Both the position numbers and the translations under genes were made by a program. Shown here in pieces: positions 1 through 64,000 of a stretch of DNA of 64,000 bases. The number at the start of each line of letters is the position of its first letter. Positions within the stretch are counted from its first letter, which is position 1. This stretch comes from Bacteroidia bacterium. GTDB taxonomy: Bacteria; Bacteroidota; Bacteroidia; 2-12-FULL-35-15. The notes below the pieces were generated by a model. That model did no database searches, was not told the DNA's origin, and worked only from the letters and a program-made list of their open reading frames with translations. The DNA is taken from contig JAGVJJ010000044.1 in assembly GCA_020051175.1 (NCBI GenBank), positions 192,761 through 256,760 on the forward strand, written 5' to 3'.

Positions 1-2
1 TT

Positions 3-458
3 ATGAATAATTTTGTAAAAGGCCTGTGTATCAAAGCTTCTTTTGTCACACTATTTATTTTGTTGTTTGCTGTTTTTTCCTGCAGCCATGAACCTGCAGC
101 AGTAGCAGATAAAAACGTTCAACGGGATACCTTGCAGAGCGATTTTATTTTTTCAACTAAAAATGATTCTGTTATTGATAACGGAGAATACATCAAGTAT
201 TACAAAAACGGGGTCATGGAGATGCGTGGCATGATGAAGAATGGAAAGCGTGATGGTGTATGGAAAAGTTGGTATGAGAGTGGTTTGCCCTGGAGTGAAA
301 CAACATTTAAAGAGGGCGTGAAAAATGGTAAAACTATTACCTGGTATGAGAACGAAACCAAGCGCTATGAAGGTTTTTATACCAATGATAAAGAAAGCGG
401 TAAATGGCTCTTTTGGGATGAGTCCGGTAAGCAGCAATACAGTAAGGATTACAAGTAG
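3..458 (+). CDS. MORN-variant repeat (YwqK-like) lipoprotein
   Basis: Signal peptide with lipobox (LFAVFSC). Tandem ~23-aa repeats follow, with the G-x-W/Y...Y-x-N-G signature (YIKYYKNGVMEMRG, DGVWKSWYESG, NGKTITWYENE, SGKWLFWDESG). Confidence 0.6.
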   Translation: MNNFVKGLCIKASFVTLFILLFAVFSCSHEPAAVADKNVQRDTLQSDFIFSTKNDSVIDNGEYIKYYKNGVMEMRGMMKNGKRDGVWKSWYESGLPWSETTFKEGVKNGKTITWYENETKRYEGFYTNDKESGKWLFWDESGKQQYSKDYK

Positions 459-568
459 TCTGCATTAAATATCCTTTTTTTTAACATACAAACTTCGTCC
501 AATGTGTGTTTTTTGCGCATAAATCCTTAAATAATTTCGTCCATTGTTGCAATTTTAGAAAAAGGTTA

Positions 569-576
569 TATATTTG
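569..576 (+). promoter_or_regulatory. Candidate Bacteroidota -7 box (TATATTTG, fits TAnnTTTG)
   Basis: It matches TAnnTTTG 17 nt upstream of the ATG at 593. TTG triplets lie at 544-549, at roughly -33 spacing. Confidence 0.3.
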
Positions 577-592
577 TTTAATAGCTAAACAA

Positions 593-1078
593 ATGACCAT
601 GAAACAAATTGCACTTTTTTTGTCCGTATTTTGTTTTACAAACTCTTTTTTCGCACAAACATTATCCCCTGAAGTTATATCGTCTGCCGGAACTGAATTT
701 ACCAATGGCTCCAACTCACTGAGTTGGACGCTGGGTGAACCGGTTACATCCACATTAACCAATAATACGGTTGTAACGCAGGGTTTTCACCAGGATAACC
801 TTATAATAAGCGGTATTGATTCACCAAAAGAGCCGGACGGAAGTGGCATTGCCGTTTTTCCAAACCCGGTGAGTGATATTGTTCTGGTTCAAATCAAATC
901 GAATGCTGATGAACAGAATAGTTTAGAGTTGTATGATGCTGATGGTAAGCTACTTTTAACGCATCAGATGACAAGTCAACTGGGAGAGATAAGCATGATG
1001 TCCTACCCAAGCGGAACTTATATTTTAAAAGTCAGAGGCAGCTCATTAAAATCTTACAAGATCATAAAAACGAAATAA
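593..1078 (+). CDS. Small secreted protein with T9SS type-A C-terminal sorting domain
   Basis: The start was trimmed to the ATG at 593 (MTMKQIALFLSVFCFTNSFFAQ signal). The C-terminus (IAVFPNPVSDIVLVQIK...GTYILKVRG...) is typical of a Por/T9SS CTD. The N-terminal motif GEPV...VVTQGFHQ is common in Bacteroidota surface proteins. Confidence 0.65.
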   Translation: MTMKQIALFLSVFCFTNSFFAQTLSPEVISSAGTEFTNGSNSLSWTLGEPVTSTLTNNTVVTQGFHQDNLIISGIDSPKEPDGSGIAVFPNPVSDIVLVQIKSNADEQNSLELYDADGKLLLTHQMTSQLGEISMMSYPSGTYILKVRGSSLKSYKIIKTK

Positions 1079-1102
1079 TCAACCTGTAAACAAATCCGAA
1101 AA

Positions 1103-2728
1103 ATGAAGAACACCTTACTTCTTTTATCTGCTGTTATTTTATTCAGCCTGTCGTTAAGTGCCCAGGTGCCACAGGGGTTTAATTACCAGGCAATCGCCCG
1201 TAATAATTCCGGGGCTGTAATTGCGAACCAAAATATAGGCCTTGAAATTAAATTGCGTCAGACAACTGCTACTGGTACTGTGGTGTATAGTGAAACACAT
1301 TCGGTTACTTCAAGCACTATTGGTTTGCTGAACCTGGTTGTAGGTGGAGGAACAGTTACTACCGGAACGTTCAGTTCTATTGATTGGTCTGCAGGTCCTT
1401 ATTTTATTGAGATTGGCATGGACGTGACAGGGGGGGCCAACTATACTGTAATGGGTACTCAGCAGTTGATGAGTGTTCCGTATGCCTTGTATGCTACTAA
1501 TTCCGGGGCACAAGGTGCTCAAGGTGCAACAGGTGTTACCGGTCCTACGGGCGCTGTTGGCGCTACCGGAGATATTGGTGCTACCGGTGATGCGGGTCCA
1601 ACAGGTGATATGGGAGCTACCGGTACTATGGGTGCAACAGGAGATATTGGTGCTACCGGTGCGGTAGGTACAACTGGTGCCGTAGGGGCAACCGGTGATA
1701 TGGGTGCCACAGGTGCTGTTGGTCCCGTAGGTACTACCGGTGACATTGGAGTAACCGGTTCTACAGGTTCAACCGGTGCTACCGGGCCTGTGGGTGACAA
1801 ATATGCAACCACATCTTCTACAACAATGGATATAGAAGCGGTTTCAACACCCATCTCATTTGTTGTAGAGACAGGTTTGGCTTATTCTATTGGGCAGGAT
1901 GTGATCATTGCATTTTCTTCAACTGAGCAAATGACGGGGACAATAACGGCATACAATTCCACAACTGGTGCAATAGACGTGACAGTTGCTACATCTACCG
2001 GCTCGGGTACCGGTCTTCAGCCCTGGTCAGTAAACTTAAAAGGTGCACCTGGCCCTGCCGGTCCTGCTGGCCCGGTTGGTGCAACGGGAAATAATGGAGC
2101 TATTGGTTCAACAGGTGCAACAGGCACAGTAGGTGTTACTGGTGCAACAGGCGATGTTGGAACTACTGGTGCAACTGGTTCTACAGGTGTTACCGGTCCA
2201 ACAGGTACTATTGGTTCAACTGGAGCTGATGGTGCAGTGGGCGTTACCGGTGCCACTGGTGCTACAGGTGTTGTTGGTGGGACAGGAGCTACTGGTGCAG
2301 TGGGAACCACAGGTGCAACAGGAACGATTGGTGTGACTGGAACAACGGGTAATACAGGGAGTACCGGTCCTACTGGTTCTGTGGGGCCAACAGGTGCCGA
2401 TGCAACATTTGCAGTTCAGTTCAATGTTGTAAACAGTGGTGCTTCTGCATATTTGTTTGATAACTCTGCTGACTATGTTTCGGGTGCTAATTCAAACCCT
2501 ACAATTACATTATACAGAGGCTTTACCTATAAGTTCAACATCAACTCACCGGGTCATCCTTTCCGGATAGCTTCAACACAAGGAGGGGCGCAGTTCAATG
2601 TGGGTGTTTCGAGCAACGATATAAGTTCAGGAACAATTACATTTAAGGTGCCGCAGAATGCACCTTCGCAGTTGTTTTACTATTGTATCTTCCACCCGGG
2701 AATGGCGGGGACGATAAATATTAATTAG
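1103..2728 (+). CDS. Collagen-like triple-helix repeat surface protein with C-terminal cupredoxin-like domain
   Basis: It has a signal peptide and a conserved N-terminal domain ([13 protein letters not shown]...). Two uninterrupted G-X-Y arrays follow (33 and 40 triplets). The C-terminal ~105 aa carry GHPFRI...YYCIFHPGM (H-x42-C-x2-H-x2-M). Confidence 0.8.
1505..1801 (+). repeat. G-X-Y (collagen-like) coding tandem repeat, 33 triplets
   Basis: The protein reads [28 protein letters not shown]... with Gly at every third residue. The DNA is a 9-nt-periodic GGTGCnACnGG-type repeat. Confidence 0.9.
2042..2401 (+). repeat. G-X-Y (collagen-like) coding tandem repeat, 40 triplets
   Basis: [25 protein letters not shown]...[12 protein letters not shown], with no interruption of the Gly periodicity. 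Confidence 0.9.
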
Positions 2729-2878
2729 AACGCACATTGTTATTGTATATTTTATTACGCTCTTGCTGAAAAGTGAGGGCGTAATAGTTTTAATAGCCCT
2801 GTATCAAAAGTTGTAACAGAGAAATTAAAGTTAAAGTTGTTCTTATGCTTTCTATTATTTCTTTAATGTGTTGTAATA

Positions 2879-3877
2879 CTAGAAATACCCTCTGTACACT
2901 ATCGCCACTTCTGCACCACCCCTCAAACGGCTTGCTGCTGTTAATTTAGAAATATTAATATCATAACTTGCAGAAAGCATTAGTCCTTTTCTGAATTCAA
3001 ATGCACCCATCACACTGAATGCATCTTTGTAGCGCCATTGTCCGCCTATATAAGCGTTTGGATTGGAATACCGGTGATCGACACGGTTGGTGCGTATCAG
3101 ATCGCCACCACCTTCACCAATTATAAATTTTACAAGACTGCCAATATTCAGCTCGCTGTGAGGGCCTTGTTTGCTGTATAAAATCTGTGGTAAAATGTAT
3201 ACGTATCCGTTCCCTACTTTAAACTGGTTGTTGAGGTGCGCAACCAGCTTATAATACATTTTTTCGTTGCTTGTAAATGATTGTTTGGGTTGATTGGCGT
3301 GGAATATAGCTACACCTAAAGTGTTTCTGAATCTTGTCTGGCTGGGGCTTACGCTATAGTTCCACATAACGCCTGCCGAAACATCCATATAGATATAGGA
3401 ATCTGAATAGTAGGATTCTCCTGAAGCAAGCGATGGATCGTATGTCGTGCCGTTAAACTGGCTGTCCCACTTCAAATCATCTGTTTTAATACTTCTTTGT
3501 CCAACACCATATTGTAAGCCTGCTATAAAGTTATTGCCGCCACCTGCATTCAGGTTGTAAGAAACTAACAGGTTGCCCTGAGTAATTCCTATTTGCGATT
3601 TGCCTGATTTGTCATTGAGAAACGCCATTCCTATTCCCAGTTTTTTCTTAGGAATGTTCATATCAACACCTGCATAAACTGTTTTATAAGGGTTTGAAAT
3701 GCTTTGCCACTGGTTTTTATAGACCGAAGAAAGGCGGTAACGGCCAATAAATACACCTGTTTGTGCCGGATTTACAAGCAAAGGGGCATTCTGAAACTGT
3801 GAGAAATGAATGTCCTGTGCCACTCCGGTGACCAGAGGTACTATGACGAAAAATAGTATGACTTTTAGTCTTTTCAT
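2879..3877 (-). CDS. T9SS membrane protein, PorP/SprF family
   Basis: The N-terminal hallmark QDIHFSQFQNAPLLVNPAQTG follows the signal peptide. It has a beta-barrel-like composition ending in ...VYRGYF, and it sits directly downstream of a type-B CTD cargo gene. Confidence 0.85.
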   Translation of the reverse strand: MKRLKVILFFVIVPLVTGVAQDIHFSQFQNAPLLVNPAQTGVFIGRYRLSSVYKNQWQSISNPYKTVYAGVDMNIPKKKLGIGMAFLNDKSGKSQIGITQGNLLVSYNLNAGGGNNFIAGLQYGVGQRSIKTDDLKWDSQFNGTTYDPSLASGESYYSDSYIYMDVSAGVMWNYSVSPSQTRFRNTLGVAIFHANQPKQSFTSNEKMYYKLVAHLNNQFKVGNGYVYILPQILYSKQGPHSELNIGSLVKFIIGEGGGDLIRTNRVDHRYSNPNAYIGGQWRYKDAFSVMGAFEFRKGLMLSASYDINISKLTAASRLRGGAEVAIVYRGYF

Positions 3878-3890
3878 TCAATAACACGAA

Positions 3891-6800
3891 TTACCTTACC
3901 AGCGTAACATCTCCTTTTTGGTTCTGTGTGGTGCCATCAGCCATGGAAACCTGCAGGTACCATACATATACACCCTGTTCTGCAGGTTTGTTTTTGTAGC
4001 GTCCGTCCCAACCTATGCTTGTATCTGTTGTCTCAAATACTTTTTCTCCCCAGCGGTCATAAATTAAAAAAGTGAATTTTTCTACACTTTTAGCACGTGC
4101 ATAAAGTATATCGTTTAAGCCATCACCATTGGGAGAAAAAATATCCGGAACAAAAATAACTACTGGTGGAAGAACACAAATTTCTTTTGAATATTCGTCC
4201 GGACAACTCCCTGCGTTCTCTACGTGAAGCGTTATTGTATAGTTACCTGGCTCTTCAAATGTGTGCTCTGGGTTTTGTCCTGTAGAATATGGAATTACTG
4301 TGCTGTCGCTCAGCTGCCAGTATCCCTGTGTTGCCCCGAGACTAAGGTCAATAAAGGTTACCGGGTTACTTTCAAAAGGGATGCACGATAAATTGGGATT
4401 TACAGAAAACAGAGCGTTAATAATGCCGTATCCCGGAATGGTAATGGTAGTATCAAAAAAACATCCTGATGCTGTTTCTGTAATTTTAACCGAATAGCTT
4501 GAGCCGGAAAAACCATTGAGGGTGCTGGATGTCTGTGCCGGGGTTGTAGCCCATAAATAGGAATAGTTTCCACTCCCTGCAACGGATGCACTGATAGTCC
4601 CAGGTGAACCATTGCAATTTATTGTGGATGTGCTGAATGATGGATAAAAGCTGGAGTATACAGAAATGGTAATAGAATCTGTAACATCATCGGAGCAGCC
4701 ATCGGAGGTGGTTACATTGTATGTTGTTGTATTTATGGGGCTAACAACATTCACATTGGTAGGGAACAGGCCGTTGCTCCAGGAATAATTGTACGTGGGT
4801 GCTGATGGGTTTCCACCAGTTGTTGTAAGTGTAATGGTTGCTCCGCCTCCTTTGCAGATGGTCATATTATTAGCAGACATTGTGGTTTGTAAAGGAGGAT
4901 ATATTGTTACTGTAAGCGTGTCGGATGTGTAGCAAAGGCCTGTACCGTACGAGTATATTAAATCATGTGTGCCTTCGCCTGCTATAGAGGGATTAAAATT
5001 GTTTCCTGAAATTCCGGCACCGGTCAAAGTTCCGTTTGCTGGTGCCACTGTGATTGGGTAATCATTGTTTTCATAGCAATACTGTGGATTCAAGCCGCTT
5101 ATCTGCGCTGCTACAAATTGGTATACTGTTACTATAATTGTATCTGTGCATCCGTTTGGTGAAGAATAGACAATTGGGAACGTGCCGGTACCACTTATGG
5201 AGGGATCAAATAAACCTGTGGAAGTGTTGATGACACCTGTTCCCTGCCAGCTGGAAGAAATTCCAATAGAGTCGAGAAGGAAAGCAGGGTGTGTTGTACA
5301 AATTGTTGTGTCGGAGTAGCTTAACTGTGAAGGATGCACGAACATAAACAATGTATCTGAGCAGGTGTTTGCAATATATACAAGCGTATGCATTCCGATA
5401 CCTGCTACTGATGGATCAAAATAATAATCGTTTCCCTGCATGCTTATGCCAGGGCCGCTCCATACACCACCTCCTGGATAATTGCGTGTTGTAGACCATT
5501 CAAGCACAATGGGATTGTCATTATCACAAAAGAACAGAGAGTCTTCGATAATGTTTGTAAGCAAGACATAAGATAGTATTGTATCGGTACAACCATTGGT
5601 TGCAGTGTAAACCAATGTGTCTGTAAAGTCGGTAATCCCTTGTACGTTGGGATTAAAATCTCCAGTGCCGTTTAATAATCCGCTGCTTCCGTTGTTGCTG
5701 GTTCCGATACTGTTCCAGACACCGCCTGTAGGGCTTGCTGTTGTTATGCTCTGTTGTGTTTGTACCGGGCAAAAGGAGATGTTGTATCCTGCATCAATTG
5801 GCTTAATATAAATGTGAACAGTGTCTGAACATCCATTGAGTTTATAAATAAAATCGTGCATTCCACTTCCGGCATCTCTAGGGTCGAGTATCCCATAAAT
5901 TGTGTCTGTTAAACCTGCTGTTAAAACCCATCTTCCGCCTGGTGGTGAAACTTGCAGCGTATCAGCTGGCTGTGATTCACAGATACTGTCCGTTACAGGA
6001 CTAATAGCTAAAGGCTGAACATAAACCTGCTTAAAATCAGTACACCCGTTGGGATGTGCATAGGTTACAGTAAAGGTGCCCAATGAATCCGGATTAAATA
6101 ATCCGGCTGGTGTGAGGTCATTGTAACCTGACCATGTGCCTCCCGCAGGAATGAAGCCTGTGAGGTTAAATGCAGCTGAGCCGGGACATGCAGCCTCGTC
6201 AAATCCGGCATCCATAGGTAATACAGTGATTATGATTGTATCCCTGCAGATGCCATTACTGGTATATAAAATGGCATGTGTACCTTGCATTGCAGTGTCG
6301 GGATCAAAAGTCCCCTGCAGTGTATCCGTTATTCCAAGGCCTGTCCAGATGCCACCTGGAGGAAATGCTGTAAGATTGAATGCTATTGCGGACTGACAAA
6401 TGGTATCTTGTGAAAGCGCTGTAATCTGTGGCTCTATAACGGTTATAGTTATACTGGAATTAAATACTGGTCCACCGGAAGTGGACTGTACCCCTAAAGT
6501 ATAGGTAGTAGTTGTGAGAGGACAAACAGTTTGAACCGGAGCATTTGACAAACCATGACTCCATGTGTAATTGTATGCCAGACAGGAATTAAGTACGGCC
6601 TGCAGCTGAACACAACTGCCGGAGCAAACCGTGTCATTTGTTGTTGCTGTAATGTTTACAGTCAGCGGACAATCCGTAACAATGAAAGAATTATTTACAG
6701 TAAATGTCCAGATACTATCGCAGTTGTCCGGTAAATTAATAGTAAAATCAACTGTATAACTACAGTTCTCTACGAGTGGTTGTGCAAGTTGCAGCTGTAT

Positions 6801-7424
6801 GTTTGTGGTGCTGTCTGCGACACAGTTTATTCCTGTTGCTCCACTTACAACAGGGGATGTAGGGCCGCTAATTGTAAATGCAGAGGCGTACAAGGAATCG
6901 CAGCTTATTTTTTTATTTAATTGTATATCAATTGTTGTTGAGTTACAAAGTGGAGCAGGAGCGATAGCAATTGTGGGTGGTACCGGAGGAATTACTGTTG
7001 AAGTCCATTGTGCTACCCAACCCATGTCCTGCAACGCAAAACTTGATTTAAAGTAAATGGTAAGGCAACCATTGGCAACAATGCCTGTTGGTGTATTGTT
7101 ACCTGTATATTTCCCTATAAGTGTATTGTTATCTATCACCGGGCCGTTGTATAAAAAGATAGTATCGAACCCGTTCTCCAGCTGAAATTGCTGAAAGGAC
7201 ATAGCGATTGTTCCTCCAGTGCAAATATGGAAGGTGTCGCTGGCCTGTGCCAGATATGTATTTCCCGGACCAGCATCGCTGTCATGTAATTCGCCTTTGC
7301 AATCGGTAATGGTTACGTTTTGGTGCGAAGGCATTGTAAAAACCGGGAGTTGGGCGCGTAAAGTGAAACACCCAATTATAAAGAGGAATGGCAAACAGTA
7401 TATGAAATTTTTACCTGGTCGCAC
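3891..7424 (-). CDS. Giant adhesin-like protein with T9SS type-B sorting domain (gliding-motility-associated C-terminal domain); CUB-like N-terminal domain plus ~8 Ig-like repeats
   Basis: The C-terminus is PDIFSPNGDGLNDILYA...YDRWGEKVFE...GWDGRYKNKPAEQGVYVWYLQV. An internal repeat recurs about 8 times: GG-x-W-[ST]-G-x-G-[IL]...F[DN]P...AG-x-G-x-H...Y....GC-x-D. Confidence 0.85.
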   Translation of the reverse strand: MRPGKNFIYCLPFLFIIGCFTLRAQLPVFTMPSHQNVTITDCKGELHDSDAGPGNTYLAQASDTFHICTGGTIAMSFQQFQLENGFDTIFLYNGPVIDNNTLIGKYTGNNTPTGIVANGCLTIYFKSSFALQDMGWVAQWTSTVIPPVPPTIAIAPAPLCNSTTIDIQLNKKISCDSLYASAFTISGPTSPVVSGATGINCVADSTTNIQLQLAQPLVENCSYTVDFTINLPDNCDSIWTFTVNNSFIVTDCPLTVNITATTNDTVCSGSCVQLQAVLNSCLAYNYTWSHGLSNAPVQTVCPLTTTTYTLGVQSTSGGPVFNSSITITVIEPQITALSQDTICQSAIAFNLTAFPPGGIWTGLGITDTLQGTFDPDTAMQGTHAILYTSNGICRDTIIITVLPMDAGFDEAACPGSAAFNLTGFIPAGGTWSGYNDLTPAGLFNPDSLGTFTVTYAHPNGCTDFKQVYVQPLAISPVTDSICESQPADTLQVSPPGGRWVLTAGLTDTIYGILDPRDAGSGMHDFIYKLNGCSDTVHIYIKPIDAGYNISFCPVQTQQSITTASPTGGVWNSIGTSNNGSSGLLNGTGDFNPNVQGITDFTDTLVYTATNGCTDTILSYVLLTNIIEDSLFFCDNDNPIVLEWSTTRNYPGGGVWSGPGISMQGNDYYFDPSVAGIGMHTLVYIANTCSDTLFMFVHPSQLSYSDTTICTTHPAFLLDSIGISSSWQGTGVINTSTGLFDPSISGTGTFPIVYSSPNGCTDTIIVTVYQFVAAQISGLNPQYCYENNDYPITVAPANGTLTGAGISGNNFNPSIAGEGTHDLIYSYGTGLCYTSDTLTVTIYPPLQTTMSANNMTICKGGGATITLTTTGGNPSAPTYNYSWSNGLFPTNVNVVSPINTTTYNVTTSDGCSDDVTDSITISVYSSFYPSFSTSTINCNGSPGTISASVAGSGNYSYLWATTPAQTSSTLNGFSGSSYSVKITETASGCFFDTTITIPGYGIINALFSVNPNLSCIPFESNPVTFIDLSLGATQGYWQLSDSTVIPYSTGQNPEHTFEEPGNYTITLHVENAGSCPDEYSKEICVLPPVVIFVPDIFSPNGDGLNDILYARAKSVEKFTFLIYDRWGEKVFETTDTSIGWDGRYKNKPAEQGVYVWYLQVSMADGTTQNQKGDVTLVR

Positions 7425-7435
7425 TTTGATAAGAA

Positions 7436-7873
7436 TTATAATGTATCATGAATTGCAATTGGTGGTGTGGCAATTGTATTGCTCCAGTTGCCAGCGCGGT
7501 CTTTCAGCTTAATGCTTAAAGTAGAGAGTTCTTCGCTGCCATTGCCCAATAAGAACATAGAGTTTAATTTTATTTTTAGCTGACCTTCAATTTTTAATTC
7601 AATATCCAGTGGTGCAAGCGGTTGAATGTGGTACCAGTCCGGATTTGCGAGACGACTGTCTTTTACCTGTAACGAATAGATATCCGGGGAACTGTCGCCA
7701 ATATCACCGTTATTATCTTTATATTTTATTGTTACTTCAATTGAGTCGCTGAATTGTTCTACATTTTCAGGGCTTACACTTACCAGCTCAATAGTTGGTT
7801 CTGGTGGCAGCTCTTTTTTCTTCTTGCATGAAAAAGAGAGTAGTATACAAAGTAGAAAGATTAAATTCTTCAT
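7436..7873 (-). CDS. Hypothetical lipoprotein (Ig-like, beta-rich)
   Basis: Lipobox ILLSFSC followed by KKKKELPPEP. It ends 11 nt upstream of the adhesin start and begins 2 nt after the upstream gene. I recognise no family. Confidence 0.5.
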   Translation of the reverse strand: MKNLIFLLCILLSFSCKKKKELPPEPTIELVSVSPENVEQFSDSIEVTIKYKDNNGDIGDSSPDIYSLQVKDSRLANPDWYHIQPLAPLDIELKIEGQLKIKLNSMFLLGNGSEELSTLSIKLKDRAGNWSNTIATPPIAIHDTL

Positions 7874-7875
7874 TG

Positions 7876-8835
7876 TTATAAAATTTTTAAGGCGAAATAA
7901 CCGGTCATAATTTCATTTGTTCCCGCATTGGGTATTTCGGTGGGTACACCCTGGCTTCCGTCATCTATAAACGCTCGTATATATAAATGTGTTCCTGCCG
8001 GATAACCTGAGGTGCTGAACGTTGCTTTGTGCGTAAACTGTACAGAGCTGCCGGTAAAATCACTGCCGGTTACACCACTTGAAGAATAGACCATGTTTGT
8101 AGCTGACGCAGTATTAAAGCCATCAAGTGATGTAGCTATTTTGCAATTTGTAGATACAAAGCCCGAAGCGGCAGTAGAATCATCTTTTACAGCAAACCAC
8201 AAGTCAACGGTGCTTCCCGCGGGTACTTCAATGGGTACAATATAGCCGCTTGCTCTTGAATAAGGTGTGCTGGTATTCCCTGATGGAAAGGCGAGGAATC
8301 CACTGATTTGAGGCTGTTGGTTGCCGGGGTGAGGGTAATTACCGAACATATCTTTCGCTCCGGCATTGATCCAGTTTTTTATGTTAAGAATGTATTCATC
8401 CTTTCTTCCAGTCCAGTCCGACTGAGGGTCAATTACCAATGGCATTAACCCCGCACCCATAGGTGTGTTTAGCCTGTGAAACAAAATGGACGAATCTGCT
8501 TTGTACGGATGAACCCTGTACCGGAATGCTCCATTACTTGTGTTTATAGGCTTTTGGTAGACAAGTGTATTGTATGCGCTGTTAATAGTTCTGAATTCAG
8601 GAGGGAATGTTCCGTCATGACATCCGGAATTGGCGCATGTGGGTTTAAATATTTTTGCGTGCAGGTAAGCAAAATTGCCCGGGTCAAGATTTGATGCATC
8701 AGGATTTGTTGAAGGGGCCTGCAAAGCCGGGTCATCGTATGGGTTAATAAATTTATCTTTTTTGCAGGATGCAATAAGTATAAACCCTGCAAGGATGCAG
8801 GGCACATAAATGGAATTATTTTTTTTATAATTCAT
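7876..8835 (-). CDS. Lipoprotein with planctomycete-type cytochrome-c-like (PSCyt-like) N-terminal domain, non-canonical C-x4-CH
   Basis: Lipobox ILIASC. The motif chain is IFKPTCANSGCHDG ... SSILFHRL ... GAGLMP ... IKNWINAGAKD, which follows the order of conserved positions I recall for PSCyt domains. The C-terminal half is beta-rich. Confidence 0.5.
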   Translation of the reverse strand: MNYKKNNSIYVPCILAGFILIASCKKDKFINPYDDPALQAPSTNPDASNLDPGNFAYLHAKIFKPTCANSGCHDGTFPPEFRTINSAYNTLVYQKPINTSNGAFRYRVHPYKADSSILFHRLNTPMGAGLMPLVIDPQSDWTGRKDEYILNIKNWINAGAKDMFGNYPHPGNQQPQISGFLAFPSGNTSTPYSRASGYIVPIEVPAGSTVDLWFAVKDDSTAASGFVSTNCKIATSLDGFNTASATNMVYSSSGVTGSDFTGSSVQFTHKATFSTSGYPAGTHLYIRAFIDDGSQGVPTEIPNAGTNEIMTGYFALKIL

Positions 8836-8841
8836 GTCAAA

Positions 8842-10236
8842 TTAAATCTTGTCAAATAAAGAACCTGCGCCCCCAAGCAGCATATTTGCTCCCATTACTT
8901 CCGATTTGAGTCCGAGTATATCTGCAATTGTAGGAACAATATCGGCTGTAGCCCATTGGCCAGTAAAGCTGGGGTTATTGGAACTGTTTACATTCATGTT
9001 CGGAACTACACTAGGGCCGGCCATAAGACAGAATACGTCCAGCGCATTAGAATCAGAGTGGTCGTATCCGAAAAAGTCATTTTGAGAATCTTTTATAGGG
9101 TTCGGTGTAGCATCCCTGCCGCACTCCGGAACTGCAATGATTGTGGTATTATTCGCCATGACAGAATCATTCTGGATAACGTTCCAAATATGGCCTACCG
9201 CATGATCCGCCCTGTGAATAGCTTTCAGGTAGTTAGTAAACCCTGTATGACAGGTATCCACAGCACTAAGGTTTACAACTGTAAGCTTAGGTTTAAATTC
9301 TTTCAGCACTTCACATGCATAACCGATGGTGGCGGTATCACCATTCCCGGCAGCACCGTGATCTGGCGGAAAATCAATAGTTCCGGCACTTGTTTTTTCA
9401 AACATCGTTTTCATAAAATGTTTGATCTGGTCTTTTTCGTCCTCGGTATTGCCAATACTAGGGAGCGTTTTTCCTACATTTTCAAAGCTATTGTCGAGGA
9501 AATACTTCATTTCATACATTGGCCCCAGCTGGTCCTGAGGATGGTATATACGCGCATCTTTTAAGTAGGCATCACCTTTAGGTCCGAAAGTGATTGTGGG
9601 TGCAAAAAAGTTAGCGCCATATTTTGTTCCGTAAGAAGGATGGTCGCTGTAGTTTAGTAATGGCAATGAATTGCCTATGCCATTCCCAACGAACCATATT
9701 TTAGAGGCAGGAAAATCAGTTGGTCCGCCATGTCTTCTGAGATACTCAAATATCGTAGGGTTTACGGGTCTTTGTTTTAATCCCTGAGCTGCGAATGTAT
9801 TTCCCTGAAGCAAAACATTCAAGCCGCCATAATGGCCTGGAGAACTGCTTTTCATTTCAGAGAAAAGCATACCCTGCTGCTGCAATGATTGGGATAAGAC
9901 AGGTTGTATTGGTGTTTGGCCACCGGAACCTTTGCCATATACAATTTTGCTCGAAGGCGCTGAACCGCTAAGCATGTTCGGCATGATGTTTCCCGTAACA
10001 TCTAGCTCCGGTTGGGCCTGAGGTGGTGCATACAGCATCTGGCTGCCCTGAAGGTATGTTTGTCCTATAGTTTCCTGCCAACGTACCCCGCCCGCAAACA
10101 TGACCAGCACAACATGGTTGGCCATGGGTGTAGCACCGGTGCTGGCAAACAACCTTCCTGTAGGCAGTATATACGGGGCTGCAAATGCTCCCGCTGCTGC
10201 AAGTCCGGCCTTCTTTATAAAATCTCTCCTTTTCAT
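8842..10236 (-). CDS. DUF1501-like Tat-exported protein (alkaline-phosphatase/sulfatase superfamily fold)
   Basis: The start was trimmed to MKRRDFIKKAGLAAAGAFAAP (twin-arginine signal). VVLVMFAGGVRWQET, DTCHTG, ECGRD and GYDHSD appear in the order expected of DUF1501 metal-site segments. Confidence 0.7.
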   Translation of the reverse strand: MKRRDFIKKAGLAAAGAFAAPYILPTGRLFASTGATPMANHVVLVMFAGGVRWQETIGQTYLQGSQMLYAPPQAQPELDVTGNIMPNMLSGSAPSSKIVYGKGSGGQTPIQPVLSQSLQQQGMLFSEMKSSSPGHYGGLNVLLQGNTFAAQGLKQRPVNPTIFEYLRRHGGPTDFPASKIWFVGNGIGNSLPLLNYSDHPSYGTKYGANFFAPTITFGPKGDAYLKDARIYHPQDQLGPMYEMKYFLDNSFENVGKTLPSIGNTEDEKDQIKHFMKTMFEKTSAGTIDFPPDHGAAGNGDTATIGYACEVLKEFKPKLTVVNLSAVDTCHTGFTNYLKAIHRADHAVGHIWNVIQNDSVMANNTTIIAVPECGRDATPNPIKDSQNDFFGYDHSDSNALDVFCLMAGPSVVPNMNVNSSNNPSFTGQWATADIVPTIADILGLKSEVMGANMLLGGAGSLFDKI

Positions 10237-10255
10237 GATGCTCAGGGTTTTAGCA

Positions 10256-10789
10256 TTAGTAATACATGTATTCATTCGACAAAGCGAAGGAGACATATAT
10301 CAATTCAGGCAAAATGGTATCTGCCGGTGTAATATGTGATGTTATATAATTGTTGAAATATGTTTTCTCTGCTTCTGTAGGATTGCGCACAAGGAAACGA
10401 TTGTACGTTTCCACAATAAATTTATCTACGTCACCAGCCATCTGGGCTTTAGTGGGGATAATAGTTCCGGGCTTATTCATAAAATTGCTGATAACGATCT
10501 CTCTTGCGAGCTCTTTATCCCCAATGGATTCCATGCATTGGCTGATATCAAATATCTGGTTTGCCGAAAGGGCGGTCTGAAACAGGTTTGCATGCAGTAT
10601 GGCAACATATTGCTCATCAGTTTTGAGTTTAGTTTTGCCGCTGTTTGGTGGCAGCAGGTCAACAGTGTTCACATCAAAAAGCCGGCTTTCCTCCTTTTTA
10701 CATCCACTGGCAACCCCTAAAAGGCATATAATTGACAGTATTGAGAATCCTTTTGAAAATAATAAATTGTATCGCATTTTGCTTTTCAT
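10256..10789 (-). CDS. Hypothetical lipoprotein with DUF1549/DUF4214-like helical motif
   Basis: The start was trimmed to the ATG at 10789 (MKSKMRYNLLFSKGFSILSIICLLGVASGC lipobox), just after the upstream stop. The motif is TYNRFLVRNPTEAEKTYF. Confidence 0.5.
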   Translation of the reverse strand: MKSKMRYNLLFSKGFSILSIICLLGVASGCKKEESRLFDVNTVDLLPPNSGKTKLKTDEQYVAILHANLFQTALSANQIFDISQCMESIGDKELAREIVISNFMNKPGTIIPTKAQMAGDVDKFIVETYNRFLVRNPTEAEKTYFNNYITSHITPADTILPELIYVSFALSNEYMYY

Positions 10790-10793
10790 TTGC

Positions 10794-11717
10794 TTAATCG
10801 AAATTTGCATATTCATCTGATTTCATAATGTGCAGCTGAATTTTTTGTATATCGTGATCATTAAAAAAAGTTTGCATGAGGCTGTAGGCTTCCTGCGTTG
10901 ACGGCTCCCTGGCCAGCAGATTTTTATACATCCACCGTATAATACCTTCATAAAACTCTTTGGAGTTTACAAGTATTTGTATGTATTCTCCTTTGTTGGC
11001 CGCTGATTTGCCAAAAAGTATATCGGGTGTATTGTATTCTACCATGTTATAACCTGCATTAAATTCGTTGTTGGTTGGGAACCTGAAGAATAAATCGTTG
11101 AACGAGGCATTCAGGAAATTAAAGGTGTTCATATTTATCTGGTCGTATATTCCATTGTTTAACATCCGTGCGAAAACATCTTTAATTTCAATGGAATCAA
11201 GCCGATAGTCTTTTTCACAGGCAAGCAATTTAATATAGTTGTTAAACCGCTGTTTGGAAATTTCAAACAGCAGGCTGTCGCCATTCAGTGAATCGATCGT
11301 TGCTGCATAAGAGGCATTGCCAGCTTCCTCTGCGATCAGGTCGTTAGATGCAGCTTCCAGTACACGGGCTTTACAGAGTTCATAAAACCTGTTGTAATAG
11401 GCATAATTGTATGAAGAATCTCCTGCAACGTATGAGGTATCTGACTGTAGTTTTATAATGAGTTGTTCTCTTGAACCAATGCTAAGACTATTTGTGCGTA
11501 GATAATTTTCCTGTTCTTCCATTTCAGAGTCCAGCGCTTCACGGCCAATGAGATCAATAAAAAGTCGGTTGATATAGTTCTGAAGTACTACTTTTGGCAC
11601 ACCATCGTAGTAGGGAGCATTGTTTCCCGGAACAACAATTTCTTTGTCTTTTTTGCAGCCATTAACCAATACAAAAACTGAAAACAATAAAATGAAGGGC
11701 TTTGTAAAATTTTTCAT
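10794..11717 (-). CDS. Hypothetical lipoprotein with three DUF1549/DUF4214-like helical motifs
   Basis: Lipobox FVLVNGC. The motifs are NYINRLFIDLIGREALDSEMEE, SFNDLFFRFPTNNEFNAG and WMYKNLLAREPSTQEAYSLM. Confidence 0.5.
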   Translation of the reverse strand: MKNFTKPFILLFSVFVLVNGCKKDKEIVVPGNNAPYYDGVPKVVLQNYINRLFIDLIGREALDSEMEEQENYLRTNSLSIGSREQLIIKLQSDTSYVAGDSSYNYAYYNRFYELCKARVLEAASNDLIAEEAGNASYAATIDSLNGDSLLFEISKQRFNNYIKLLACEKDYRLDSIEIKDVFARMLNNGIYDQINMNTFNFLNASFNDLFFRFPTNNEFNAGYNMVEYNTPDILFGKSAANKGEYIQILVNSKEFYEGIIRWMYKNLLAREPSTQEAYSLMQTFFNDHDIQKIQLHIMKSDEYANFD

Positions 11718-11797
11718 ACAGGAAATGCGGCTGTGAGCTTTGATATTATTAACGTTTAAATATAAAAATAGTTACTTTAAATGTGGGTTGGTTTAAT

Positions 11798-11832
11798 AAA
11801 AAAACCTCATCCTAACCAAGGATGAGGTTTTT
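11798..11832 (-). terminator. Rho-independent terminator of the 11851-12807 gene
   Basis: A perfect 10-bp stem AACCTCATCC / GGATGAGGTT (11803-11812 / 11820-11829) with a 7-nt loop. It is followed on the minus strand by a T7 run (the A-run at 11798-11804). Confidence 0.7.
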
Positions 11833-11850
11833 AATTGTATTGTCTCTTTT

Positions 11851-12807
11851 TTAGTAGGGCAATATAATCTGCTGAGGTGTATTATTGGCATCAACCCAGT
11901 TAAACTTATAACCATAAGGACAACCAGAAGCTGCTAGACCATCCGAATTAACACCGTAAGTTAGTGTAAGCAGGTAAGTAGACCAGCGAAAGTTGATTTT
12001 GCCAGTTAATGGCTTAAATATACAATTGTTAGAATTAACCAAGTCGTAGGAAAAAGGAACTTCAGCGTCAATGAAGTAATTATCTCCATATCTGTTTACT
12101 CCCCAGAATGCAGTACCAGGATAACCCCCTATTGCTGTATCGCCTTCAATGGTAGCTTTTATAATACCTCCATTGTTGCTGAATGTTCTGATTTTTTTTG
12201 CGTTCCAAGTACATTCTGTGCCATCTTGATATTCTACATGTATATTCGCTTTCACTTTATGTACAATCGGGGTACTCAACCAAATGAGCTCAAGCAAACC
12301 TCCCTGGTTCACATTTTTAACTGTATGCGTGCCGTTTATAGTGATAGATTTATTGGTGGCTACGTAGGTAATTTTATAATTGGTAAAAGTTAGCTGAGCA
12401 ACTGCTCCCGCTGTTGAAAACCGTACTACCTGTCCACCCTGAACAGGAAGCTGGATGGTAATGGTTCCCTCTCTTTTTTTACCAGAGCAGACAGTTCCGT
12501 CATAAGTCAATGTTATAATGCCCGTTGTTGCCGTGGTGGATGAATCGTAGGTCATGCCGCAAATGCTTTGTATGTCTCTTGTTGTAGAAATTTCAGACAT
12601 TGCTGAATTCGCATCGTCCATGGCCTGGTTGGATTCGGTTTCAAGATCTGTCTGGTCGGAAGCCCTTTGGGTCTGCTGTGTGGTTCCTATCGAACTTGTA
12701 GACGGAGGGGTTGGTGTTTCCTCTTCCTTCTTTTTACAGCCGGTATGTACAGAACAAATTATTATTGCACCGATAATAGTTTTAGAGATGAATCTGAATG
12801 CTTCCAT
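11851..12807 (-). CDS. Hypothetical lipoprotein (beta-rich, Thr/Gly-rich)
   Basis: Lipobox SVHTGC followed by an acidic/Thr-rich linker. It has its own terminator, so it is probably a separate transcription unit. Confidence 0.5.
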   Translation of the reverse strand: MEAFRFISKTIIGAIIICSVHTGCKKKEEETPTPPSTSSIGTTQQTQRASDQTDLETESNQAMDDANSAMSEISTTRDIQSICGMTYDSSTTATTGIITLTYDGTVCSGKKREGTITIQLPVQGGQVVRFSTAGAVAQLTFTNYKITYVATNKSITINGTHTVKNVNQGGLLELIWLSTPIVHKVKANIHVEYQDGTECTWNAKKIRTFSNNGGIIKATIEGDTAIGGYPGTAFWGVNRYGDNYFIDAEVPFSYDLVNSNNCIFKPLTGKINFRWSTYLLTLTYGVNSDGLAASGCPYGYKFNWVDANNTPQQIILPY

Positions 12808-12984
12808 AACGCGGTTTTTTAATAGTTAAAGTATATATAGATATAAAGTATTTTTTTACTAAGTCATAAACAAATCTAATGAATCTATCTTAAATTCCAA
12901 ATATACTTTTGAAAAAAATTCCAGCTCCTATGTCTTGAATTCAAGGTAAATGAGTTTGGAATTTAGAATTAAGTTAAGGAATTA

Positions 12985-15126
12985 TTATATTCTTACTCCA
13001 ATTATGCAAATATCATCTACCTGTTCAAGATTCCCCATCCATTTTTGGAGTGAGGAATCTAGCTTGTCTTTTTGCTCGGAAGGGGTGTATAAATGATTTG
13101 CAAGCAACATTTCTTTTAATGCCTTGTGTTTTAACTTTTTTCCATGGGGACCACCAAACTGATCAGGATAGCCATCCGTGAATAAATAAAATATATCCCC
13201 TGCGTTATAACGTATGGTGTGAGTTGTAAAAGGAAGCGGATTCTCGGTTTTGCCGATTGCCTGTTTGTTCGCTTTTATTTCAATCAACTTCCCGCTGGAA
13301 ATGTACCATAAAGGATTATTGGCCCCACTCCATTTGATTTCCTTTGCCTGGAAATTGATTGAAATGAGTGAAATGTCCATTCCATCCTTTACATCCATAT
13401 CGCTTTTTGAAAAGTTTTCCAATACCAGTTCTCTTGTTTTATCCAGTATTTTGCCGGGTTCCGTTAATCCTGCTTCCAATACTGCCATATTCAGTGCATT
13501 GCTGCAGATTACACTGATAATGGCCCCTGGTATTCCGTGCCCAGTTCCATCGGCTACAGCTAGGAACAATGTATCTTTTTTACGTTCCATCCAGTAAAAA
13601 TCACCCGCTACAATGTCTTTGGGCTTATAAAGAATAAAGCTGTCCGATAACATGGATTTAATGTACTGTTCAGGCGGCAAGATGGCATCTTGCAGACGTT
13701 TAGCGTAGGTGAACGAAGCAAGTATTTCTTTTTGCTTTTCTTCTACGATGTTTTTTTGTTTTTCTATTTCTTTGTTTTGTCGTCTGGTAAGCCTTAAACG
13801 GTTAAACGCAAAAATAGTAAAGCCAAGAATCAGGAGTATACTGCCAGTCCCCGCATAGATCAGTATATTTTGCTTTTGTGCACGTTCGGCAGATACTGCC
13901 ATTTGCTTTTCGTGCTCTTTTTCATCCAATGCCCTCTGTTTCTCGTATGTGTATCTAAGATCTTGTTTAAGAACTTCTTTTTGATTGGTTTCATTCAGTA
14001 TGCTGTCGCGCATTTGTACGAACAGTTCGTGCATAGCCAGGGCTTCTTTGTAATTGCCATTTAATTTATAGCTGTTATACAAAGCCTGACCGGCATCTCG
14101 TGTAGCGGAAACAAGGCTGCCCTCCTGCGCAATCAACAGCGCTCTTTTGTAAAAAGGAATTGCCTTATCTATTTCTCCTTCCATTTTATAAACATCCCCT
14201 ATATAATTCAATGAGGCGGCTATCCATCTCTTATTATCAATTTCTTCGAATATCTTTAAACTGCGGTTGAGATAATCCAAAGCCTCCGAACTGGCCCCGA
14301 TCTTTTTGTATACAAACCCGATATTACCTAAAGCAAGTGCTATATTATTTTTATCTCCTATTTCTTCACTTACTGTTAATGACCGGTTGAAAAATTTCAT
14401 TGCTTTCGCCTCGTTTCCCATATCGGTATATAGTGATCCTAGGGCGCTGTATGCAATAGCCACTCCTCTTTTATCACCGATGCTTTCCCTTATCTTTAAG
14501 CTCCGTGTCTGGTAATCAATCGCTTTCAGTGTATCGGCCAGTTCCTGGTAAATTCTTCCAATATTGCCTAGGCAGTTGGCTTCTCCCTTTTGGTCACGAA
14601 TTTCCTCGTTTATTTCGAGACTGCGGGTATAATAGTCAATAGCTTTGTCATTTTCAGCCTGGCCCTGGTAAACAGTACCCAGGTTATTCAGCGTGGCAGC
14701 AATTCCTTTTTTATCTCCTATTTTGGTTCTGATTTCTAAGCTGCGTGTATAATAATCCAATGCCTTAAAACTTTCTCCTTTATTGTAAAAAATTATTCCG
14801 AGGCTGTTCAATGCAAGTGCAAGCGATTTTTTGAATGTAAATTTTTCAGTTGATGTTAAAGAAACATCTTTTAAATTTTTTTCAGCAGCAGCCACAATTT
14901 TCTGGTTCAGTTCCTCATCGAGTTTGGGATCAGATATATATATAAGATTATCCCATGCAATGTATGCAGCAATTTTACTGGTATCGTGGGAGGCAGAATT
15001 AATAATTTCCATAAGTGAGTCAATAGTTCGTTTTTGAGGAACAGCTGACTGTCCTATCAGATTAGTTTGCATAAAAAGCAAAACTATCAAAACATAATAT
15101 TCTAAACACTTGAACATTTTCAACAT
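12985..15126 (-). CDS. TPR-repeat sensor / transmembrane / PP2C-type (SpoIIE family) serine phosphatase
   Basis: It has an N-terminal signal and about 8 TPR units (ALNSLGIIFYNKGESFKALDYYTRSLEI...). A coiled coil and one TM helix (ILIYAGTGSILLILGFTIFAF) follow. The C-terminus is a PP2C domain (GDFYW...DGTGHGIPGA...DGYPDQ). Confidence 0.85.
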   Translation of the reverse strand: MLKMFKCLEYYVLIVLLFMQTNLIGQSAVPQKRTIDSLMEIINSASHDTSKIAAYIAWDNLIYISDPKLDEELNQKIVAAAEKNLKDVSLTSTEKFTFKKSLALALNSLGIIFYNKGESFKALDYYTRSLEIRTKIGDKKGIAATLNNLGTVYQGQAENDKAIDYYTRSLEINEEIRDQKGEANCLGNIGRIYQELADTLKAIDYQTRSLKIRESIGDKRGVAIAYSALGSLYTDMGNEAKAMKFFNRSLTVSEEIGDKNNIALALGNIGFVYKKIGASSEALDYLNRSLKIFEEIDNKRWIAASLNYIGDVYKMEGEIDKAIPFYKRALLIAQEGSLVSATRDAGQALYNSYKLNGNYKEALAMHELFVQMRDSILNETNQKEVLKQDLRYTYEKQRALDEKEHEKQMAVSAERAQKQNILIYAGTGSILLILGFTIFAFNRLRLTRRQNKEIEKQKNIVEEKQKEILASFTYAKRLQDAILPPEQYIKSMLSDSFILYKPKDIVAGDFYWMERKKDTLFLAVADGTGHGIPGAIISVICSNALNMAVLEAGLTEPGKILDKTRELVLENFSKSDMDVKDGMDISLISINFQAKEIKWSGANNPLWYISSGKLIEIKANKQAIGKTENPLPFTTHTIRYNAGDIFYLFTDGYPDQFGGPHGKKLKHKALKEMLLANHLYTPSEQKDKLDSSLQKWMGNLEQVDDICIIGVRI

Positions 15127-15164
15127 TGTATTCTCTCAAATAAGTATTTTTATTGTTCAATAAA

Positions 15165-17282
15165 TTATATTACAGGCTGTATCCCTAAAATAAGAATATC
15201 ATCACTTGTATTGTGTGTTTTTTTCCAAAGATTAAATTCGGTCAGTAAAAAATCATTTTTTTCGTCAAAATTTTGCTTTCGTGATAAGCTTATTAAAATG
15301 TTTTCAAATTGCTTACTATTCATAGGAATATCATCTTTACCGCCTATCTGTTCTATATATCCGTCAGTGTACATATATAACCAATCATTCTTACATAATG
15401 ATATATTTTGGGTTTTGAATTCATATTCTGACAACTTTCCGGGCTTTAAATAGCTACCACCAACTGGTATAGGATCCGCTTTATAGCGCAGCGCTTCTTC
15501 ATTTCTTACAACTGTTATACTGTTTCTTGCCCCGCTATATTCTACTACGTGTGAGATTTTATCGATTAAACAAATGGATAAATCAATTCCATCCTGAATT
15601 TCACTGCCATTATGTTGGTGCAGGACTCGAATAATCTCTTTGTTCAGCTTTTTTAGTATCTGGGAGGGCTGCATAACTCCTTCGCTAACTATTTTGTCGA
15701 GTAACAGGCTTCCCAATGTACACATGAAGCCTCCTGGAACACCGTGGCCAGTACAATCTGCACAAATAAAGAGAAAATAATTGTTGGTTTCTTTAAAGAA
15801 ATAGAAGTCACCGCTTACAATGTCTTTTGGTTTATTAAAAATGTATAAACCGGATACTGATTTCTGCATTACTTCTATAGAAGGAAGCAATGATTCTTGT
15901 ATTTTCTTTGAATAATTAATACTTTCTATTATCTGAGAGTTTTGTTTTTCTATAATCGCTTTTTGTTGATTGCTGATTTTGAAACGTTTAAAAAGAACGA
16001 TAGAAAGAACAGAAACAATAGTCAGACAGCTTGCAATTGCAAAAGAAATGTCTTTTTGTGTATTTTCCCGCTCTAAAGAAATTGCAAGCTTTTTCTCGTT
16101 GGCAACTTTCTGTTTGTCGTAGTTGTGCTGTAATTCCCGCTTTAATATTTCTTTTTGATTTGCTTCATTTAGTATGCTGTTATGCGTTTTCATGTATAAC
16201 TCATACGATGTGAGTGCTTCCGAATACCTTTTTTCCTTTTTATATATGTCTGCTAAAGACCGGCTGGCATCCCTTATTATCGATGTATGCCCCACCTTTT
16301 GCGCCAAAAGCAACGCTTGCTTTAGGAAGTTTATAGATTTTGATATTTCGCCATTTTGTTTATAAATATCACTAATGTGTGTAAAGAATGCTGCCAAACT
16401 TTTTTCATCACCAATTTCTTCAAGGATTTTAGTACTTCGGGTCAGGTAACTAAGCGCCTCTGTGTTTTGGCCTTTTCTTATATATTCAGCACCTAAATTG
16501 CCAAGTGCAAGAGCAATTTTTTTTTGATCTCCGATCTCGTTACTTAAAGCCAAACCTTTTTTAAAAAACTCAATCGCCTTATCAGGCTTTTCAAGCATAG
16601 AATGAATTGCAGCAATATTATTATACGAAATTGCCATGGCTCTTTTGTCATTTAGTTTTTTTCGTATTTCAAGGCTTCTGTATTGGTATTCTATGGCCTT
16701 TTGTGGCTCTTTCTGTTCAACATATATTCTTCCGATATTGCTTAAGCAATCAGCTTCTCCACTTTTGTCATTAATTTCCTCATTAACTTTCAAGCTCTGC
16801 TCATAACTGTCTATCGCTCTTTTATAATCCGCCTGGTCCTGATATACGATGCCAAGATTATTCAGGGTAGCTGCAACTCCTTTCTTATCACCAATTGATT
16901 CTCTTAGTTTTAAGCTTCTGGAGTAAAAGTCCAAGGCTTTTATATTTTCACCTTTATTATAAAAAATTATTCCCAGGCTGTTCAGCGCAAGGCCAAGAGA
17001 TTTTTTAAATGTTTCTTTTTCCTCAGATATTAAACGGTGATTTTTAAGATTTTTCTCTGCGAGTGCAACAATTTTTTCATTCAGCTCCTGATCCAGTTTG
17101 GGATCCGACATATAAATAAGGTTGTCCCATGCATTATAGGCGGCAATTTTGCTGGTGTCATGGACGTTTGAGCCAATTACGACTTTCAGGGAATCAATTG
17201 CTCGAAGCTGCTGCGCAGGCAATTGCCCATGGGTATTCAGATAACTATAAAAAAGAAAAAAAATACAGATGTAATATTTCAT
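15165..17282 (-). CDS. TPR-repeat sensor / transmembrane / PP2C-type (SpoIIE family) serine phosphatase (tandem paralog)
   Basis: It has the same architecture as 12985-15126, and the N-terminal segments are near-identical (HDTSKIAAYNAWDNLIYMSDPKLDQELNEKIV vs HDTSKIAAYIAWDNLIYISDPKLDEELNQKIV). PP2C motifs are GDFYF...DCTGHGVPGG...DGYIEQ. Confidence 0.85.
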   Translation of the reverse strand: MKYYICIFFLFYSYLNTHGQLPAQQLRAIDSLKVVIGSNVHDTSKIAAYNAWDNLIYMSDPKLDQELNEKIVALAEKNLKNHRLISEEKETFKKSLGLALNSLGIIFYNKGENIKALDFYSRSLKLRESIGDKKGVAATLNNLGIVYQDQADYKRAIDSYEQSLKVNEEINDKSGEADCLSNIGRIYVEQKEPQKAIEYQYRSLEIRKKLNDKRAMAISYNNIAAIHSMLEKPDKAIEFFKKGLALSNEIGDQKKIALALGNLGAEYIRKGQNTEALSYLTRSTKILEEIGDEKSLAAFFTHISDIYKQNGEISKSINFLKQALLLAQKVGHTSIIRDASRSLADIYKKEKRYSEALTSYELYMKTHNSILNEANQKEILKRELQHNYDKQKVANEKKLAISLERENTQKDISFAIASCLTIVSVLSIVLFKRFKISNQQKAIIEKQNSQIIESINYSKKIQESLLPSIEVMQKSVSGLYIFNKPKDIVSGDFYFFKETNNYFLFICADCTGHGVPGGFMCTLGSLLLDKIVSEGVMQPSQILKKLNKEIIRVLHQHNGSEIQDGIDLSICLIDKISHVVEYSGARNSITVVRNEEALRYKADPIPVGGSYLKPGKLSEYEFKTQNISLCKNDWLYMYTDGYIEQIGGKDDIPMNSKQFENILISLSRKQNFDEKNDFLLTEFNLWKKTHNTSDDILILGIQPVI

Positions 17283-17442
17283 GCCGGCAAGCTCATATAC
17301 ATTAAACAGGACTATATTGGTCTGACTGGGTTAATGTGTCTATAAAGTACACAATATACGAATTTATTATTTTCCATCAAAAAAGATACAGTATTGAAAA
17401 TACTTCTTAAATTTAATCCCACATGATAAAAATCTACAACCC

Positions 17443-18273
17443 ATGAACATGAAAACAAAAATTGCTGCGGCAGCTGTTATGCTTGCTGTAGGTTCTATTT
17501 TTATTGTTGAATTCAGCGTCCCTGCTGGTGCGAACGCAACAGGTGCTCCGGCTGGAAATACCGGGTCGCCTGGGGATGGTACCAACTGTACGTCTTGTCA
17601 CACGGGTTCGCCTTCTACCCAGGCGGGACTGATTACATCCACGGTGCCCAATACGGGGTACGTTCCGGGTCAGACGTATACAATAACAGGGTCTATTACG
17701 GCATCCGGAAAAACAAAGTTTGGTTTCCAGATATCTCCGCAAAACACGGCTGGTGTATTAAAAGGTACAATGGCTATTACCAATTCTACAAACACACAGC
17801 TTGTGAGCAGTGGAAAATATGTAACTCATAAATTTGCAGGAACTTCATTCCCTTCCGGAACAGCAACCTGGTCGTTTGACTGGACTGCTCCGGCAGCAGG
17901 AAGTGGAGATGTTACTTTTTATGGCTCATTTAATGCGACTAACAGCAATAGCACAACTACCGGAGATGCAATAACACTTTCTTCTCTTGTTGTTCCGGAA
18001 AACCTGTCTACCGGTATTGAGGCGCTGGCAGCGTCCGTTTCTGTTGCAGTATATCCAAATCCTTTTGTTGATGATGTTTTTATCAAAAACAGTGCTAATG
18101 AAGCTGCTATGATGGATGTAAGTGTTATTGATATAAATGGTAAGGTTGTTAAAAGCGTCAGCCAATTAAAAAGCGGAGCATCTGTTAATCTTCAGGAGCT
18201 TGCAACTGGTGTTTATACCCTAAGAATTGAAACACCGGAAGGGACTCTTATTAAAAGAATAACAAAAAAATAA
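17443..18273 (+). CDS. Secreted protein with N-terminal CxxCH-containing domain and T9SS type-A C-terminal sorting domain
   Basis: Signal peptide, then TGAPAGNTGSPGDGTNCTSCHTG (CTSCH at 17587-17601). The CTD is VAVYPNPFVDDVFIKN...GVYTLRIETPEG. Confidence 0.6.
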   Translation: MNMKTKIAAAAVMLAVGSIFIVEFSVPAGANATGAPAGNTGSPGDGTNCTSCHTGSPSTQAGLITSTVPNTGYVPGQTYTITGSITASGKTKFGFQISPQNTAGVLKGTMAITNSTNTQLVSSGKYVTHKFAGTSFPSGTATWSFDWTAPAAGSGDVTFYGSFNATNSNSTTTGDAITLSSLVVPENLSTGIEALAASVSVAVYPNPFVDDVFIKNSANEAAMMDVSVIDINGKVVKSVSQLKSGASVNLQELATGVYTLRIETPEGTLIKRITKK

Positions 18274-18293
18274 TTTTTAATTTTTCAAATTTC

Positions 18294-18370
18294 GGGCTGT
18301 CCTAAAAGCTAAAAATGGTCACTTTCTGTGTGACTCAAACTTTACTTGCTTTTGAGGCAGCCTATTTTAT
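18294..18370 (+). terminator. Long-stem hairpin, probable terminator of 17443-18273
   Basis: Positions 18295-18309 pair with 18348-18362 (12 Watson-Crick pairs, 2 G-U, 1 mismatch). An inner 5-bp hairpin forms at 18318-18322/18330-18334. The U-rich tail TATTTTAT follows. Confidence 0.45.
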
Positions 18371-18378
18371 TGTAATTT

Positions 18379-18756
18379 ATGCCAATGCAGACTTTTACCA
18401 AATCCGAACGCTTATCGGAAAAAATAGCATTGGATCGTTTATTTCAGACGGGGAAATCATTTAATTGCTTCCCTTTCAAAGTGGTGTGGAAAGAAGTTCC
18501 GGAAGCCGCGGCCCCTGTACAGCTTGTTATCAGCGTACCCAAGCGTATTTTTAAGAGGGCGGTGGACAGGAATCTTGTAAAGAGGCGGATTAGAGAAGCA
18601 TACAGAAGGCACAAAGGCAGTTTTTATGAATCTTTAGGTGAAAAAAAACTGCATGTTATGCTCATGTATACTGCTAAAACACTTCCCGAATATAAAGACG
18701 TGGAGGACAAAATAATTTCTGTACTTGAGCGTTTACATAAAACAGTTATTTCCTGA
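18379..18756 (+). CDS. rnpA: Ribonuclease P protein component
   Basis: [30 protein letters not shown]...[26 protein letters not shown]. The length (125 aa) and basic composition are typical, and yidD follows immediately. Confidence 0.9.
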
Positions 18757-18761
18757 GTTAC

Positions 18762-18995
18762 GTGTTGTCGATATTAGGTAAAGGAGTAGGATACATTTTT
18801 ATAGGCCTGATAAAGGTCTATCAGCATACTATTTCCCCTCTGTTAGGGGTGTCGTGCCGTTATGAACCTTCTTGTTCCCAATACGGGGCAGAGGCGCTGA
18901 AGAAGTACGGTCCGCTCAAAGGTGGTTATCTTACAATTAAGCGCATCCTGTCCTGCAATCCATGGGGAGGTCATGGTCATGATCCTGTGCCGTAG
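18762..18995 (+). CDS. yidD: Membrane protein insertion efficiency factor YidD
   Basis: [58 protein letters not shown] is the canonical YidD core. The start codon is GTG. Confidence 0.9.
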
Positions 18996-19131
18996 CTGGA
19001 AATTTTTTTTCAGAAAAAGCATGAACAGTTGGTCATAATTTTTTTTGTGATAATAATTTCGTAAATTAGTAGGAGCATTTTTTTTCAATGCAGCTATTGG
19101 TTATTTGAGAAAAAAAATAAATTATTCATAT

Positions 19132-20874
19132 ATGAAACCATTTATTAAAAAATTTAAGCTCGTAATTATTGCTGTGATGCTTGGCGGTTACGCACTGATA
19201 TCCTACAGCTTTGTGGACAGTTATTTTGAAGTGTCCAAGAACCTCGACATATTTGCTACATTGTTCCGCGAGCTCAATATCTATTATGTGGATGAAACGA
19301 ATCCGGGCGATCTTATGAAAAAGGGCATTGATGATATGCTCGCCTCCCTTGACCCTTATACCAATTATATCCCGGAGTCAGAAATTGAAGATTACAGGTA
19401 TATGACCACAGGCCAATATGGTGGAATTGGTGCATTGATACGCCAGGATGGTGATTATGTGGTTATATCAGAACCATACGAAGGATTTCCGGCACAAAAG
19501 GCTGATTTGAGGGCTGGTGACAAAATTCTGAAAATTAACGATACAGAAACAAAAGGAAAGAAAACAGAAGATATCAGTAAATTCCTGAAGGGTCAGCCTA
19601 GTAGCACTATAAAGCTGCTGATTGAGCGTGAAGGGGAGAAAAAGCCGATTGAAAAAGTCATTAATCGCGAAGAAATAAAAATTAAAAGTGTACCTTATTC
19701 TGGCATGATTGCCCAGGGTATTGGGTATATTAAGCTGACGGGCTTTACTGAAAATGCTGCAGGTGAAGTAAAAGATGCCTTGCTCGAACTTAAAAAAAAT
19801 CCCGAATTAAAGTCTATTGTGCTTGACCTACGTGGTAACCCCGGAGGATTATTGAAAGAAGCTGTGGATATTGTGAATCTGTTTGAAGAAAAAGGGACGG
19901 ATATCGTAAGCACCCGTGGAAAAGTAAAAGATTGGGATAAAACTCACAAAGCACTTAACAGTCCTGTAGATCTTGAAATCCCTATTGCAATTCTTATTGA
20001 CAGAGGTTCAGCATCTGCTTCGGAGATTGTTTCAGGTGCATTGCAGGATTTGGACAGAGGTGTTGTTGTCGGCCAGCGTTCTTATGGCAAGGGATTGGTT
20101 CAGCAAACACGCCCGTTGAGCTATAACGCACAATTAAAAGTGACCGTTGCCAAATATTATACGCCTAGCGGCCGCTGTATACAGGCGCTGGATTATTCTC
20201 ACCGTAATGAAGACGGCAGTGTTGACAAGGTTGCTGATTCACTGATATCGGCATTTAAAACAAAAAACGGAAGAATTGTGTATGATGGTGGTGGTGTGGC
20301 ACCTGATATTACAACCGAAACACCGAAATACAGTAGTATTCTTACAAGTCTCGTAACCAAAAACCTGATTTTTAATTATGCTACAAAATACCGTAATGAG
20401 CATGCTGCCATTGTGGCTGCAAAAGATTTTAAGCTTACCGATGCAGAATATGAAGATTTCGTGGCCTATCTGAACGGCAAGGATTACGATTATACAACCA
20501 AAACAGAAAAAACGCTCGATGATTTGAAGGAAGATGCCAAGGATGATAAGGCTCTGGATGTAATAAAGGCTGATATTGAGGCATTAAAGGCTAAAGTAAT
20601 GCACAATAAAAAGGATGATCTTGTGAAATACAAGCCTGAAATAAAGCAGTTCCTGGAAGAAGAGATCGTTTCAAGGTATTATTTCCAGAATGGAAGACTC
20701 GAAGCGTCTTTTAAGGAAGATATTGATATGAAGGAAGCTGTTGCCCTGCTGAATGATAAAGAGCGTTATAAAACAGTTTTAACCACAATTGTTAAGTCAG
20801 AAAAGCCAATGTTTAATGCTGACAAGGACAAACAGAAAAATTTAAGGGGACCTAAGGGGGATATTGAAAATTAG
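19132..20874 (+). CDS. S41 family C-terminal processing peptidase with PDZ domain
   Basis: The start was trimmed to the ATG at 19132. A PDZ segment (GFPAQKADLRAGDKILKIND) is followed by the S41 core LDLRGNPGGLL...ILIDRGSASASEIVSGALQD...GQRSYGKG. Confidence 0.85.
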   Translation: MKPFIKKFKLVIIAVMLGGYALISYSFVDSYFEVSKNLDIFATLFRELNIYYVDETNPGDLMKKGIDDMLASLDPYTNYIPESEIEDYRYMTTGQYGGIGALIRQDGDYVVISEPYEGFPAQKADLRAGDKILKINDTETKGKKTEDISKFLKGQPSSTIKLLIEREGEKKPIEKVINREEIKIKSVPYSGMIAQGIGYIKLTGFTENAAGEVKDALLELKKNPELKSIVLDLRGNPGGLLKEAVDIVNLFEEKGTDIVSTRGKVKDWDKTHKALNSPVDLEIPIAILIDRGSASASEIVSGALQDLDRGVVVGQRSYGKGLVQQTRPLSYNAQLKVTVAKYYTPSGRCIQALDYSHRNEDGSVDKVADSLISAFKTKNGRIVYDGGGVAPDITTETPKYSSILTSLVTKNLIFNYATKYRNEHAAIVAAKDFKLTDAEYEDFVAYLNGKDYDYTTKTEKTLDDLKEDAKDDKALDVIKADIEALKAKVMHNKKDDLVKYKPEIKQFLEEEIVSRYYFQNGRLEASFKEDIDMKEAVALLNDKERYKTVLTTIVKSEKPMFNADKDKQKNLRGPKGDIEN

Positions 20875-20970
20875 TCACTCTTATTATTTCTGAAAAATTT
20901 ACGCGTCTGAACAATAATTTTGCTTTTTCTGCGTTTCATTCGTTTGGAAAGTGCCCATGATTGTGGTTTT

Positions 20971-22560
20971 ATGAAGTCTTTATTCCCCGAAAAGTATCAT
21001 CGTTCCATCTATATATTTTCGCTGATTGTATTGGTGATAGGATTGCCGCTGTCAAAATTCCTGATGAGCATTTCCCAGCTCATTATAATGGCAAACTGGC
21101 TTCTGGAGGGCAATTTTAAGCAAAAAATAAAGACGTTCTGGAACAATAAAGCTGCAGTGCTTTTTGCCTCTGTAATGGTGCTGCACTTTATCGGTCTGTT
21201 GTATACTTCTGATTTTGATTACGCCTTTAAGGATATGCGCATCAAACTACCGCTCCTTGTATTGCCATTAGTGGTGTCTACCTCCAAGCCGCTCTCACAA
21301 AAGCTGATTGACACTATTTTGAAATTGTTCGTTGCAGCAACCATTGCCGGAACGCTGGTAAGTATGCTTATACTCTGCGGTATAATCGACCGCCCGCTTG
21401 TAGATACGCGTTCGATCTCCATTTTTATTTCACACATCCGTTTTTCATTGCTTATTTGCGTTGCAATTTGCATTTCGGTGTACTATGTTTTTAAAGAAAC
21501 ACAAGTTCGTAATCGTTTAATAATGGGGGCATTGGTGATTTGGATGCTGGCATTTCTTATAATTATGGAATCTCTTACCGGGCTGATTGCATTATTTGTT
21601 GTAGGCCTGGTGCTTACTGTGTATTATATTGTTAAGTCGGACAAGGCTTTTATAAAATATGGCGGGTTAGCAGCGCTTGCAGGTGTTTTTGTATTTACCA
21701 TAACTTATGTAAGAGGTGTTGCTTCGGAAAATGGTAACAAGGAAAAGCTGGATTTAAGTAAACTGGAAAGATATACCAGCCAAGGCAATGAATACGATAG
21801 TGATGTTAAAAGTACACTTACTGAAAATGGACACCTGATATGGATAAATTATCAGAAAAAAGAGTTGAAAGAAGCATGGGAAAAAAGAAGCAAAATAGGT
21901 TTTCATGACAACGATCTAAAAGGAAATCTTCTGGAATTTACTTTGGTGCGTTATCTGGCATCAAAAGGGCAGAAGAAAGATGGTGCCGCTGTTGATGCGC
22001 TTTCCGATACTGAAATAAAGGCTATTGAGAGGGGTGTTACCAATGTAAATTATCAGAACATAAGTTCACTGCGTGGCCGTATTTACGAAACTTTGTGGGA
22101 GATAGATGTTTATAAAACTACCGGTAACGCAAACGGGCATTCACTTACCCAACGTTTTGAATATTGGCGGACAGCCTTGGGAATAATCGCTTCACATCCC
22201 CTGATTGGTGTTGGAACAGGTGATGTTGCCAAAGCTTTTGAAGAAGAATATGTAAGGAATAACTCATCATTGGCGCAACAATGGCGGTTACGTGCGCACA
22301 ATCAGTACCTGACTTTTGCCGTTACCTTTGGCATAATCGGCCTGACCTGGTTTTTATTTACTTTAGTGTACCCTTTTTTCAATAAGGTAAACAGGGTTAA
22401 CTTTTTGTATGTGACCTTTTTTATTGTAGCAACGGTTTCCTTTTTTACAGAAGATACACTTGAAACTCAGGCAGGGGTTACTTTTTACGCATTTCTGAAT
22501 ACTTTTTTCCTTTTTGCGGGCGAAAAAAAAGCCCCTCTTGAGGAAGAGGGGCCATTGTAG
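20971..22560 (+). CDS. O-antigen ligase (Wzy_C) family polytopic membrane protein
   Basis: The start was trimmed to the ATG at 20971. It has more than 10 predicted TM helices and a large loop carrying GVGTGD...RAHNQYLTFAVTFGIIG (Wzy_C-like). Confidence 0.7.
   Translation: MKSLFPEKYHRSIYIFSLIVLVIGLPLSKFLMSISQLIIMANWLLEGNFKQKIKTFWNNKAAVLFASVMVLHFIGLLYTSDFDYAFKDMRIKLPLLVLPLVVSTSKPLSQKLIDTILKLFVAATIAGTLVSMLILCGIIDRPLVDTRSISIFISHIRFSLLICVAICISVYYVFKETQVRNRLIMGALVIWMLAFLIIMESLTGLIALFVVGLVLTVYYIVKSDKAFIKYGGLAALAGVFVFTITYVRGVASENGNKEKLDLSKLERYTSQGNEYDSDVKSTLTENGHLIWINYQKKELKEAWEKRSKIGFHDNDLKGNLLEFTLVRYLASKGQKKDGAAVDALSDTEIKAIERGVTNVNYQNISSLRGRIYETLWEIDVYKTTGNANGHSLTQRFEYWRTALGIIASHPLIGVGTGDVAKAFEEEYVRNNSSLAQQWRLRAHNQYLTFAVTFGIIGLTWFLFTLVYPFFNKVNRVNFLYVTFFIVATVSFFTEDTLETQAGVTFYAFLNTFFLFAGEKKAPLEEEGPL
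22523..22552 (-). terminator. Rho-independent terminator of kbl, embedded in the 3' end of the convergent ORF
   Basis: A 9-bp GC-rich stem GCCCCTCTT/AAGAGGGGC (22531-22539/22544-22552) with a 4-nt loop. It is followed on the minus strand by T8 (the A-run at 22523-22530). Confidence 0.7.
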
Positions 22561-22562
22561 AT

Positions 22563-23750
22563 TTATTTTATTACACCCAATTCTTTACCTACCTTTTCAA
22601 AAGCAGCAAGCGCTTTATCAATGTGCTCCTTTTCATGCGCTGCCGACAGCTGAACGCGTATACGTGCCTGGCCCTTAGGTACAACGGGGTAAAAGAACCC
22701 GATTACATAAATTCCTTCTTCCAGTAGTTTGTTTGCGAAATCCTGGGAAAGCTTGGCATCATACAACATTACAGGAACAATTGCCGAATCGCCATTTTTT
22801 ATTTCAAGTCCCACTTTTTTAATGCCTTCTTTGAAGTAGTTGATATTCCATTCCAGTTTGTCGCGTAGCTCTGTTGTTTCGCTTAACATGTCCAATACAG
22901 CAATAGACGCCCCAACAATATGCGGAGCAAGGGAATTACTGAACAAATAAGGGCGCGAGCGCTGACGCAATAATTCTATGATCTCTTTTTTACCAGTAGT
23001 AAAGCCTCCCATTGCTCCTCCGAGCGCTTTACCCAATGTTCCGGTAATAATATCTACGCGGTTCATTACATTTTTCAACTCAACTGTTCCACGCCCGGTT
23101 TTACCTATAAAGCCTGTTGCATGGCTTTCGTCTACCATCACAAGGGCATCGTATTTGTCTGCCAAGTCACATATTTTATCCAGTGGAGCTACAAATCCGT
23201 CCATTGAAAAAACGCCATCTGTAACAATAATCCGGTAACGCTGCGATTGTGCTTTTTTCAGCTGTTCTTCCAAATCATTCATGTCACAGTTTTTATAGCG
23301 GTAACGTTGTGCTTTTGATAAGCGAACACCATCAATTATAGAAGCATGATTCAATTCATCTGAAATGATAGCGTCCTCTTCACCAAACAACGACTCAAAT
23401 ACACCACCGTTTGCATCAAAGCAGGCAGCATACAGTATGGTATCTTCCTGTCCCAGGAATGTTGCGATTTTTTGTTCCAGTTCTTTATGTATGTCCTGCG
23501 TTCCACAGATAAAACGTACACTGCTCACTCCGTAACCTCTTGAATCAAGCGTTTGATGTGCGGCCTCTATTACTCTGGGGTGCGAGGACAGTCCAAGGTA
23601 ATTATTGGCGCAGAAAATGATTACGTCCCTGCCATTTACCTTAACTACAGCACCTTGTTCAGTGCTGATAATTCTCTCGCGTTTGAAAAGCCCTGATTCT
23701 TCTATGTTTTTTAATTCCGACTGAAGGTGGTTTTTATATTTTCCGTACAT
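22563..23750 (-). CDS. kbl: Glycine C-acetyltransferase (2-amino-3-ketobutyrate CoA ligase)
   Basis: The full-length match includes [39 protein letters not shown] and FSMDG (PLP Lys region). Confidence 0.9.
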
Positions 23751-23753
23751 GTT

Positions 23754-23790
23754 TTTAGATGTGAGATTTTAGATATGAGATTTGAGATGT
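23754..23790. repeat. Tandem 14-mer (TTTAGATRTGAGAT x2 plus partial third copy)
   Basis: Units are 23754-23767 TTTAGATGTGAGAT and 23768-23781 TTTAGATATGAGAT, then TTGAGATGTG. The repeat lies between the kbl start codon and a candidate kbl -7 box. Confidence 0.8.
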
Positions 23791-23819
23791 GTTTTGACTC
23801 GATTGTTAAGAAATCCAGA

Positions 23820-23827
23820 CAAAAGTA
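23820..23827 (-). promoter_or_regulatory. Candidate -7 box for kbl (minus-strand TACTTTTG)
   Basis: The reverse complement of CAAAAGTA fits TAnnTTTG. It implies a ~65-nt leader containing the tandem 14-mers. Confidence 0.3.
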
Positions 23828-23871
23828 TAGAAAATTTCATTTAAATTGCGTTACTAAATAGTAAGATAGTT

Positions 23872-25038
23872 ATGAAAAAAATAATGCTTCTCGGTTCAGG
23901 TGAATTGGGAAAAGAATTTGTAATTGCAGTAAAGCGTTTAGGGCAATATGTCATTGCTGTGGATTCCTATAATGATGCACCAGCTCAGCAGGTAGCTGAT
24001 GAGCGCGAAGTGATCAATATGCTGGACGGGGCTGAGCTCGACAGAATTGTGGCCAAACATAAACCAGATATCATTGTGCCGGAGATTGAGGCCATCCGTA
24101 CTGAACGGTTTTACGATTATGAAGAACAAGGGGTACAGGTTGTTCCGAGCGCACGGGCTGCCAATTTTACGATGAACCGAAAGGCAATACGTGATTTAGC
24201 TGCAAAGGAGCTGGGGCTAAAAACAGCAAAGTACGAGTACGCCAATAGTTTTGATGAATTGGTTGCTGCTGTTAAATTAGTAGGTATTCCTTGTGTTGTT
24301 AAACCTTTGATGAGTTCATCCGGGAAAGGACAAAGTGTTATTAAAACTGAGGCCGACATACCAAAGTCCTGGGAATATGCACAGGCTGGGAAGCGTGGCG
24401 ACTACACAGAAGTGATTGCGGAAGCATTTGTAAAGTTTAATTCTGAAATTACTTTGTTAACAGTCACTCAAAAGAATGGACCAACCCTGTTCTGCCCTCC
24501 GATAGGTCACCGACAGGAGAGGGGGGATTACCAGGAAAGCTGGCAGCCGGCTGAAATCAATACGGAGCACCTGAAGGAAGCACAATTGATGGCCGAAAAA
24601 GTAACCAGGGCATTGACTGGAGCAGGTATCTGGGGTGTTGAATTTTTCCTGGCAGATGATGGGGTATACTTCTCAGAGCTATCTCCCCGTCCGCATGATA
24701 CGGGCATGGTGACACTGGCAGGTACACAAAATTTTTCTGAATTTGAGTTACATGCCAGAGCAGTATTGGGCTTGCCCATTCCTGAAGTAACTCTGGAACG
24801 TGCCGGTGCAAGTGCTGTAATCTTGGCTGATAAAGAGGGGAGCCGTCCCGTATATTCTGGTTTGGAAAAGGCAATGGCCAGTGTAAAAAGCGATGTGAGG
24901 GTTTTTGGAAAGCCTGTAACCCGGCCGTATCGTAGAATGGCGGTTGCGCTTACATACGACAAGGTGGGGAGCAATATAGATGCTGTAAAGCAGCGTGCGA
25001 TTGAAATAGCAGCAATAGTAAAAGTAGAAATAGAATAA
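23872..25038 (+). CDS. purT: Formate-dependent phosphoribosylglycinamide formyltransferase
   Basis: [20 protein letters not shown]...[14 protein letters not shown]...[11 protein letters not shown], an ATP-grasp PurT signature over the full length. Confidence 0.9.
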
Positions 25039-25059
25039 TGTTCATAAATACTATAAAAA

Positions 25060-26571
25060 ATGGAAAAGCAATTGACACTAGAAGAAATACAGGATTTTAA
25101 AGGTAAATACCCAAAGCAGCTGTGGTACCTGTTCTTTTCAGAGATGTGGGAACGTTTCTCGTTTTACGGTATGCGTGGAATGCTCGTTGTATTCATGGTA
25201 CAGCAGCTAATGATGAAAGAGGATGTTGCTAACCTTCAATATGGAGCCACACAGGCTTTTGTGTATGCTTTTACTTTTATTGGCGGTCTGTTTGCCGACA
25301 AAATCCTGGGTTACAGAAAATCACTGTTCTGGGGCGGTTTGCTAATGATTGTCGGCAGTATTATACTTGCGCTTGACCCGGCTCGTTTTTTCTTTTTTGG
25401 CATTAGCTTTACTATTGTAGGTACAGGTTTTTTTAAGCCTAATATTTCTACAATTGTTGGTAAGCTTTATAAAGAGCACGATATCAGAAGAGATGCGGGC
25501 TTCTCACTGTTTTATGCAGGTGTAAATCTTGGTGCGCTCATAGGCGGATATCTGTGTATTGCAGTGGCCAACGGCCGTATGTTGAGTACCGTTATTCCTG
25601 AAGCCCTTCGCTGGAACTTCGCTTTTGGTTTTGCCGCAATCGTTATGATCATCAGCTTGCTCACATTTGTAAGAACTCAGCGGAGCCTTGGTGAGATTGG
25701 TGTTTCACCATTAGCGGCATGGGAAAATGGAAAGCGGAAAAAGTATGAGTACATAACCTATATTGGCTCCCTGCTCATTGTTCCGCTTATTATGACAATG
25801 GTGTCGCATACAGAGTATACCGATGTTTTTATGTATATCATAGGTCCGCTTTCATTGTTGTATTTGTTTTATGAAATGAAAAATTACTCTGCAGTTGAAA
25901 ACAAACGCTTGCTTGCAGCTTTGGTGTTCATACTTTTTTCAATTTTTTTCTGGGCATTTTTTGAACAAAGCGGAGGCTCTCTGAGTTTGTTTGCTGACAA
26001 TAATTTGCACGATAGTTTGTTAGGCGTATCTGTGGACCCGGTAGGTGTGAACAATTCATCCAATTCACTTTTTGTTATTGCGTTTGCAGCAGTGCTTGGT
26101 ATTGTGTGGCTATGGCTGAACAAAAGAGGGTTGGAACCGAACACTATAGTGAAATTTGGTCTGGGCTTTCTTTTTCTTGCCGGTGGTTTTTATGTGTTTT
26201 ATTATACAAAGTTTTTTGCGGATGCCGATGGCAAAACATCTCTTGATGTATTTACAATGGGCTGGCTGGTTATTACGTTTGGAGAACTATGTTTGTCACC
26301 CATTGGTATGTCCGTCATGACAAAGCTCTCACCACACAAATTGCAGGCAGTGATAATGGGAATGTGGTTTCTGGCAAGTGCATACGGACAATATTTTGCC
26401 GGCATACTGGGTGCCAATATTGCGCAAGCATCAGAAAATACAACCAACCTGGAAAAGTTAAATGTGTATGCCGATGGATATAAACAACTCGCCATTTATG
26501 CATTGATAGCAGGTCTTGTGATGATTGCTATATCTCCTCTTGTGAAAAAACTGATGCAAGGGGTAAAGTAA
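25060..26571 (+). CDS. POT/PTR2 family proton-dependent di/tripeptide transporter
   Basis: FSEMWERFSFYGMRGML (ExxERFxYYG-type motif), FKPNIST, and 12-14 TM helices. Confidence 0.9.
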   Translation: MEKQLTLEEIQDFKGKYPKQLWYLFFSEMWERFSFYGMRGMLVVFMVQQLMMKEDVANLQYGATQAFVYAFTFIGGLFADKILGYRKSLFWGGLLMIVGSIILALDPARFFFFGISFTIVGTGFFKPNISTIVGKLYKEHDIRRDAGFSLFYAGVNLGALIGGYLCIAVANGRMLSTVIPEALRWNFAFGFAAIVMIISLLTFVRTQRSLGEIGVSPLAAWENGKRKKYEYITYIGSLLIVPLIMTMVSHTEYTDVFMYIIGPLSLLYLFYEMKNYSAVENKRLLAALVFILFSIFFWAFFEQSGGSLSLFADNNLHDSLLGVSVDPVGVNNSSNSLFVIAFAAVLGIVWLWLNKRGLEPNTIVKFGLGFLFLAGGFYVFYYTKFFADADGKTSLDVFTMGWLVITFGELCLSPIGMSVMTKLSPHKLQAVIMGMWFLASAYGQYFAGILGANIAQASENTTNLEKLNVYADGYKQLAIYALIAGLVMIAISPLVKKLMQGVK

Positions 26572-26617
26572 ATGTGACATTATTGATTTTTAAATTAATC
26601 TTTTTTACTTTTTTTGT

Positions 26618-27640
26618 TTGCCCGTACCCGTTAACATAAGCGAATTTTTAGAATTGTCGAAGCAATATCCTGTGCTGGATGTTCGAAGTCCCTCAGAGTA
26701 TGCCGCTGGTCATATTCCAGGGGCACACAATCTGGCTTTATTTACAGATGAAGAACGTGCAATTGTTGGAACCGCCTATAAGCAGGTAAGCCGCGAAAAT
26801 GCTGTAAATAAAGGGTTGGAAATTTTTGGCCCCAAGATGCGGCTGCTGGCAGAAACTGCAAAAAAAAATCATCCGGGACAAAAAACATTCCTGGTGCATT
26901 GCTGGAGAGGTGGCATGAGAAGCGGTACAGTGGCATGGTTGCTGGAATTGTACGGCTATAAAGTGTACCTGCTTCGTGGCGGCTATAAGGCATTCAGAAG
27001 AAGCGCATTGGAAAGCTTTAATAAAGAAGTTAAAATAAATATTCTGGGAGGGCGCACCGGTTCCGGAAAAACAATGATTTTGAAAGAGCTTGGTAGGCAT
27101 GGTGAACAGGTTATTGATCTCGAAGGTTTGGCCCATCATAAGGGTTCTTCTTTTGGATCATTGGGTGAAAAGCCTCAGCCTACTCAGGAAATGTTTGAGA
27201 ATAAGCTATTCATGGAATTAAATGCCCTTGATAATAACCGAACCGTGTGGATTGAAGATGAAAGCAACATGATTGGTACCAAAGTAATTCCGAAATCTTT
27301 CTTTTTGAGAATGCGCAGCAGTCCGGTTTATTTTCTTGATATTCCTTTTGAAACCCGGCTGGATTACCTGACACAGGAATATGGTAAATTTTCAACGGAG
27401 GAACTAAAAAATGCTATTGAAAGGATTACAAAAAAATTAGGCGGTCAACATGCGAAAGCTGCGCTGGAGGCAATAGATGCCGGTGATTTTAAAACTGCTT
27501 TTGGTATTTGCCTAGCGTACTATGATAAAACCTACGAGTATGGGAAAAATAAGCGCGTAGCGGAAAGTATTGTTAATTGTCCTTTTTCGATTCTTAACCT
27601 GGAACAAATAGTAGCTGCTGTAATTAAAGTATCCAGATAA
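26618..27640 (+). CDS. mnmH: tRNA 2-selenouridine synthase
   Basis: Rhodanese domain with HCWRGGMRS, a P-loop GGRTGSGKT, and DLEGLAHHKGSSFG and WIEDESNMIG, as in E. coli YbbB/SelU. The start codon is TTG. Confidence 0.85.
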   Translation: MPVPVNISEFLELSKQYPVLDVRSPSEYAAGHIPGAHNLALFTDEERAIVGTAYKQVSRENAVNKGLEIFGPKMRLLAETAKKNHPGQKTFLVHCWRGGMRSGTVAWLLELYGYKVYLLRGGYKAFRRSALESFNKEVKINILGGRTGSGKTMILKELGRHGEQVIDLEGLAHHKGSSFGSLGEKPQPTQEMFENKLFMELNALDNNRTVWIEDESNMIGTKVIPKSFFLRMRSSPVYFLDIPFETRLDYLTQEYGKFSTEELKNAIERITKKLGGQHAKAALEAIDAGDFKTAFGICLAYYDKTYEYGKNKRVAESIVNCPFSILNLEQIVAAVIKVSR

Positions 27641-28158
27641 TGCCAGTGACGAAACTGCTATTGATAGTTGTATTTATTCTTCTGATTATTGGTCTCTACT
27701 ATTTTTATCCGGAACCAAAGCTGCCATCAGGAACAAGAGTCACTTCTTTAGTAGTGTATAAGTCCGGACGCTTGATGGAGGCATACTCGGATGGTAAACT
27801 CGTAAAGTCTTATAAAATTTCACTCGGTCGCAACCCTGTTGGCGATAAGCAATTTGAAGGCGACAAAAAAACACCCGAAGGGATGTATTTTATCAATGCA
27901 AAAAATCCCAATAGCGGTTATCATAAAAATCTGGGTATTTCATATCCTGATGCTTCTGATATTGCTGAAGCGAAACAGTTGGGAAAGCCAACTGGCGGGG
28001 ATGTTAAAATTCATGGATTGAGAAACGGACAAGGCTTTATTGGGAAATTTCAGCGCTGGTATGATTGGACTGCAGGTTGCATAGCATTGACGGATGAGGA
28101 AGTGGATGAGTTGTTTGATGCGGTTGAAATAGGAGCTACAATAGAGATTAAGCCATAA
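27640..28158 (+). CDS. L,D-transpeptidase (YkuD) family protein
   Basis: An N-terminal TM anchor is followed by KKTPEGMYFI...IHG...TAGCIALTDEEVDELF (catalytic His/Cys region). The ATG overlaps the mnmH stop (TAATG). Confidence 0.8.
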   Translation: MPVTKLLLIVVFILLIIGLYYFYPEPKLPSGTRVTSLVVYKSGRLMEAYSDGKLVKSYKISLGRNPVGDKQFEGDKKTPEGMYFINAKNPNSGYHKNLGISYPDASDIAEAKQLGKPTGGDVKIHGLRNGQGFIGKFQRWYDWTAGCIALTDEEVDELFDAVEIGATIEIKP

Positions 28159-28169
28159 TAATACATAAT

Positions 28170-29210
28170 ATGAACCAGGATATAAAACTTACTCAATATA
28201 GCCACGGTGCTGGCTGTGGATGTAAAATTGCTCCCGCAGTGCTGGAACAAATATTGAAAACCGATTTTAAAGTACCGGTATCCGAAAAGCTGATTGTTGG
28301 TAATGGAAGCAAAGACGATGCAGCGGTGTATGACCTGGGGAACGGGTTGGGGCTCATCAGTACTACTGACTTTTTTACTCCAATAGTAGATGATGCAATG
28401 GATTTTGGAAAAATCGCGTCCGCCAATGCAATCAGCGATGTGTACGCCATGGGTGGGAAGCCCTTGATGGCTGTGGCTATATTGGGATGGCCAATTAACA
28501 AATTACCTGTTGAAATTGCACAAAAGGTGATTGAAGGTGCACACGTTGTTTGTGCTGAGGCAGGAATACCGCTTGCTGGCGGGCACAGCATTGATAGTCC
28601 TGAACCAATTTTTGGCCTTGCTGTAAGCGGATTGGTGGATTTAAAAAATTTAAAACAAAATAATACCGCTAAAACCGGGGACCTACTTTACCTGACGAAG
28701 AAAATTGGAGTTGGAATCCTTACAACTGCTGAAAAGAAAGGGTTGCTGAAGGAAGAACATAGAGGAGTGGCAGCGAAGCAGATGATCCAGTTGAATAAAT
28801 TGGGTGAAAAAGTTGCTGTTATCACCGGGGTTACGGCCATGACTGATATTACCGGTTTTGGTTTGCTTGGTCATTTGATTGAGATGGCTGAAGGTTCTGG
28901 CTTGACAGCTGAAATTGAATACTCAAGAATCCCATTACTGGAGGGCCTTGCTTTTTATACCGCGCAAATGTGTGTGCCAGATAACAGCTTTCGTAACTGG
29001 AATGGGTATCAGTCAAAAGTGGAAGGTATTTCCGGGGAATCATTATTAACGTTATGTGACCCACAGACAAATGGAGGTCTGCTGATTGCGGTTTCACCCG
29101 AATCAAAAGATGAGCTTGAAAAGCTGCTCGTAACCAATGGTTATAGTGATTTTACTGCTCCTATAGGTCGTATGAAAGCAAAAGAAGATAAAACGGTTGT
29201 CATTCGCTAA
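28170..29210 (+). CDS. selD: Selenide, water dikinase (selenophosphate synthetase), Cys form
   Basis: YSHGAGCGCKIAP is the N-terminal glycine-rich loop, with Cys and no in-frame TGA. PurM-like core motifs DAAVY...TTDFFTPIVDD are present. Confidence 0.9.
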   Translation: MNQDIKLTQYSHGAGCGCKIAPAVLEQILKTDFKVPVSEKLIVGNGSKDDAAVYDLGNGLGLISTTDFFTPIVDDAMDFGKIASANAISDVYAMGGKPLMAVAILGWPINKLPVEIAQKVIEGAHVVCAEAGIPLAGGHSIDSPEPIFGLAVSGLVDLKNLKQNNTAKTGDLLYLTKKIGVGILTTAEKKGLLKEEHRGVAAKQMIQLNKLGEKVAVITGVTAMTDITGFGLLGHLIEMAEGSGLTAEIEYSRIPLLEGLAFYTAQMCVPDNSFRNWNGYQSKVEGISGESLLTLCDPQTNGGLLIAVSPESKDELEKLLVTNGYSDFTAPIGRMKAKEDKTVVIR

Positions 29211-29256
29211 AAAGCGAATAATTGTATATATTCGTAATTACTCAACATAACCCAGA

Positions 29257-29724
29257 ATGGAAAAACGTATTGCAATATTCCCAGGATCATTCGACCCTAT
29301 TACAAAAGGGCATGAAAATATTCTATTAAGAACGCTTCCATTGTTCGATGAAATTATTGTTGCTATTGGAAAAAACAGTAGCAAGCAGAATTATTTCAGT
29401 CTTGAACAACGCGAAAAGTGGCTGAAACAAGTGTTTAAAGACGAGCCTAAGGTCCGTATTGAAACATACACAGGGCTTACTATTGATTTCTGCAAGAAAA
29501 TGAGTGCAAAGTATATTCTTCGTGGTTTAAGGACTTCTGCTGATTTTGAGTTTGAAAAAGCCATTGCACAAAACAATAAAATTATGGCACCTGAAATCGA
29601 GACCATTTTTATTTTGCCTGTTTCTGAACTTTCTGCAATAAATTCAACAATTGTACGTGATATTATACGTAATGGTGGTAATGCATCACCCTTTGTGCCT
29701 GCAGTGATTGATCTAAATGTATAA
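29257..29724 (+). CDS. coaD: Pantetheine-phosphate adenylyltransferase
   Basis: IAIFPGSFDPITKGHENI...ILRGLRTSADFEFE...SSTIVRDI. Confidence 0.9.
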   Translation: MEKRIAIFPGSFDPITKGHENILLRTLPLFDEIIVAIGKNSSKQNYFSLEQREKWLKQVFKDEPKVRIETYTGLTIDFCKKMSAKYILRGLRTSADFEFEKAIAQNNKIMAPEIETIFILPVSELSAINSTIVRDIIRNGGNASPFVPAVIDLNV

Positions 29725-29783
29725 GTAGCAGGCCCTAAAAATCGGGTCGCATATAAAAGGCATAACAATTGCAATATTCGTTT

Positions 29784-31208
29784 ATGAGCAGGCTGATTTT
29801 ATCTTTTTGTTTCTTTTTTTGTATCATGGTTGGCGTTTCTCAGAACGTTACAATCAAGGGTGTTGCCCAAAAGCAGGAAAACAAAGAGATTGGACTTTGG
29901 GTATTTAATGATTACATTTCCAAAACCGAGAAACAGCTTACTTTTTCGGCAATTGATTCTGCCGGGAACTTTCTGCTTGAATTTGACAGTAAGGAAATCC
30001 AGTACGTTACGCTTAAGGTTGATAAAAATGTGGCGTCAATGTATATAGAGCCTGGTGCCAATTATGAAGTTATTCTATTTCCTCCCGACTCTGCCGTATA
30101 TGTTAACCCCAACCTGGAACACGATGTAAAGCTTTCCATTAACCTGAAAAGTAAAACGGAGATCAATGCGCTCACGATCGACTATGACAAACGCTTTGAT
30201 GAATTTTTGTCTGTAGAATATCTCGCTTTTGTAAGGCGTAATCCTCAGCCTAAAATTGATTCTTTCCGGCTTGCTACAAATCTTTACTATGCGAATGTCA
30301 AAAATCCCTATTTCGATGCTTATGTGGCATACACTATCGGCTCACTCGAAGAAAAGACCCAGTCCAGTGAAAAGAAATTGTTTGGCAGTTACATTAACGG
30401 TAAGCCGGTTCTATACAATCACCCCGAATACATGGATTTTTTCAATACTTTTTACAAGCAGAAGTTGCAAAAGCTCTATTTGTCGAAGAATGGAAGTGAC
30501 ATTGCATTCCAGATAAACGAGCGTACAAGCTATAGCGGGTTAATGAATGTCATGCAACTGGATGATTATTTGAAAAATGACACCATCCGTGAACTTGTGC
30601 TTATAAAAGGCTTATATGAAAGTTATTATGATGGAACTTTTAAACGGGCTAAAATTGTTAATATCCTCCAGCAGGTTGTTCTTGAAGCTAAGGTTCCCGA
30701 GAACCAGCGTATAGCGCAAAACATATTGAATTCGTTTTCTAAATTACAGGTAGGTGTTTCCGCACCCTATTTTGAATTGCCTGATAAAACTGGCCGGACA
30801 CACCGTCTTGATGAATTTAAAAATAAAAAATATGTTTACCTGATGTTTTATGATGAAAGCTGCACGGCCTGTTTGCAGCAGATGAAAGTGATACCGTCTT
30901 TAAAAAAACAATATGGATCAAAGATTGAATTTGTAAGTGTTTCTGCCGATAAGAGCAATGCTGAGCTTGCAGCCTTTTGTGCTAAAAAACCAAAGTACGA
31001 TTGGTTGTTTTTATATGACAATACAGGCCATCTTCTGAAAATGAATTACGAAATAAAATCCCTGCCAGCATATTTTCTTATAAATCCGGAAGGCAAGTTT
31101 GTTCAGGCTCCCGCGGAAAGCCCTGAAGGCGACATTGAAAGAGCGTTCTATGATATTACCAAACCTAAAGGCAAAAAGGTGAATGTGGGTGATAAAAGGA
31201 ACCGTTAG
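29784..31208 (+). CDS. TlpA-like thioredoxin-fold (redoxin) protein with long N-terminal extension
   Basis: The start was trimmed to the ATG at 29784, which gives a signal peptide. The C-terminal redoxin domain is APYFELPDKTGRTHRLDEFKNKKYVYLMFYDESCTACLQQ (CxxC). Confidence 0.7.
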   Translation: MSRLILSFCFFFCIMVGVSQNVTIKGVAQKQENKEIGLWVFNDYISKTEKQLTFSAIDSAGNFLLEFDSKEIQYVTLKVDKNVASMYIEPGANYEVILFPPDSAVYVNPNLEHDVKLSINLKSKTEINALTIDYDKRFDEFLSVEYLAFVRRNPQPKIDSFRLATNLYYANVKNPYFDAYVAYTIGSLEEKTQSSEKKLFGSYINGKPVLYNHPEYMDFFNTFYKQKLQKLYLSKNGSDIAFQINERTSYSGLMNVMQLDDYLKNDTIRELVLIKGLYESYYDGTFKRAKIVNILQQVVLEAKVPENQRIAQNILNSFSKLQVGVSAPYFELPDKTGRTHRLDEFKNKKYVYLMFYDESCTACLQQMKVIPSLKKQYGSKIEFVSVSADKSNAELAAFCAKKPKYDWLFLYDNTGHLLKMNYEIKSLPAYFLINPEGKFVQAPAESPEGDIERAFYDITKPKGKKVNVGDKRNR

Positions 31209-31323
31209 GGCAGAGAACGACACTTTAGAAATATTATCGTAATTTTGTATCCTGGAAGATACCGCTATATTCATTTGTGGTTGATTTTATAAGATTGATA
31301 TATTGTTAGGGAGGAAGCCATAT

Positions 31324-33096
31324 ATGAGGGGCTTATTGGTTACTTTTATTATCCTGTTCTTAGGGCATTTGCTGCTGGCACAGCAAACTGCCCGTCCTGT
31401 TGCACTTCAACGCCCCTCTGATTATGAATATTTATCGGCTCCGGACTCATCAGGAAATCGCAAACCGCTCAAAGTTGCTTTAGTAAATCGTTTGCAAGAG
31501 TTAAAGCTACCTTATCCGATTATTTTTGTTCACGGACTTAATTCCAACAGCACTACCTGGGACAGCACCACCAATTGGATGGAAGCACAATATGGATTAA
31601 GCTTTGGCGGGCGCTTTGACTTTTGCCTGAATTATGATGCCGATTATTATGTTGCAAACAAAAATTTTAACGATTCGAATGCGGATATGGCGCTGTTTGT
31701 TTCCAATATTGTTGCAGGCGATTATTATTACGTGAATTTTGATGTAAGTACTGAAGGCCTGGTTTCACCTGGCTACTGGGACAATGGCTTTGTAAGAAGC
31801 AACCAGTCTGCTATTGCGAAGCAGGGTGTTGCTGTTAAATGGGCGGTAGAAAGGGTTTTGCAGGAGACAGGAAGGGATAAAGTTATTTTAATGGGCCATA
31901 GCATGGGCGGGCTTGCTTCACGGGAATATCTTCAGAACCCGGAGAATTGGCAGGCTGATGGTCGCACCCATGTTGCAAAGCTGGTGACTACAGGCACGCC
32001 TCACGGAGGAAGCAACTCAACCGCTTATAACCTGGGCTTCCTGGTAGGATTGGATGAGGAAACGGAGGCTGTTAGGGATCTAAGAAGAAGTTATTATTAC
32101 AGTGAAGACAGTGGTGTGTTCCTGTACGGTGGCAGAGAGGAAATGACGGACTCGACTATGGATGATAATCTTGGCGTTGATTTTTATAATGTGGATGTAA
32201 ACTGTGATGGAGTAACAGGCCAGGATATTGTGGGTTTAAATGAAAAAAGCCTTCATAAGGACTGGGATTTCGCAGGCATCGTAGGTAATTGTGATGGTTG
32301 CTGGGCCGAAGATGGTGGAGTGGGTGATGGGGTGGTGAATACCTATTGTGCGAACCTGAATAACTTTTATCCTGAACTGAATGCTGAGACATTTTATTAC
32401 AATGCCCCTGCCTACGCTGAAATACATACTGTTTTGCCTGGCCTCAATTCGGAAAATATGCTTGGACTGGATGAACCAGATAAATTTGAGCTTGCTTATA
32501 AAATTGAAGTAAATAAGAATTACACAGGTTTTATTACCATGCAGGCTGTAGAACCTTTGGGTTATGATTATGATTATTTCAAATTTACAATGCCCTACAC
32601 TGGTACGGTTACCATTACACTTAACAACATACAGCATCCGGAGTTGACCATTGCCTTGTTTGATTCGGTTTTTACCTCACCGGGGTTTGTCGTGCAGGAA
32701 TTCGGGAATGCGCAACTCACACTGTCGGAACCGCTTATGCGTGGTGATTATTTTCTAAGAGTTTCGGCAATAGCTGGACCCGAAAGCTATTTAGGATCCT
32801 ATGATTTTATTGTTGAAACTAATCCGCTTTCATCAGTATCTCATACCGGGAATAAAAGGGACGCAATCCACATTTATCCTAATCCGGCAACTTGGGAACT
32901 ATCAATAGATACAAAGGATGTGTCAAAAATTTCTGAGATAGAAGTTATAACGTCTCTCGGTGAAGTCATTTATAAAACCTCGGAAATAGAAACGATAACC
33001 AGGATAAATGTTGCAGATTTCCCAGAAGGAATGTATATCCTGAAACTGGTATCCGACAACAACGTAATATCGAAAAAATTTATCAGGAGCGAGTAG
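31324..33096 (+). CDS. Secreted alpha/beta-hydrolase (lipase/esterase-like) with T9SS type-A C-terminal sorting domain
   Basis: The start was trimmed to the ATG at 31324. It has a nucleophile elbow ILMGHSMGGLAS and a pre-peptidase-like beta domain. The CTD is IHIYPNPATWELSI...GMYILKLVSDN. Confidence 0.7.
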   Translation: MRGLLVTFIILFLGHLLLAQQTARPVALQRPSDYEYLSAPDSSGNRKPLKVALVNRLQELKLPYPIIFVHGLNSNSTTWDSTTNWMEAQYGLSFGGRFDFCLNYDADYYVANKNFNDSNADMALFVSNIVAGDYYYVNFDVSTEGLVSPGYWDNGFVRSNQSAIAKQGVAVKWAVERVLQETGRDKVILMGHSMGGLASREYLQNPENWQADGRTHVAKLVTTGTPHGGSNSTAYNLGFLVGLDEETEAVRDLRRSYYYSEDSGVFLYGGREEMTDSTMDDNLGVDFYNVDVNCDGVTGQDIVGLNEKSLHKDWDFAGIVGNCDGCWAEDGGVGDGVVNTYCANLNNFYPELNAETFYYNAPAYAEIHTVLPGLNSENMLGLDEPDKFELAYKIEVNKNYTGFITMQAVEPLGYDYDYFKFTMPYTGTVTITLNNIQHPELTIALFDSVFTSPGFVVQEFGNAQLTLSEPLMRGDYFLRVSAIAGPESYLGSYDFIVETNPLSSVSHTGNKRDAIHIYPNPATWELSIDTKDVSKISEIEVITSLGEVIYKTSEIETITRINVADFPEGMYILKLVSDNNVISKKFIRSE

Positions 33097-33700
33097 GAAG
33101 AATGGTGCTTAACACTTCTTTTATTGATTCATAGGTGTTGTCAAGTAATGGCGCAATATCATTTGCATTCACCCACAGCACATCTGTAATCCCTTCTTCC
33201 AGCTGGGGAACTAGTTTGCCGTTAAAGGCCGATTTCATTTTGTACCAATAAGTCCTTTTTAAAATATTTTTTTCTTTAAGCACATAGGTGTGATAGGTAA
33301 CGGGCAGTTCCTCGCTTATTTTTATGTCCCTGATACCACATTCTTCTTCAACTTCGCGAATGGCCGCATCCTTTATCTTTTCACCTTTTTCTATTTTGCC
33401 TTTCGGCAAATCCCATTTGCCATTTCTAAAAATAAACAGGTACTCTCCTTTTTCATTTTCCACCAGGCCTCCTGCTGCTTCAATAACCTGGAACATGGAC
33501 GAAAAATATTCAAATAGGGTCTTCAGGTTTGCATTGTGAAAATAAATTTCACGCTTTAAACTTGAGTTGTGAACTGTTTCCCTGTATTTGATTTGCATTT
33601 CATCCACAGTTTCTATATTTATTATTTTGATACCTTTTTTATGAAGCAGCTGGTTATCAGTCAGGTAAATTGTGTTTTCGGGAGTGAATATTTTAATCAT
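33083..33700 (-). CDS. NUDIX hydrolase
   Basis: Nudix box GKWDLPKGKIEKGEKIKDAAIREVEEECGI. Its 3' end overlaps the convergent hydrolase gene by 14 nt. Confidence 0.8.
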   Translation of the reverse strand: MIKIFTPENTIYLTDNQLLHKKGIKIINIETVDEMQIKYRETVHNSSLKREIYFHNANLKTLFEYFSSMFQVIEAAGGLVENEKGEYLFIFRNGKWDLPKGKIEKGEKIKDAAIREVEEECGIRDIKISEELPVTYHTYVLKEKNILKRTYWYKMKSAFNGKLVPQLEEGITDVLWVNANDIAPLLDNTYESIKEVLSTILPTRS

Positions 33701-33814
33701 TTTCTTTTTTTCGTTTTATGGTTCCGACCGATTAAATTGTTTAATATCTTTATACCCACGATTACAAGTTGATTTTGTATGGAGTGGGTGGTAATAAAAA
33801 AATAAAAAATTACA

Positions 33815-34456
33815 ATGAAACTGAATGAAGAATCTGCTTTGAAGATTGCCGAATTCCTTCTACAAATTAAAGCAATTAAATTACAACCTACCAAACCTTT
33901 TACCTGGGCATCGGGCTGGAATTCTCCAATATATTGCGATAACCGTGTTACTTTATCTTATCCGAAGATACGTACATATATCCGCCAGCAGTATGTGAAT
34001 TCAATCCTCGAGGAATTTGGTCGTCCTGATATAATTGCCGGAGTGGCTACAGGTGGTATCGCCCAAGGTGCTTTGGTTGCCCAGGAGCTTGGCTTACCTT
34101 TTGTATATGTTCGTTCTGAAGCTAAGAAGCATGGTATGACAAATATGATTGAGGGAGTTGTCGAAAAAGGCCAGTCTGTAGTGGTAATTGAGGATTTGAT
34201 TTCTACCGGTGGGAGCAGCCTGAAAGCCGTTGAAGCATTACGGGAAGCAGGTTGTGATGTAAAGGGCATGGTTGCAATTTTCACGTATGGCTTCAAAACC
34301 GCGGTAGATAATTTTAAAAAGGCAAAATGCAAGCTGGTAACATTAAGCGATTACGATACATTGATAAAGCAGGCTTTGCAGGCGGATTATATAGCAGAAA
34401 AGAATTTAAAATCACTTAAGGAATGGCGTGAAAACCCCGCAGAGTGGAAGAAATAG
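33815..34456 (+). CDS. pyrE: Orotate phosphoribosyltransferase
   Basis: FTWASGWNSPIYCDNR...VVVIEDLISTGGSS (PRPP-binding motif). Confidence 0.9.
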   Translation: MKLNEESALKIAEFLLQIKAIKLQPTKPFTWASGWNSPIYCDNRVTLSYPKIRTYIRQQYVNSILEEFGRPDIIAGVATGGIAQGALVAQELGLPFVYVRSEAKKHGMTNMIEGVVEKGQSVVVIEDLISTGGSSLKAVEALREAGCDVKGMVAIFTYGFKTAVDNFKKAKCKLVTLSDYDTLIKQALQADYIAEKNLKSLKEWRENPAEWKK

Positions 34457-34470
34457 AGTTTTAGGCCGAG

Positions 34471-34564
34471 GGTTATTAAGTTATTGGGTTAATAGTTTCT
34501 GCTCACCAATATCTTAGTACTCATAACCCAATAACTAGTAACCAATAACTAATAACCCAATAAC
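34471..34564. repeat. Inverted arrays of a ~14-nt unit GTTATTGG(G)TTA
   Basis: Plus orientation: GGTTATTAA + GTTATTGGGTTA (34471-34491). Minus orientation, three tandem units: TAACCCAATAAC (34524-34535), TAACCAATAAC (34539-34549) and TAACCCAATAAC (34553-34564). Confidence 0.8.
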
Positions 34565-34570
34565 AAAATT

Positions 34571-34975
34571 ATGTCTTTAACTAAAATTGAGAGCGAAGTA
34601 GTAGATGTAGAAAATTCTTCAGAGAACATCTATAAATATTTAAGTGATTTCAGGAATTTTGAAAAGCTGATGCCACACCAGGTTACCAACTGGAAAGCTA
34701 CCGAGGACGAATGTTCTTTTACACTCAATGGAATGGCTACTATTGGCATGAAAATAGTGGAGAAAACACCGTTCAAAAAGATTACGATTAATTCAAATGG
34801 AAAAGTGCCTTTTGAATTTCAATTGTTTGTTCTGATTACAGAAAAAAGTGCAAACAGCTGCACCGGACAATTGGTGTTTGAATCCGATTTGAACCCTATG
34901 TTGAAAATGATGGTAGTAAAGCCATTGGGTAATTTTTTCAATATGCTGGCTCACAGAATGAAGGATATTAAATAG
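34571..34975 (+). CDS. SRPBCC (START/Bet v1-like) family protein
   Basis: Size (134 aa) and pattern (IYKYLSDFRNFEKLMP...W...C.F...) are typical of small SRPBCC proteins. The call is tentative. Confidence 0.5.
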   Translation: MSLTKIESEVVDVENSSENIYKYLSDFRNFEKLMPHQVTNWKATEDECSFTLNGMATIGMKIVEKTPFKKITINSNGKVPFEFQLFVLITEKSANSCTGQLVFESDLNPMLKMMVVKPLGNFFNMLAHRMKDIK

Positions 34976-35072
34976 TATTGCTTCACTTATTTTCTTAGCC
35001 GGAGCTTTGTTTATAGTTGGAATTATTGATTCGACAACATAGATTAATAACAAATAAACAAAAGATGGCATA

Positions 35073-35732
35073 ATGTTGTTCCATAGGGTTAAAAAATTCT
35101 GTTTGCTTTTTCTTTTCCTGAACGTTATTTCCAGTTGCGTTTTTTTTCGACCATCGCCTGCTAAATTGTATAAGCGGGCTCTTCAAAATAAGCCATACGA
35201 TGTAATTATTGTTCCTGGTGTTCCATTTAACGGGCAGGAGTGGAGCATGCCTATGAAGGGGCGGGTGATTTGGGCCTGTCATCTGATAAAAAACGGTATT
35301 GCAAATAATGTTATTTTTTCCGGAGGTGCAGTTTACACACCATATGTAGAAGCCCAGGTAATGGCATTATATGCCCAAGAGCTTGGGGTGCCAAAGGAAA
35401 AAATATTTGTTGAATCTAGGGCCGAGCACAGTACTGAAAATATCTATAACTCTTATTGTATGGCAAAGCAGTTGGGCTTCCGAAAAATTGCGGTCGCTTC
35501 CGACCCTTTTCAATCGACATTATTAATGGGTTTTACCAAGCGCAGGTTTGAGCTGCCCATTGACCATATCCCGTTTGTGATTGACACCCTGGCTGGAATT
35601 GATGACGTATATCCTAAAATTATTCCTGATTCGGCTAAAATTGCTGATTTTAAATCCATTATCGAAACCCAATCGAAATGGTACAGGTTTAGGGGTACAC
35701 GGGGTAAAAACATAAAGTTTGAGAAGGAATAA
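35073..35732 (+). CDS. DUF218 (YdcF/ElyC/SanA-like) domain protein
   Basis: DVIIVPGVPF...NVIFSGGAVYTPYVEAQVMALYAQELGVPKEKIFVESRAEHSTENI. Confidence 0.75.
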   Translation: MLFHRVKKFCLLFLFLNVISSCVFFRPSPAKLYKRALQNKPYDVIIVPGVPFNGQEWSMPMKGRVIWACHLIKNGIANNVIFSGGAVYTPYVEAQVMALYAQELGVPKEKIFVESRAEHSTENIYNSYCMAKQLGFRKIAVASDPFQSTLLMGFTKRRFELPIDHIPFVIDTLAGIDDVYPKIIPDSAKIADFKSIIETQSKWYRFRGTRGKNIKFEKE

Positions 35733-35769
35733 ATTTTTCAAAAACGCCTTTCTTTCTGCTGCGGTATAG

Positions 35770-35777
35770 TATATTTG
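35770..35777 (+). promoter_or_regulatory. Candidate -7 box TATATTTG immediately upstream of priA
   Basis: It fits TAnnTTTG and ends 4 nt before the ATG at 35781, which would imply a leaderless or near-leaderless priA mRNA. Confidence 0.25.
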
Positions 35778-35780
35778 TAT

Positions 35781-38399
35781 ATGAGCCGTACCACTTATTT
35801 TGTTGATGTTATTTTACCATTAGCGGTTCCCAACCTTTATACCTATCGCGTCCCTTTTAACTGGAACGATTCTGTTGCAGTTGGCAAGCGTGTTGTAGTT
35901 CAGTTTGGAAGGGGTAAACTCTATTCAGCATTGATACGTCATATTCACCAGGTTCCTCCCAAACATTACGAAGCCAAATATATTGAGTCTGTTCTGGATG
36001 AAAAGCCGATTGTTCTGATAAAACAATTAGATTTCTGGGATTGGATGAGCGGTTATTATATGTGTCCTATTGGTGATGTGATGATTGCTGCTCTTCCTGG
36101 CGGCTTACGATTGTCAAGCGAAACCAAGGTTGTAATAAATCCCGGGTATAATTTGCAGGAGAATGGGAGTTTGCTCTCGGATAAGGAGTACCTGCTTATT
36201 GAAGCCCTGGAGCTTCGGAATACATTGAGTTTGCAGGAGATTTCCGAAATACTGGAACAGAAAACGGTTTATCCTGTTGTGAAAACATTGATAGAGAAAG
36301 GAGCTGTTCTGATCCAGGAAGAGCTTAAAGAAAAGTTTAAGCCTAAGATAGAAAGCTTTGTAAGAATTACGCCTTACGCTGATAACGAAGATAATTTACG
36401 TGAAATTTTTTCTGCTCTCGAGAAAAAAGCAAGTAAGCAACTCGATGTTTTACTGGCGTATATAAAGCTTTCGGGAAGGTATACAAAAAACGCTTTGCCG
36501 GATGAAGCAGGAGCCAATACTTACACGGAGGTAAAAAAATCCGATATTGTTAAGGCCGTAACCGGAGCAGAAGCGGCTCTAAAATCGCTTGTTAAGAAGG
36601 ATGTGCTGGAAGTATACGAGCAGGAAGTCGGAAGGTTTATAAAGCATGGCAATGCAACAAAAATTTCTGTTCTCAATGATGTTCAGCAACAGGTACTTTC
36701 GTCTATTCAGGAACAGTTTGGCTGGATAAAGGCAGATAGCAGCAACAAAAGTGCGCTTCCGATCCTGAACGTAGCTTCTGCTGCACCAGCGGTGAAGGAT
36801 ACGGTGCTTTTGCACGGTGTGACATCATCTGGTAAAACAGAAATTTATATTAAGCTTATTGAGCAGGTAATTTCCCGTGGACAGCAGGTTTTATATCTGT
36901 TGCCCGAAATAGCGCTTACTACACAGATAATAAACAGGCTAAGAAAGTGCTTCGGTGATACTGTTGGGGTATATCATAGCAAATTCAATGAGAATGAACG
37001 GGTAGAAATATGGAATACTGTTTTAAAGGCGAATTCTGGTGGCAATATTGATGACAACAGCAGTGCTGGAACGCATACTGCGGATTACAAGCTGGTAATA
37101 GGAGCACGTTCTTCACTTTTTTTGCCTTTTAGCAACTTAGGACTTATAATTGTGGATGAGGAGCATGATACTTCATACAAGCAATATGATCCATCACCCC
37201 GTTATAATGCACGTGATGCAGCCATTTATCTGGCGCATATTCACAAAGCAAAAGTGGTGCTGGGTTCAGCAACTCCAAGTATTGAAAGTTATTATAACTC
37301 TCAGGAAGAAAAATATGGCTTTGTTGAACTTTTTAAACGCTTTGGTGGTGTACAGATGCCCGAAATCCTGATTTCTGACGTGAAGGAAGCCACTAAACGC
37401 AAACTGATGAAATCGCATTTTTCGCCCATGCTGCTGGATGCTGTTTCCCTTGCCTTACAAAATAAGGAGCAGGTTATATTGTTTCAGAACCGAAGAGGTT
37501 TTTCTCCACAGCTGGAATGCAATACCTGCGCATGGGTGCCGCAATGTATCAATTGCGATGTAAGTTTAACTTATCACAAGGCAAGCAATCAGCTCCGCTG
37601 TCATTATTGTGGTTATGCTGCCAAGCCACCATCCAGCTGTTCGGCCTGTGGTGATACCAATTTAAAAACCAAAGGGTTTGGAACTGAAAAAATAGAGGAA
37701 GAGCTGGCTATATTTTATCCGAATGCGAGAATAGCACGTATGGATTTGGATACAACGCGCAGTAAATTCGCACACCAGCACATTATACAGGATTTTGAAG
37801 AAGGGAATATCGATATATTGGTGGGTACGCAAATGGTTACCAAAGGGCTGGATTTTGATAATGTAAGCCTGGTTGGCATTTTAAATGCCGACAGCATGCT
37901 TAATTTCCCTGATTTTCGCTCGTTTGAAAGGAGTTATCAGCTGATGGCACAGGTGTCGGGTAGGGCGGGAAGAAAGAATAAAAGAGGTAAGGTTATCATT
38001 CAGTCTTATAATCCCGATCACAGCATTATACAAAATGTTGTACGTAACGATTATTTATCCATGTACACCAATGAACTGCTGGACCGCAAAAACTTTAACT
38101 ATCCTCCATTCTACAGGCTTATAGAGATTACCGTGATTCATAAAGATGTAGATATGGTAAATGCTTCGGCTAAATTTCTTGCCGATGAACTGAAACGTCA
38201 ATTTAAACAACGTGTCCTTGGACCTGAATTTCCGCTTGTTTCCCGCATCCGTAATTTATACCAGAAGAATATTTTATTAAAGATTGAACGTGAAGCATCT
38301 GTTGTACAGGCTAAAAAAATAGTGATGGAAATGGTGTCTAAATTTAAGACCAGTGAGTTTAAGGCTGTAAGGGTACAAATTGATGTAGATCCTATGTAA
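35781..38399 (+). CDS. priA: Primosomal protein N' (replication restart helicase PriA)
   Basis: N-terminal FVDVILPLAVPNLYTYRVP, Walker A GVTSSGKTEIY, DEEH box IIVDEEHDTSYKQ, and a Cys-rich zinc region CNTCAWVPQCINCDVSLTYHK...LRCHYCGY...CSACG. Confidence 0.9.
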   Translation: MSRTTYFVDVILPLAVPNLYTYRVPFNWNDSVAVGKRVVVQFGRGKLYSALIRHIHQVPPKHYEAKYIESVLDEKPIVLIKQLDFWDWMSGYYMCPIGDVMIAALPGGLRLSSETKVVINPGYNLQENGSLLSDKEYLLIEALELRNTLSLQEISEILEQKTVYPVVKTLIEKGAVLIQEELKEKFKPKIESFVRITPYADNEDNLREIFSALEKKASKQLDVLLAYIKLSGRYTKNALPDEAGANTYTEVKKSDIVKAVTGAEAALKSLVKKDVLEVYEQEVGRFIKHGNATKISVLNDVQQQVLSSIQEQFGWIKADSSNKSALPILNVASAAPAVKDTVLLHGVTSSGKTEIYIKLIEQVISRGQQVLYLLPEIALTTQIINRLRKCFGDTVGVYHSKFNENERVEIWNTVLKANSGGNIDDNSSAGTHTADYKLVIGARSSLFLPFSNLGLIIVDEEHDTSYKQYDPSPRYNARDAAIYLAHIHKAKVVLGSATPSIESYYNSQEEKYGFVELFKRFGGVQMPEILISDVKEATKRKLMKSHFSPMLLDAVSLALQNKEQVILFQNRRGFSPQLECNTCAWVPQCINCDVSLTYHKASNQLRCHYCGYAAKPPSSCSACGDTNLKTKGFGTEKIEEELAIFYPNARIARMDLDTTRSKFAHQHIIQDFEEGNIDILVGTQMVTKGLDFDNVSLVGILNADSMLNFPDFRSFERSYQLMAQVSGRAGRKNKRGKVIIQSYNPDHSIIQNVVRNDYLSMYTNELLDRKNFNYPPFYRLIEITVIHKDVDMVNASAKFLADELKRQFKQRVLGPEFPLVSRIRNLYQKNILLKIEREASVVQAKKIVMEMVSKFKTSEFKAVRVQIDVDPM

Positions 38400-38440
38400 G
38401 AAGTAGTTTTGCTGCTACAAGTCACGGTTTAAAAGCATAA

Positions 38441-38471
38441 GGCCGAATACCTCTTTTGTGGGTATTCGGCC
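38441..38471. terminator. Hairpin between convergent priA and 38497-39429
   Basis: A perfect 11-bp stem GGCCGAATACC/GGTATTCGGCC with a 9-nt loop. The flanking T/A tracts are weak. Confidence 0.55.
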
Positions 38472-38496
38472 ATTCATAAGAATATTTTGTTTTTCT

Positions 38497-39429
38497 TTAT
38501 AAGCCATCCAACGCTGCTGTAAGCGCAGGGTCAGTTGTGGCAGCCATTGTTACCTCAATGGACGAAGAGGCCGTTACGGTCATGTTTTGTGAGAAGCTGA
38601 ACAATGTACCGCTATTATCTACTCCTACCGCAATAATCTTAACAGAAGAGTTGTCTGGAATAGAGCCTGATGTCATATTGTATACCTGCATTACCGTTTT
38701 GGTTGCAGGGAAATAAACAAAGATGGCGACATTGGTCAGGTTATCGGTAGAGGAAACAAACGATAAATGATGATTGACAGGCGCTCCTCTTCTGACATCG
38801 CAGTTGATCCAGCCAAGGCGAACAGTGGCTCCCAGGTAACCACCCGTTGCAGCTGCAAACGTTGGAATATAGCTGGTTGTAACACCAAGGGTGGTTGGAT
38901 TATCTGTCCAATCAACGTAGTTGGAGCTATTAAAACCATAAAACACGCGCATGTAGTTTGCCGGGGCAGAATTCGGCATTTTAATTGGCCATGAACAGCC
39001 AGGACGCAGCATAAGTTCTGTTCCGTCTTTAAATGCCCTGAGTCGAATTTCTCCACCTGTTTCAAGAATGGTATCTCCGGCTACAGTTGGCATCCTGTAA
39101 TAGATCATATCTTTCGGGGTATACAATTCAACCAGTTTCACTATGTAGGGGAGGGCCACCGTATCCCCGTTCGGATACATCAGGCATTGACGTCCCGGCC
39201 ATACATTTGTACCCTGGTTTCCCTGAATAGGGTTGCTTGATGAGTCAGAGTTAATGACAAATTCCTGTTCCTGCTGTTTTTTAGAATCAAAGTAATCATT
39301 GGGTGAATTATACTCATTAAGAGTACGTTCTTCTTCTTCGATTCTTTTTTTTGAGCAGCTGTAGTTTACAGCCGTCAGAAGCACCGCTAATGAATATAGC
39401 AATGCAAGTGTTGTTTTTTTGTTTTTCAT
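38497..39429 (-). CDS. Hypothetical lipoprotein
   Basis: The start was trimmed to the ATG at 39429 (MKNKKTTLALLYSLAVLLTAVNYSC lipobox). I recognise no family. Confidence 0.5.
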   Translation of the reverse strand: MKNKKTTLALLYSLAVLLTAVNYSCSKKRIEEEERTLNEYNSPNDYFDSKKQQEQEFVINSDSSSNPIQGNQGTNVWPGRQCLMYPNGDTVALPYIVKLVELYTPKDMIYYRMPTVAGDTILETGGEIRLRAFKDGTELMLRPGCSWPIKMPNSAPANYMRVFYGFNSSNYVDWTDNPTTLGVTTSYIPTFAAATGGYLGATVRLGWINCDVRRGAPVNHHLSFVSSTDNLTNVAIFVYFPATKTVMQVYNMTSGSIPDNSSVKIIAVGVDNSGTLFSFSQNMTVTASSSIEVTMAATTDPALTAALDGL

Positions 39430-39522
39430 GTTTAGATAATTTATTTGTTTGTTGTCAAATGGACTTCGCCATATCATCATTCCCGAAGTGTATCAGGCAT
39501 TTTTTAGCTCATTTCATGTTTG

Positions 39523-40053
39523 TTAGTTGTTATAGGCATCACAGCGCCTGCCATGTCCGCCAGAGCCGGAACTGCCATGGTTAGAACCCGGAATATACAG
39601 GATGCCAAGACGTAAGTGTGTTTCCAGAAAACGGATATTGTACCTGTATTCAAGAAACGGGCGTAAGCGGCCATTTGTTGATATGCCTAAGCCACCTTCA
39701 AGATTAAGGTTTGTTGGTTTTGCTGTTGCCATAGGAGATTCTGCATAGTTTAGCCAGCGGTTATATGCCCCATGCGCTATAGCATATATATGAAAACGTT
39801 CCCTGTAAATAAATTTATATTCCAGTGCCAGTCCCAGGTTCAATTCATTTACTTTGTTAAAGCTAAAAGGGAAATAATATGCAACCTGCGGAACAATACT
39901 TAACCTGTTGTATGGAAATATACTGACCCTTGCACCAGCGCCAAAACTTTCTGTCTGGAAATTATACATCACATCCGCTCCAATACCAATATTTTGTGAT
40001 TGAGCAGAAAACGATAAAAATGCAATTGCTATCAATAGAGTGAATGCTCTCAT
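39523..40053 (-). CDS. Small outer-membrane beta-barrel protein
   Basis: Signal peptide MRAFTLLIAIAFLSFSAQS. It shows an alternating-hydrophobic beta-strand pattern with aromatic girdles, and an unusual Gly/Ser/His tail after the last strand. Confidence 0.55.
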   Translation of the reverse strand: MRAFTLLIAIAFLSFSAQSQNIGIGADVMYNFQTESFGAGARVSIFPYNRLSIVPQVAYYFPFSFNKVNELNLGLALEYKFIYRERFHIYAIAHGAYNRWLNYAESPMATAKPTNLNLEGGLGISTNGRLRPFLEYRYNIRFLETHLRLGILYIPGSNHGSSGSGGHGRRCDAYNN

Positions 40054-40389
40054 TTTATGTTTAGTGTTTAAACGAACGTTAATATAAATTATTTGTGTCT
40101 AAAAAGCCAATTTTTTGCAGTATTTCGAAATCTTATCAGTTCCATAAAACGAGTTTTAATTAGCGAATTAAGGTGCTGTTTATTATTTAATGGCAAAAAC
40201 AAAAAAGGTCACCCACATAATAAAAAAAAAATTAAAAAGTACTCTCGAGTAATGTTAGGTAATCAGAAATTGATTTTGTTGGTGCACGGTCAATAGAAAG
40301 GAGGGGGAGCCAATCAAATTCCAATATTTATGGGTGCTGGGGTTTGCAGAGGATTTGTTTTTTTTGGGAAACACGGTTACCAGTTAGAC

Positions 40390-40434
40390 AAAAAAATCCC
40401 TGAAACAAAAATTGGGAAATTTTCGCTTCAGGGA
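40390..40434 (-). terminator. Rho-independent terminator of the stress operon (after DUF326 gene)
   Basis: An 8-bp stem TCCCTGAA/TTCAGGGA (40397-40404/40427-40434), followed on the minus strand by T7 (the A-run at 40390-40396). Confidence 0.6.
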
Positions 40435-40455
40435 GATAAAATTAGACTGGGTTCG

Positions 40456-40779
40456 TTAGCTTACCGGTTGTGCACACATTTCAGCACATTTCCGACAAGC
40501 TTCGGCACATTTCTGGCAATGCTCCATACTTGAATGTTTTTCACATTCCGCAGCACAGGCTTCGCAGATCTCTACGCAAAGTTTTAGAAATTTATCTGAA
40601 TTTTCAGAATCTTTTTCAAGGCGTGTTGCGGTGAGCCTGCATATTTCAGCACATTCTTCATCGAGCGCTATACAGCGTTGTAAATTCAATTTGTCTTTTT
40701 CGCGCTGACAAGCATCATAACAGTGCGTACATTGTGCCGCACAATAATATAGGGTATCGATTATTTTTTTATTGTCCAT
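40456..40779 (-). CDS. Four-helix-bundle Cys-rich copper-binding protein (DUF326)
   Basis: Repeated C-x3-C-x2-C-type segments: CAAQCTHCYDAC, CIALDEECAEIC, CVEICEACAAEC, HCQKCAEACRKCAEMC. Confidence 0.8.
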   Translation of the reverse strand: MDNKKIIDTLYYCAAQCTHCYDACQREKDKLNLQRCIALDEECAEICRLTATRLEKDSENSDKFLKLCVEICEACAAECEKHSSMEHCQKCAEACRKCAEMCAQPVS

Positions 40780-40808
40780 TGTTTTAGTGTTTATAAGGGT
40801 TAATAAGT

Positions 40809-42140
40809 TTACATTCCAAAAGGAAAGGTTTCGGGCATTTGTCGTCCGTCAGGTTTTATGTGCAAAGAATGAAGTGCAGTGGTTTCATCAATAAATATAA
40901 ATGCTTCATACCGGTGGGGAATAAGGCTGGGCACATAATTCCCAAAACGTTCATATTCTGGTATATATACCACACCTATGGCCCGGTGTTCCAATTCTTT
41001 TTGCCCGATTTCCTTTTTCATCTCATCGGTCATAAATACAATCCTGCTCTGGGTTCCCAACTGGTGCATAAGGTGTTCCCAACTGCCGGGTTTTGCTTTG
41101 GGTACATTTACTGAATACATTGGGCCACCCCATTCCCGGCTGGCAATAACAGTGCCTTTAAAAGAACCAAAACCAATTGAAAAAACCTGCTTGTTATTCT
41201 GCTCATTTAAGAGTTGTCCTACGTTTACCATTCCGTTTTGTGACATATCCGTTGCGCGTGCATCCCCAATATGGGTATTGTGCTCCCATATAATTGCTTT
41301 TGCATCCGGACCATGAAATTTCATCAGCCGGTTTAATGTTTCTACCATGTGGTGGTCGCGTGTGTTCCATGAGTCGGGACCAGGTTGTACCATTTGCCTG
41401 TAATACTTTTCTGCATTTACAATTATGTGTGCATTCTGTTCGGAATTGAGTTTCGTTTCAGGATCAGCTGCATACAAATTTGTATCTTTTTGTATCTGGC
41501 AGAGCAATTCCACAACCTCTTCCTGGCATATAGGAGACATTGTTTGCGTGGCCCTGGCATACGATGCGCCTTCACCATCGCTATATGGCTCAAAGCATTT
41601 TAGAACGTCCATTGCGGCACGTTTTGTTCTAAGATCTTTTTCACCAGTATAATTTATAATGGCATCCAGCGATTCCCATAAACTATAAACATCCAGTCCA
41701 TAAAAGCCAATTTTGTCCGGGGAACTTAATTTGTCATTGTGCTTCCGCAGCCATTCTGTAAGTGCTACCATTTCCCAATTGGCCCACATCCATGTGGGCC
41801 AGCGGTTGAATGTATGCAATACATCAAATGCATTGTTACCAGCTTCCGGATAGTTCTTTACATAACGGTTTACACGGTAGCAGTCGGGCCAGTCGCCCTC
41901 AACTGCGACAAATGAGAAGCCTTTCTTTTCAATCAGTTTTTTAGTGATTTTGGCGCGCAGGGTATAATATTCGTGAGTGCCATGAGAGGCTTCACCCAGC
42001 AGTACATATTTTGCATTGCCAATTTTTTCGATTAAAATGTCGAGATCGTTAGTATTACTCAATGCTATTGAATTGTTTAGCAGCAACTCATTAAGATTGA
42101 CAGTTTCACCGGTTCTTTCTTTTAAATAAGATATTCTCAT
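40809..42140 (-). CDS. Erythromycin esterase family protein
   Basis: LLGEASHGTHEYY, GDWPD, WPTWMWAN and WEHNTHIGD are characteristic Ere/ChaN-like motifs. Confidence 0.8.
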   Translation of the reverse strand: MRISYLKERTGETVNLNELLLNNSIALSNTNDLDILIEKIGNAKYVLLGEASHGTHEYYTLRAKITKKLIEKKGFSFVAVEGDWPDCYRVNRYVKNYPEAGNNAFDVLHTFNRWPTWMWANWEMVALTEWLRKHNDKLSSPDKIGFYGLDVYSLWESLDAIINYTGEKDLRTKRAAMDVLKCFEPYSDGEGASYARATQTMSPICQEEVVELLCQIQKDTNLYAADPETKLNSEQNAHIIVNAEKYYRQMVQPGPDSWNTRDHHMVETLNRLMKFHGPDAKAIIWEHNTHIGDARATDMSQNGMVNVGQLLNEQNNKQVFSIGFGSFKGTVIASREWGGPMYSVNVPKAKPGSWEHLMHQLGTQSRIVFMTDEMKKEIGQKELEHRAIGVVYIPEYERFGNYVPSLIPHRYEAFIFIDETTALHSLHIKPDGRQMPETFPFGM

Positions 42141-42778
42141 TTTTGTACAGTTTCTTTTTCTCTGTTTAACTCTAGTAATAGCTGAATTGCTTCGTCATCC
42201 GTCACTTCAGAAAAATCCTGATAATACATACTTACTCCTGAGAAGTTGCTGATCTGGTTAGGACAAATGAATTCGTCTACAAGTTTTTTTATCTTTTCCG
42301 AGGTTTCAACGGGAGCTACAGGGCTTGCAACAATAATTTTTCCGGGATGTCGTTTTTGAATGAGTTTTATTGCAGCCAATATTGTGTTGCCTGTTGCAAT
42401 ACCATCGTCAACTATTATAATGGTTTTGTTGCTCAGTGGGTATCCCATTTCTTTTCCAATGAGTTTCTTATAGCGTGCAGAAAGAGATTCCCTGATTTGC
42501 TTGATAGCATTATCGATATAAGGTTGGGGAATCAAATGATGTTTGTCTACAATGGCATCTTCCAGGCTTACTGCACCTATAGCCAGTTCAGGGTTCCATG
42601 GATGTCCGATTTTTTTTGCCATAAGGACGTGCAATGGGAAATGATAATGTTTTGCAAGTTGGTAAGCGATTGGTATTCCTCCCCTCGGAATAGCCATAAA
42701 CAGACAATCCTCATGTCTGTATTTTTTTAAGTACGGCAGCAGCTTCTGGGCCGCATCAGTTCTATCTTTATACAACAT
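42137..42778 (-). CDS. Phosphoribosyltransferase-family protein (putative, non-nucleotide-salvage type)
   Basis: IPRGGIPIAYQLAK...IIIVDDGIATGNT (PRPP motif). The stop overlaps the esterase start (ATGA), and the start overlaps the upstream gene by 11 nt. Confidence 0.8.
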   Translation of the reverse strand: MLYKDRTDAAQKLLPYLKKYRHEDCLFMAIPRGGIPIAYQLAKHYHFPLHVLMAKKIGHPWNPELAIGAVSLEDAIVDKHHLIPQPYIDNAIKQIRESLSARYKKLIGKEMGYPLSNKTIIIVDDGIATGNTILAAIKLIQKRHPGKIIVASPVAPVETSEKIKKLVDEFICPNQISNFSGVSMYYQDFSEVTDDEAIQLLLELNREKETVQK

Positions 42779-43430
42779 GGATTTTTATTTTTTGCGCATT
42801 GATGTATTTGTTAAACCACCCGGCTGCCAATGCAGCGGCTACTTGTAGTTTCCCGGGTTCCTCAAACAAGTGAGATGCGCCTTCAATGATTTCAAGTTTG
42901 TTTGGGCAGTGAAATTTCTTCAGGCAATTTTTGTTGTAATCAAGTACTGTAGTGTCTTTGCTTCCCACAATGAGCAATACAGGGGCTTCCACCTTATGTA
43001 ATGCAGATATTGCTAAATCAGGCCTTCCGCCTCTGGAAACTACAGCATGTATAAATCCATCCAGCTGTGCTGCTGCGGTTAAAGCTGATGCTGCACCTGT
43101 ACTTGCCCCGAAAAATCCGATAGGCAGCTTTTTTAGTCGCGGTAAAGCATTGATATGTGATGTAACGGAAATCAACCTTTCCGAAAGCAGAGGAATATTA
43201 AACCTGTTTTCAAAAACGCTGTCTTCTTCTTCTGTCAACAAATCAGCCAGTAGGGTTGCTATCTTGTTTTTGTTTAATTCAGTGGCCACAAGGCGGTTTC
43301 TTACGCTAAACCGGCTGCTGCCGCTTCCGTGTGAGAAGATCACTAGCGACAATGCACCATCGGGAACACTAAGGCTGGCTTTTAGGGATGTATAATTGCC
43401 AACTGGGATATTGATTTCGGAGATGCTCAT
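42768..43430 (-). CDS. Dienelactone hydrolase-like alpha/beta hydrolase
   Basis: VIFSHGSGSSRFS...GFFGASTGAAS (nucleophile elbow G-x-S-x-G)...LLIVGSKD...GASHLFEEPG. Confidence 0.75.
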   Translation of the reverse strand: MSISEINIPVGNYTSLKASLSVPDGALSLVIFSHGSGSSRFSVRNRLVATELNKNKIATLLADLLTEEEDSVFENRFNIPLLSERLISVTSHINALPRLKKLPIGFFGASTGAASALTAAAQLDGFIHAVVSRGGRPDLAISALHKVEAPVLLIVGSKDTTVLDYNKNCLKKFHCPNKLEIIEGASHLFEEPGKLQVAAALAAGWFNKYINAQKIKIHVV

Positions 43431-43459
43431 TTTGAAAAATGTAGTGTAACATCTTTTAA

Positions 43460-43927
43460 TTACAAATCAAAAACCAATTCTTTCTCTTGTGAGGCCCTCA
43501 TTTCTTCAGCGTTTTTCATTGCTTTATATTCATCACCTGAGATGTAACCGAATATTTTGATGTCTTTTTGAATTGTTCTTAGCAGATATATAATGTTGAG
43601 AATAAGAACTTCATTATCTGAGGATGAAAAATGCCACTGTACCTTTACCATTGCATGGTAATCGTCAAGTGGTATTATCTCTTTGGAATAAATAGCGGCA
43701 TTTTTTATGCCATTGTTTTTATATCGGATAAAGCTTTCTTTTGTCCTTTTTATTAGTTCATCACATTTTCCGCAAGTTACAATGTGAGGATTGGATTCAA
43801 TAAAGCAACTGGAAGACAAGTCAATGATAGCATCAATACACTCGTTGTTTTCATCAGCAAGAATCCTATTGAAAAGTGATTCATAGGCTACAAAGAAATT
43901 TTCTATTTTTTTATTTCTGTTGTGCAT
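43460..43927 (-). CDS. Hypothetical protein (possibly NTF2/SnoaL-like fold)
   Basis: An ORF co-directional with and tightly packed in the operon. It has no signal peptide, and the fold guess rests only on size and pattern. Confidence 0.4.
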   Translation of the reverse strand: MHNRNKKIENFFVAYESLFNRILADENNECIDAIIDLSSSCFIESNPHIVTCGKCDELIKRTKESFIRYKNNGIKNAAIYSKEIIPLDDYHAMVKVQWHFSSSDNEVLILNIIYLLRTIQKDIKIFGYISGDEYKAMKNAEEMRASQEKELVFDL

Positions 43928-43955
43928 TGCTGTTTTTTGTTTTTTATTGAATTTG

Positions 43956-44189
43956 TTACTTTTTCACCTTTCCAATTCTTGTTGGGTCGGTTTTTTCGGG
44001 CTCTTCTATCCGTGTAGGATCATTTTTGTTGGGTTCATTACCTCCAGGTTTTGGTTTTGTTGGATCCGGGTTTTTATCTGGTTTTACCGGAATATCTTTT
44101 TCGGGTTTAACTGGTGGTGAATCCTTATCTGGTTTTTGGTTGTTGAGTGTTTTCATAAATCGGATGGCTTTTGATTTGTATAATTTCAA
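43956..44189 (-). CDS. Small Lys/Pro/Asp-rich low-complexity protein (predicted disordered)
   Basis: KPDKDSPPVKPEKDIPVKPDKNPDPTKPKPGG...NDPTRIEEPEKTDPTRIGK, with DPTRI occurring twice. An alternative start is the ATG at 44156. The plus-strand shadow ORF looks non-protein-like. Confidence 0.4.
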   Translation of the reverse strand: MKLYKSKAIRFMKTLNNQKPDKDSPPVKPEKDIPVKPDKNPDPTKPKPGGNEPNKNDPTRIEEPEKTDPTRIGKVKK

Positions 44190-44254
44190 CGGTACAACTT
44201 TACGGTTATTTACAGGAAGGAAATATTTTTATTCCCTTCCTGTAAAATTCATTG

Positions 44255-44959
44255 TTATTTGTGGTTGTCAGTTTCAGTTCCGGTCCCAGTTCCGGTTCCA
44301 GTTCCAGTTCCAGTTCCAGTTCCAGTTCCAGTCCCAGTTCCTGTTCCAGTGCCTGTTCCAGTTCCAGTGCCTGTTCCATTTGTATTGGTTCTGTTGGTTC
44401 CGTTACCAGTGCCAGTGCCGTTGTTCATATTCCCGTTTGTCCCTGTCCCTGTTCCATTATTCATGTTTCCATTGTTGGTTCCGTTTGTTCCGGTTCCAGT
44501 CCCATTTCCACTATCCCATTTGTTTGTTCCAGTTCCAGTTCCCTGACCAGTTCCAGTTCCCTGACCAGTTCCAGTTCCACCTGAATTGGATTTGTTCCAA
44601 TCGGTATTTTGATTTGAATTTCCTGTCTTTTTATTTGTATTTGTTCCACTTCCTGTGGTGTTGGTATTTGTCTTGTTTTTTGTGGATTTGTCCATCATTT
44701 TTCCTTCAAGGTCAATGCATTCCCCATCTTTAAGTGTCATTGTGGTGCCATCAGCTTTGGTTACGGTTCCGTCCATTGAGATTCGCGTGCCGTTTGCTAG
44801 TGTGGTTTCAGAGTTTAGTTCTTTACCCTCATGCATAATTGTAAGTTTACCATTTTTTGTTTTAGCGCAATATTTGTCGCTGTAATCGTTGGTTGGGTTA
44901 CCTGCAATCGCAGTATACGTTAAAGTGCAGGTTGCAATTAAAAATGTTAGAGTTTTCAT
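44255..44959 (-). CDS. Secreted protein with small beta-rich N-terminal domain and long (Gly-Thr)n / Asn-Gly-Thr low-complexity tail
   Basis: Signal [19 protein letters not shown]. The N-terminal domain is [14 protein letters not shown]...[28 protein letters not shown]. The C-terminal ~125 aa are almost only G/T/N, ending in about 20 uninterrupted GT dipeptides. Confidence 0.6.
44271..44582. repeat. Hexanucleotide microsatellite (CCAGTT)n plus 18-nt repeat x3
   Basis: Positions 44271-44387 hold about 19 near-perfect CCAGTT/CCGGTT/CCTGTT units. Positions 44529-44582 hold three copies of CCAGTTCCAGTTCCCTGA (the last is degenerate). All units are multiples of 3 nt. Confidence 0.9.
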
Positions 44960-45029
44960 AGTTGTTGTTTTTGTTCCGCTCCTGACGGAAGTTTTGATTA
45001 TTAATTATTGTTTACTTGTTTATTGGTTT

Positions 45030-45473
45030 TTATTGAACTTTGATTTTATGACTTTGTTCTTTTTTTGTTTCTGGTTTTTTTGAAATGGTAAGTTTTAGCA
45101 CTCCATCGTTGTATTGGGCTAAAATGGAGTTGCTGTCTGCCTGGTCTGGAAGTGTTAACTTGCGCATAAATGAAGAATAATTGTATTCTCTCCTTGAATA
45201 TTTATCGGTTTCATTTTCTTTTGTTTCCGATTCTTTTTCGCAGGAAATAGTAAGAACATTAGCATCAACGCTGATATTAAAATCTTCTTTTTGTAACCCT
45301 GGCGCAGCTACTTCTATTAAATACTTATCTTTTTCTTCAGAAAGGTTTACAGATGGAATAGTTACCATCTGTCCGCTGTCCCAAAAATCAAGAAAATCAT
45401 TTCGAAAAAATTTGTCAAAAGGCATATCCCAATATGAAGCCAGTCTTCGTGGACGTTTTTCAAGTGTTTGCAT
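45030..45473 (-). CDS. Small heat-shock protein, Hsp20/alpha-crystallin family
   Basis: Alpha-crystallin domain: PSVNLSEEKDKYLIEVAAPGLQKEDFNISVDANVLTISCEKE...F.R.L.LP...YNDGVLKLTISK. Confidence 0.9.
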   Translation of the reverse strand: MQTLEKRPRRLASYWDMPFDKFFRNDFLDFWDSGQMVTIPSVNLSEEKDKYLIEVAAPGLQKEDFNISVDANVLTISCEKESETKENETDKYSRREYNYSSFMRKLTLPDQADSNSILAQYNDGVLKLTISKKPETKKEQSHKIKVQ

Positions 45474-45541
45474 TGTTGTTTTTTGTTTTTTGTTTTGAAT
45501 AGTGATTGTCAGGCTTAAATTATTATGCCAACATCAGTAAC

Positions 45542-45706
45542 TTATTTTGTATTTTTTTTCTTTCTCTCCCGTTTTCTGCTGGGTGGGCCTTTAAAACCTT
45601 TTTCCTTGTTTTCACGGCTGTCCATATCATCCCTGATTTCAGGTTTGGGTTTCTTGCTTAGGCCCTGTTTACTTTGTTTGGTTGTTGTAGTTCTGGACGT
45701 TTTCAT
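45542..45706 (-). CDS. Unlisted small basic protein (54 aa, Lys/Arg/Thr-rich)
   Basis: Hand translation gives MKTSRTTTTKQSKQGLSKKPKPEIRDDMDSRENKEKGFKGPPSRKRERKKKNTK*. It is co-directional and fills the gap between two operon genes. It falls below the ORF-track length cutoff. Confidence 0.35.
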   Translation of the reverse strand: MKTSRTTTTKQSKQGLSKKPKPEIRDDMDSRENKEKGFKGPPSRKRERKKKNTK

Positions 45707-45722
45707 GTGTATTTGTTATTGG

Positions 45723-46163
45723 TTAATGTTGATTTCCTGAAGCTCGGCCCGAACCACCTGTAGTTCCTGAAACACCCTTGTTTTTTACTTCTGGGTTTTT
45801 AGTTATGTTTTGAGTAGATGAGGATGTTCCGCCCAAATCTGTCCCACTGCTTGACGTATTCATACCAGATGTTGTTGATGTCTGGTTTGTCATCTGGTTT
45901 ACATCCTGTTTGCTTCGGGTTTCGGTTCCCTGGTTTTCACTCATAAGGTTGGATTCCTCCGTTTCACCCTGCTTATTGAGTCCCATACTGCCTCCGGTTC
46001 TTGTGCTCGTATTCGAGCCCGAGTTGTATTTTGTAGGATCATTTACATCGCCCTCAGTAGTTTCTGAATTAGAATCTTTAGTGTTATCATTGCTTTCGCA
46101 GCTGGTAAGTGCAAGGGTGCCAGTAAAAGCAAAGGCAAATAAAAATTTGAATAGTGTTTTCAT
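45723..46163 (-). CDS. Ser/Thr/Asn/Gly-rich low-complexity lipoprotein
   Basis: The start was trimmed to MKTLFKFLFAFAFTGTLALTSC (lipobox). The rest is polar low-complexity sequence with no hydrophobic core. Confidence 0.5.
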   Translation of the reverse strand: MKTLFKFLFAFAFTGTLALTSCESNDNTKDSNSETTEGDVNDPTKYNSGSNTSTRTGGSMGLNKQGETEESNLMSENQGTETRSKQDVNQMTNQTSTTSGMNTSSSGTDLGGTSSSTQNITKNPEVKNKGVSGTTGGSGRASGNQH

Positions 46164-46346
46164 CGTCATTTTAGTTTATTGATAGATATTTATTTGTTAG
46201 TACTTGTAATCTGGATAAAATTGTGTACCACTTTGGGATTGTTGTAAATTCATTTTTTTGTCCACAGGATTACCCATATCGGATTTTTTGCTGTTGGGTA
46301 GATAATTTAACCAGTTTTGTATTTATGTTAAATTTGTGTTGTTTGA

Positions 46347-46919
46347 ATGATAACTAATGAAAATGCAAGGAGGATTTTTCTTGCAGTTGAACCACCTGTT
46401 GGGGTAAAAGAATTGGTAGAAACGCTGAAAGGTCATATTCCTATCCATCAATCGCTGAAATGGATGAGATTCTACAACATTCATCTAACAGTTTATTTTA
46501 TTGGAAATATTGATACAGTTCATTATCATGAAATCGTTGAAGAATGTGCATTTGTTTTTTCTTCTGTTGGCTCCTTCCGGTTGGAATTTGACAAAATAGT
46601 TCAGATGCCATCAGTTAAACCACGTATGATTTGGGCTCGCTACAAGGTTTCGGATGAGTTTACCTTTTTATACCATCAACTTCACGAAAGGCTGAAACCA
46701 TACTTGAAAAGCAGCGCATACGTATATGACAAGCCTGTGCCGCATATAACGCTTGCCCGGTTTCATGGTTTTAAATCGGATATTTTTTCAGATGTGTTTG
46801 AAAATTTGTTATTGCCTGATATGCATATCAGCAAAGTGGGTATCTGGGAAACAGTAAATAAGAATGGTCAGAGCGATTATGTTCAGAATAATGAGATGTT
46901 TTATTTAACCGTCCCTTAG
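46347..46919 (+). CDS. 2H phosphoesterase superfamily protein (ThpR/LigT-like RNA 2',3'-cyclic phosphodiesterase)
   Basis: It has two H-x-T-x motifs at the expected spacing, HLTVYFIG and HITLARF, and begins RIFLAVEPP. Confidence 0.65.
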   Translation: MITNENARRIFLAVEPPVGVKELVETLKGHIPIHQSLKWMRFYNIHLTVYFIGNIDTVHYHEIVEECAFVFSSVGSFRLEFDKIVQMPSVKPRMIWARYKVSDEFTFLYHQLHERLKPYLKSSAYVYDKPVPHITLARFHGFKSDIFSDVFENLLLPDMHISKVGIWETVNKNGQSDYVQNNEMFYLTVP

Positions 46920-46996
46920 AATAATTGTTCCTTATTATATTCTGGCAGGCACGAAATTGTTCACTAATCTTTTTAAATACAATTTAAACGATTCGA

Positions 46997-47296
46997 ATGG
47001 CAACTTTTAATGAACTAATAAACTCTGATCAGCCTGTATTGGTTGATTTTTATGCGGAGTGGTGTGAACCATGTAAAATGATGGCTCCGGTATTAAAGGA
47101 AGTAATTTCCAAACTGAACGGGAAAGCAAAAATCCTGAAGGTTGATGTAGACAAAAACAGGTCAGCTGCTGAAAAGTATGGGATACGGTCTGTCCCCACA
47201 CTAATAATTTTTAAGAAGGGGCAGATTAAGTGGCAGCAGGCAGGAGTAGTACCCGGACATCAGCTTGTGAAAGCACTGGAAATGTTTATTAACTAA
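46997..47296 (+). CDS. trxA: Thioredoxin
   Basis: VLVDFYAEWCEPCKMMAP...GIRSVPTLIIFKKGQ. The active site is WCEPC, a variant of WCGPC. Confidence 0.85.
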   Translation: MATFNELINSDQPVLVDFYAEWCEPCKMMAPVLKEVISKLNGKAKILKVDVDKNRSAAEKYGIRSVPTLIIFKKGQIKWQQAGVVPGHQLVKALEMFIN

Positions 47297-47421
47297 AATT
47301 TTTAGGCTGTGGATTATTGGGTTAAATTTGCATGATAGTATATATGTATCGTAATCATGCACTTCATGGATTGAAAGGTGGTTTCAACCTCTAAGCCTGA
47401 ATGCTTAAATGTTTAGTTGGA

Positions 47422-47856
47422 ATGAAAAAGGGGAATGTTTTTGAGAAAATTGCACGCGGTGCTACTGTATTTGCCGGTAGTACCTTAGCTTTCATTATGG
47501 CCATATCAGTTATACTCGCCTGGGTAATTTCCGGACCGATATTTAATTATTCGGATACCTGGCAACTGGTTATTAATACGAGTACTACCATTGTAACGTT
47601 TTTAATGGTTTTTCTTATTCAGAGAGCGCAAAATAAGGATTCCAAAGCGGTACATTTAAAGCTGAATGAGCTTGTTGCTTCTCTCAAAGGACCAAGTAAC
47701 CGCCTTATTGATGTTGAGGATTTAAACGAAGAAGAGCTGGAGACATTGAGTCGCTACTATAGAACCCTGGCGAAAATGGCAAAGAAAGAAAAGGATCTTT
47801 CCCAATCGCATTCAATCGAAGAAGCTGAAGAGCTTCATAAAAAGAAATACTTGTAA
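47422..47856 (+). CDS. Low-affinity iron permease family protein
   Basis: The start was trimmed to the ATG at 47422. It has two TM helices and the segment SDTWQLVINTSTTIVTFLMVFLIQRAQNKDSKAVHLKLNELV, typical of this family. Confidence 0.7.
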   Translation: MKKGNVFEKIARGATVFAGSTLAFIMAISVILAWVISGPIFNYSDTWQLVINTSTTIVTFLMVFLIQRAQNKDSKAVHLKLNELVASLKGPSNRLIDVEDLNEEELETLSRYYRTLAKMAKKEKDLSQSHSIEEAEELHKKKYL

Positions 47857-47877
47857 TTCCATTTTCCGGAATTTTTT
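47855..47877 (+). terminator. Weak rho-independent terminator
   Basis: A 6-bp stem AATTCC/GGAATT with a 7-nt loop, followed by a T-run. Confidence 0.4.
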
Positions 47878-47924
47878 GAGTGATTTCAAATTTTGTATTA
47901 GTTATTGATCCAGAAATCCCTGTT

Positions 47925-48818
47925 ATGTGTAGAATTTTTATCCCAGTACTGCTTTGCATCACTTTACATTCGTATGCACAAACAGCGGGCACAACAAGCG
48001 TTGAGTATACCAATGAAATTGACGCATGGCATCAAAAGCGCGTAAGTTCATTAAAAAGTGAAAATGGCTGGTTAAATGTTAGTGGTTTGTACTGGCTGAA
48101 GGAAGGGACAAATACATTGGGCAGCGGTGCTGCAAATGATATTGTTTTTCCTGCTGGAAGGGCTGATGAAAAAATTGGAGAGGTTATTTTGAAAGACAGC
48201 ATTGTAAGTGTTCGGTTTTATGAAGGGGTAAATGTAACTACCAATGGTTTGTTGTTTAAGGAGGGGGTGATATATGGGGGCAGTAAGGAAAAGCCGGTTA
48301 TCCTGTCGCATAGAAACCTGAGGTGGTTTATAATTAAACGGGGTAACAAATACGGGATCCGTTTAAGGGATTTGGAAAGCGAGTCGCTGAAAAATTTTAC
48401 TCATATCGATCGGTATGCTGTGGATAAGAAATGGCAGGTTCTTGCTACGTATGAAGCGCCCCGTGAGAACCAGACAATCCCAATTCATGATGTTATAGGA
48501 TTAACAACTGCGACTCCGTTCGGAGGAACTTTGCATTTTGAAATTGAGGGCAAAAAGTACAAGCTGGATGCTACTCTTGAGGGCGATGACCTGTTTATTG
48601 TTTTTTCGGATTCGACCAATGGTCATGAAACATACGGTGGTGGCAGGTTTTTGTATGCAAAAAGGCCTGTTGAGGGAAACACAGTTGCTCTTGATTTTAA
48701 TAAAGCTTATAATCCACCCTGTTGTTTTACCAATTATGCTACCTGCCCTTTGCCACCGGTTCAGAACAGGCTTTCAGTAGCAGTAACTGCTGGTGAAAAG
48801 GTATATGGACATCATTAA
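47925..48818 (+). CDS. DUF1684 domain protein
   Basis: The start was trimmed to the ATG at 47925 (signal peptide). Motifs are WHQKRVSSLKSENGWLNVSGLYWL...NLRWFIIKRGNKYGIRLRD...AYNPPCCFTNYATCPLPP. Confidence 0.75.
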   Translation: MCRIFIPVLLCITLHSYAQTAGTTSVEYTNEIDAWHQKRVSSLKSENGWLNVSGLYWLKEGTNTLGSGAANDIVFPAGRADEKIGEVILKDSIVSVRFYEGVNVTTNGLLFKEGVIYGGSKEKPVILSHRNLRWFIIKRGNKYGIRLRDLESESLKNFTHIDRYAVDKKWQVLATYEAPRENQTIPIHDVIGLTTATPFGGTLHFEIEGKKYKLDATLEGDDLFIVFSDSTNGHETYGGGRFLYAKRPVEGNTVALDFNKAYNPPCCFTNYATCPLPPVQNRLSVAVTAGEKVYGHH

Positions 48819-48831
48819 TGCATACGTTCGA

Positions 48832-49086
48832 ATGAAACAGAATATTACTTATCCTCAATACCGTAAGTATCCGCACGGCAGAACCTACTTTAAAATTATT
48901 TCTGAATCAGAGTGGGAGGAGGTACAGATTATGGGCAGCCGGTACACCATACAGCAATTTAAAGCAACTATTTTGCCCGACAGGAATTATATCTACGACC
49001 TTACCTTTGATTTTAAGAACAATTGGATTGAAATTGATGCAGAAGAATATGAGGAGATAAAAAGAAAAGCATTAGAAGCAATGTAA
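48832..49086 (+). CDS. Hypothetical small protein
   Basis: The start was trimmed to the ATG at 48832, after the upstream stop. I recognise no family. Confidence 0.4.
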   Translation: MKQNITYPQYRKYPHGRTYFKIISESEWEEVQIMGSRYTIQQFKATILPDRNYIYDLTFDFKNNWIEIDAEEYEEIKRKALEAM

Positions 49087-49092
49087 AAAAAC

Positions 49093-49125
49093 AAAAAAGC
49101 AGCCGGTAAAACCGGCTGCTTTTGT
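49093..49125. terminator. Bidirectional rho-independent terminator
   Basis: A perfect 13-bp palindrome AAAAGCAGCCGGT-AAA-ACCGGCTGCTTTT (49095-49123) flanked by an A-run and a T-run. It lies between convergent genes. Confidence 0.85.
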
Positions 49126-49152
49126 TAGGATTGATATTAAAATGTTTTTCTC

Positions 49153-51207
49153 TTACCAGATTTCCGCTCTTTGTTCTTTAGGGCGGTACATTTTGTCTCC
49201 CTCTTTTACGCCAAACGCTTCGTAAAATTCAGGCATGTTGGTTAAAGGCCCATTACCACGGAAATTACCCGGGGAGTGCGGGTTGGTCTGTATCATGTTT
49301 TTTAAGTATTCAGGTCGCATATTGCCTCTCCAGCCCTGTGCCCACGACATAAAGAAACGTTGCTCAGCTGTAAACCCGTCAATTTTTTCAGGGGCAGGTT
49401 TGCCCTCCATTGACTTTTTCAACGCATAATAAGCAATGGTTAAACCGCCCAAATCAGCAATGTTTTCACCCAATGTAAGCTCTCCATTCACATGCATGCC
49501 GTCAATCGCATCATAATCATTGAATTGTTTAACAAGCATAGCCGTTTTTTCTTTAAATTTTTTCAAATCTTCTTCTGTCCACCAGTTTTTTAAGTTGCCA
49601 TCTGCATCAAACTGAGCGCCCTGGTCATCAAATCCGTGTGTTAGTTCATGTCCGATAATTGCGCCCATACAGCCGTAATTTACAGCATCATCTGCATCGG
49701 GGTTAAAGAAAACCGGCTGCATGATCCCTGCAGGAAACACAATCTCATTCATGGATGGGTTATAATAAGCATTGATTGTAGGTGCCGTCATTCCCCATTC
49801 TGCCCTGTCAATTGGTTTCCCTAACTTGTTAATCATTTCTTTAAACAAGTAGTTGTTGGCGCGCAGGTAATTTTGCACATACGAATCTTCTTTTATCTCC
49901 AGTGTGGAATAATCTCTCCATTTATCAGGATATCCGAATTTTTTCATCACTTTATCCAGCTTCGCGTATGCCTGTGTTTTTGTAGCTTCACTCATCCAGT
50001 CGCGCGTACGGATACGTTCTTTGTAAGCAACAATAAGGTTTTCTACCATTTGTGCAACGCGTTTTTTGCTTTCTTCAGAAAAATATTTTTCTACGAAAAG
50101 TTGTCCCAACGCATCGCCAAGGGACTCATCGGTGGCTTTTAAAGCACGTTTCCAGCGTGGTTTTATAGTAGGGGTACCTTCTATTATTGTTCCATTGAAT
50201 TTAAAATCTTCCTTTACAAAATCATCGCTTAGCTTATCTGCAGTCTGATCGATCAATGTCCAACGCAGGTAAGTTTTCCAGTTTTTTACAGGCACTTCAT
50301 CAAATGAATGATAGATTTCTTTAAAAAACTCAGGTTGACAAACAATAACATCGTAAACCTTTTCCACACCTACTTCCTCAAGGTAAGTCATCCAGTTAAT
50401 ATTGGGAGTAAGAGCTGCCAGTTCCTGATATGTTTTTTTGTTGTATTGTTTTTCAGGATCGCGCAATTCAACATTGGTCATGGATGCTTTTGCAAGCCTT
50501 GTTTCAATTTCAAAAACAACTTCGGCATTTTTCTTTGCTTTTCTTTTCTTGTCACCCAGGAGCATGAACATATTTACAAGATGTTCTTTATAAGCTTTTT
50601 GAATATTCAGTGTTCGCTCATCTTTATTGGTATAGTAGTCCCTGTCAGGCAAACCGAGCCCGCCCTGGTACAATTGTGGTATGTATAAGGTACTTATTTT
50701 AGGATCCTGGCCTACGTACCCGATAAATAACGCGGAGATACCTATGGAATGAAGGTGGGCCACTTCTTTGATTACGTCATCTTTGGTTTTTATTTTGGCA
50801 ATAGCATCAAATTCCTCTTTCAAGGGGTTTGCTCTTTCCCTGTTTAGTTTTACAGAATCCATCGCCAGGGAATAGAAGTCGCCTATTTTTTGTTTGTTGC
50901 TGCCATTTGGTGCTTTTTTATCAGCTGCAGCAGCCTCTAAAATTGTTTTAAGCTTGGCTGTGTTTTTATCGTTAAGCTCATTGAAGCTTCCCCAGCGGCT
51001 TTCTGAGGCAGGCACAGGGTTGTTTTTTATCCAGTTGCCATTCACAAACTGATAAAAATCTTCCGTAGGTTTTACCGATTTGTCTATATTTTTTACTTCG
51101 ATACCGGCAACTGGTTGCGGATCGCTCTCTTTTTTTGTCTCGCCTTGCCAGGAAATAAATATCATTGCGCCTGCTAAGACAGATAAATGTAATACGTGCT
51201 TATTCAT
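49153..51207 (-). CDS. pepO: M13 family metallopeptidase (PepO / endothelin-converting-enzyme-like)
   Basis: Zinc site GAIIGHELTHGFD with a downstream GENIADLGG. The length and signal peptide are typical. Confidence 0.9.
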   Translation of the reverse strand: MNKHVLHLSVLAGAMIFISWQGETKKESDPQPVAGIEVKNIDKSVKPTEDFYQFVNGNWIKNNPVPASESRWGSFNELNDKNTAKLKTILEAAAADKKAPNGSNKQKIGDFYSLAMDSVKLNRERANPLKEEFDAIAKIKTKDDVIKEVAHLHSIGISALFIGYVGQDPKISTLYIPQLYQGGLGLPDRDYYTNKDERTLNIQKAYKEHLVNMFMLLGDKKRKAKKNAEVVFEIETRLAKASMTNVELRDPEKQYNKKTYQELAALTPNINWMTYLEEVGVEKVYDVIVCQPEFFKEIYHSFDEVPVKNWKTYLRWTLIDQTADKLSDDFVKEDFKFNGTIIEGTPTIKPRWKRALKATDESLGDALGQLFVEKYFSEESKKRVAQMVENLIVAYKERIRTRDWMSEATKTQAYAKLDKVMKKFGYPDKWRDYSTLEIKEDSYVQNYLRANNYLFKEMINKLGKPIDRAEWGMTAPTINAYYNPSMNEIVFPAGIMQPVFFNPDADDAVNYGCMGAIIGHELTHGFDDQGAQFDADGNLKNWWTEEDLKKFKEKTAMLVKQFNDYDAIDGMHVNGELTLGENIADLGGLTIAYYALKKSMEGKPAPEKIDGFTAEQRFFMSWAQGWRGNMRPEYLKNMIQTNPHSPGNFRGNGPLTNMPEFYEAFGVKEGDKMYRPKEQRAEIW

Positions 51208-51354
51208 GTTTTTTAAAAATTTGAATAACGAATTTAAAATAAAATATTTGATATATCAAAAGAATTTTTGTTAAAAATATCAAAGTGCTAATTTACAAAG
51301 AGTTTTGGAATGTATGCCGCACTATTTATTTAAATATGCACGCTGAAATTATTG

Positions 51355-51362
51355 TATTTTTG
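51355..51362 (+). promoter_or_regulatory. Candidate -7 box TATTTTTG
   Basis: It fits TAnnTTTG and ends 31 nt upstream of the ATG at 51393. Confidence 0.3.
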
Positions 51363-51392
51363 TTTGGAAAATAAAACTGATTTCACCTCGCG

Positions 51393-53180
51393 ATGCCAAA
51401 TTTGTCAGCCGTTATTATAACGTTTAATGAAGAGCGGAATATCGGCCGCTGTCTTGACTCCCTGGCAGGCGTGGTTGATGATATTGTTGTTGTAGACTCT
51501 TTTTCAACAGATCGCACGGAAGAAATATGTACATCCAAGGGGGCGCGATTTATTCAGCATAAATTTGAAGGACATATTGAACAGAAGAACTGGGCTATCA
51601 CACAGGCCATTTATCCCCATGTTTTGTCACTGGATGCTGATGAAGCTCTGGATGAACAATTGAAAAAATCCATACTTGAAATAAAAAATGACTGGAAGCA
51701 CGATGGATATTACATGAACCGCTTAACCAATTATTGCGGAAAATGGATTTACCATTGTGGCTGGTACCCTGATACCAAGCTGCGTTTGTGGGATAGCCGT
51801 AAAGGCAACTGGGGTGGCACCAATCCACACGATAAATATGATTTATTTGAGGGGGATAAGAATACCGCATTTTTAAAAGGTAATATTCTACATTACAGCT
51901 ATTATACTACAGACGATCATTATAAGCAGGTGTATTATTTCACCGAGATACTTGCAACGGCTCAGTATAAGGAAGGCAAAACGGCTTCGGCTCTTCAGCT
52001 TTATATGAGTCCTGTTGTAAAGTTTTTGCGGGATTATATAGTTAAGCTTGGAATACTTGACGGAGCTGCCGGATTTGATGTGAGCCGTATTTCGGCTTAT
52101 GCAACATATTTAAAATACAAACAGCTAAGGGCCTTGAACGTATCAAATGGTGCAAGTACAAGGGATGTTTACAAGCGGATCATCATAAGCCGTACAGATG
52201 CCATTGGTGACGTTATTCTTACTTTACCTTTGTGTGGTCTTATAAAAAAATATTTTCCGGAGACGGAAATTGTCTTTCTTGGAAAAACGTATACTCATCC
52301 TGTAATCAGCTGTTGTGCGCATGTTGATGAGTTTTTGAACTCGGATGATTTGCTGAAATTATCGGATACAGAAGCCATTGGACGCCTGCGTTCACTGAAG
52401 GCTGATGCAATCATACATGTGTTCCCTGATAAGCGCATTGCAAAGCTGGCAAAAAGGGCGGGTATTGCAACCCGCATAGGTACACGCAACCGTTTGTTTC
52501 ATTGGGGGACCGTGAATAAGCTTGTGCGCTTAAGTCGTAAGAATTCTGATTTGCATGAAGCTCAATTGAACTGTCTGCTGTTGGCCGGATTGGGAATTAA
52601 ACGAGTTCCCGGCTTGAAAGAGCTGGCTGGTTTTACCGGGTTTACAAAAGTTAAGGAATCTTCTCCGGGAATTTTAAACCTCCTGGATAAAAATAAGATA
52701 AATGTCATCCTTCACCCGAAGTCCAACGCGAGTGCGCGTGAGTGGGGCCTGCAGAATTTTAAAGGCTTAATTCAACTTTTGCCTGCAGATACTTTCCGGA
52801 TTTTTATCAGCGGTACTTCTAAAGAACAGGCTTTGCTTGCCGACTGGTTAAAGGAGCTGCCATCGCATGTAGTTGACATTACAGGTAAGTTATCGCTGGA
52901 TGAGTTTATAACATTTATAAGTAAGGCAGACTATCTTGTTGCAGCAAGTACTGGTCCTTTGCATATTGCCGCTGCAAGCGGGGCTGGTGCAATCGGTATT
53001 TACCCTCCTATACGACCTATGCACCCCGGACGTTGGCGACCTATTGGAAAAAGGGCCGCTGTTGCATGTGTAAATAAATCCTGCGGTGACTGTAGAAATC
53101 AGCCGCAGCAATGCCATTGTATGAATGAAATTACTCCGGTACAAATTGCTGAATTAATAAAAAAAGATGGCATCAGATAA
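51393..53180 (+). CDS. Bifunctional glycosyltransferase: family 2 (N-terminal) fused to family 9 heptosyltransferase-like (C-terminal)
   Basis: N-terminus: LSAVIITFNEERNIGRCLDS...DSFSTDRT...LDADE (GT2 DxD). C-terminus: RIIISRTDAIGDVILTLPLCGLIKKYFP...HPKSNASAREW...STGPLHIAAA (GT9). Confidence 0.8.
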   Translation: MPNLSAVIITFNEERNIGRCLDSLAGVVDDIVVVDSFSTDRTEEICTSKGARFIQHKFEGHIEQKNWAITQAIYPHVLSLDADEALDEQLKKSILEIKNDWKHDGYYMNRLTNYCGKWIYHCGWYPDTKLRLWDSRKGNWGGTNPHDKYDLFEGDKNTAFLKGNILHYSYYTTDDHYKQVYYFTEILATAQYKEGKTASALQLYMSPVVKFLRDYIVKLGILDGAAGFDVSRISAYATYLKYKQLRALNVSNGASTRDVYKRIIISRTDAIGDVILTLPLCGLIKKYFPETEIVFLGKTYTHPVISCCAHVDEFLNSDDLLKLSDTEAIGRLRSLKADAIIHVFPDKRIAKLAKRAGIATRIGTRNRLFHWGTVNKLVRLSRKNSDLHEAQLNCLLLAGLGIKRVPGLKELAGFTGFTKVKESSPGILNLLDKNKINVILHPKSNASAREWGLQNFKGLIQLLPADTFRIFISGTSKEQALLADWLKELPSHVVDITGKLSLDEFITFISKADYLVAASTGPLHIAAASGAGAIGIYPPIRPMHPGRWRPIGKRAAVACVNKSCGDCRNQPQQCHCMNEITPVQIAELIKKDGIR

Positions 53181-54153
53181 ACGTTCAATATCTGTTGTAA
53201 TCCCTAATTACAATGGAAAGCACTTACTGGAAGCAAATCTGCCTTCCGTAATTGCTGCGCTGCAAGCCATACAAACGGAACATGAAATTATTGTTGTGGA
53301 TGATGCATCCTCAGATGGTTCCGTGAAATTTCTGCAGAAAGATTTTCCCCAGGTGAAATTGTTGGTGCATGAGTATAATAAAGGATTTGCCCCAACCATG
53401 AACAAAGGGATTTTTGAAGCCAGATATGATTTGGTGCTGGCCCTGAATTCAGATGTTGCGCTCAGTGCCGATTACTTTAAGGAACAATTGAAATATTTCG
53501 GGAAGACAGACACATTTGGTGTGATGGGTAGAATAGTTGACCACAGCGGTACACAGCTGCAGGATGCAGCCAAATTGCCTAAGGTGAGCTTTAAAGGAAT
53601 CAAAGGGACATACAATTATATCCCGGAAGCTTTGCCTGTGCCCACATGGCTTCCCAGTTTTTTCCTTTCGGGTGCGAATGCTTTGATGGATAGAAAGAAA
53701 TTGCTTGAGCTGAACGGCTTTGATGAGATTTATGCGCCTTTTTATTTTGAAGATGCAGACCTTGGGATAAGGGCCTGGAGGGTGGGGTGGAAGTGCTACT
53801 TTGAACCTGCCTCTGTTTGTATGCATGAGCTATCATCTACTATCAGTAAGTTAAAATCTCAAAAGGTAAAGACAATTATTGAACGTAACCGTATACAATT
53901 CAACTATCTTCATTTGTCAGGCACACAGCTGTTTTTATTCAAGCGTTGGTGCTGGCTGCGTTCTGTTGGGCGACTGTTAAAAGGCGATATCACAAGCTAT
54001 AAAGCGCTGCAACTTGTAGACAAAGCTGATCTTGAGCGCTCAAAACTTGCATTGCGGCAATTGCAGCAGAAGAATAACGTGTTTAATTCGATTGGAGATG
54101 TGGAACGTCTGATTTTGAAAAGCATTAGTGCTATTCCGTACAGGATATTTTAA
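53167..54153 (+). CDS. Glycosyltransferase family 2
   Basis: ISVVIPNYNGKHLLE...IIVVDDASSDGS...LNSDV...YFEDADLGIRAW. The start overlaps the upstream gene by 14 nt. Confidence 0.8.
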   Translation: MASDKRSISVVIPNYNGKHLLEANLPSVIAALQAIQTEHEIIVVDDASSDGSVKFLQKDFPQVKLLVHEYNKGFAPTMNKGIFEARYDLVLALNSDVALSADYFKEQLKYFGKTDTFGVMGRIVDHSGTQLQDAAKLPKVSFKGIKGTYNYIPEALPVPTWLPSFFLSGANALMDRKKLLELNGFDEIYAPFYFEDADLGIRAWRVGWKCYFEPASVCMHELSSTISKLKSQKVKTIIERNRIQFNYLHLSGTQLFLFKRWCWLRSVGRLLKGDITSYKALQLVDKADLERSKLALRQLQQKNNVFNSIGDVERLILKSISAIPYRIF

Positions 54154-54160
54154 GATTGCA

Positions 54161-55162
54161 TTAGCTTTTTTTCTTTCCGCTTGATTTTACTTTTGCCGCA
54201 GGCAACTCTTCTTCCATACCAATGTGGATAAGAGCATCGCCCTGGTTTACCACCGGCTGATTGTTAATACCAACAATGTATCCATCTGTAGGTGCAACAA
54301 GCTTTTCCTGGTGCTCTCCGTAAGGGTCACAAATCATTCCTATGATTTCTCCTTTTCTGATGTGTGCACCGTTGGTTTTGGAAGTGTGGAAAAGTCCCGA
54401 AGTACGTGCACGCACCCAGGTTGATTTTTCAAGAAATACCGTTGGGTTGTTTGGAATTTCAAGGTCAATCATTTTCAGGTGTTTCATCAGGCGCAGGCAT
54501 CCATTCATTCCTTCATTAATGGATAAGTAATCAAAGCGTGAGGATTCACCACCTTCAAAAACAAGTATGGACTTGCCCTTTTTTGCAGCTTCTTTGCGAA
54601 GTGTACTATCACGGAAAGGGGCATTGATAATGATTCCCGGTGAAAATTTTTTACCAAGTTCAAGGTTGACTTTGTTGTCGAAAACACAGCGCAGCTGCGG
54701 ATAGTTGTTGATTTTAGCACCACCAGTATGAAAGTCAATCCCAAAGTCTATTTGAGTAATGATTTCATTCATCAGGTCGTAAGCAATCCTGCTTCCGAGC
54801 GATCCATTTTTGTTTCCCGGAAAACAACGGTTCAGGTCACGTCCGTCAGGCAGTTCGCGTGAGCCGGAAACAAAAGAAATAATATTGATTACCGGAATAG
54901 CAATAATACTGCCGCAAAGCGGGGTGCGAACATCGTCACGGGTAATGAGCCTGCGTACAATTTCTATCCCGTTTATTTCATCACCATGCATGCCGGCAAG
55001 CAACAACAATGTAGGGCCAGGGATTGCAGAACGAAACACATAAACAGGGATTTCGATAACTGTTTTAGTAGGCAACTGGTATAAATTCAGGTTCAATGTG
55101 GCCGATGAACCCGGCTTAATGTCCGTTCCGTTAATATGTATAAGTTTGTGCTGGTAGCCCAT
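54161..55162 (-). CDS. Succinylglutamate desuccinylase/aspartoacylase (AstE/AspA) family zinc hydrolase
   Basis: GPTLLLLAGMHGDEINGIEIVRRL...DLNRCFPG...DFHTGG are zinc and catalytic segments of the family. Confidence 0.8.
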   Translation of the reverse strand: MGYQHKLIHINGTDIKPGSSATLNLNLYQLPTKTVIEIPVYVFRSAIPGPTLLLLAGMHGDEINGIEIVRRLITRDDVRTPLCGSIIAIPVINIISFVSGSRELPDGRDLNRCFPGNKNGSLGSRIAYDLMNEIITQIDFGIDFHTGGAKINNYPQLRCVFDNKVNLELGKKFSPGIIINAPFRDSTLRKEAAKKGKSILVFEGGESSRFDYLSINEGMNGCLRLMKHLKMIDLEIPNNPTVFLEKSTWVRARTSGLFHTSKTNGAHIRKGEIIGMICDPYGEHQEKLVAPTDGYIVGINNQPVVNQGDALIHIGMEEELPAAKVKSSGKKKS

Positions 55163-55176
55163 TGCGCATGTACCGT

Positions 55177-56070
55177 TTAAATCCCACTATCGTGATTGAA
55201 CTCGTTGCGCTCAATGTACTCAATGATTTTGCCTGCAATGTCAACTCCTGTAGCACCTTCAATACCTTCGAGCCCGGGAGAAGAGTTCACCTCCATAACA
55301 AGGGGGCCGCGTGAAGATTGAAGCATGTCAACACCTGCAATGGCAAGCCCCAGTTTTTTAGCAGATTTTATAGCAGTTTCACGCTCTTCTTTCGAAAGCT
55401 CGATCACCTGGGCGCTTCCACCGCGGTGCAGGTTGCTGCGGAATTCACCCGGCAGTCCTTGCCGCCTCATGGCACCTACAACTTTACCATCAACAATAAA
55501 CGCACGTATATCAGCACCACCGGCTTCTTTAATAAATTCCTGAACAAGAATGTTCGCTTTTAATGCAAGAAACGATTCGATTACAGATTTAGCTGATTTA
55601 TGTGTTTCCGCGAGAATAACCCCAATACCCTGTGTTCCCTCCAGTAACTTAATTACAACCGGTGCACCACCTACCTGTTCCAGGACATTGTCAATATTTT
55701 TTGGGGTAGAGGCAAATGCCGTTTTGGGCATACCTATTCCTGCTTTCGCCAGCAATTGAAGGCTTCGTAATTTATCACGTGAGCGCACCAGTGCCTGCGA
55801 CTCCACGCTCGAAAACACCTTCATCTGTTCGAACTGCCGGACTACCGCAGCACCATAAAATGTTACTGAAGTCCCGATACGCGGAATGATGGCATCAATA
55901 CCAGTTACTTCCTTACCGCCATAAAAAATATGTGGCCTGCCTTTTTCAATCACCAGAACGCATTTGAGGTGATCAAGCACAGATACTTCATGTCCCCTTT
56001 GTTCTGCAGCCTCAACCAGGCGCCTGGTGGAGTATAGCTTTTGATTGCGCGATAATACTGCTATTTTCAT
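55177..56070 (-). CDS. rimK: RimK-type ATP-grasp alpha-L-glutamate ligase
   Basis: [29 protein letters not shown]...[14 protein letters not shown]...[11 protein letters not shown]...AGVDML....[17 protein letters not shown]. Confidence 0.9.
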
Positions 56071-56209
56071 ATGTAAATAATTTATTTTTTAATTGCCATC
56101 CTTCGACAAGCTCAGGACTGGTTATGGAATACGCCAGTTTGAAAATTATTTTTCATTTATTGTTTGTGTTTCCGCAAACATGGCTATTTCATGGAATAAC
56201 GATATGGAT

Positions 56210-56659
56210 TTATATGTTTTGTTTTTTCTTTTTGTTTTTCCTTGTGCTTAAAATATCAAGCTGCGACACATCCACAACAAAGCGGTTTTTTAGCAGCTTT
56301 CTACCAATGAGTACCGGGTATCGCATTTTGCCCCTGTCAGTAAGCGAAATAATGGCTTTGATGCGTTTGCGCCCGATCTTTACAACTGTTTTAATGATGT
56401 AGCGTTTTTCAGTTTCACCAAATGAATTCTTAATGTCTTTTTGGGTATAAGAAGTAAATTTCTGTTCCTCTCCTTTGTATTCTGCGTGCGATAAACCCAG
56501 AGGAGTGAAATACAATACTCCGTTTGCCTCGTTTATTTTTTCGCAATGCAGCGCTGTTGTGTATGCACCGGTATCAATTTTTGCGGTGATGCCAAACAAA
56601 CCCAATTCAGGGAAGTCTACTTTTTCTCTTCGGCCAATGGTCAATTTTTCTTTTAGCAT
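56210..56659 (-). CDS. RimK-associated retropepsin-like protease ('ATP-dependent zinc protease' family, RimB-like)
   Basis: The start was trimmed to the ATG at 56659. Motifs are IGRREKVDFPELGL..ITAKIDTGAYTTALHC...RYPVLIGRKLL. Confidence 0.75.
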   Translation of the reverse strand: MLKEKLTIGRREKVDFPELGLFGITAKIDTGAYTTALHCEKINEANGVLYFTPLGLSHAEYKGEEQKFTSYTQKDIKNSFGETEKRYIIKTVVKIGRKRIKAIISLTDRGKMRYPVLIGRKLLKNRFVVDVSQLDILSTRKNKKKKQNI

Positions 56660-57032
56660 CCCACTCAAAAAATTTAATGCAAGATAAAAAAAATACGGCA
56701 AAAGTGGTGGAATAAAAAGCTGCCGTATGTCGTGGTCTATTTTAAAATTAAAATTTCGGTTGATTAATGTTGCTTTAATACCTACAAAGTCTAAAGGTTT
56801 AAATTGTGTTAATGTAAACTATTGGCAATTAGTGTGTTATGCTTTCGGCCTTATATAGGTAGTCGTTTCAATCATCCTTTTATGTGGAGGGAAAATAATA
56901 TTTGTAGTTTAAATGGGTTGGAAAAATTGGGTATGATAAATTTTATTTATTATTGTTTTTACATTTAGAGGGCAAAAGCAATTAAAGTTAAAAGGCTTAA
57001 ACCTGGTAATTATTACAAACAATTTTTGATAG

Positions 57033-57710
57033 ATGAGAAATAAACCAATTAAAAAAAGAACTATAACGAATAACGCTGTTTTGTGCCTTTCTTGTCTTTT
57101 AATTCTTCTCTTAAGTTCTTGTGGTAGTTTTAGAAACGGAGGTCTGGAGAAACGGCATTATCGTCCGGGCTATTTTATTTCGACCAATTCGTCAAATTCA
57201 TTAAAAGCTGTACCTGCCGGAAACACAGTTCCTGGAAAAGAAAGAGAAGTTGTTTCTGTTAAAGATGCAGTATTAAATGAAAAGCAGAAAAAAGCACAGC
57301 CGGAAACGAAAAAGCAATTTTCAGCTTTTGTGAATAGCCGGTTAAATATGGTAAAAGCACGTGTTTCTAATACAGGTGAAAAGCTGGTTGGTGCTGTAAA
57401 GGATGTTGGAACATCTTCTGATCATATTGAGAAAGCAACTTTGAAGCCGGAAAAAATAAATTCCGGTAAAGAAACAAAAGTTCGTGCGGAAGGCAAAACC
57501 TATTCATTATCTACGGTAGCATTTGTTGTGGGGGCAATACTCATAATATGGGGACTTGCGGTTCTTTTTGCCAGCATACCAATGATGTCGACTGATATCG
57601 CCCTCGCCTTAACTATCCTTATTGGCCTTGCTTTGGTAATAATATGGGGACTGATAGTATTGATGATAAAAAGCTGGTTTAATGGGGACAATGAACCGGC
57701 AAAAATTTGA
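57033..57710 (+). CDS. Hypothetical membrane-anchored lipoprotein
   Basis: Lipobox LLLSSC, a Lys-rich middle region, and two C-terminal TM helices (VAFVVGAILIIWGLAVLFA, ALTILIGLALVIIWGLIVLMI). Confidence 0.45.
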   Translation: MRNKPIKKRTITNNAVLCLSCLLILLLSSCGSFRNGGLEKRHYRPGYFISTNSSNSLKAVPAGNTVPGKEREVVSVKDAVLNEKQKKAQPETKKQFSAFVNSRLNMVKARVSNTGEKLVGAVKDVGTSSDHIEKATLKPEKINSGKETKVRAEGKTYSLSTVAFVVGAILIIWGLAVLFASIPMMSTDIALALTILIGLALVIIWGLIVLMIKSWFNGDNEPAKI

Positions 57711-57931
57711 CAAAAGTTGGAAAGGAAATTTATTTTACAAACTGCCGAATTGCCATAAGTTATATGTTGTTTGTATTTTAACATTTTATTTTTACATTTT
57801 AAATATATTTTATTAATTTAGCCTTATCGGTGATTCTGTTTCGTTAGTCGTACATTTCTTTTAAAGTTGGATAAACAATTACCGCCATTTTTACCTGAAT
57901 TCCCTAGTATCCACTTTTAATATTGTTCGAC

Positions 57932-59939
57932 ATGAGCAAACAGCTACACCACTCTGCCAATGGTTCTACTTTATCTGTATGCAACCGCTACTTATTATTA
58001 ATAGCTACTGCTATTATTTTTGTACAGTTTAAAACAACTGCACAAAATATTAGTGTTAATAGTACTGGTGCATTGCCAGACCCTTCGGCTATGCTTGATG
58101 TTGTGAGTGCAAATAAAGGTTTGTTGATGCCGAGGGTAAGCTTGACTGGTGTCAATGATAATACTACTATTCCTAATCCAGCCACATCTCTAGTGGTATA
58201 TAATACAAATTCTGCTATGTCTGGTGGAGGAATAGGCTTCTGGTACTGGAACGGAACTCAATGGGCGCGCTTTAGCGGTGCGTTAGGGAGCAACAGGAAC
58301 TACTGGGTCAACAGGGCCTGCTGGAGCAGATGGCTCAAATGGTACAAATGGAATAAATGGTGCAACAGGAAATACCGGAGCCAAAGGTGATACTGGTGCA
58401 ATGGGGGCAACAGGAAATATCGGTGCTACGGGCGCTGCCGGGGCAAATGGAACAAACGGAGTAAATGGTGCAACTGGCTCCACAGGTGCAGATGGAACTA
58501 ATGGTATAAATGGAGCGACTGGCTCAACAGGAGCTAAAGGCGATGCTGGCGTTGTCGGTCCTACAGGGTCTATTGGGGCGACAGGTGCACAGGGAACGAA
58601 TGGAACAAACGGTGTAAATGGTGCTACAGGTTCAACTGGTGCAGATGGATTAGCTGGTGCAACAGGCAGTACAGGAGCAGCAGGAAACAATGGCGCAACA
58701 GGTGTAACAGGGCCAACAGGTAATAAAGGAACGACAGGAGCTACAGGAACGGACGGTGCCAAAAATGCCTGGGGCTTTTTAGGAAGTACAGGAACTGTAG
58801 ATGGAACTCATTTTATTGGTACTATTGATAATGTACCTTTAAACCTACGAGTAGCTAACCAGCGCGCTGCGCGCATAGACCAGAACTTGTCTAATGCTTA
58901 TTGGGGATACCTGACAGGCAATTTAACAGGAACCGGAACAGACAATACAGCTGTCGGTAGTTACGCGTTTAGCTCCAACACAACCGGAGGCGCAAACGTA
59001 GCCAATGGAAATTATGCCTTAAATGCAAATACCACGGGGGTACGTAACACCGCAGTTGGTTATTCATCTCTTGCAGCCAATACTCTGGGGGATGAAAATA
59101 CTGCACTTGGAATGTTTACATTAGCATCAAATACTAATGGGATACAAAATACAGCAACAGGCAATGAAGCGCTTTCTGGCAACACTTCAGGAAGTAACAA
59201 TACAGGTGTAGGTTATTACGCATTACACGATAATTCATCCGGCAATAATAATACTGCGATTGGTTATGGTGCTGGCTATACGATAACAGGAAGCAATAAT
59301 ACCTTTGTCGGATATTTTGCAACTCCTGCCGGAAGCAGCTCACTTACCAATGCAACTGCTATTGGTGCGGGCGCACAGGTTAGTGCAAGCAATTGTCTCG
59401 TACTTGGTAGTGGAGCTAATGTTGGTATTGGTATTTCAGCACCTACACATAAACTGGATGTTAACGGCAGTTTTAATGTAAATGGTGTTACTACATGTAC
59501 TTCCGGTGCATGGTCTAGTTCTGACCAGCAGTTTAAAACGAACATCAGCAATATTTCTGATGCCTTAGCTATTATCAATCAGCTGCAACCGCGTACATTT
59601 AATTTTGACATTGCAAATAATTATGGCTTAAATTTTCCATCAGAAAAGCAATATGGGTTAGTGGCGCAAGAGGTGATTTCAATATTACCTGAGCTTGTAG
59701 GAAGTACTACCAAAGGAGCCGTTTTTGATACCGCTGGTGTAATGATTACCCCTGCTGTAACTTATAAGACGCTTAATTACAATGCCTTTATAGCTATTCT
59801 TATGAAAGGTATTCAGGAACAACAGCAAACAATTAATACGCTTTCTACAAAAGCAGATAATCAGGAGGCGACAATAAATACTTTACAAAATCAGGTCAAT
59901 ACGCTAATACAGCAAGTGCAGGAGTTACAGAATCACTAA
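57932..59939 (+). pseudogene. Tail-fibre-like surface protein interrupted by a 1-nt frameshift. Domains: N-terminal domain, collagen-like stalk, YadA-head-like repeats, S74 intramolecular-chaperone domain, coiled coil.
   Basis: Frame 2 (57932-58288) encodes the signal plus PDPSAMLDVVSANKGLLMPRVSL...WYWNGTQWARFSGALG. Frame 0 (58290-59939) continues ATGTTGSTGPAG... . Removing one base near 58289 keeps G-X-Y periodicity across the junction (GAL-GAT-GTT-GST). The C-terminal motif is SSDQQFK...YGLVAQEV. Confidence 0.65.
58277..58763 (+). repeat. G-X-Y (collagen-like) coding tandem repeat, ~55 triplets, with a 51-aa higher-order unit
   Basis: Gly occurs at every third codon. GTNGVNGATGSTGADG recurs exactly 51 residues apart. 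Confidence 0.9.
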
Positions 59940-59986
59940 TAGTGTAAACTGTTTATTAAACTCAATAAATTTAAATTGATACTGCC

Positions 59987-62900
59987 ATGCTAAAACGATA
60001 CATACAACATATACGAAGCTTCACACTTCAGCCTTCCAGATGGAAAGTTGGAGTGATTGGGATGCTGCTTCTGCTTGCAGCTATTTCACAGGCACAAATA
60101 ACTACGGGCTACATTGTTAAAGGTGGACCAGATACAGGCTCATTTTCGGGTGGCGTTTTGATTGGAACTACCTCAAAAATAAACTATGCTCCAACAGAAC
60201 AACGTATTTTAATTGACGAAAAACCAGGCATACTTGAGGGTTCGTGGAAGGACGTAACAGGCGTTAACCAAAGTACTACGAGTCTTACAAAGACAGCTGC
60301 TGATGGTTGGGGAAATGCTGGTGCGGCCTCTGATAGTATATTAGACACATTACAAAACGGATGGATTCAGTACAAAGTAAATAATCTGTCTGACGTTCTA
60401 GCTTTTGGGCTTTCTGTGAGTAATATAGATGCGCATTACAACAGCATTGATTATGCTGTGATGATAAATGCCGGGCAGTTGTATGTTTATAATCAGGGGC
60501 AGTTAGTTGGTAATTATGGAGCGGTGGCTGTAAATGATTCAATTCGAATTGAAAGGGTTGGAAACATCTTATTTTTTACAAGAAATGGAATTTTGTTCTA
60601 TAACCGGGAAGTAGATATTAAACAACCTGTTATGGCTGATGTTGCTTTGTATTCACAGGGAATAGCTTTTGAAATGAAATCTTCGTTTGTAGATGTACCA
60701 CACGGCTGTCAAAGTGCACTGCATATTAGCTCTGCCCCATGTGTTCTCAATAATGTTTTACATAGCGGGGAGAAGTGGTTTAGCTTTACGGCAAATCGTA
60801 CTACACAAACAATTGAATTACATTCGACTACGTCTGGACACGTTCATACTATGGGATTTTATTCTGGAACCTGTAGTAATTTGAACGTTGTTGATTCTAT
60901 TAACGTGACAACGGCAAATAGTAATATTTTAAGACTCAATGAAGGTAATTTGATTGTTGGCAATACCTATTACATAAAGGCATCAAAAGCTAGTACATGC
61001 AATTTATGTTCAAATAGTAATACTGAATTTGATCTTTGCTTGCGCCCAGCACCTCCAGAGATTATTAGCGAATGTGGCACAAATACAGATAACATACCTT
61101 CAACTGATCCCTCTAGAGGTGTGGATTGTTCTAATTCAGGAACTGATTGGACTACAAAATATCGTACTCCCTCACACTGGATACCAGATAATAATACCCC
61201 GGTAAAAACTATTCTCGTTAACATTATTGCTTGTCGGGATAATTTAGGGAATAATGGTTGGCAGGATACTCCGGAATTTAGGGCAGACCTTGATTTGTTA
61301 TTCCAAAATATTAATAACAGGTATTCGAATGTTCAGTCCAAAGGGTATGCCCTTACTTGTGAGCCCTCGGTTGATTATATTACTGATACCAGAATACGAT
61401 TTGAATTAAATGAACTAATATTTCTTGACATTAGTGCATTTAACATATTGTGCGCCTATGGTAGTGGAGGGGTTATTGATTCTTATGTTAGAGCAAACTA
61501 TCCAAACTCCAGAAAGGCGATGAATCACATTTTTACTTCCCCATCCTCATATTGTGGACATTTAGGGTATTATGAAATAAATGTAGGAAATGGTTATGTT
61601 CATACAAAAGGTATGTGGGAAGATTTTTATATGAACCATCCAGATTATATTGGTCACATTTGCCATGAATATGGTCATGCATTAGGACTTCACCATACAT
61701 ACGATGGCGAAAGAACTCAAATTTCAAATTTCGATTTTTTGGATGATGTTTTTGGAACATGTCCTGAACCTTCTATGTCAGACCCCGGACATCCATGTTT
61801 TGCCGATTGCGGCCCTCCTAATTATGGGCTTTGTGCATCTACACCTGCACCAGGCAATATAACTTATTTGCCTAAGTGCTTTTTTTCTGGCATTTCTGGC
61901 GCCCCATTGATGTGTGGCGGAGGCCAGGGAGACAATACAACAATAACTTATATAAGCCCGAAATCTGCTGGCAGAATGCACCGTGCTTTATCACTAATCG
62001 GCAACAGTTTTGTTATAAGTAATCAACCTATGCACCAATATGTAAAAGAAAAGTATTCTTATCCTGTACCATTAGAAATTACCACAAATGAAATTTGGGA
62101 TTTTAAAATTCAATTATACCAAGATATTATAGTTAAAAACGGAGCAAAATTGACAATCAATTGTGAGGTCAGAATGCCAATAAATGGTAAAATAATAGTT
62201 GAGCGAGGAGCACAACTTATTATTGATGGCGGAGTTATAACCACCGCTTGGGATAATAGTTTGTGGAAGGGTATTCAAGTACACGGCTACTATTTTGCAA
62301 GTCAACAAATCCCAGGGGATCAAGGAAAAGTAATTTTAAAAAATGGGGCATTAATAGAAAATGCGTATGAAGGTATTATTACAATTAAAAAAGACAACAA
62401 TGGTAATGTGGATTGGAATTATACCGGAGGTATTATACAAGCACAAAATACCACATTTAGGAATTGTCGAAAAGCTGTTGCGTTTTTATCTTATCGTAAT
62501 TTCCATCCAATAACAGGCGCAACATTAAACAATCTCAGTTATTTTAGGAACTGCGTATTTGAAACTACTCAGCAACTAAACGATCCCAATGCCAATATAG
62601 ACGATCATGTTTCTTTGTATGATGTGCAAGGTATACGGTTCCTTGGTTGTGATTTTAGTAACACTGCACCCGCAGGCGCCAATCACGGTATTATACAAAA
62701 CGGTATTAAAAGTATTGATGCGTCTTATATTGTATCAAGTCTGTGTCTTAGCACCACCCTGCCATGCAGCAGTTCCAAAAGCAGCACATTCAGCAATTTG
62801 AATTACGGTATATATGCTACTAATTCAAACCCCTTACTTAAAGTAACAGTGAGTAATTCTAAATTTACAGGCAATCGTTATGACGGAATTCATTTAAAAG

Positions 62901-64000
62901 GTATGAATTATCCTACAGTGTATAACTGCGAATTCAATGTAGACGATTATTCTCAGCTTTCATCGGGTCTTTACCTGGATAATTGTAAATATTACTCGAT
63001 TCAAAAAAATGAGTTCTATACTACTACCGCTGGTGGGGGTTCTGTAGGAATTTGGGTAAACGATTCTAAAAACGGTGCACATGAGATATACAACAATACG
63101 TTTACAGGGTTGGCAGCTGGCATTGTGCCATTAAACAATAATTCCGGTATGTTTAACTATACAGATGGTTTGCGTATGAATTGCAATACATTTATTGGTA
63201 ATACTTATGACATAGGTATTACCGGTAGTATAGCCAATAATAATTCGGTTGCCCTGGTGCAAGGTTATACTCCCGGCACAGCAAGGGATTTGGTAAGGAA
63301 CCAGTATTCTGCAGTCTGTGGCAGTGAAAACCAGTTTTTCATCACAGGCTCTACTAAACAGGTAATTCATGCCACCAATTCTAATGCAAGCACTCAACCT
63401 TTACCTCCTTTATGCAGCGATGTCCTTGTCGATGTTCAGCAAACAAGTATAGCCTTTCAGGCTGCGGACTGCCCGGATAAAACCCTGCTAACTAACCAGC
63501 AACGAACCACCTTTATAAACCAGTTAACCACCGATGCACAGGTATTGAAAACTAATTACAATGCCTTACTGGATGGAGGCAATACTCAGCAATTGTTAAA
63601 TGCGGTAAACAGTAATATGTCTGCGGGCACTTTAAAAAATACGCTAACAAACAAATCTCCTTATTTGTCGGATACTGTAATGGTAAGTTACTTAGGTAAA
63701 CCCTCACCACCTCCACCCGGCCATATAAAGGACGTAATAACATCTAATTCACCGGTAACCGCTAAGGTAAAATCAAAAGTTGATGCGATAAATCTGCCAA
63801 ACGGAATCAGGCAGCAGATAAATAATTCACAAACCGGAACTTCTGACAGATTAAAGCTGGAAGCGCAGATAGCGCATACTGAATTTAATAGTCAGCTTTA
63901 TACTGCTGATATAATTAATTCTTTCCTGAACGATACTCTTGCAGTAAACCCTATAGATAGTGTAATTAAAGTGCTATCAATTTATCCAAGACCCAATGCT
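59987..64000 (+). CDS. Large secreted zinc metalloprotease, M43 (pappalysin/ulilysin-like) catalytic domain followed by beta-helix-like repeats; 3' end outside window
   Basis: It is not in the ORF track because it has no stop in the window. I translated frame 2 by hand from the ATG at 59987 to 64000 (1338 codons, no stop). It has a signal (VGVIGMLLLLAAISQAQ), a zinc site HICHEYGHALGLHHTYDG at ~61655-61708, and a downstream SPKSAGRMHRAL resembling the family Met-turn region. Confidence 0.75.
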   Translation, partial: MLKRYIQHIRSFTLQPSRWKVGVIGMLLLLAAISQAQITTGYIVKGGPDTGSFSGGVLIGTTSKINYAPTEQRILIDEKPGILEGSWKDVTGVNQSTTSLTKTAADGWGNAGAASDSILDTLQNGWIQYKVNNLSDVLAFGLSVSNIDAHYNSIDYAVMINAGQLYVYNQGQLVGNYGAVAVNDSIRIERVGNILFFTRNGILFYNREVDIKQPVMADVALYSQGIAFEMKSSFVDVPHGCQSALHISSAPCVLNNVLHSGEKWFSFTANRTTQTIELHSTTSGHVHTMGFYSGTCSNLNVVDSINVTTANSNILRLNEGNLIVGNTYYIKASKASTCNLCSNSNTEFDLCLRPAPPEIISECGTNTDNIPSTDPSRGVDCSNSGTDWTTKYRTPSHWIPDNNTPVKTILVNIIACRDNLGNNGWQDTPEFRADLDLLFQNINNRYSNVQSKGYALTCEPSVDYITDTRIRFELNELIFLDISAFNILCAYGSGGVIDSYVRANYPNSRKAMNHIFTSPSSYCGHLGYYEINVGNGYVHTKGMWEDFYMNHPDYIGHICHEYGHALGLHHTYDGERTQISNFDFLDDVFGTCPEPSMSDPGHPCFADCGPPNYGLCASTPAPGNITYLPKCFFSGISGAPLMCGGGQGDNTTITYISPKSAGRMHRALSLIGNSFVISNQPMHQYVKEKYSYPVPLEITTNEIWDFKIQLYQDIIVKNGAKLTINCEVRMPINGKIIVERGAQLIIDGGVITTAWDNSLWKGIQVHGYYFASQQIPGDQGKVILKNGALIENAYEGIITIKKDNNGNVDWNYTGGIIQAQNTTFRNCRKAVAFLSYRNFHPITGATLNNLSYFRNCVFETTQQLNDPNANIDDHVSLYDVQGIRFLGCDFSNTAPAGANHGIIQNGIKSIDASYIVSSLCLSTTLPCSSSKSSTFSNLNYGIYATNSNPLLKVTVSNSKFTGNRYDGIHLKGMNYPTVYNCEFNVDDYSQLSSGLYLDNCKYYSIQKNEFYTTTAGGGSVGIWVNDSKNGAHEIYNNTFTGLAAGIVPLNNNSGMFNYTDGLRMNCNTFIGNTYDIGITGSIANNNSVALVQGYTPGTARDLVRNQYSAVCGSENQFFITGSTKQVIHATNSNASTQPLPPLCSDVLVDVQQTSIAFQAADCPDKTLLTNQQRTTFINQLTTDAQVLKTNYNALLDGGNTQQLLNAVNSNMSAGTLKNTLTNKSPYLSDTVMVSYLGKPSPPPPGHIKDVITSNSPVTAKVKSKVDAINLPNGIRQQINNSQTGTSDRLKLEAQIAHTEFNSQLYTADIINSFLNDTLAVNPIDSVIKVLSIYPRPNA

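Follow-up and report, generated by a model that had tools for sequence, protein, structure and literature searches.

The window, that is, the whole stretch of 64,000 nucleotides that was analysed, contains between positions 2879 and 11717 seven co-directional ORFs on the minus strand, which encode two lipoproteins (B and C), a Tat-exported protein (D), two further lipoproteins (E and F), a T9SS cargo protein with a type-B CTD (the adhesin) and a protein of the PorP/SprF family (Table 1). All seven ORFs were confirmed at the coordinates given by an earlier, sequence-only reading of this DNA, and the gaps of 4, 19, 6, 2, 11 and 13 nt from B to PorP/SprF, which follow directly from the ORF coordinates, are also as it had described. 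The start sites chosen for C and D agree with database gene calls (177 and 464 aa).

Table 1. Features of the seven-gene string and of its upstream boundary.
Feature	Position	Strand	Description
Intrinsic terminator of upstream gene	11798-11832	minus	13-bp stem and T run; 5' boundary of string
B	10794-11717	minus	307 aa; lipoprotein; lipobox ...VNGC, then KKDKE; all-helical; three DUF4214 / phycobilisome-linker-like units
C	10256-10789	minus	177 aa; lipoprotein; lipobox ...ASGC, then KKEE; two DUF4214-like units; nested in longer ORF extending to 10816
D	8842-10236	minus	464 aa; Tat-exported, signal RRDFIKK; alkaline-phosphatase superfamily, divergent DUF1501 relative; nested in longer ORF extending to 10296
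D, twin-arginine signal region, residues 1-35	10132-10236	minus	TIGR01409 17.1 bits, cut-off 16.7
E	7876-8835	minus	319 aa; two-domain lipoprotein; lipobox ...IASC, then KKDK
E, N-terminal four-helix domain, residues 46-172	8320-8700	minus	putative mono-haem c-type cytochrome domain
E, C-terminal Ig-like beta-sandwich, residues 176-318	7882-8310	minus	
F	7436-7873	minus	145 aa; lipoprotein; lipobox ...SFSC, then KKKK; conserved acidic DNNGDIGD-type loop
CTD protein (adhesin)	3891-7424	minus	1177 aa; T9SS cargo; N-terminal CUB-like domain, about eight Cys-pair Ig-like repeats, PKD domain, type-B CTD
Type-B CTD, residues 1091-1174	3903-4154	minus	
PorP/SprF	2879-3877	minus	332 aa; outer-membrane protein
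Weak terminator-like sites	8803-8784, 9839-9820, 6057-6042	minus	terminator scan; coding sequence
Weak terminator-like sites	7240-7253, 3974-3986	plus	terminator scan; coding sequence

The clear terminator reported upstream of the string is real. It separates the upstream gene, whose stop is at 11851, from the start of B, reads AAAAACCTCATCC-TTGGTT-AGGATGAGGTTTTTTT on the minus strand from 11832 to 11798, and is strong and symmetric, therefore bidirectional. An AT-rich stretch of about 80 nt lies between this terminator and B. Within 2879-11717, where the earlier reading saw no terminator, the terminator scan returned five weak terminator-like sites, every one inside coding sequence and three of them on the minus strand. 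Over positions 1-16000 such sites are fewer (9) than in shuffled sequence (13.7 +/- 3.5).

The gene string is common to many uncultured Flavobacteriales, and its order and strand recur in some 80 species-level genomes whose flanks differ; the arrangement is therefore not due to chance. In 68 of 69 loci, B and C precede D, F is always found after E, and the order B-C-D-E-F is conserved while the flanking genes vary between genomes. The type-B-CTD protein comes after F in 58/62 loci from species-level genomes, down to 54% identity in D, and PorP/SprF follows the adhesin in 35/52 loci. Median gaps are between -4 and 11 nt at all junctions (3 nt at the F-adhesin junction), and the CTD and PorP genes usually overlap by 4 nt. 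The proposal of a single co-operonic string is thus borne out by a conserved, operon-like arrangement. More distant B-C-D-E-F clusters (L085/L086, the P0407 contig and L087) are not followed by a CTD protein or a PorP, and since both are missing there, the five genes B-F form the evolutionary core, to which this lineage has added the T9SS pair. The adhesin and PorP accordingly do not belong to the module everywhere, the adhesin being absent also from 4/62 close loci.

The T9SS assignments, judged by curated cut-offs, all passed, in agreement with the earlier identification of a type-B adhesin and its partner. The CTD protein scores 63.2 bits for CHU_C (cut-off 27) and 49.2 for TIGR04131 (35), and the 332-aa protein scores 122.2 for PorP_SprF (22.3) and 157.2 for TIGR03519 (90.55); a type-B CTD protein is expected to have a PorP/SprF protein as its anchor and partner in secretion (PMC9143113). 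The adhesin is a conserved orthologue and not a variable protein, with 30/36 Cys conserved among 57 sequences. The pair resembles those of the SprB-SprF type (Gorasia et al. 2022, PMC9143113; PMC12618676) in the CHU_C / TIGR04131 CTD carried by a large Ig-repeat protein and in the PorP/SprF-family gene directly after the cargo. By contrast, it is co-operonic here with five unrelated envelope genes, its cargo is conserved as an orthologue and begins with a CUB-like domain, and the PorP gene is non-adjacent in 17/52 related loci.

On balance, we slightly favour the reading that the string is one operon of two units serving the same process, namely a divergent DUF1501-centred B-F module (unit 1) and a T9SS surface arm (unit 2). 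Since the more distant B-F modules are without the T9SS pair, we infer the functional coupling of the two from synteny. A possible but rather doubtful alternative is that two unrelated units share one transcript only by inherited synteny, the surface protein being a plain gliding or adhesion protein. The distant clusters, the four close loci without the adhesin and the 17 without an adjacent PorP are suggestive of such a possibility, as is the self-sufficiency of type-B CTD and PorP gene pairs elsewhere (PMC9143113). However, the adhesin is a well-conserved orthologue which keeps its place and its short gap after F while the flanks differ, and neutral synteny across such divergence would be unusual.

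Among the proteins of unit 1, E carries invariant residues at C67-x4-C72-H73-D74-G75 (nt 8617-8637), M131-P132 and W155-I156; C-x4-CH and MP are invariant in 30 aligned homologues, and CX4CH is kept in L085, in L087 and in a fused protein, p902 (described below). Most likely, the N-terminal domain binds one c-type haem via CX4CH with Met131 as the distal ligand. The evidence for haem binding is the motif itself together with weak profile matches, found for 22/30 E homologues with the SO2930 family of dihaem cytochromes c. The layout helix-CX4CH...MP-helix in the model of E appears to match class I cytochrome c topology. Of the PSCyt-like cytochrome-c-type segment suggested earlier, the c-type motif stands, as CX4CH and not CXXCH, while the PSCyt likeness does not, PSCyt1 matching 0/30 homologues. 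It is unlikely, in our view, that CX4CH instead binds a metal (Cu, Zn or Fe), or forms a disulphide-plus-His site, in a module without a redox role, even though the motif is rare among c-type cytochromes, E finds no match in PDB by sequence or fold (Foldseek, N-terminal domain) nor among Pfam cytochromes, and p902 has Leu-Pro-His at the Met-Pro of E in the hhalign alignment. The order and spacing of a helix, C-x4-CH, about 58 residues, the invariant MP and a long C-terminal helix are those of class I cytochrome c, the weak dihaem matches recur, and D relatives repeatedly adjoin or are fused with genuine CXXCH cytochromes: some have as neighbours multihaem cytochromes that contain 11 CXXCH motifs, and others are joined to a cytochrome c7-like segment. 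For F, we found no Pfam match and no relatives of known function.

D shows the conserved motifs GGVRxQE, VDxCH, HRADH, PECGR and YDHSD, and PYILPxGRLF is invariant after the signal h-region. D327, H330, H341-R-A-D344, C372-G-R374 and D392-H393 are strictly invariant, and the wider D family shares the motifs GGxR, D..H, PExGR, DH and PT. The earlier impression that D looks like DUF1501 holds indirectly: no D-family member matches PF07394 (DUF1501) at E<=1, but the D profile search, which reaches just 973 of 1.84 billion representatives, includes P0393 (5e-44; hhalign 1.5e-71), which passes DUF1501 with 28.6 bits against a cut-off of 27. Within the alkaline-phosphatase superfamily, D thus belongs to the neighbourhood of DUF1501, but only by transitivity through P0393; weak Phosphodiest matches were seen in 6/20 D members. 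Activity of D is only putative, since GGVR stands after strand 1 in place of the usual first metal-binding Asp. Nevertheless, a non-catalytic D in a purely structural envelope or surface scaffold seems improbable, for although this first strand lacks the Asp-containing motif of active superfamily enzymes and no D-family member reaches the Pfam catalytic-family cut-offs, invariant His, Asp, Cys and Arg occupy positions typical of the superfamily metal site, and the very high family identity (57-62%) and retained Tat export are both typical of cofactor-bearing enzymes.

In B, an invariant R-x-P-x-x-x-E motif is present in each of the three units, and its R, P and E positions vary little or not at all among 30 homologues (R59/E60/E65, R212/P214/E218, R270/P272/E276), and all four copies of the helical motif noticed previously in B and C are present. 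The nearest Pfam family of both proteins is DUF4214, matched by 19/30 B and 8/10 C homologues, some exceeding the cut-off, followed faintly by DUF1800; any DUF1549 or DUF1553 signal is likewise faint. The repeated helical units of about 60-70 aa and the motif LLxRxPxxxE ... EY are shared with DUF4214 and phycobilisome-linker (PF00427) REP domains, from which B and C differ in scoring at or below cut-offs and in being envelope lipoproteins, as opposed to parts of phycobilisomes or large secreted proteins. The suggested resemblance to DUF1549/DUF4214 is thus supported for DUF4214 but not for DUF1549: B, C and E reach none of the PSCyt1, PSCyt2 (DUF1549) and PSD1 (DUF1553) models, and the matches of B homologues to PSCyt2 (2/30, best E 0.025) and PSD1 (1/30, 0.084) are all far below gathering cut-offs.

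A single fused counterpart was found at the distant locus L084, where p902, a protein of 902 aa, combines an E-like domain bearing CX4CH with a PKD domain and a C-terminus that resembles DUF1800 (25.5 bits, cut-off 26.1) and adjoins a D relative that passes DUF1501. The neighbours of other distant D relatives are different. C is homologous to its C-terminal 123 residues (780-902; 95.8% probability, E 7.8e-9), while the link of B to p902 is weak (probability <=30%). This architecture fits the idea of a split module and lends a counterpart to the earlier claim that the parts of a fused protein are distributed here over separate lipoproteins. That a planctomycete-type protein has been broken up here, leaving B, C and E as its PSCyt1, PSCyt2 and PSD1 domains, is hardly probable: the RxPxxxE motif is similar to that of DUF1549, p902 gives weak PSCyt2 (1.6e-4) and PSD1 (7.7e-3) matches in the region where it also matches DUF1800 and DUF4214, and the layout of cytochrome-like and helical domains adjoining a DUF1501-like gene is the same (PMC3542564), but these matches are again far below gathering cut-offs, DUF4214 and DUF1800 fit B and C better, and E differs in its haem motif.

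Since B and C come closest, among Pfam families, to DUF4214 and more faintly to DUF1800, the DUF1800-DUF1501 pair is a better analogy for this module than PSCyt/DUF1549. DUF1800 (PF08811) and DUF1501 (PF07394) form widespread two-gene operons of unknown function (PMC5122149), in which, as here, a helical partner stands immediately upstream of a Tat-exported DUF1501-type alkaline-phosphatase-superfamily protein; the likeness runs through C and the p902 C-terminus, and through P0393 for D. Here, however, the helical partner consists of two short lipoproteins whose best scores are for DUF4214, D does not pass the DUF1501 model, and a CX4CH lipoprotein, a small lipoprotein and, in this lineage, the T9SS cargo/anchor pair are added. 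The PSCyt1-PSCyt2-PSD1 proteins that Planctomycetes and Verrucomicrobia encode together with DUF1501 (Kamneva et al. 2012, PMC3542564; He et al. 2017, PMC5615132), a conserved module whose function is unknown, follow the same logic of cytochrome-c-motif and helical domains beside a Tat-signal DUF1501-type protein, sometimes or often with fused binding domains. In comparison, the present parts are separate lipoproteins, the haem motif is CX4CH, and a protein of its own, secreted by the T9SS, seems to provide the binding function.

Beyond the demonstrated homologies, conserved motifs, export signals, gene order and fused counterpart, it seems plausible that unit 1 is a highly divergent Flavobacteriales version of DUF1501-centred envelope modules, which comprise the DUF1800-DUF1501 and PSCyt/DUF1549/DUF1553-DUF1501 pairs. 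D would be a Tat-exported metalloenzyme of the alkaline-phosphatase superfamily, and B and C, with five DUF4214-type helical linker units, would jointly replace the helical DUF1800-like partner. E, with its presumed haem domain followed by the Ig-like domain, and F, as a small accessory lipoprotein, might together with B and C hold D in a periplasmic complex attached to the membrane, where a hydrolytic or transferase reaction at the metal site of D could be coupled to, or controlled by, electron transfer via the haem of E. Unit 2 is a standard T9SS pair of surface protein and PorP/SprF anchor, probably co-transcribed stably with unit 1 in this lineage, and may act as the cell-surface, ligand-binding arm of its process; in PVC bacteria, carbohydrate- or protein-binding domains fused into the PSCyt proteins take this part. 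All five B-F proteins are annotated merely as hypothetical proteins.

Seven tightly packed genes on the minus strand, described in the sequence-only reading as a string of four lipoproteins (B, C, E and F), a Tat-exported protein (D), a 1177-aa T9SS type-B CTD protein and its PorP/SprF partner, were all reproduced at the same coordinates by a six-frame ORF list, and the gaps of 4, 19, 6, 2, 11 and 13 nt along the string were borne out by the ORF coordinates. The starts chosen for C and D are those of the public gene calls, and all five of the proteins B to F carry the annotation "hypothetical protein" alone in a Bacteroidia MAG. Boundaries of the string are clear. The terminator claimed upstream of B is present as a hairpin with a T run between B and the upstream gene, and another hairpin is located 3' of PorP, where it separates the PorP stop codon from the convergent plus-strand gene, which ends at 2728. 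It had also been claimed that no terminator lies inside the string; five weak terminator-like hairpins can be identified there, three of them on the minus strand, all of which fall within coding sequence, and terminator-like sites across 1-16000 are fewer than in shuffled sequence (9 vs 13.7). Details of the features are presented in the table.

Coordinates of the gene string, its neighbours and genes beside distant D relatives (window positions unless a locus is named)
Feature	Position	Strand	Details
MORN-repeat lipoprotein	3-458	plus	
Small T9SS type-A CTD protein	596-1078	plus	Por_Secre_tail 4e-11
541-aa collagen-like protein	1103-2728	plus	Pfam Collagen 1.3e-30; long G-x-T triplet repeats
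Hairpin 3' of PorP	2752-2787		
PorP/SprF	2879-3877	minus	six-frame ORF list
1177-aa CTD protein	3891-7424	minus	six-frame ORF list
F	7436-7873	minus	six-frame ORF list
E	7876-8835	minus	six-frame ORF list
D	8842-10236	minus	six-frame ORF list, 464 aa
C	10256-10789	minus	six-frame ORF list, 177 aa
B	10794-11717	minus	six-frame ORF list
Perfect 13-bp hairpin with T run	11832-11798	minus	between upstream gene and B
318-aa lipoprotein	11851-12807	minus	no family match; 47% identity in L003/L004 (closest relative)
Tandem paralogue	12985-15126	minus	TPR repeats, transmembrane segment, SpoIIE/PP2C phosphatase domain
Tandem paralogue	15165-17282	minus	TPR repeats, transmembrane segment, SpoIIE/PP2C phosphatase domain
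CXXCH/LVIVD protein	L084 9197-12277		
CXXCH/LVIVD protein	L088 8282-11644		
CXXCH/LVIVD protein	L089 4569-7931		
P0443 (D relative) with preceding CsoR-type repressor	L090 6580-8194		
P0443 (D relative) with preceding CsoR-type repressor	L091 3550-5164		

A search with D returned 1286 clusters at 90% identity, and a genome scan yielded at least 570 D relatives among species-representative genomes. The best 80 of these loci all come from metagenome-assembled genomes, labelled mostly as Flavobacteriales or plain Bacteroidota/Bacteroidetes; a few carry a family label (Cryomorphaceae, Crocinitomicaceae, Vicingaceae) and a few are evidently mislabelled bins. The seven window proteins were mapped by tblastn onto these 80 loci and three further ones (L001-L003), and the gene order proved to be conserved in these related genomes. 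B and then C are present upstream of D in 68 of the 69 loci with enough upstream sequence, E and F lie downstream of D in the mapped loci, and the CTD protein is located 3' of F on the same strand in 58 of 62. It is missing from this position in L006, L045, L054 and L075, and inspection of L006, L045 and L075 revealed unrelated genes after F. The PorP/SprF gene is found 3' of the CTD gene in 35 of 52 loci, while the remaining 17 keep a type-B-like C-terminus and have no adjacent PorP gene. Median intergenic distances range from -4 to 11 nt at every junction (3 nt from F to the CTD gene and -4 nt from the CTD gene to PorP), and the genes flanking the string vary from genome to genome. The order, the spacing and the differing flanks therefore mark the string as a conserved, operon-like unit whose genes did not come together by chance. 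The 318-aa lipoprotein upstream of B was considered as a further member and rejected, since it is conserved in the closest genome only and the terminator lies between it and B.

Loci of more distant D relatives delimit the core of this unit. Around P0366 (L085/L086), orthologues of B, C, D, E and F could all be identified (hhalign 99.9-100%), and neither the CTD protein nor PorP was found at these two loci; the contig of another relative, P0407, has the same gene sizes and order. The locus of P0372 (L087) contains a B-like protein, D and a lipoprotein of 165 residues which consists of the CX4CH domain alone. These loci therefore define B to F as the core and the CX4CH domain as the conserved part of E, and the T9SS pair is an addition in the lineage of the window. 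The main rival to any reading that joins the two is that the five-gene unit and the T9SS pair are functionally independent; bearing on it are the P0366 loci, where the five genes stand by themselves, on one side, and the close, same-strand spacing of F and the CTD gene on the other.

D had been described as DUF1501-like. At the level of the Pfam model this does not hold, as neither D nor 19 homologues match PF07394 (DUF1501; gathering score 27 bits) at E<=1, and Pfam returned for D a weak Phosphodiest match only. A profile search of 1.84 billion representatives gave 973 relatives at E<=1e-3, so that D forms a small family of its own, unmerged with the very large DUF1501 family. The description stands, in contrast, by way of an intermediate: P0393, a distant relative found with the D profile at 5e-44 (hhalign 1.5e-71), reaches 28.6 bits on PF07394 and so exceeds the gathering score, while P0385 and P0372 give sub-threshold DUF1501 matches (E 3e-3 and 0.018). 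The DUF1501 homology of D can thus be traced through intermediate sequences. It is accompanied by the Tat signal, recognised by TIGR01409 of NCBIfam (17.1 bits vs a cut-off of 16.7), with an invariant twin-arginine pair.

Weak Phosphodiest matches are seen in 6 of 20 members of the D family (best 5.5e-5), and relatives of D match Sulfatase, Metalloenzyme or Phosphodiest. Residues D327, H330, H341-R-A-D344, C372-G-R374 and D392-H393-S-D395 are invariant within the family, and the wider set shares the RR signal, GGxR, a D..H pair, PExGR, DH and a C-terminal D..PT. The first-strand Asp usual in the alkaline-phosphatase superfamily is absent in D. PDB sequence searches with D and with its profile gave nothing significant. 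Judged by its motifs and family matches, D is probably a divergent relative of DUF1501 within the alkaline-phosphatase superfamily, and catalysis by D is likely. A further feature of D is the stretch PYILPxGRLFA (residues 21-31, within 10132-10236), which comes directly after the Tat signal's hydrophobic core and does not vary among homologues of just 55-60% identity. The c-regions of signals are normally variable, and this stretch may be the mature N-terminus of D, docking to a partner.

B, C, E and F each begin with a hydrophobic stretch, after which come an invariant Cys (C21 in B, C24 in E) and KK[DE], and are predicted from this lipobox to be bacterial lipoproteins. No family came out as significant for B, C, D, E or F in Pfam and NCBIfam scans of the proteins and their family alignments, nor could relatives of F outside these loci be recognised in these scans. 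The top hhalign matches of E to F and of B to C (88-89% each) span the signal-peptide and lipobox regions only and were discarded. F possesses an acidic loop at residues ~53-60 (KDNNGDIGD), conserved among F orthologues and present as DGDGDLGE in L085, which resembles the calcium-binding DxDxDG loop and has no family match.

The homologues of E comprise 764 clusters, none of which has a Pfam domain. Its description as PSCyt-like could not be upheld, because none of 30 E homologues matches PSCyt1 (PF07635) at E<=1 and the motif is C-x4-CH, differing from the CXXCH of PSCyt1. Weak matches to TIGR03806, the SO2930 dihaem cytochrome c family, are present in 22 of the 30 (best 5.9e-4). Invariant positions are C67-x4-C72-H73-D74-G75, M131-P132 and W155-I156. 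In AlphaFold models, E consists of an N-terminal domain of four helices and, behind it, an Ig-like beta-sandwich; mean pLDDT is 82.5 for the full-length protein and 86.8 when the N-domain is modelled by itself. The first helix of this domain ends at CX4CH and its long last helix comes after the Met-Pro pair; this predicted layout would be that of a class I cytochrome c. Foldseek against the PDB identified only generic Ig-like folds for full-length E (RhoGDI/NPC2, E about 1e-3) and no match at E<=10 for the N-domain alone, and PDB searches with profiles of E and of its N-domain gave nothing significant; matches to SiaC were regarded as noise. The evidence is mixed, and E is described here as a putative c-type cytochrome.

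B consists of three helical units, each with an invariant R-x-P-x-x-x-E motif, and C of two units of the same type. The motif had been called reminiscent of DUF1549/DUF4214, of which the DUF4214 part is supported. Against a DUF4214 (PF13946) cut-off of 23.2 bits the window proteins score 20.1 (B) and 18.8 (C), 19 of 30 B homologues match (best 7e-6), and so do 8 of 10 C homologues, of which two exceed the cut-off with 23.3 and 25.0 bits; 14 of 30 B homologues match the phycobilisome-linker family. From these matches the units of B and C are probably of the DUF4214/linker type. Membership of DUF1549 or DUF1553 is unsupported: 2 of 30 B homologues match PSCyt2 (DUF1549, PF07583; best 0.025) and one matches PSD1 (DUF1553, PF07587; 0.084), below the cut-offs of 29.8 and 28.5 bits respectively. 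DUF1800 (PF08811, cut-off 26.1 bits) is likewise not reached, with matches in 5 of 30 B homologues (best E 0.01) and none for C. In a PDB profile search with B, phycobilisome linkers came out best at E about 0.3, with nothing significant. A 96.7% match between units 2 and 3 of B arises from overlapping cut-outs and was discarded. In P0288 (462 aa), B and C occupy one reading frame with the signal peptide and lipobox of C retained internally; it was rejected as a functional fusion, being most likely a read-through, a lost stop codon or a gene-call artefact.

A counterpart of the separate proteins is seen in L084, where the gene of a 902-aa protein (p902) directly precedes that of P0393. Its N-terminus carries a C-GTSG-CH motif and aligns with the N-domain of E over 99 columns (77% probability, E 2e-5); a PKD domain follows. 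The C-terminus scores 25.5 bits on DUF1800, against the cut-off of 26.1, with weak DUF4214, PSCyt2 and PSD1 matches too. The C family aligns with residues 780-902 (95.8% probability, E 7.8e-9) up to a common C-terminal "EY..Y", while B aligns weakly, its last unit falling just upstream of the C-matched region. The link of C to DUF1800 is therefore indirect, through p902. The idea that a module is split here over separate lipoproteins gains support from E-like and C-like parts joined in one protein beside a DUF1501-type gene, in a single example: the neighbours of other distant D relatives in L088 (441 aa) and L090 (474 aa) are unrelated to B, C and E, so that the fused architecture was seen just once. 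Among further D relatives, some have as neighbours cytochromes with LVIVD repeats and 11 CXXCH motifs, and others contain a fused cytochrome c7-like segment; this recurring link supports a redox connection.

Both members of the T9SS pair score above curated cut-offs, in agreement with their description as a type-B adhesin and its PorP/SprF partner. CHU_C (63.2 bits vs 27) and TIGR04131 (49.2 vs 35) match the CTD protein at residues 1091-1177, and PF11751 (122.2 bits vs 22.3) and TIGR03519 (157.2 vs 90.55) match PorP/SprF. The CTD protein starts with a CUB-like domain, borderline in the window protein and not marked as weak in the L002 orthologue, and continues with about eight Cys-pair repeats, a PKD domain and the type-B CTD. 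Conservation of >=95% among 57 orthologues is seen for 30 of the 36 Cys and at 110 positions; it is a conserved component and not an adhesin that evolves fast. PorP-like proteins are known to anchor proteins with a type-B CTD (PMC9143113).

What the sequences show are the homologies, the motifs, the synteny and the signals for export, which are of the Tat type in D and of the lipoprotein type in B, C, E and F, while the cargo has Sec plus CTD. For the function we propose a model in which D would be a catalytic metalloenzyme that B and C, the helical lipoproteins, attach to a membrane, standing in for a DUF1800-type partner. E would supply or remove electrons through one haem, F would be an accessory protein and the PorP-anchored protein would form a surface arm. 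We hold the homology and architecture in this model with good confidence, while the coupled mechanism is rather doubtful. More improbable still is a single trans-envelope system, in which the PorP-anchored Ig-repeat protein captures an extracellular ligand and a lipoprotein-tethered complex of a haem c protein and an alkaline-phosphatase-type metalloenzyme processes it in a redox-coupled manner. If true, however, the operon would for the first time open a way to the function of the DUF1501, DUF1800 and PSCyt modules.

Such uncharacterised modules occur in abundance across Planctomycetes, Verrucomicrobia and many further phyla; DUF1501-centred ones have been flagged in PVC bacteria since 2004-2012. 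No function for them is given in the literature (PMC3542564, PMC5615132, PMC5122149). DUF1501 itself is little mentioned in the literature searched, and modules centred on it are among the commonest conserved gene sets without a function. The kind of module is thus known but uncharacterised; this case brings to light a large unannotated family, a split architecture and a specific T9SS link. The observation of the sequence-only reading is confirmed and its interpretation partly supported. A large clade of aquatic Flavobacteriales carries this cryptic version, which is missed by current domain libraries. Each part is a separate small protein and can therefore be individually expressed, mutated and tested for interaction. 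The link to one defined T9SS protein suggests the cell surface as the place to look for the substrate, and provides T9SS researchers with a conserved type-B cargo in a defined genetic context.

In other branches of the D relatives, P0393 and P0413 are followed by proteins of 1026-1120 aa with many CXXCH haem motifs (11 in L088) and LVIVD repeats, next to which an EF-hand protein is encoded in L084. This pairing of DUF1501-like and multihaem genes looks like a separate, undescribed one. Upstream of P0443 lies the gene of a metal-sensing repressor of the CsoR type (Trns_repr_metal), which hints at metal-responsive regulation in that branch.

Outside the string, the collagen-like protein has an orthologue in the same position in L003, the closest genome, and its C-terminus (...HPFRI...[11 protein letters not shown]) resembles by eye a type-1 copper (cupredoxin) ligand set. 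The type-A CTD protein and the MORN-repeat lipoprotein lie downstream of its gene, so that the neighbourhood has both type-A and type-B T9SS cargo. The two SpoIIE/PP2C paralogues are present upstream of the operon's neighbour gene, with one orthologue at the corresponding position in L003.

Follow-up and report, generated by a model that had tools for sequence, protein, structure and literature searches.

A linked trio of phosphoribosyltransferase-like, DLH-like and erythromycin esterase-like genes in a variable, probably stress-related island of Bacteroidota

The three enzymes considered here match two proteins of the tuberculosis dormancy regulon that have not been characterised. Rv0571c is described as a DosR-regulon 'phosphoribosyl transferase', and its protein has been detected only in carbon-starved Mycobacterium tuberculosis; its hydrolase half is probably of the dienelactone hydrolase (DLH) type. 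Rv2030c, encoded in the hspX operon, combines a phosphoribosyltransferase (PRTase) domain with a domain of the erythromycin esterase (Ere) superfamily (PMC4410610). These compositions had been given in a preliminary description of the DNA analysed here. The literature bears out that of Rv2030c and the PRTase of Rv0571c, and PRTase-DLH fusions of about 440 aa occur in Streptomyces and Kitasatospora. As that description also held, no published function was found for enzymes of the Rv2030c/Rv0571c type, nor was one found for the enzymes of the present trio. Direct relatives of the single enzymes are TT1426 (1wd5), an Anabaena 'dienelactone hydrolase' (2o2g) and Bacillus cereus BcR135/BcR136 (2qgm, 2rad/3b55). 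They differ from the trio in having been solved as isolated proteins; 1wd5, 2o2g and 2qgm/3b55 are structural-genomics depositions without known biochemical activity, and no account of a partnership between the three types was found in the literature.

In the window, i.e., the whole 64-kb stretch of DNA analysed, the same families occur in the same pairings (PRTase with Ere and PRTase with DLH), a likeness of families and not of directly compared M. tuberculosis sequences. The hspX operon that includes Rv2030c has a parallel in the Hsp20 neighbour (g3) of the window; Rv0571c adjoins nrdZ, and a single-chain ribonucleotide reductase (RNR) is found beside the PRTase and DLH genes in two of the loci compared (L023 and L030). 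In contrast to the mycobacterial fusions, the window has three separate genes, with one PRTase for both hydrolases, and its organism belongs to the Bacteroidota and has neither DosR nor a DevR box. Ten open reading frames, g1 to g10, span 40456-46169, all on the minus strand, as are the further features given below apart from the divergent LigT-like gene. As previously described, g7 and g8 overlap by 11 nt, g8 and g9 overlap at ATGA, and the cluster is closed by an intrinsic terminator at 40390-40434 (17-bp stem and T7 run; -26 kcal/mol, z = -5.4). The domain calls made earlier (Hsp20, DLH-like, type-I PRTase-like, Ere-like and DUF326, i.e., Csp3) were found to be correct by profile and PDB matches.

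The first enzyme, g7 (42768-43430), is a DLH-like alpha/beta hydrolase that scores above the Pfam gathering score for DLH and matches 2o2g at 7e-54. It has a Ser110-Asp159-His187 triad and the motifs HGSGSSRxSxRN and SRGGRPD, and the triad residues, together with five Arg, are at least 95% conserved. The second, g8 (42137-42778), is a TT1426-type type-I PRTase-like protein (Pribosyltran, 3e-15; 1wd5, 5e-26) in which the PRPP loop (VDDGIATG) is intact and a PRGG loop and K56 are present; conservation of D124-D125-G126-x-A128-T129-G130, R32-G33-G34 and K56 was at least 95% in 75 sequences. The third, g9 (40809-42140), is an Ere-superfamily hydrolase (Erythro_esteras, 5e-112) of a highly conserved subfamily (60-78% identity across Bacteroidota), and the BcR135/BcR136 structures are its nearest solved relatives (1e-17). 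It shares the PF05139 fold family and the catalytic Glu-His-Glu-Arg-His constellation with EreA/B/C/D and has the full EreC-type set: E50, H53, E81, R261, H287 and H290 are invariant and match the EreC catalytic residues E47, H50, E78, R261 and H289 (PMC7979712). However, only about 70 N-terminal residues of g9 align with EreC. Judged from these residues, both hydrolases look active.

The assignment of g9 by Pfam to the erythromycin esterase family, and the hydrolysis of lactones by DLH-family enzymes, would fit a cassette for antibiotic or xenobiotic detoxification, in which a macrolide esterase and a lactone hydrolase both cleave cyclic esters. We regard this as highly improbable. It was found that g9 scores only 18-36 bits against the NCBIfam EreA/B/D models, the cut-offs of which are 750-800 bits, and it is thereby ruled out as a macrolide esterase of these types. 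An esterase activity on p-nitrophenyl butyrate is described for BcR135/136, and among family members of solved structure EreC is the first for which macrolide hydrolysis is described (PMC7979712). Moreover, there is no mobile-element context, and detoxification has no role for a PRPP-type transferase or for the PRPP synthetase fusions, Usp, Hsp20 and HPF neighbours and FNR-type boxes described below.

Loci centred on the PRTase gene, drawn from 14 or more phyla with Archaea among them, were used to evaluate the linkage of the three genes. An adjacent (within 400 bp), co-directional DLH gene was present in 38 of 65 assessable loci, each of the two DLH-PRTase orders occurring 19 times. Ere lay within 8 kb of the PRTase gene in 10/49 loci, in nine of which DLH was also present, and the reverse scan from Ere homologues found PRTase in 10/23 loci and both partners in 8/23. 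By our estimate, chance would place a single-copy family within 8 kb on either side of any one gene in about 0.4% of genomes of 4 Mb, and the co-occurrence of the trio is far beyond chance. The PRTase-DLH pairing is strong (about 60%) and the Ere pairing weaker (20-40%); an adjoining DLH is missing from about 40% of PRTase loci, and the third partner from most PRTase loci and more than half of the Ere loci. Therefore, the trio is facultative.

Fusions were found in every combination: PRTase-DLH (P0267, P0332, L034, L062, L066, L067, L044 and L075), PRTase-Ere (P0208, P0212, L026 and L029), PRTase-DLH-Ere (P0375) and PRTase-PRPP synthetase (P0343 and P0384), and PIN (P0373) and Dak2 are further C-terminal partners. 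Each fusion found carries the PRTase at the N terminus, and this domain is the hub of them all. A PRPP synthetase (Prs) gene also adjoins in L051, L052, L056, L074 and L083, and L026 and L029 have one PRTase copy per hydrolase. In an AlphaFold2 model of a PRTase-Ere fusion the domains were good, but the 20-aa linker was disordered and the pTM was 0.63, which gives no confident domain interface. Because the genes adjoin in many phyla, in an order that is shuffled between genomes, and are joined in Rosetta-stone fusions, one of them triple, these results support the earlier proposal that the three enzyme genes are a real, conserved and functionally linked set. The trio travels together, often fused, in many bacterial and some archaeal phyla, beside dormancy-type genes.

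The best inference as to what this set does is PRPP-dependent chemistry coupled to ester hydrolysis. The core unit would consist of g8, the TT1426-type PRTase, and g7, the DLH-like serine hydrolase, which the Ere-like g9 frequently joins as a third partner. It is suggested that g8, with PRPP bound, attaches a 5-phosphoribosyl group to an acceptor, probably planar and nucleobase-like, or takes it off in the reverse reaction. The two metal-independent ester hydrolases may then act on a precursor or product of the g8 reaction, a shared metabolite that would bear an ester or lactone and would probably be anionic or phosphorylated, and the three proteins may work as a complex or channel.

Alternatively, the PRTase-like protein might be a ligand-sensing subunit and not a transferase, which binds PRPP, a nucleotide or (p)ppGpp, as PurR and PyrR do through their PRT domains, and switches the hydrolases, and in some lineages PRPP synthetase, by energy or nucleotide status. 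PurR and several PRTases bind both PRPP and (p)ppGpp at this site. The domain is the common N-terminal partner of the unrelated DLH, Ere, Prs, PIN and Dak2; in L026 and L029, as in the two M. tuberculosis proteins, each hydrolase pairs with a PRTase domain of its own, which would suit regulation as well; and the invariant motifs are only those that bind ribose-5-phosphate and PPi, which serve binding as well as catalysis. However, the PRGG loop, K56 and an aromatic C-terminal 'hood' (Y186/F189), typical of catalytic type-I PRTases, are conserved, a dedicated Prs adjacent or fused to the PRTase fits substrate supply better than signalling, and an output domain, DNA-binding or other, is lacking. 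We therefore consider a sensor role rather unlikely and continue with the transferase reading.

The preliminary description had treated all ten genes as one module, which is contradicted by relatives of the island. In L087, L088 and L089 some 116 bp stand in place of the trio segment (40890-43390; 2.5 kb containing most of g7, all of g8 and most of g9), and the g7 5' end and g9 3' end persist as relics, whereas g1 to g6 and Csp3 are kept (g3 is missing in L088). Therefore, the "ten-gene module" is a mosaic, and the trio is dispensable in these close relatives. L084 has the same g5-g6-DLH-PRTase-Ere-Csp3 order as the window, and L085 has DLH-Ere-Csp3 without the PRTase.

The last gene, g10 (40456-40779; 107 aa, 16 Cys), encodes a Csp3-type (DUF326/Csp) cytosolic copper storage protein that matches B. 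subtilis Csp3 (5fig) at 1.2e-16. Like Csp3 (B. subtilis YhjQ and Streptomyces Ccsp), it has no signal peptide and is predicted to be a Cys-lined four-helix bundle and copper store. Csp3 directly follows Ere in the window, L084-L086 and Flavobacterium luteum (L003), and follows the PRTase-Ere fusion in L001, an arrangement that, with so good a Csp3 homologue, could point to an operon centred on copper in which the enzymes serve or depend on the store. This is very unlikely: tblastn found a Csp3 homologue in 0/80 PRTase-centred loci, only 1/40 of the Ere-centred loci flanked by 0.7 kb or more on either side has one, Csp3 remains where the trio is deleted, and no member of the three enzyme families is known to require copper. 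The association with Csp3 is limited to a single Bacteroidota subgroup, and the Csp3 literature retrieved makes no mention of an Ere-like gene neighbourhood.

The variable presence of the trio in close relatives, the PRTase-PIN fusion and weak PADLOC matches of g8 to the type III-A retron PRTase and ShosT (E = 1e-6 to 4e-3) might also be read as signs of a toxin-like or anti-phage effector, for which the hydrolases would be antidotes. However, these matches cover only the generic PRPP-loop region; g6, g7, g9 and g10 have no PADLOC match; no reverse transcriptase, ncRNA (Rfam gave nothing), DprA-like partner or other defence gene was found; the neighbours are stress and metabolic genes and not defence islands; and the PRTase family, which is very large, has a chromosomal location in many phyla. 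An effector role is thus extremely improbable.

Returning to PRPP-dependent chemistry, its setting is suggested by the neighbours of the trio in other genomes. At least one neighbour of the classes Usp, Hsp20, nitroreductase, CBS, M50 protease, single-chain RNR, P-type ATPase and HPF was present in 22/49 loci and at least two in 11/49, both as raw counts. Published lists for the M. tuberculosis DosR regulon and the Burkholderia lxa locus (PMC3721108), which these neighbourhoods mirror, contain these categories too: Usp, alpha-crystallin, nitroreductase, class II-like RNR, cation ATPase, PEBP and BON/CBS proteins are common to them. An FNR-type box (TGAY-N4-RTCA) was found upstream of the DLH-PRTase operon in 11 of 21 Bacteroidota loci, with 14 sites observed and 0.39 expected (reached in 0/1000 shuffles), the pattern having been defined after inspection of the same sequences in which it was counted. 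Its density in intergenic DNA is 16 times that in coding DNA, it is also found ahead of genes for Usp, Hsp20 and HPF, and a receiver-cNMP-HTH_Crp regulator is encoded in eight of these loci. An FNR/FixK-type palindrome has likewise been proposed for the B. cenocepacia lxa locus, although PRTase, DLH and Ere are not among the members in the published lxa accounts found. The island in the window differs in being small and lacks Usp, a receiver-Crp regulator and, upstream of both g1 and g5, an FNR-type box.

On this evidence we lean towards reading the locus as a stress island of variable content in a Bacteroidota genome, with an old, widely distributed three-enzyme cassette that combines a PRPP and ester-hydrolase mechanism in a setting of non-growing survival. 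The cassette would belong to a repertoire switched on by low oxygen, starvation or stationary phase, together with Usp, Hsp20, a ribosome hibernation factor, single-chain RNR and PRPP/ribose enzymes. The observation first made on this DNA is confirmed and its interpretation partly supported: the wide distribution and the dormancy-regulon-like neighbours stand, but Ere takes part in only 20-40% of cases, and Hsp20 and Csp3, both present in the window, are associated in only about 16% of loci and in the one subgroup, respectively.

The transcription unit in the window is likely to be g5 to g10, in which the successive spacings are 28, 29, -11, -4 and 29 nt. A stem-loop between g4 and g5 (44210-44245; 16-bp stem, no U-tract; -23.5 kcal/mol, z = -6.5, matched by 0/200 shuffles) is likely a transcript boundary or a processing or stability element, and its strength argues against a single ten-gene transcript; it was not conserved in the relatives compared. 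No canonical Bacteroidota -7 motif (TAnnTTTG) was found on the minus strand in the 40000-46400 region. The region upstream of g1 (46170-46346), given as 180 bp in the preliminary description, measured 177 bp and is common to g1 and a divergent LigT-like gene (46347-46919); two blocks in it, TGGGTAATCCTGTGGACAAAAAAA (46253-46276) and TGGTACACAATTTTA (46216-46230), are kept in relatives.

The genes g1 to g4 are co-located stress genes and not obligate partners; the genes for Csp3, the NTF2-like protein and the disordered proteins are specific to the lineage. The 148-aa g1 product (45723-46169) is lipoprotein-like, with an LALTSC lipobox, a T/S/G/N-rich low-complexity body and an N terminus weakly matching a PG1828-family lipoprotein, and is 67% identical in L087. 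That of g2 (45542-45706; 54 aa) is hydrophilic and very basic (K/R-rich), with 89% identity in L087 and 70% in L088, and g3 (45030-45473) encodes the small heat-shock protein (Hsp20/alpha-crystallin; PF00011, 5.6e-25), which is 82% identical in L087 and absent from L088. The Pro/Lys-rich, hydrophilic g5 product (43956-44189) is 71-86% identical across L084-L089; because homology to relatives begins there, the true start is probably the ATG at 44156, giving 66 aa. Since g1, g2, g4 and g5 are conserved in related contigs (57-89% amino-acid identity), these small or low-complexity frames are real genes. The 155-aa g6 product (43460-43927) is NTF2-like (SnoaL/ketosteroid-isomerase fold), with a structure model of pLDDT 75.5 and pTM 0.71 and a match to the NTF2-like 3b7c at E = 3.7e-6, and belongs to a very small, lineage-specific family with 10 homologues among 5.8 billion proteins. 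Finally, g4 (44255-44959) encodes a secreted DUF6799 protein (5.7e-18), the alignment of which with L087 is limited to the first 96 aa; its long (Gly-Thr)n/Asn-rich tail is encoded by hexanucleotide repeats, seen as period-6 arrays at 44269-44378 and 44526-44579.

Ten consecutive minus-strand ORFs were obtained by gene calling between window positions 46169 and 40456, as the preliminary description had claimed, and are referred to as g1 to g10 in this direction. The overlaps that had been read between the genes were also recovered, 11 nt (ATG...TAA) for g7/g8 and ATGA for g8/g9. The region upstream of g1, previously given as 180 bp, is 177 bp long and lies between g1 and a divergently oriented LigT-like gene, and the cluster is closed by a strong intrinsic terminator at exactly 40390-40434. 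All of the domain calls held in Pfam, NCBIfam and PDB comparisons: g3 encodes an Hsp20 protein (Pfam alpha-crystallin domain, 87.8 bits vs a gathering score of 20.8), g4 a secreted protein of the DUF6799 family whose tail consists of Gly-Thr repeats (domain comparison), g7 a DLH-like alpha/beta hydrolase (PDB 2o2g, 7e-54), g8 a TT1426-type, type-I PRTase-like protein (PRT; end-to-end similarity to PDB 1wd5, residues 2-203 vs 2-205, E = 5e-26), g9 an Ere-superfamily protein (PF05139, 5e-112), and g10 a cytosolic Csp3-type copper storage protein (PDB 5fig, 1.2e-16). There was no Pfam match for g6; its AlphaFold2 model is an NTF2-like barrel (pLDDT 75.5), and a set of 5.8 billion proteins contains just 10 members of its family. 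Conservation in related contigs shows that g1, g2, g4 and g5, which are small or of low complexity, are real genes; g5 probably starts at the ATG at 44156. The g10 protein, like other Csp3 proteins, is a Cys-lined four-helix bundle of ~110 aa with 16 Cys, no Tat or Sec signal and homology to 5fig, and is predicted to bind Cu(I).

To judge from its sequence, the source of the window is a Bacteroidota genome. A protein with a Por_Secre_tail domain (type IX secretion) is encoded at 31303-33096, and the closest named homologues belong to Bacteroidia, Flavobacterium and Chitinophagaceae. The (Gly-Thr)n tail of g4 is encoded by hexanucleotide tandem repeats (window 44269-44378 and 44526-44579), at which the AT skew is extreme (-0.40); this part of g4 could not be aligned to the homologue in a related contig, L087 (189 aa vs 234 aa), and so its length appears variable.

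The catalytic residues of g7, g8 and g9 were evaluated individually. The g7 protein passes the Pfam DLH gathering score (27.1 bits vs 21), and its triad of S110 (in GASTG), D159 and H187 is at least 95% conserved. The nucleophile is Ser; that of the classical dienelactone hydrolase is Cys. Five arginines are invariant in g7, which suggests that its substrate may be anionic.

The g8 protein was compared with the type-I PRTase criterion, namely a PRPP loop of two acidic residues followed by x-x-T-G-x-T, plus a PPi loop. It has the PRPP loop V-D124-D125-G-I-A-T129-G130-N-T and the PPi loop P31-R32-G33-G34, both invariant or at least 95% conserved, and across 75 homologues the PRPP loop, the PRGG loop, K56 and the aromatic C-terminal residues are conserved at 95% or more. 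The KKIGHPxNPE insert and the C-terminal hood of the TT1426-type family are also present. None of the curated equivalog cut-offs for Upp, Apt, Hpt, PyrE, PyrR and Prs was reached (best 35 bits, to a Prs subfamily with a cut-off of 113), and all of the matches to models of characterised PRTases were confined to the PRPP-loop region. A role in phage defence (retron type III-A, ShosTA) was rejected because the PRTase matches were only weak and partial; a search for the partners of these systems gave no partner-gene match, no Rfam RNA family in the 39.5-47.5 kb region and no RT among the cluster genes.

The g9 protein matches PF05139 over its full length and above the gathering score (375.6 bits, profile positions 1-358 of 358). 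Residues E50, H53, E81, R261 and H287/H290 are invariant among homologues, and g9 retains all five residues assigned as catalytic in EreC (E47, H50, E78, R261 and H289; PMC7979712). Its closest solved relatives are BcR135/136, for which esterase activity on p-nitrophenyl butyrate is cited (PMC7979712). The scores against the curated NCBIfam models EreA, EreB and EreD were 35.9, 24.5 and 18.4 bits vs cut-offs of 750-800, and so g9 appears as a member of the Ere superfamily without the rank of an EreA, EreB or EreD equivalog, and a reading of the cluster as macrolide resistance was set aside as improbable. With their catalytic residues intact, g7, g8 and g9 all look like active enzymes.

The linkage of these three genes was evaluated in other genomes. 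The g8 family comprises 6603 clusters at 50% identity (E <= 1e-10), and it was scanned using one genome per species and a 7-sequence alignment, a 20-sequence PRTase alignment being too diverse. This yielded 80 loci in at least 14 phyla, including Archaea, a CPR bacterium, Chlamydiota and Cyanobacteria. A g7 homologue (44-58% identical) was found within 400 bp and on the same strand at 38 of the 65 PRT loci having at least 1.5 kb on both flanks, 19 upstream and 19 downstream of the PRT gene, and anywhere in the locus at 42 of the 65. Among the 49 loci flanked by 5 kb or more on each side, 10 had a g9 homologue, and nine of these 10 had DLH as well. The reverse scan, from a g9-family alignment, gave 80 metagenomic loci; where at least 1.5 kb was available on both flanks, a PRTase was present in 10/23 and both partners in 8/23. 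We estimate the chance expectation for single-copy families at well under 1%.

The gene order was DLH-PRT-Ere in the window and in Flavobacterium luteum, Ere divergent from DLH-PRT in Chitinophagia, PRT-DLH-Ere and PRT-Ere-DLH in Acidobacteriota, and DLH-Ere-PRT in one Legionellales genome. This variation between lineages argues for selection for co-expression, rather than shared ancestry of one arrangement. Fusions were found in all combinations, with the PRTase N-terminal in every one: a PRT-Ere protein with 62% identity to g9, PRT-DLH proteins that include those of ~440 aa in Streptomyces and Kitasatospora, and a PRT-DLH-Ere triple fusion. The earlier proposal that the trio is a conserved linked set is thus upheld by adjacency in many phyla, shuffled order and fusions. 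The robust core of the set is the PRT-DLH pair, to which Ere is often but not always added, and the PRTase serves as the hub.

Fusions of the TT1426-type PRTase to PRPP synthetase, PIN and Dak2 domains also occur (proteins P0343, P0384, P0373 and P0330), and a PRPP synthetase (Prs) gene adjoins PRT in five loci (L051, L052, L056, L074 and L083), from Alphaproteobacteria, Nitrospirota, a CPR bacterium and a Woesearchaeote, the last two without DLH. Taken with the conserved loops, the PRPP synthetase fusions and neighbours are read as indicating that the g8 protein handles PRPP. Alternatively, the PRT domain may sense PRPP or a nucleotide and so control the hydrolases, as several unrelated domains, PIN and Dak2 among them, have it as their shared partner. 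Standing in for the complex, a naturally occurring PRT-Ere fusion was modelled with AlphaFold2; the model had good domains and no confident interdomain interface (pTM 0.63). The best-supported mechanism is PRPP-dependent transfer by the g8-type PRT coupled to ester hydrolysis; linkage and intact sites were observed directly, and the chemistry and the induction are inferred. Transfer and hydrolysis would act on one shared, probably phosphorylated small molecule, and the cassette would be expressed as part of non-growth survival programmes. The separable enzyme set, its PRTase hub, the recurrent PRPP synthetase and the three intact active sites together make a testable proposal, PRPP-dependent chemistry coupled to ester hydrolysis, out of a vague annotation.

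The preliminary description had likened the trio to two fusion proteins of the Mycobacterium tuberculosis DosR dormancy regulon. The composition given for Rv2030c was found to be correct, with PRTase and Ere superfamily domains encoded within the Rv2028c-Rv2031c (hspX) operon (PMC4410610). Rv0571c, with a putative hydrolase domain, is a DosR-regulon phosphoribosyl transferase that adjoins nrdZ, and its protein has been detected only in carbon-starved M. tuberculosis cells. The PRT, DLH and Ere subfamilies found here as PRT-N-terminal fusions are likened by composition to the Rv0571c/Rv2030c type. Both proteins have been "conserved hypotheticals" of the DosR regulon since at least 2008, the date of the earliest paper found, and none of the papers retrieved assigned them a function or described the trio. 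The Streptomyces OsdR literature, checked for a PRT-DLH member, mentioned only a nicotinate PRTase, and the papers on lxa, the low-oxygen locus of Burkholderia cenocepacia, made no mention of the trio. The window cassette is the unfused Bacteroidota form of a known, uncharacterised kind, and the preliminary description is borne out in its central idea, that the enzyme system is old, widespread and associated with stress and has homologues in two fusion proteins of the DosR regulon. The analysis shows the domains of Rv0571c and Rv2030c to be a separable, conserved enzyme set in many phyla, and it offers tractable hosts that are not pathogens (Flavobacterium and Streptomyces) as well as natural deletion variants, so that the function of these two proteins becomes experimentally approachable.

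The neighbours of the PRT gene were response regulators (20 loci), Usp (15), P-type cation ATPase (8), Hsp20 (8), DUF2267 (7), PEP synthase/PPDK (6), DUF892 (5) and PRPP synthetase (5), with PEBP, CBS(+BON), nitroreductase, peptidase M50, S30AE/HPF and RtcB with archease as further recurrent types. Some of the neighbour types (Usp, Hsp20, nitroreductase, CBS, M50, RNR, P-type ATPase and HPF) are also those of the DosR regulon and the lxa locus (PMC3721108), and at least one of this subset was present at 22 of the 49 well-flanked PRT loci. In two Flavobacteriia, a single-chain ribonucleotide reductase gene lies directly downstream of DLH-PRT (L023:8664-10388 and L030:8661-10382), an arrangement that echoes the adjacency of nrdZ (Rv0570) and Rv0571c in M. 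tuberculosis. Genes for RtcB RNA ligase and archease adjoin PRT/DLH in other Flavobacteriia loci (L019:8680-10547, L025 and L033), and a LigT-like phosphoesterase gene is divergent from g1 in the window; such stress islands may also include genes for RNA repair.

An FNR-type palindrome, TGAY-N4-RTCA, was found upstream of the DLH-PRT operon at 11 of 21 Bacteroidota loci. There were 14 sites vs 0.39 expected, a number reached by 0 of 1000 shuffles for a pattern defined post hoc on the same data; a similar pattern with N6 spacing gave nothing, the real spacing being N4. In 27 Bacteroidota islands (among loci L003-L039), the density of the box in intergenic DNA was 16 times that in coding DNA, and genes for PRT/DLH/Ere, Usp, Hsp20, HPF, PEP synthase and regulators have it upstream (for example, at L004:6290, L008:7918, L011:4937 and L039:7261). 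Hybrid regulators of 351-356 aa, with Response_reg, cNMP_binding and HTH_Crp_2 domains, are encoded beside DLH-PRT operons in eight loci (L008:5019-6080, L039:9285-10340, L029:620-1690, L023:14009-15064, and also L015, L022, L030 and L033). These receiver-Crp hybrids are likely to be the readers of the boxes, which look like an island-wide regulon. Its gene content parallels that of DosR and lxa, and it points to a poorly charted general stress/low-oxygen response in Bacteroidota; if the pattern holds, the island would be co-regulated in a functional analogue of DosR control. In actinobacteria, DevR/OsdR-like palindromes (GGGNC-N4-GNCCC) were present upstream of PRT(-DLH) at two of six loci, L041 (-80) and L073 (-77), the L041 site being the only one in 14 kb. 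A broader reading, which we regard as improbable, is that a metabolite or signal not yet discovered, phosphoribosylated and nucleotide-like, is formed or broken down by the PRT-DLH(-Ere) cassette in a universal programme for entering, surviving or leaving non-replicating states, one common to Actinomycetota (DosR regulon), Bacteroidota (FNR-box/receiver-Crp regulon), Acidobacteriota, Legionellales, Chlamydiota and some Archaea.

In the window itself, the only TGAY-N4-RTCA box between 38 and 48.5 kb was inside g10 (40706), with none upstream, and tblastn found no receiver-cNMP-HTH_Crp regulator. Two blocks upstream of g1, TGGTACACAATTTTA and TGGGTAATCCTGTGGACAAAAAAA (window 46216-46230 and 46253-46276, minus strand), are kept in the related contigs L087 and L088; neither resembles the usual Bacteroidota -33/-7 promoter, and the window has no further copies of them. 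The motif TGGTAYACAMTTT, also upstream of g1, had 12 matches in the window vs 9.9 expected and is thus not a repeated element from which a regulon could be defined. The Bacteroidota -7 element TAnnTTTG was absent from the minus (coding) strand between 40000 and 46400 and was rarer than expected in the whole window (47 vs 84), and matches to the sigma-70 consensus were at background level; no promoter was assigned. Between g4 and g5 there is a perfect 16-bp stem-loop (window 44210-44245, minus strand; -23.5 kcal/mol, z = -6.5) with no U-tract, which is not conserved in relatives and is a candidate terminator, processing site or operator. This hairpin and the short gaps from g5 to g10 suggest at least two transcription units in the cluster, the core one being g5-g10.

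Related contigs share the flanks of the cluster, with genes for an M13 peptidase, DUF1684, an iron permease, thioredoxin and LigT on one side and PriA on the other. Contig L084 has g5-g6-DLH-PRT-Ere-Csp3, L085 and L086 have g5-DLH-Ere-Csp3 without the PRTase and g6, L087 has g1-g2-Hsp20-g4-g5-g6-Csp3 without the trio, and L088 and L089 resemble L087 and lack Hsp20 as well. In L085 (DLH-Ere-Csp3 at 9305-11692), there is no PRTase gene between these genes or within 10 kb, and so the hydrolases can persist there without the hub gene. In L087 and L088 (regions L087:10455-10700 and L088:10400-10620), about 116 bp stand in place of the 2.5 kb at window 43390-40890, a clean deletion; recognisable in this remnant are ~40 nt from the 5' end of the DLH gene, whose start codon is destroyed, and ~80 nt from the 3' end of the Ere gene; the other island genes are 57-89% identical in amino acid sequence. 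Therefore, the trio was ancestral and has been deleted in these relatives, and since they keep the island, the trio is dispensable and the surrounding genes are independent of it. Of the ten-gene stress module first proposed, the trio stands as a conserved unit, whereas the unity of the ten genes does not. The inclusion of Csp3 in the system was overstated, as its link is confined to one Bacteroidota subgroup, and for the same reason a reading of the cluster as a copper operon was rejected.

Two further regions of the window were noted. A second PRTase gene (213 aa), unrelated to g8, is divergently paired with a NUDIX gene at 33083-34456; its synteny with PriA is kept in L084, L085 and L089, and the pair is probably housekeeping and outside the cluster. 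A possible prophage remnant lies at 58401-59939, where a 512-aa protein is encoded that combines collagen triple-helix repeats with a Peptidase_S74 (endosialidase chaperone) domain, as is typical of the tail fibres of phages.
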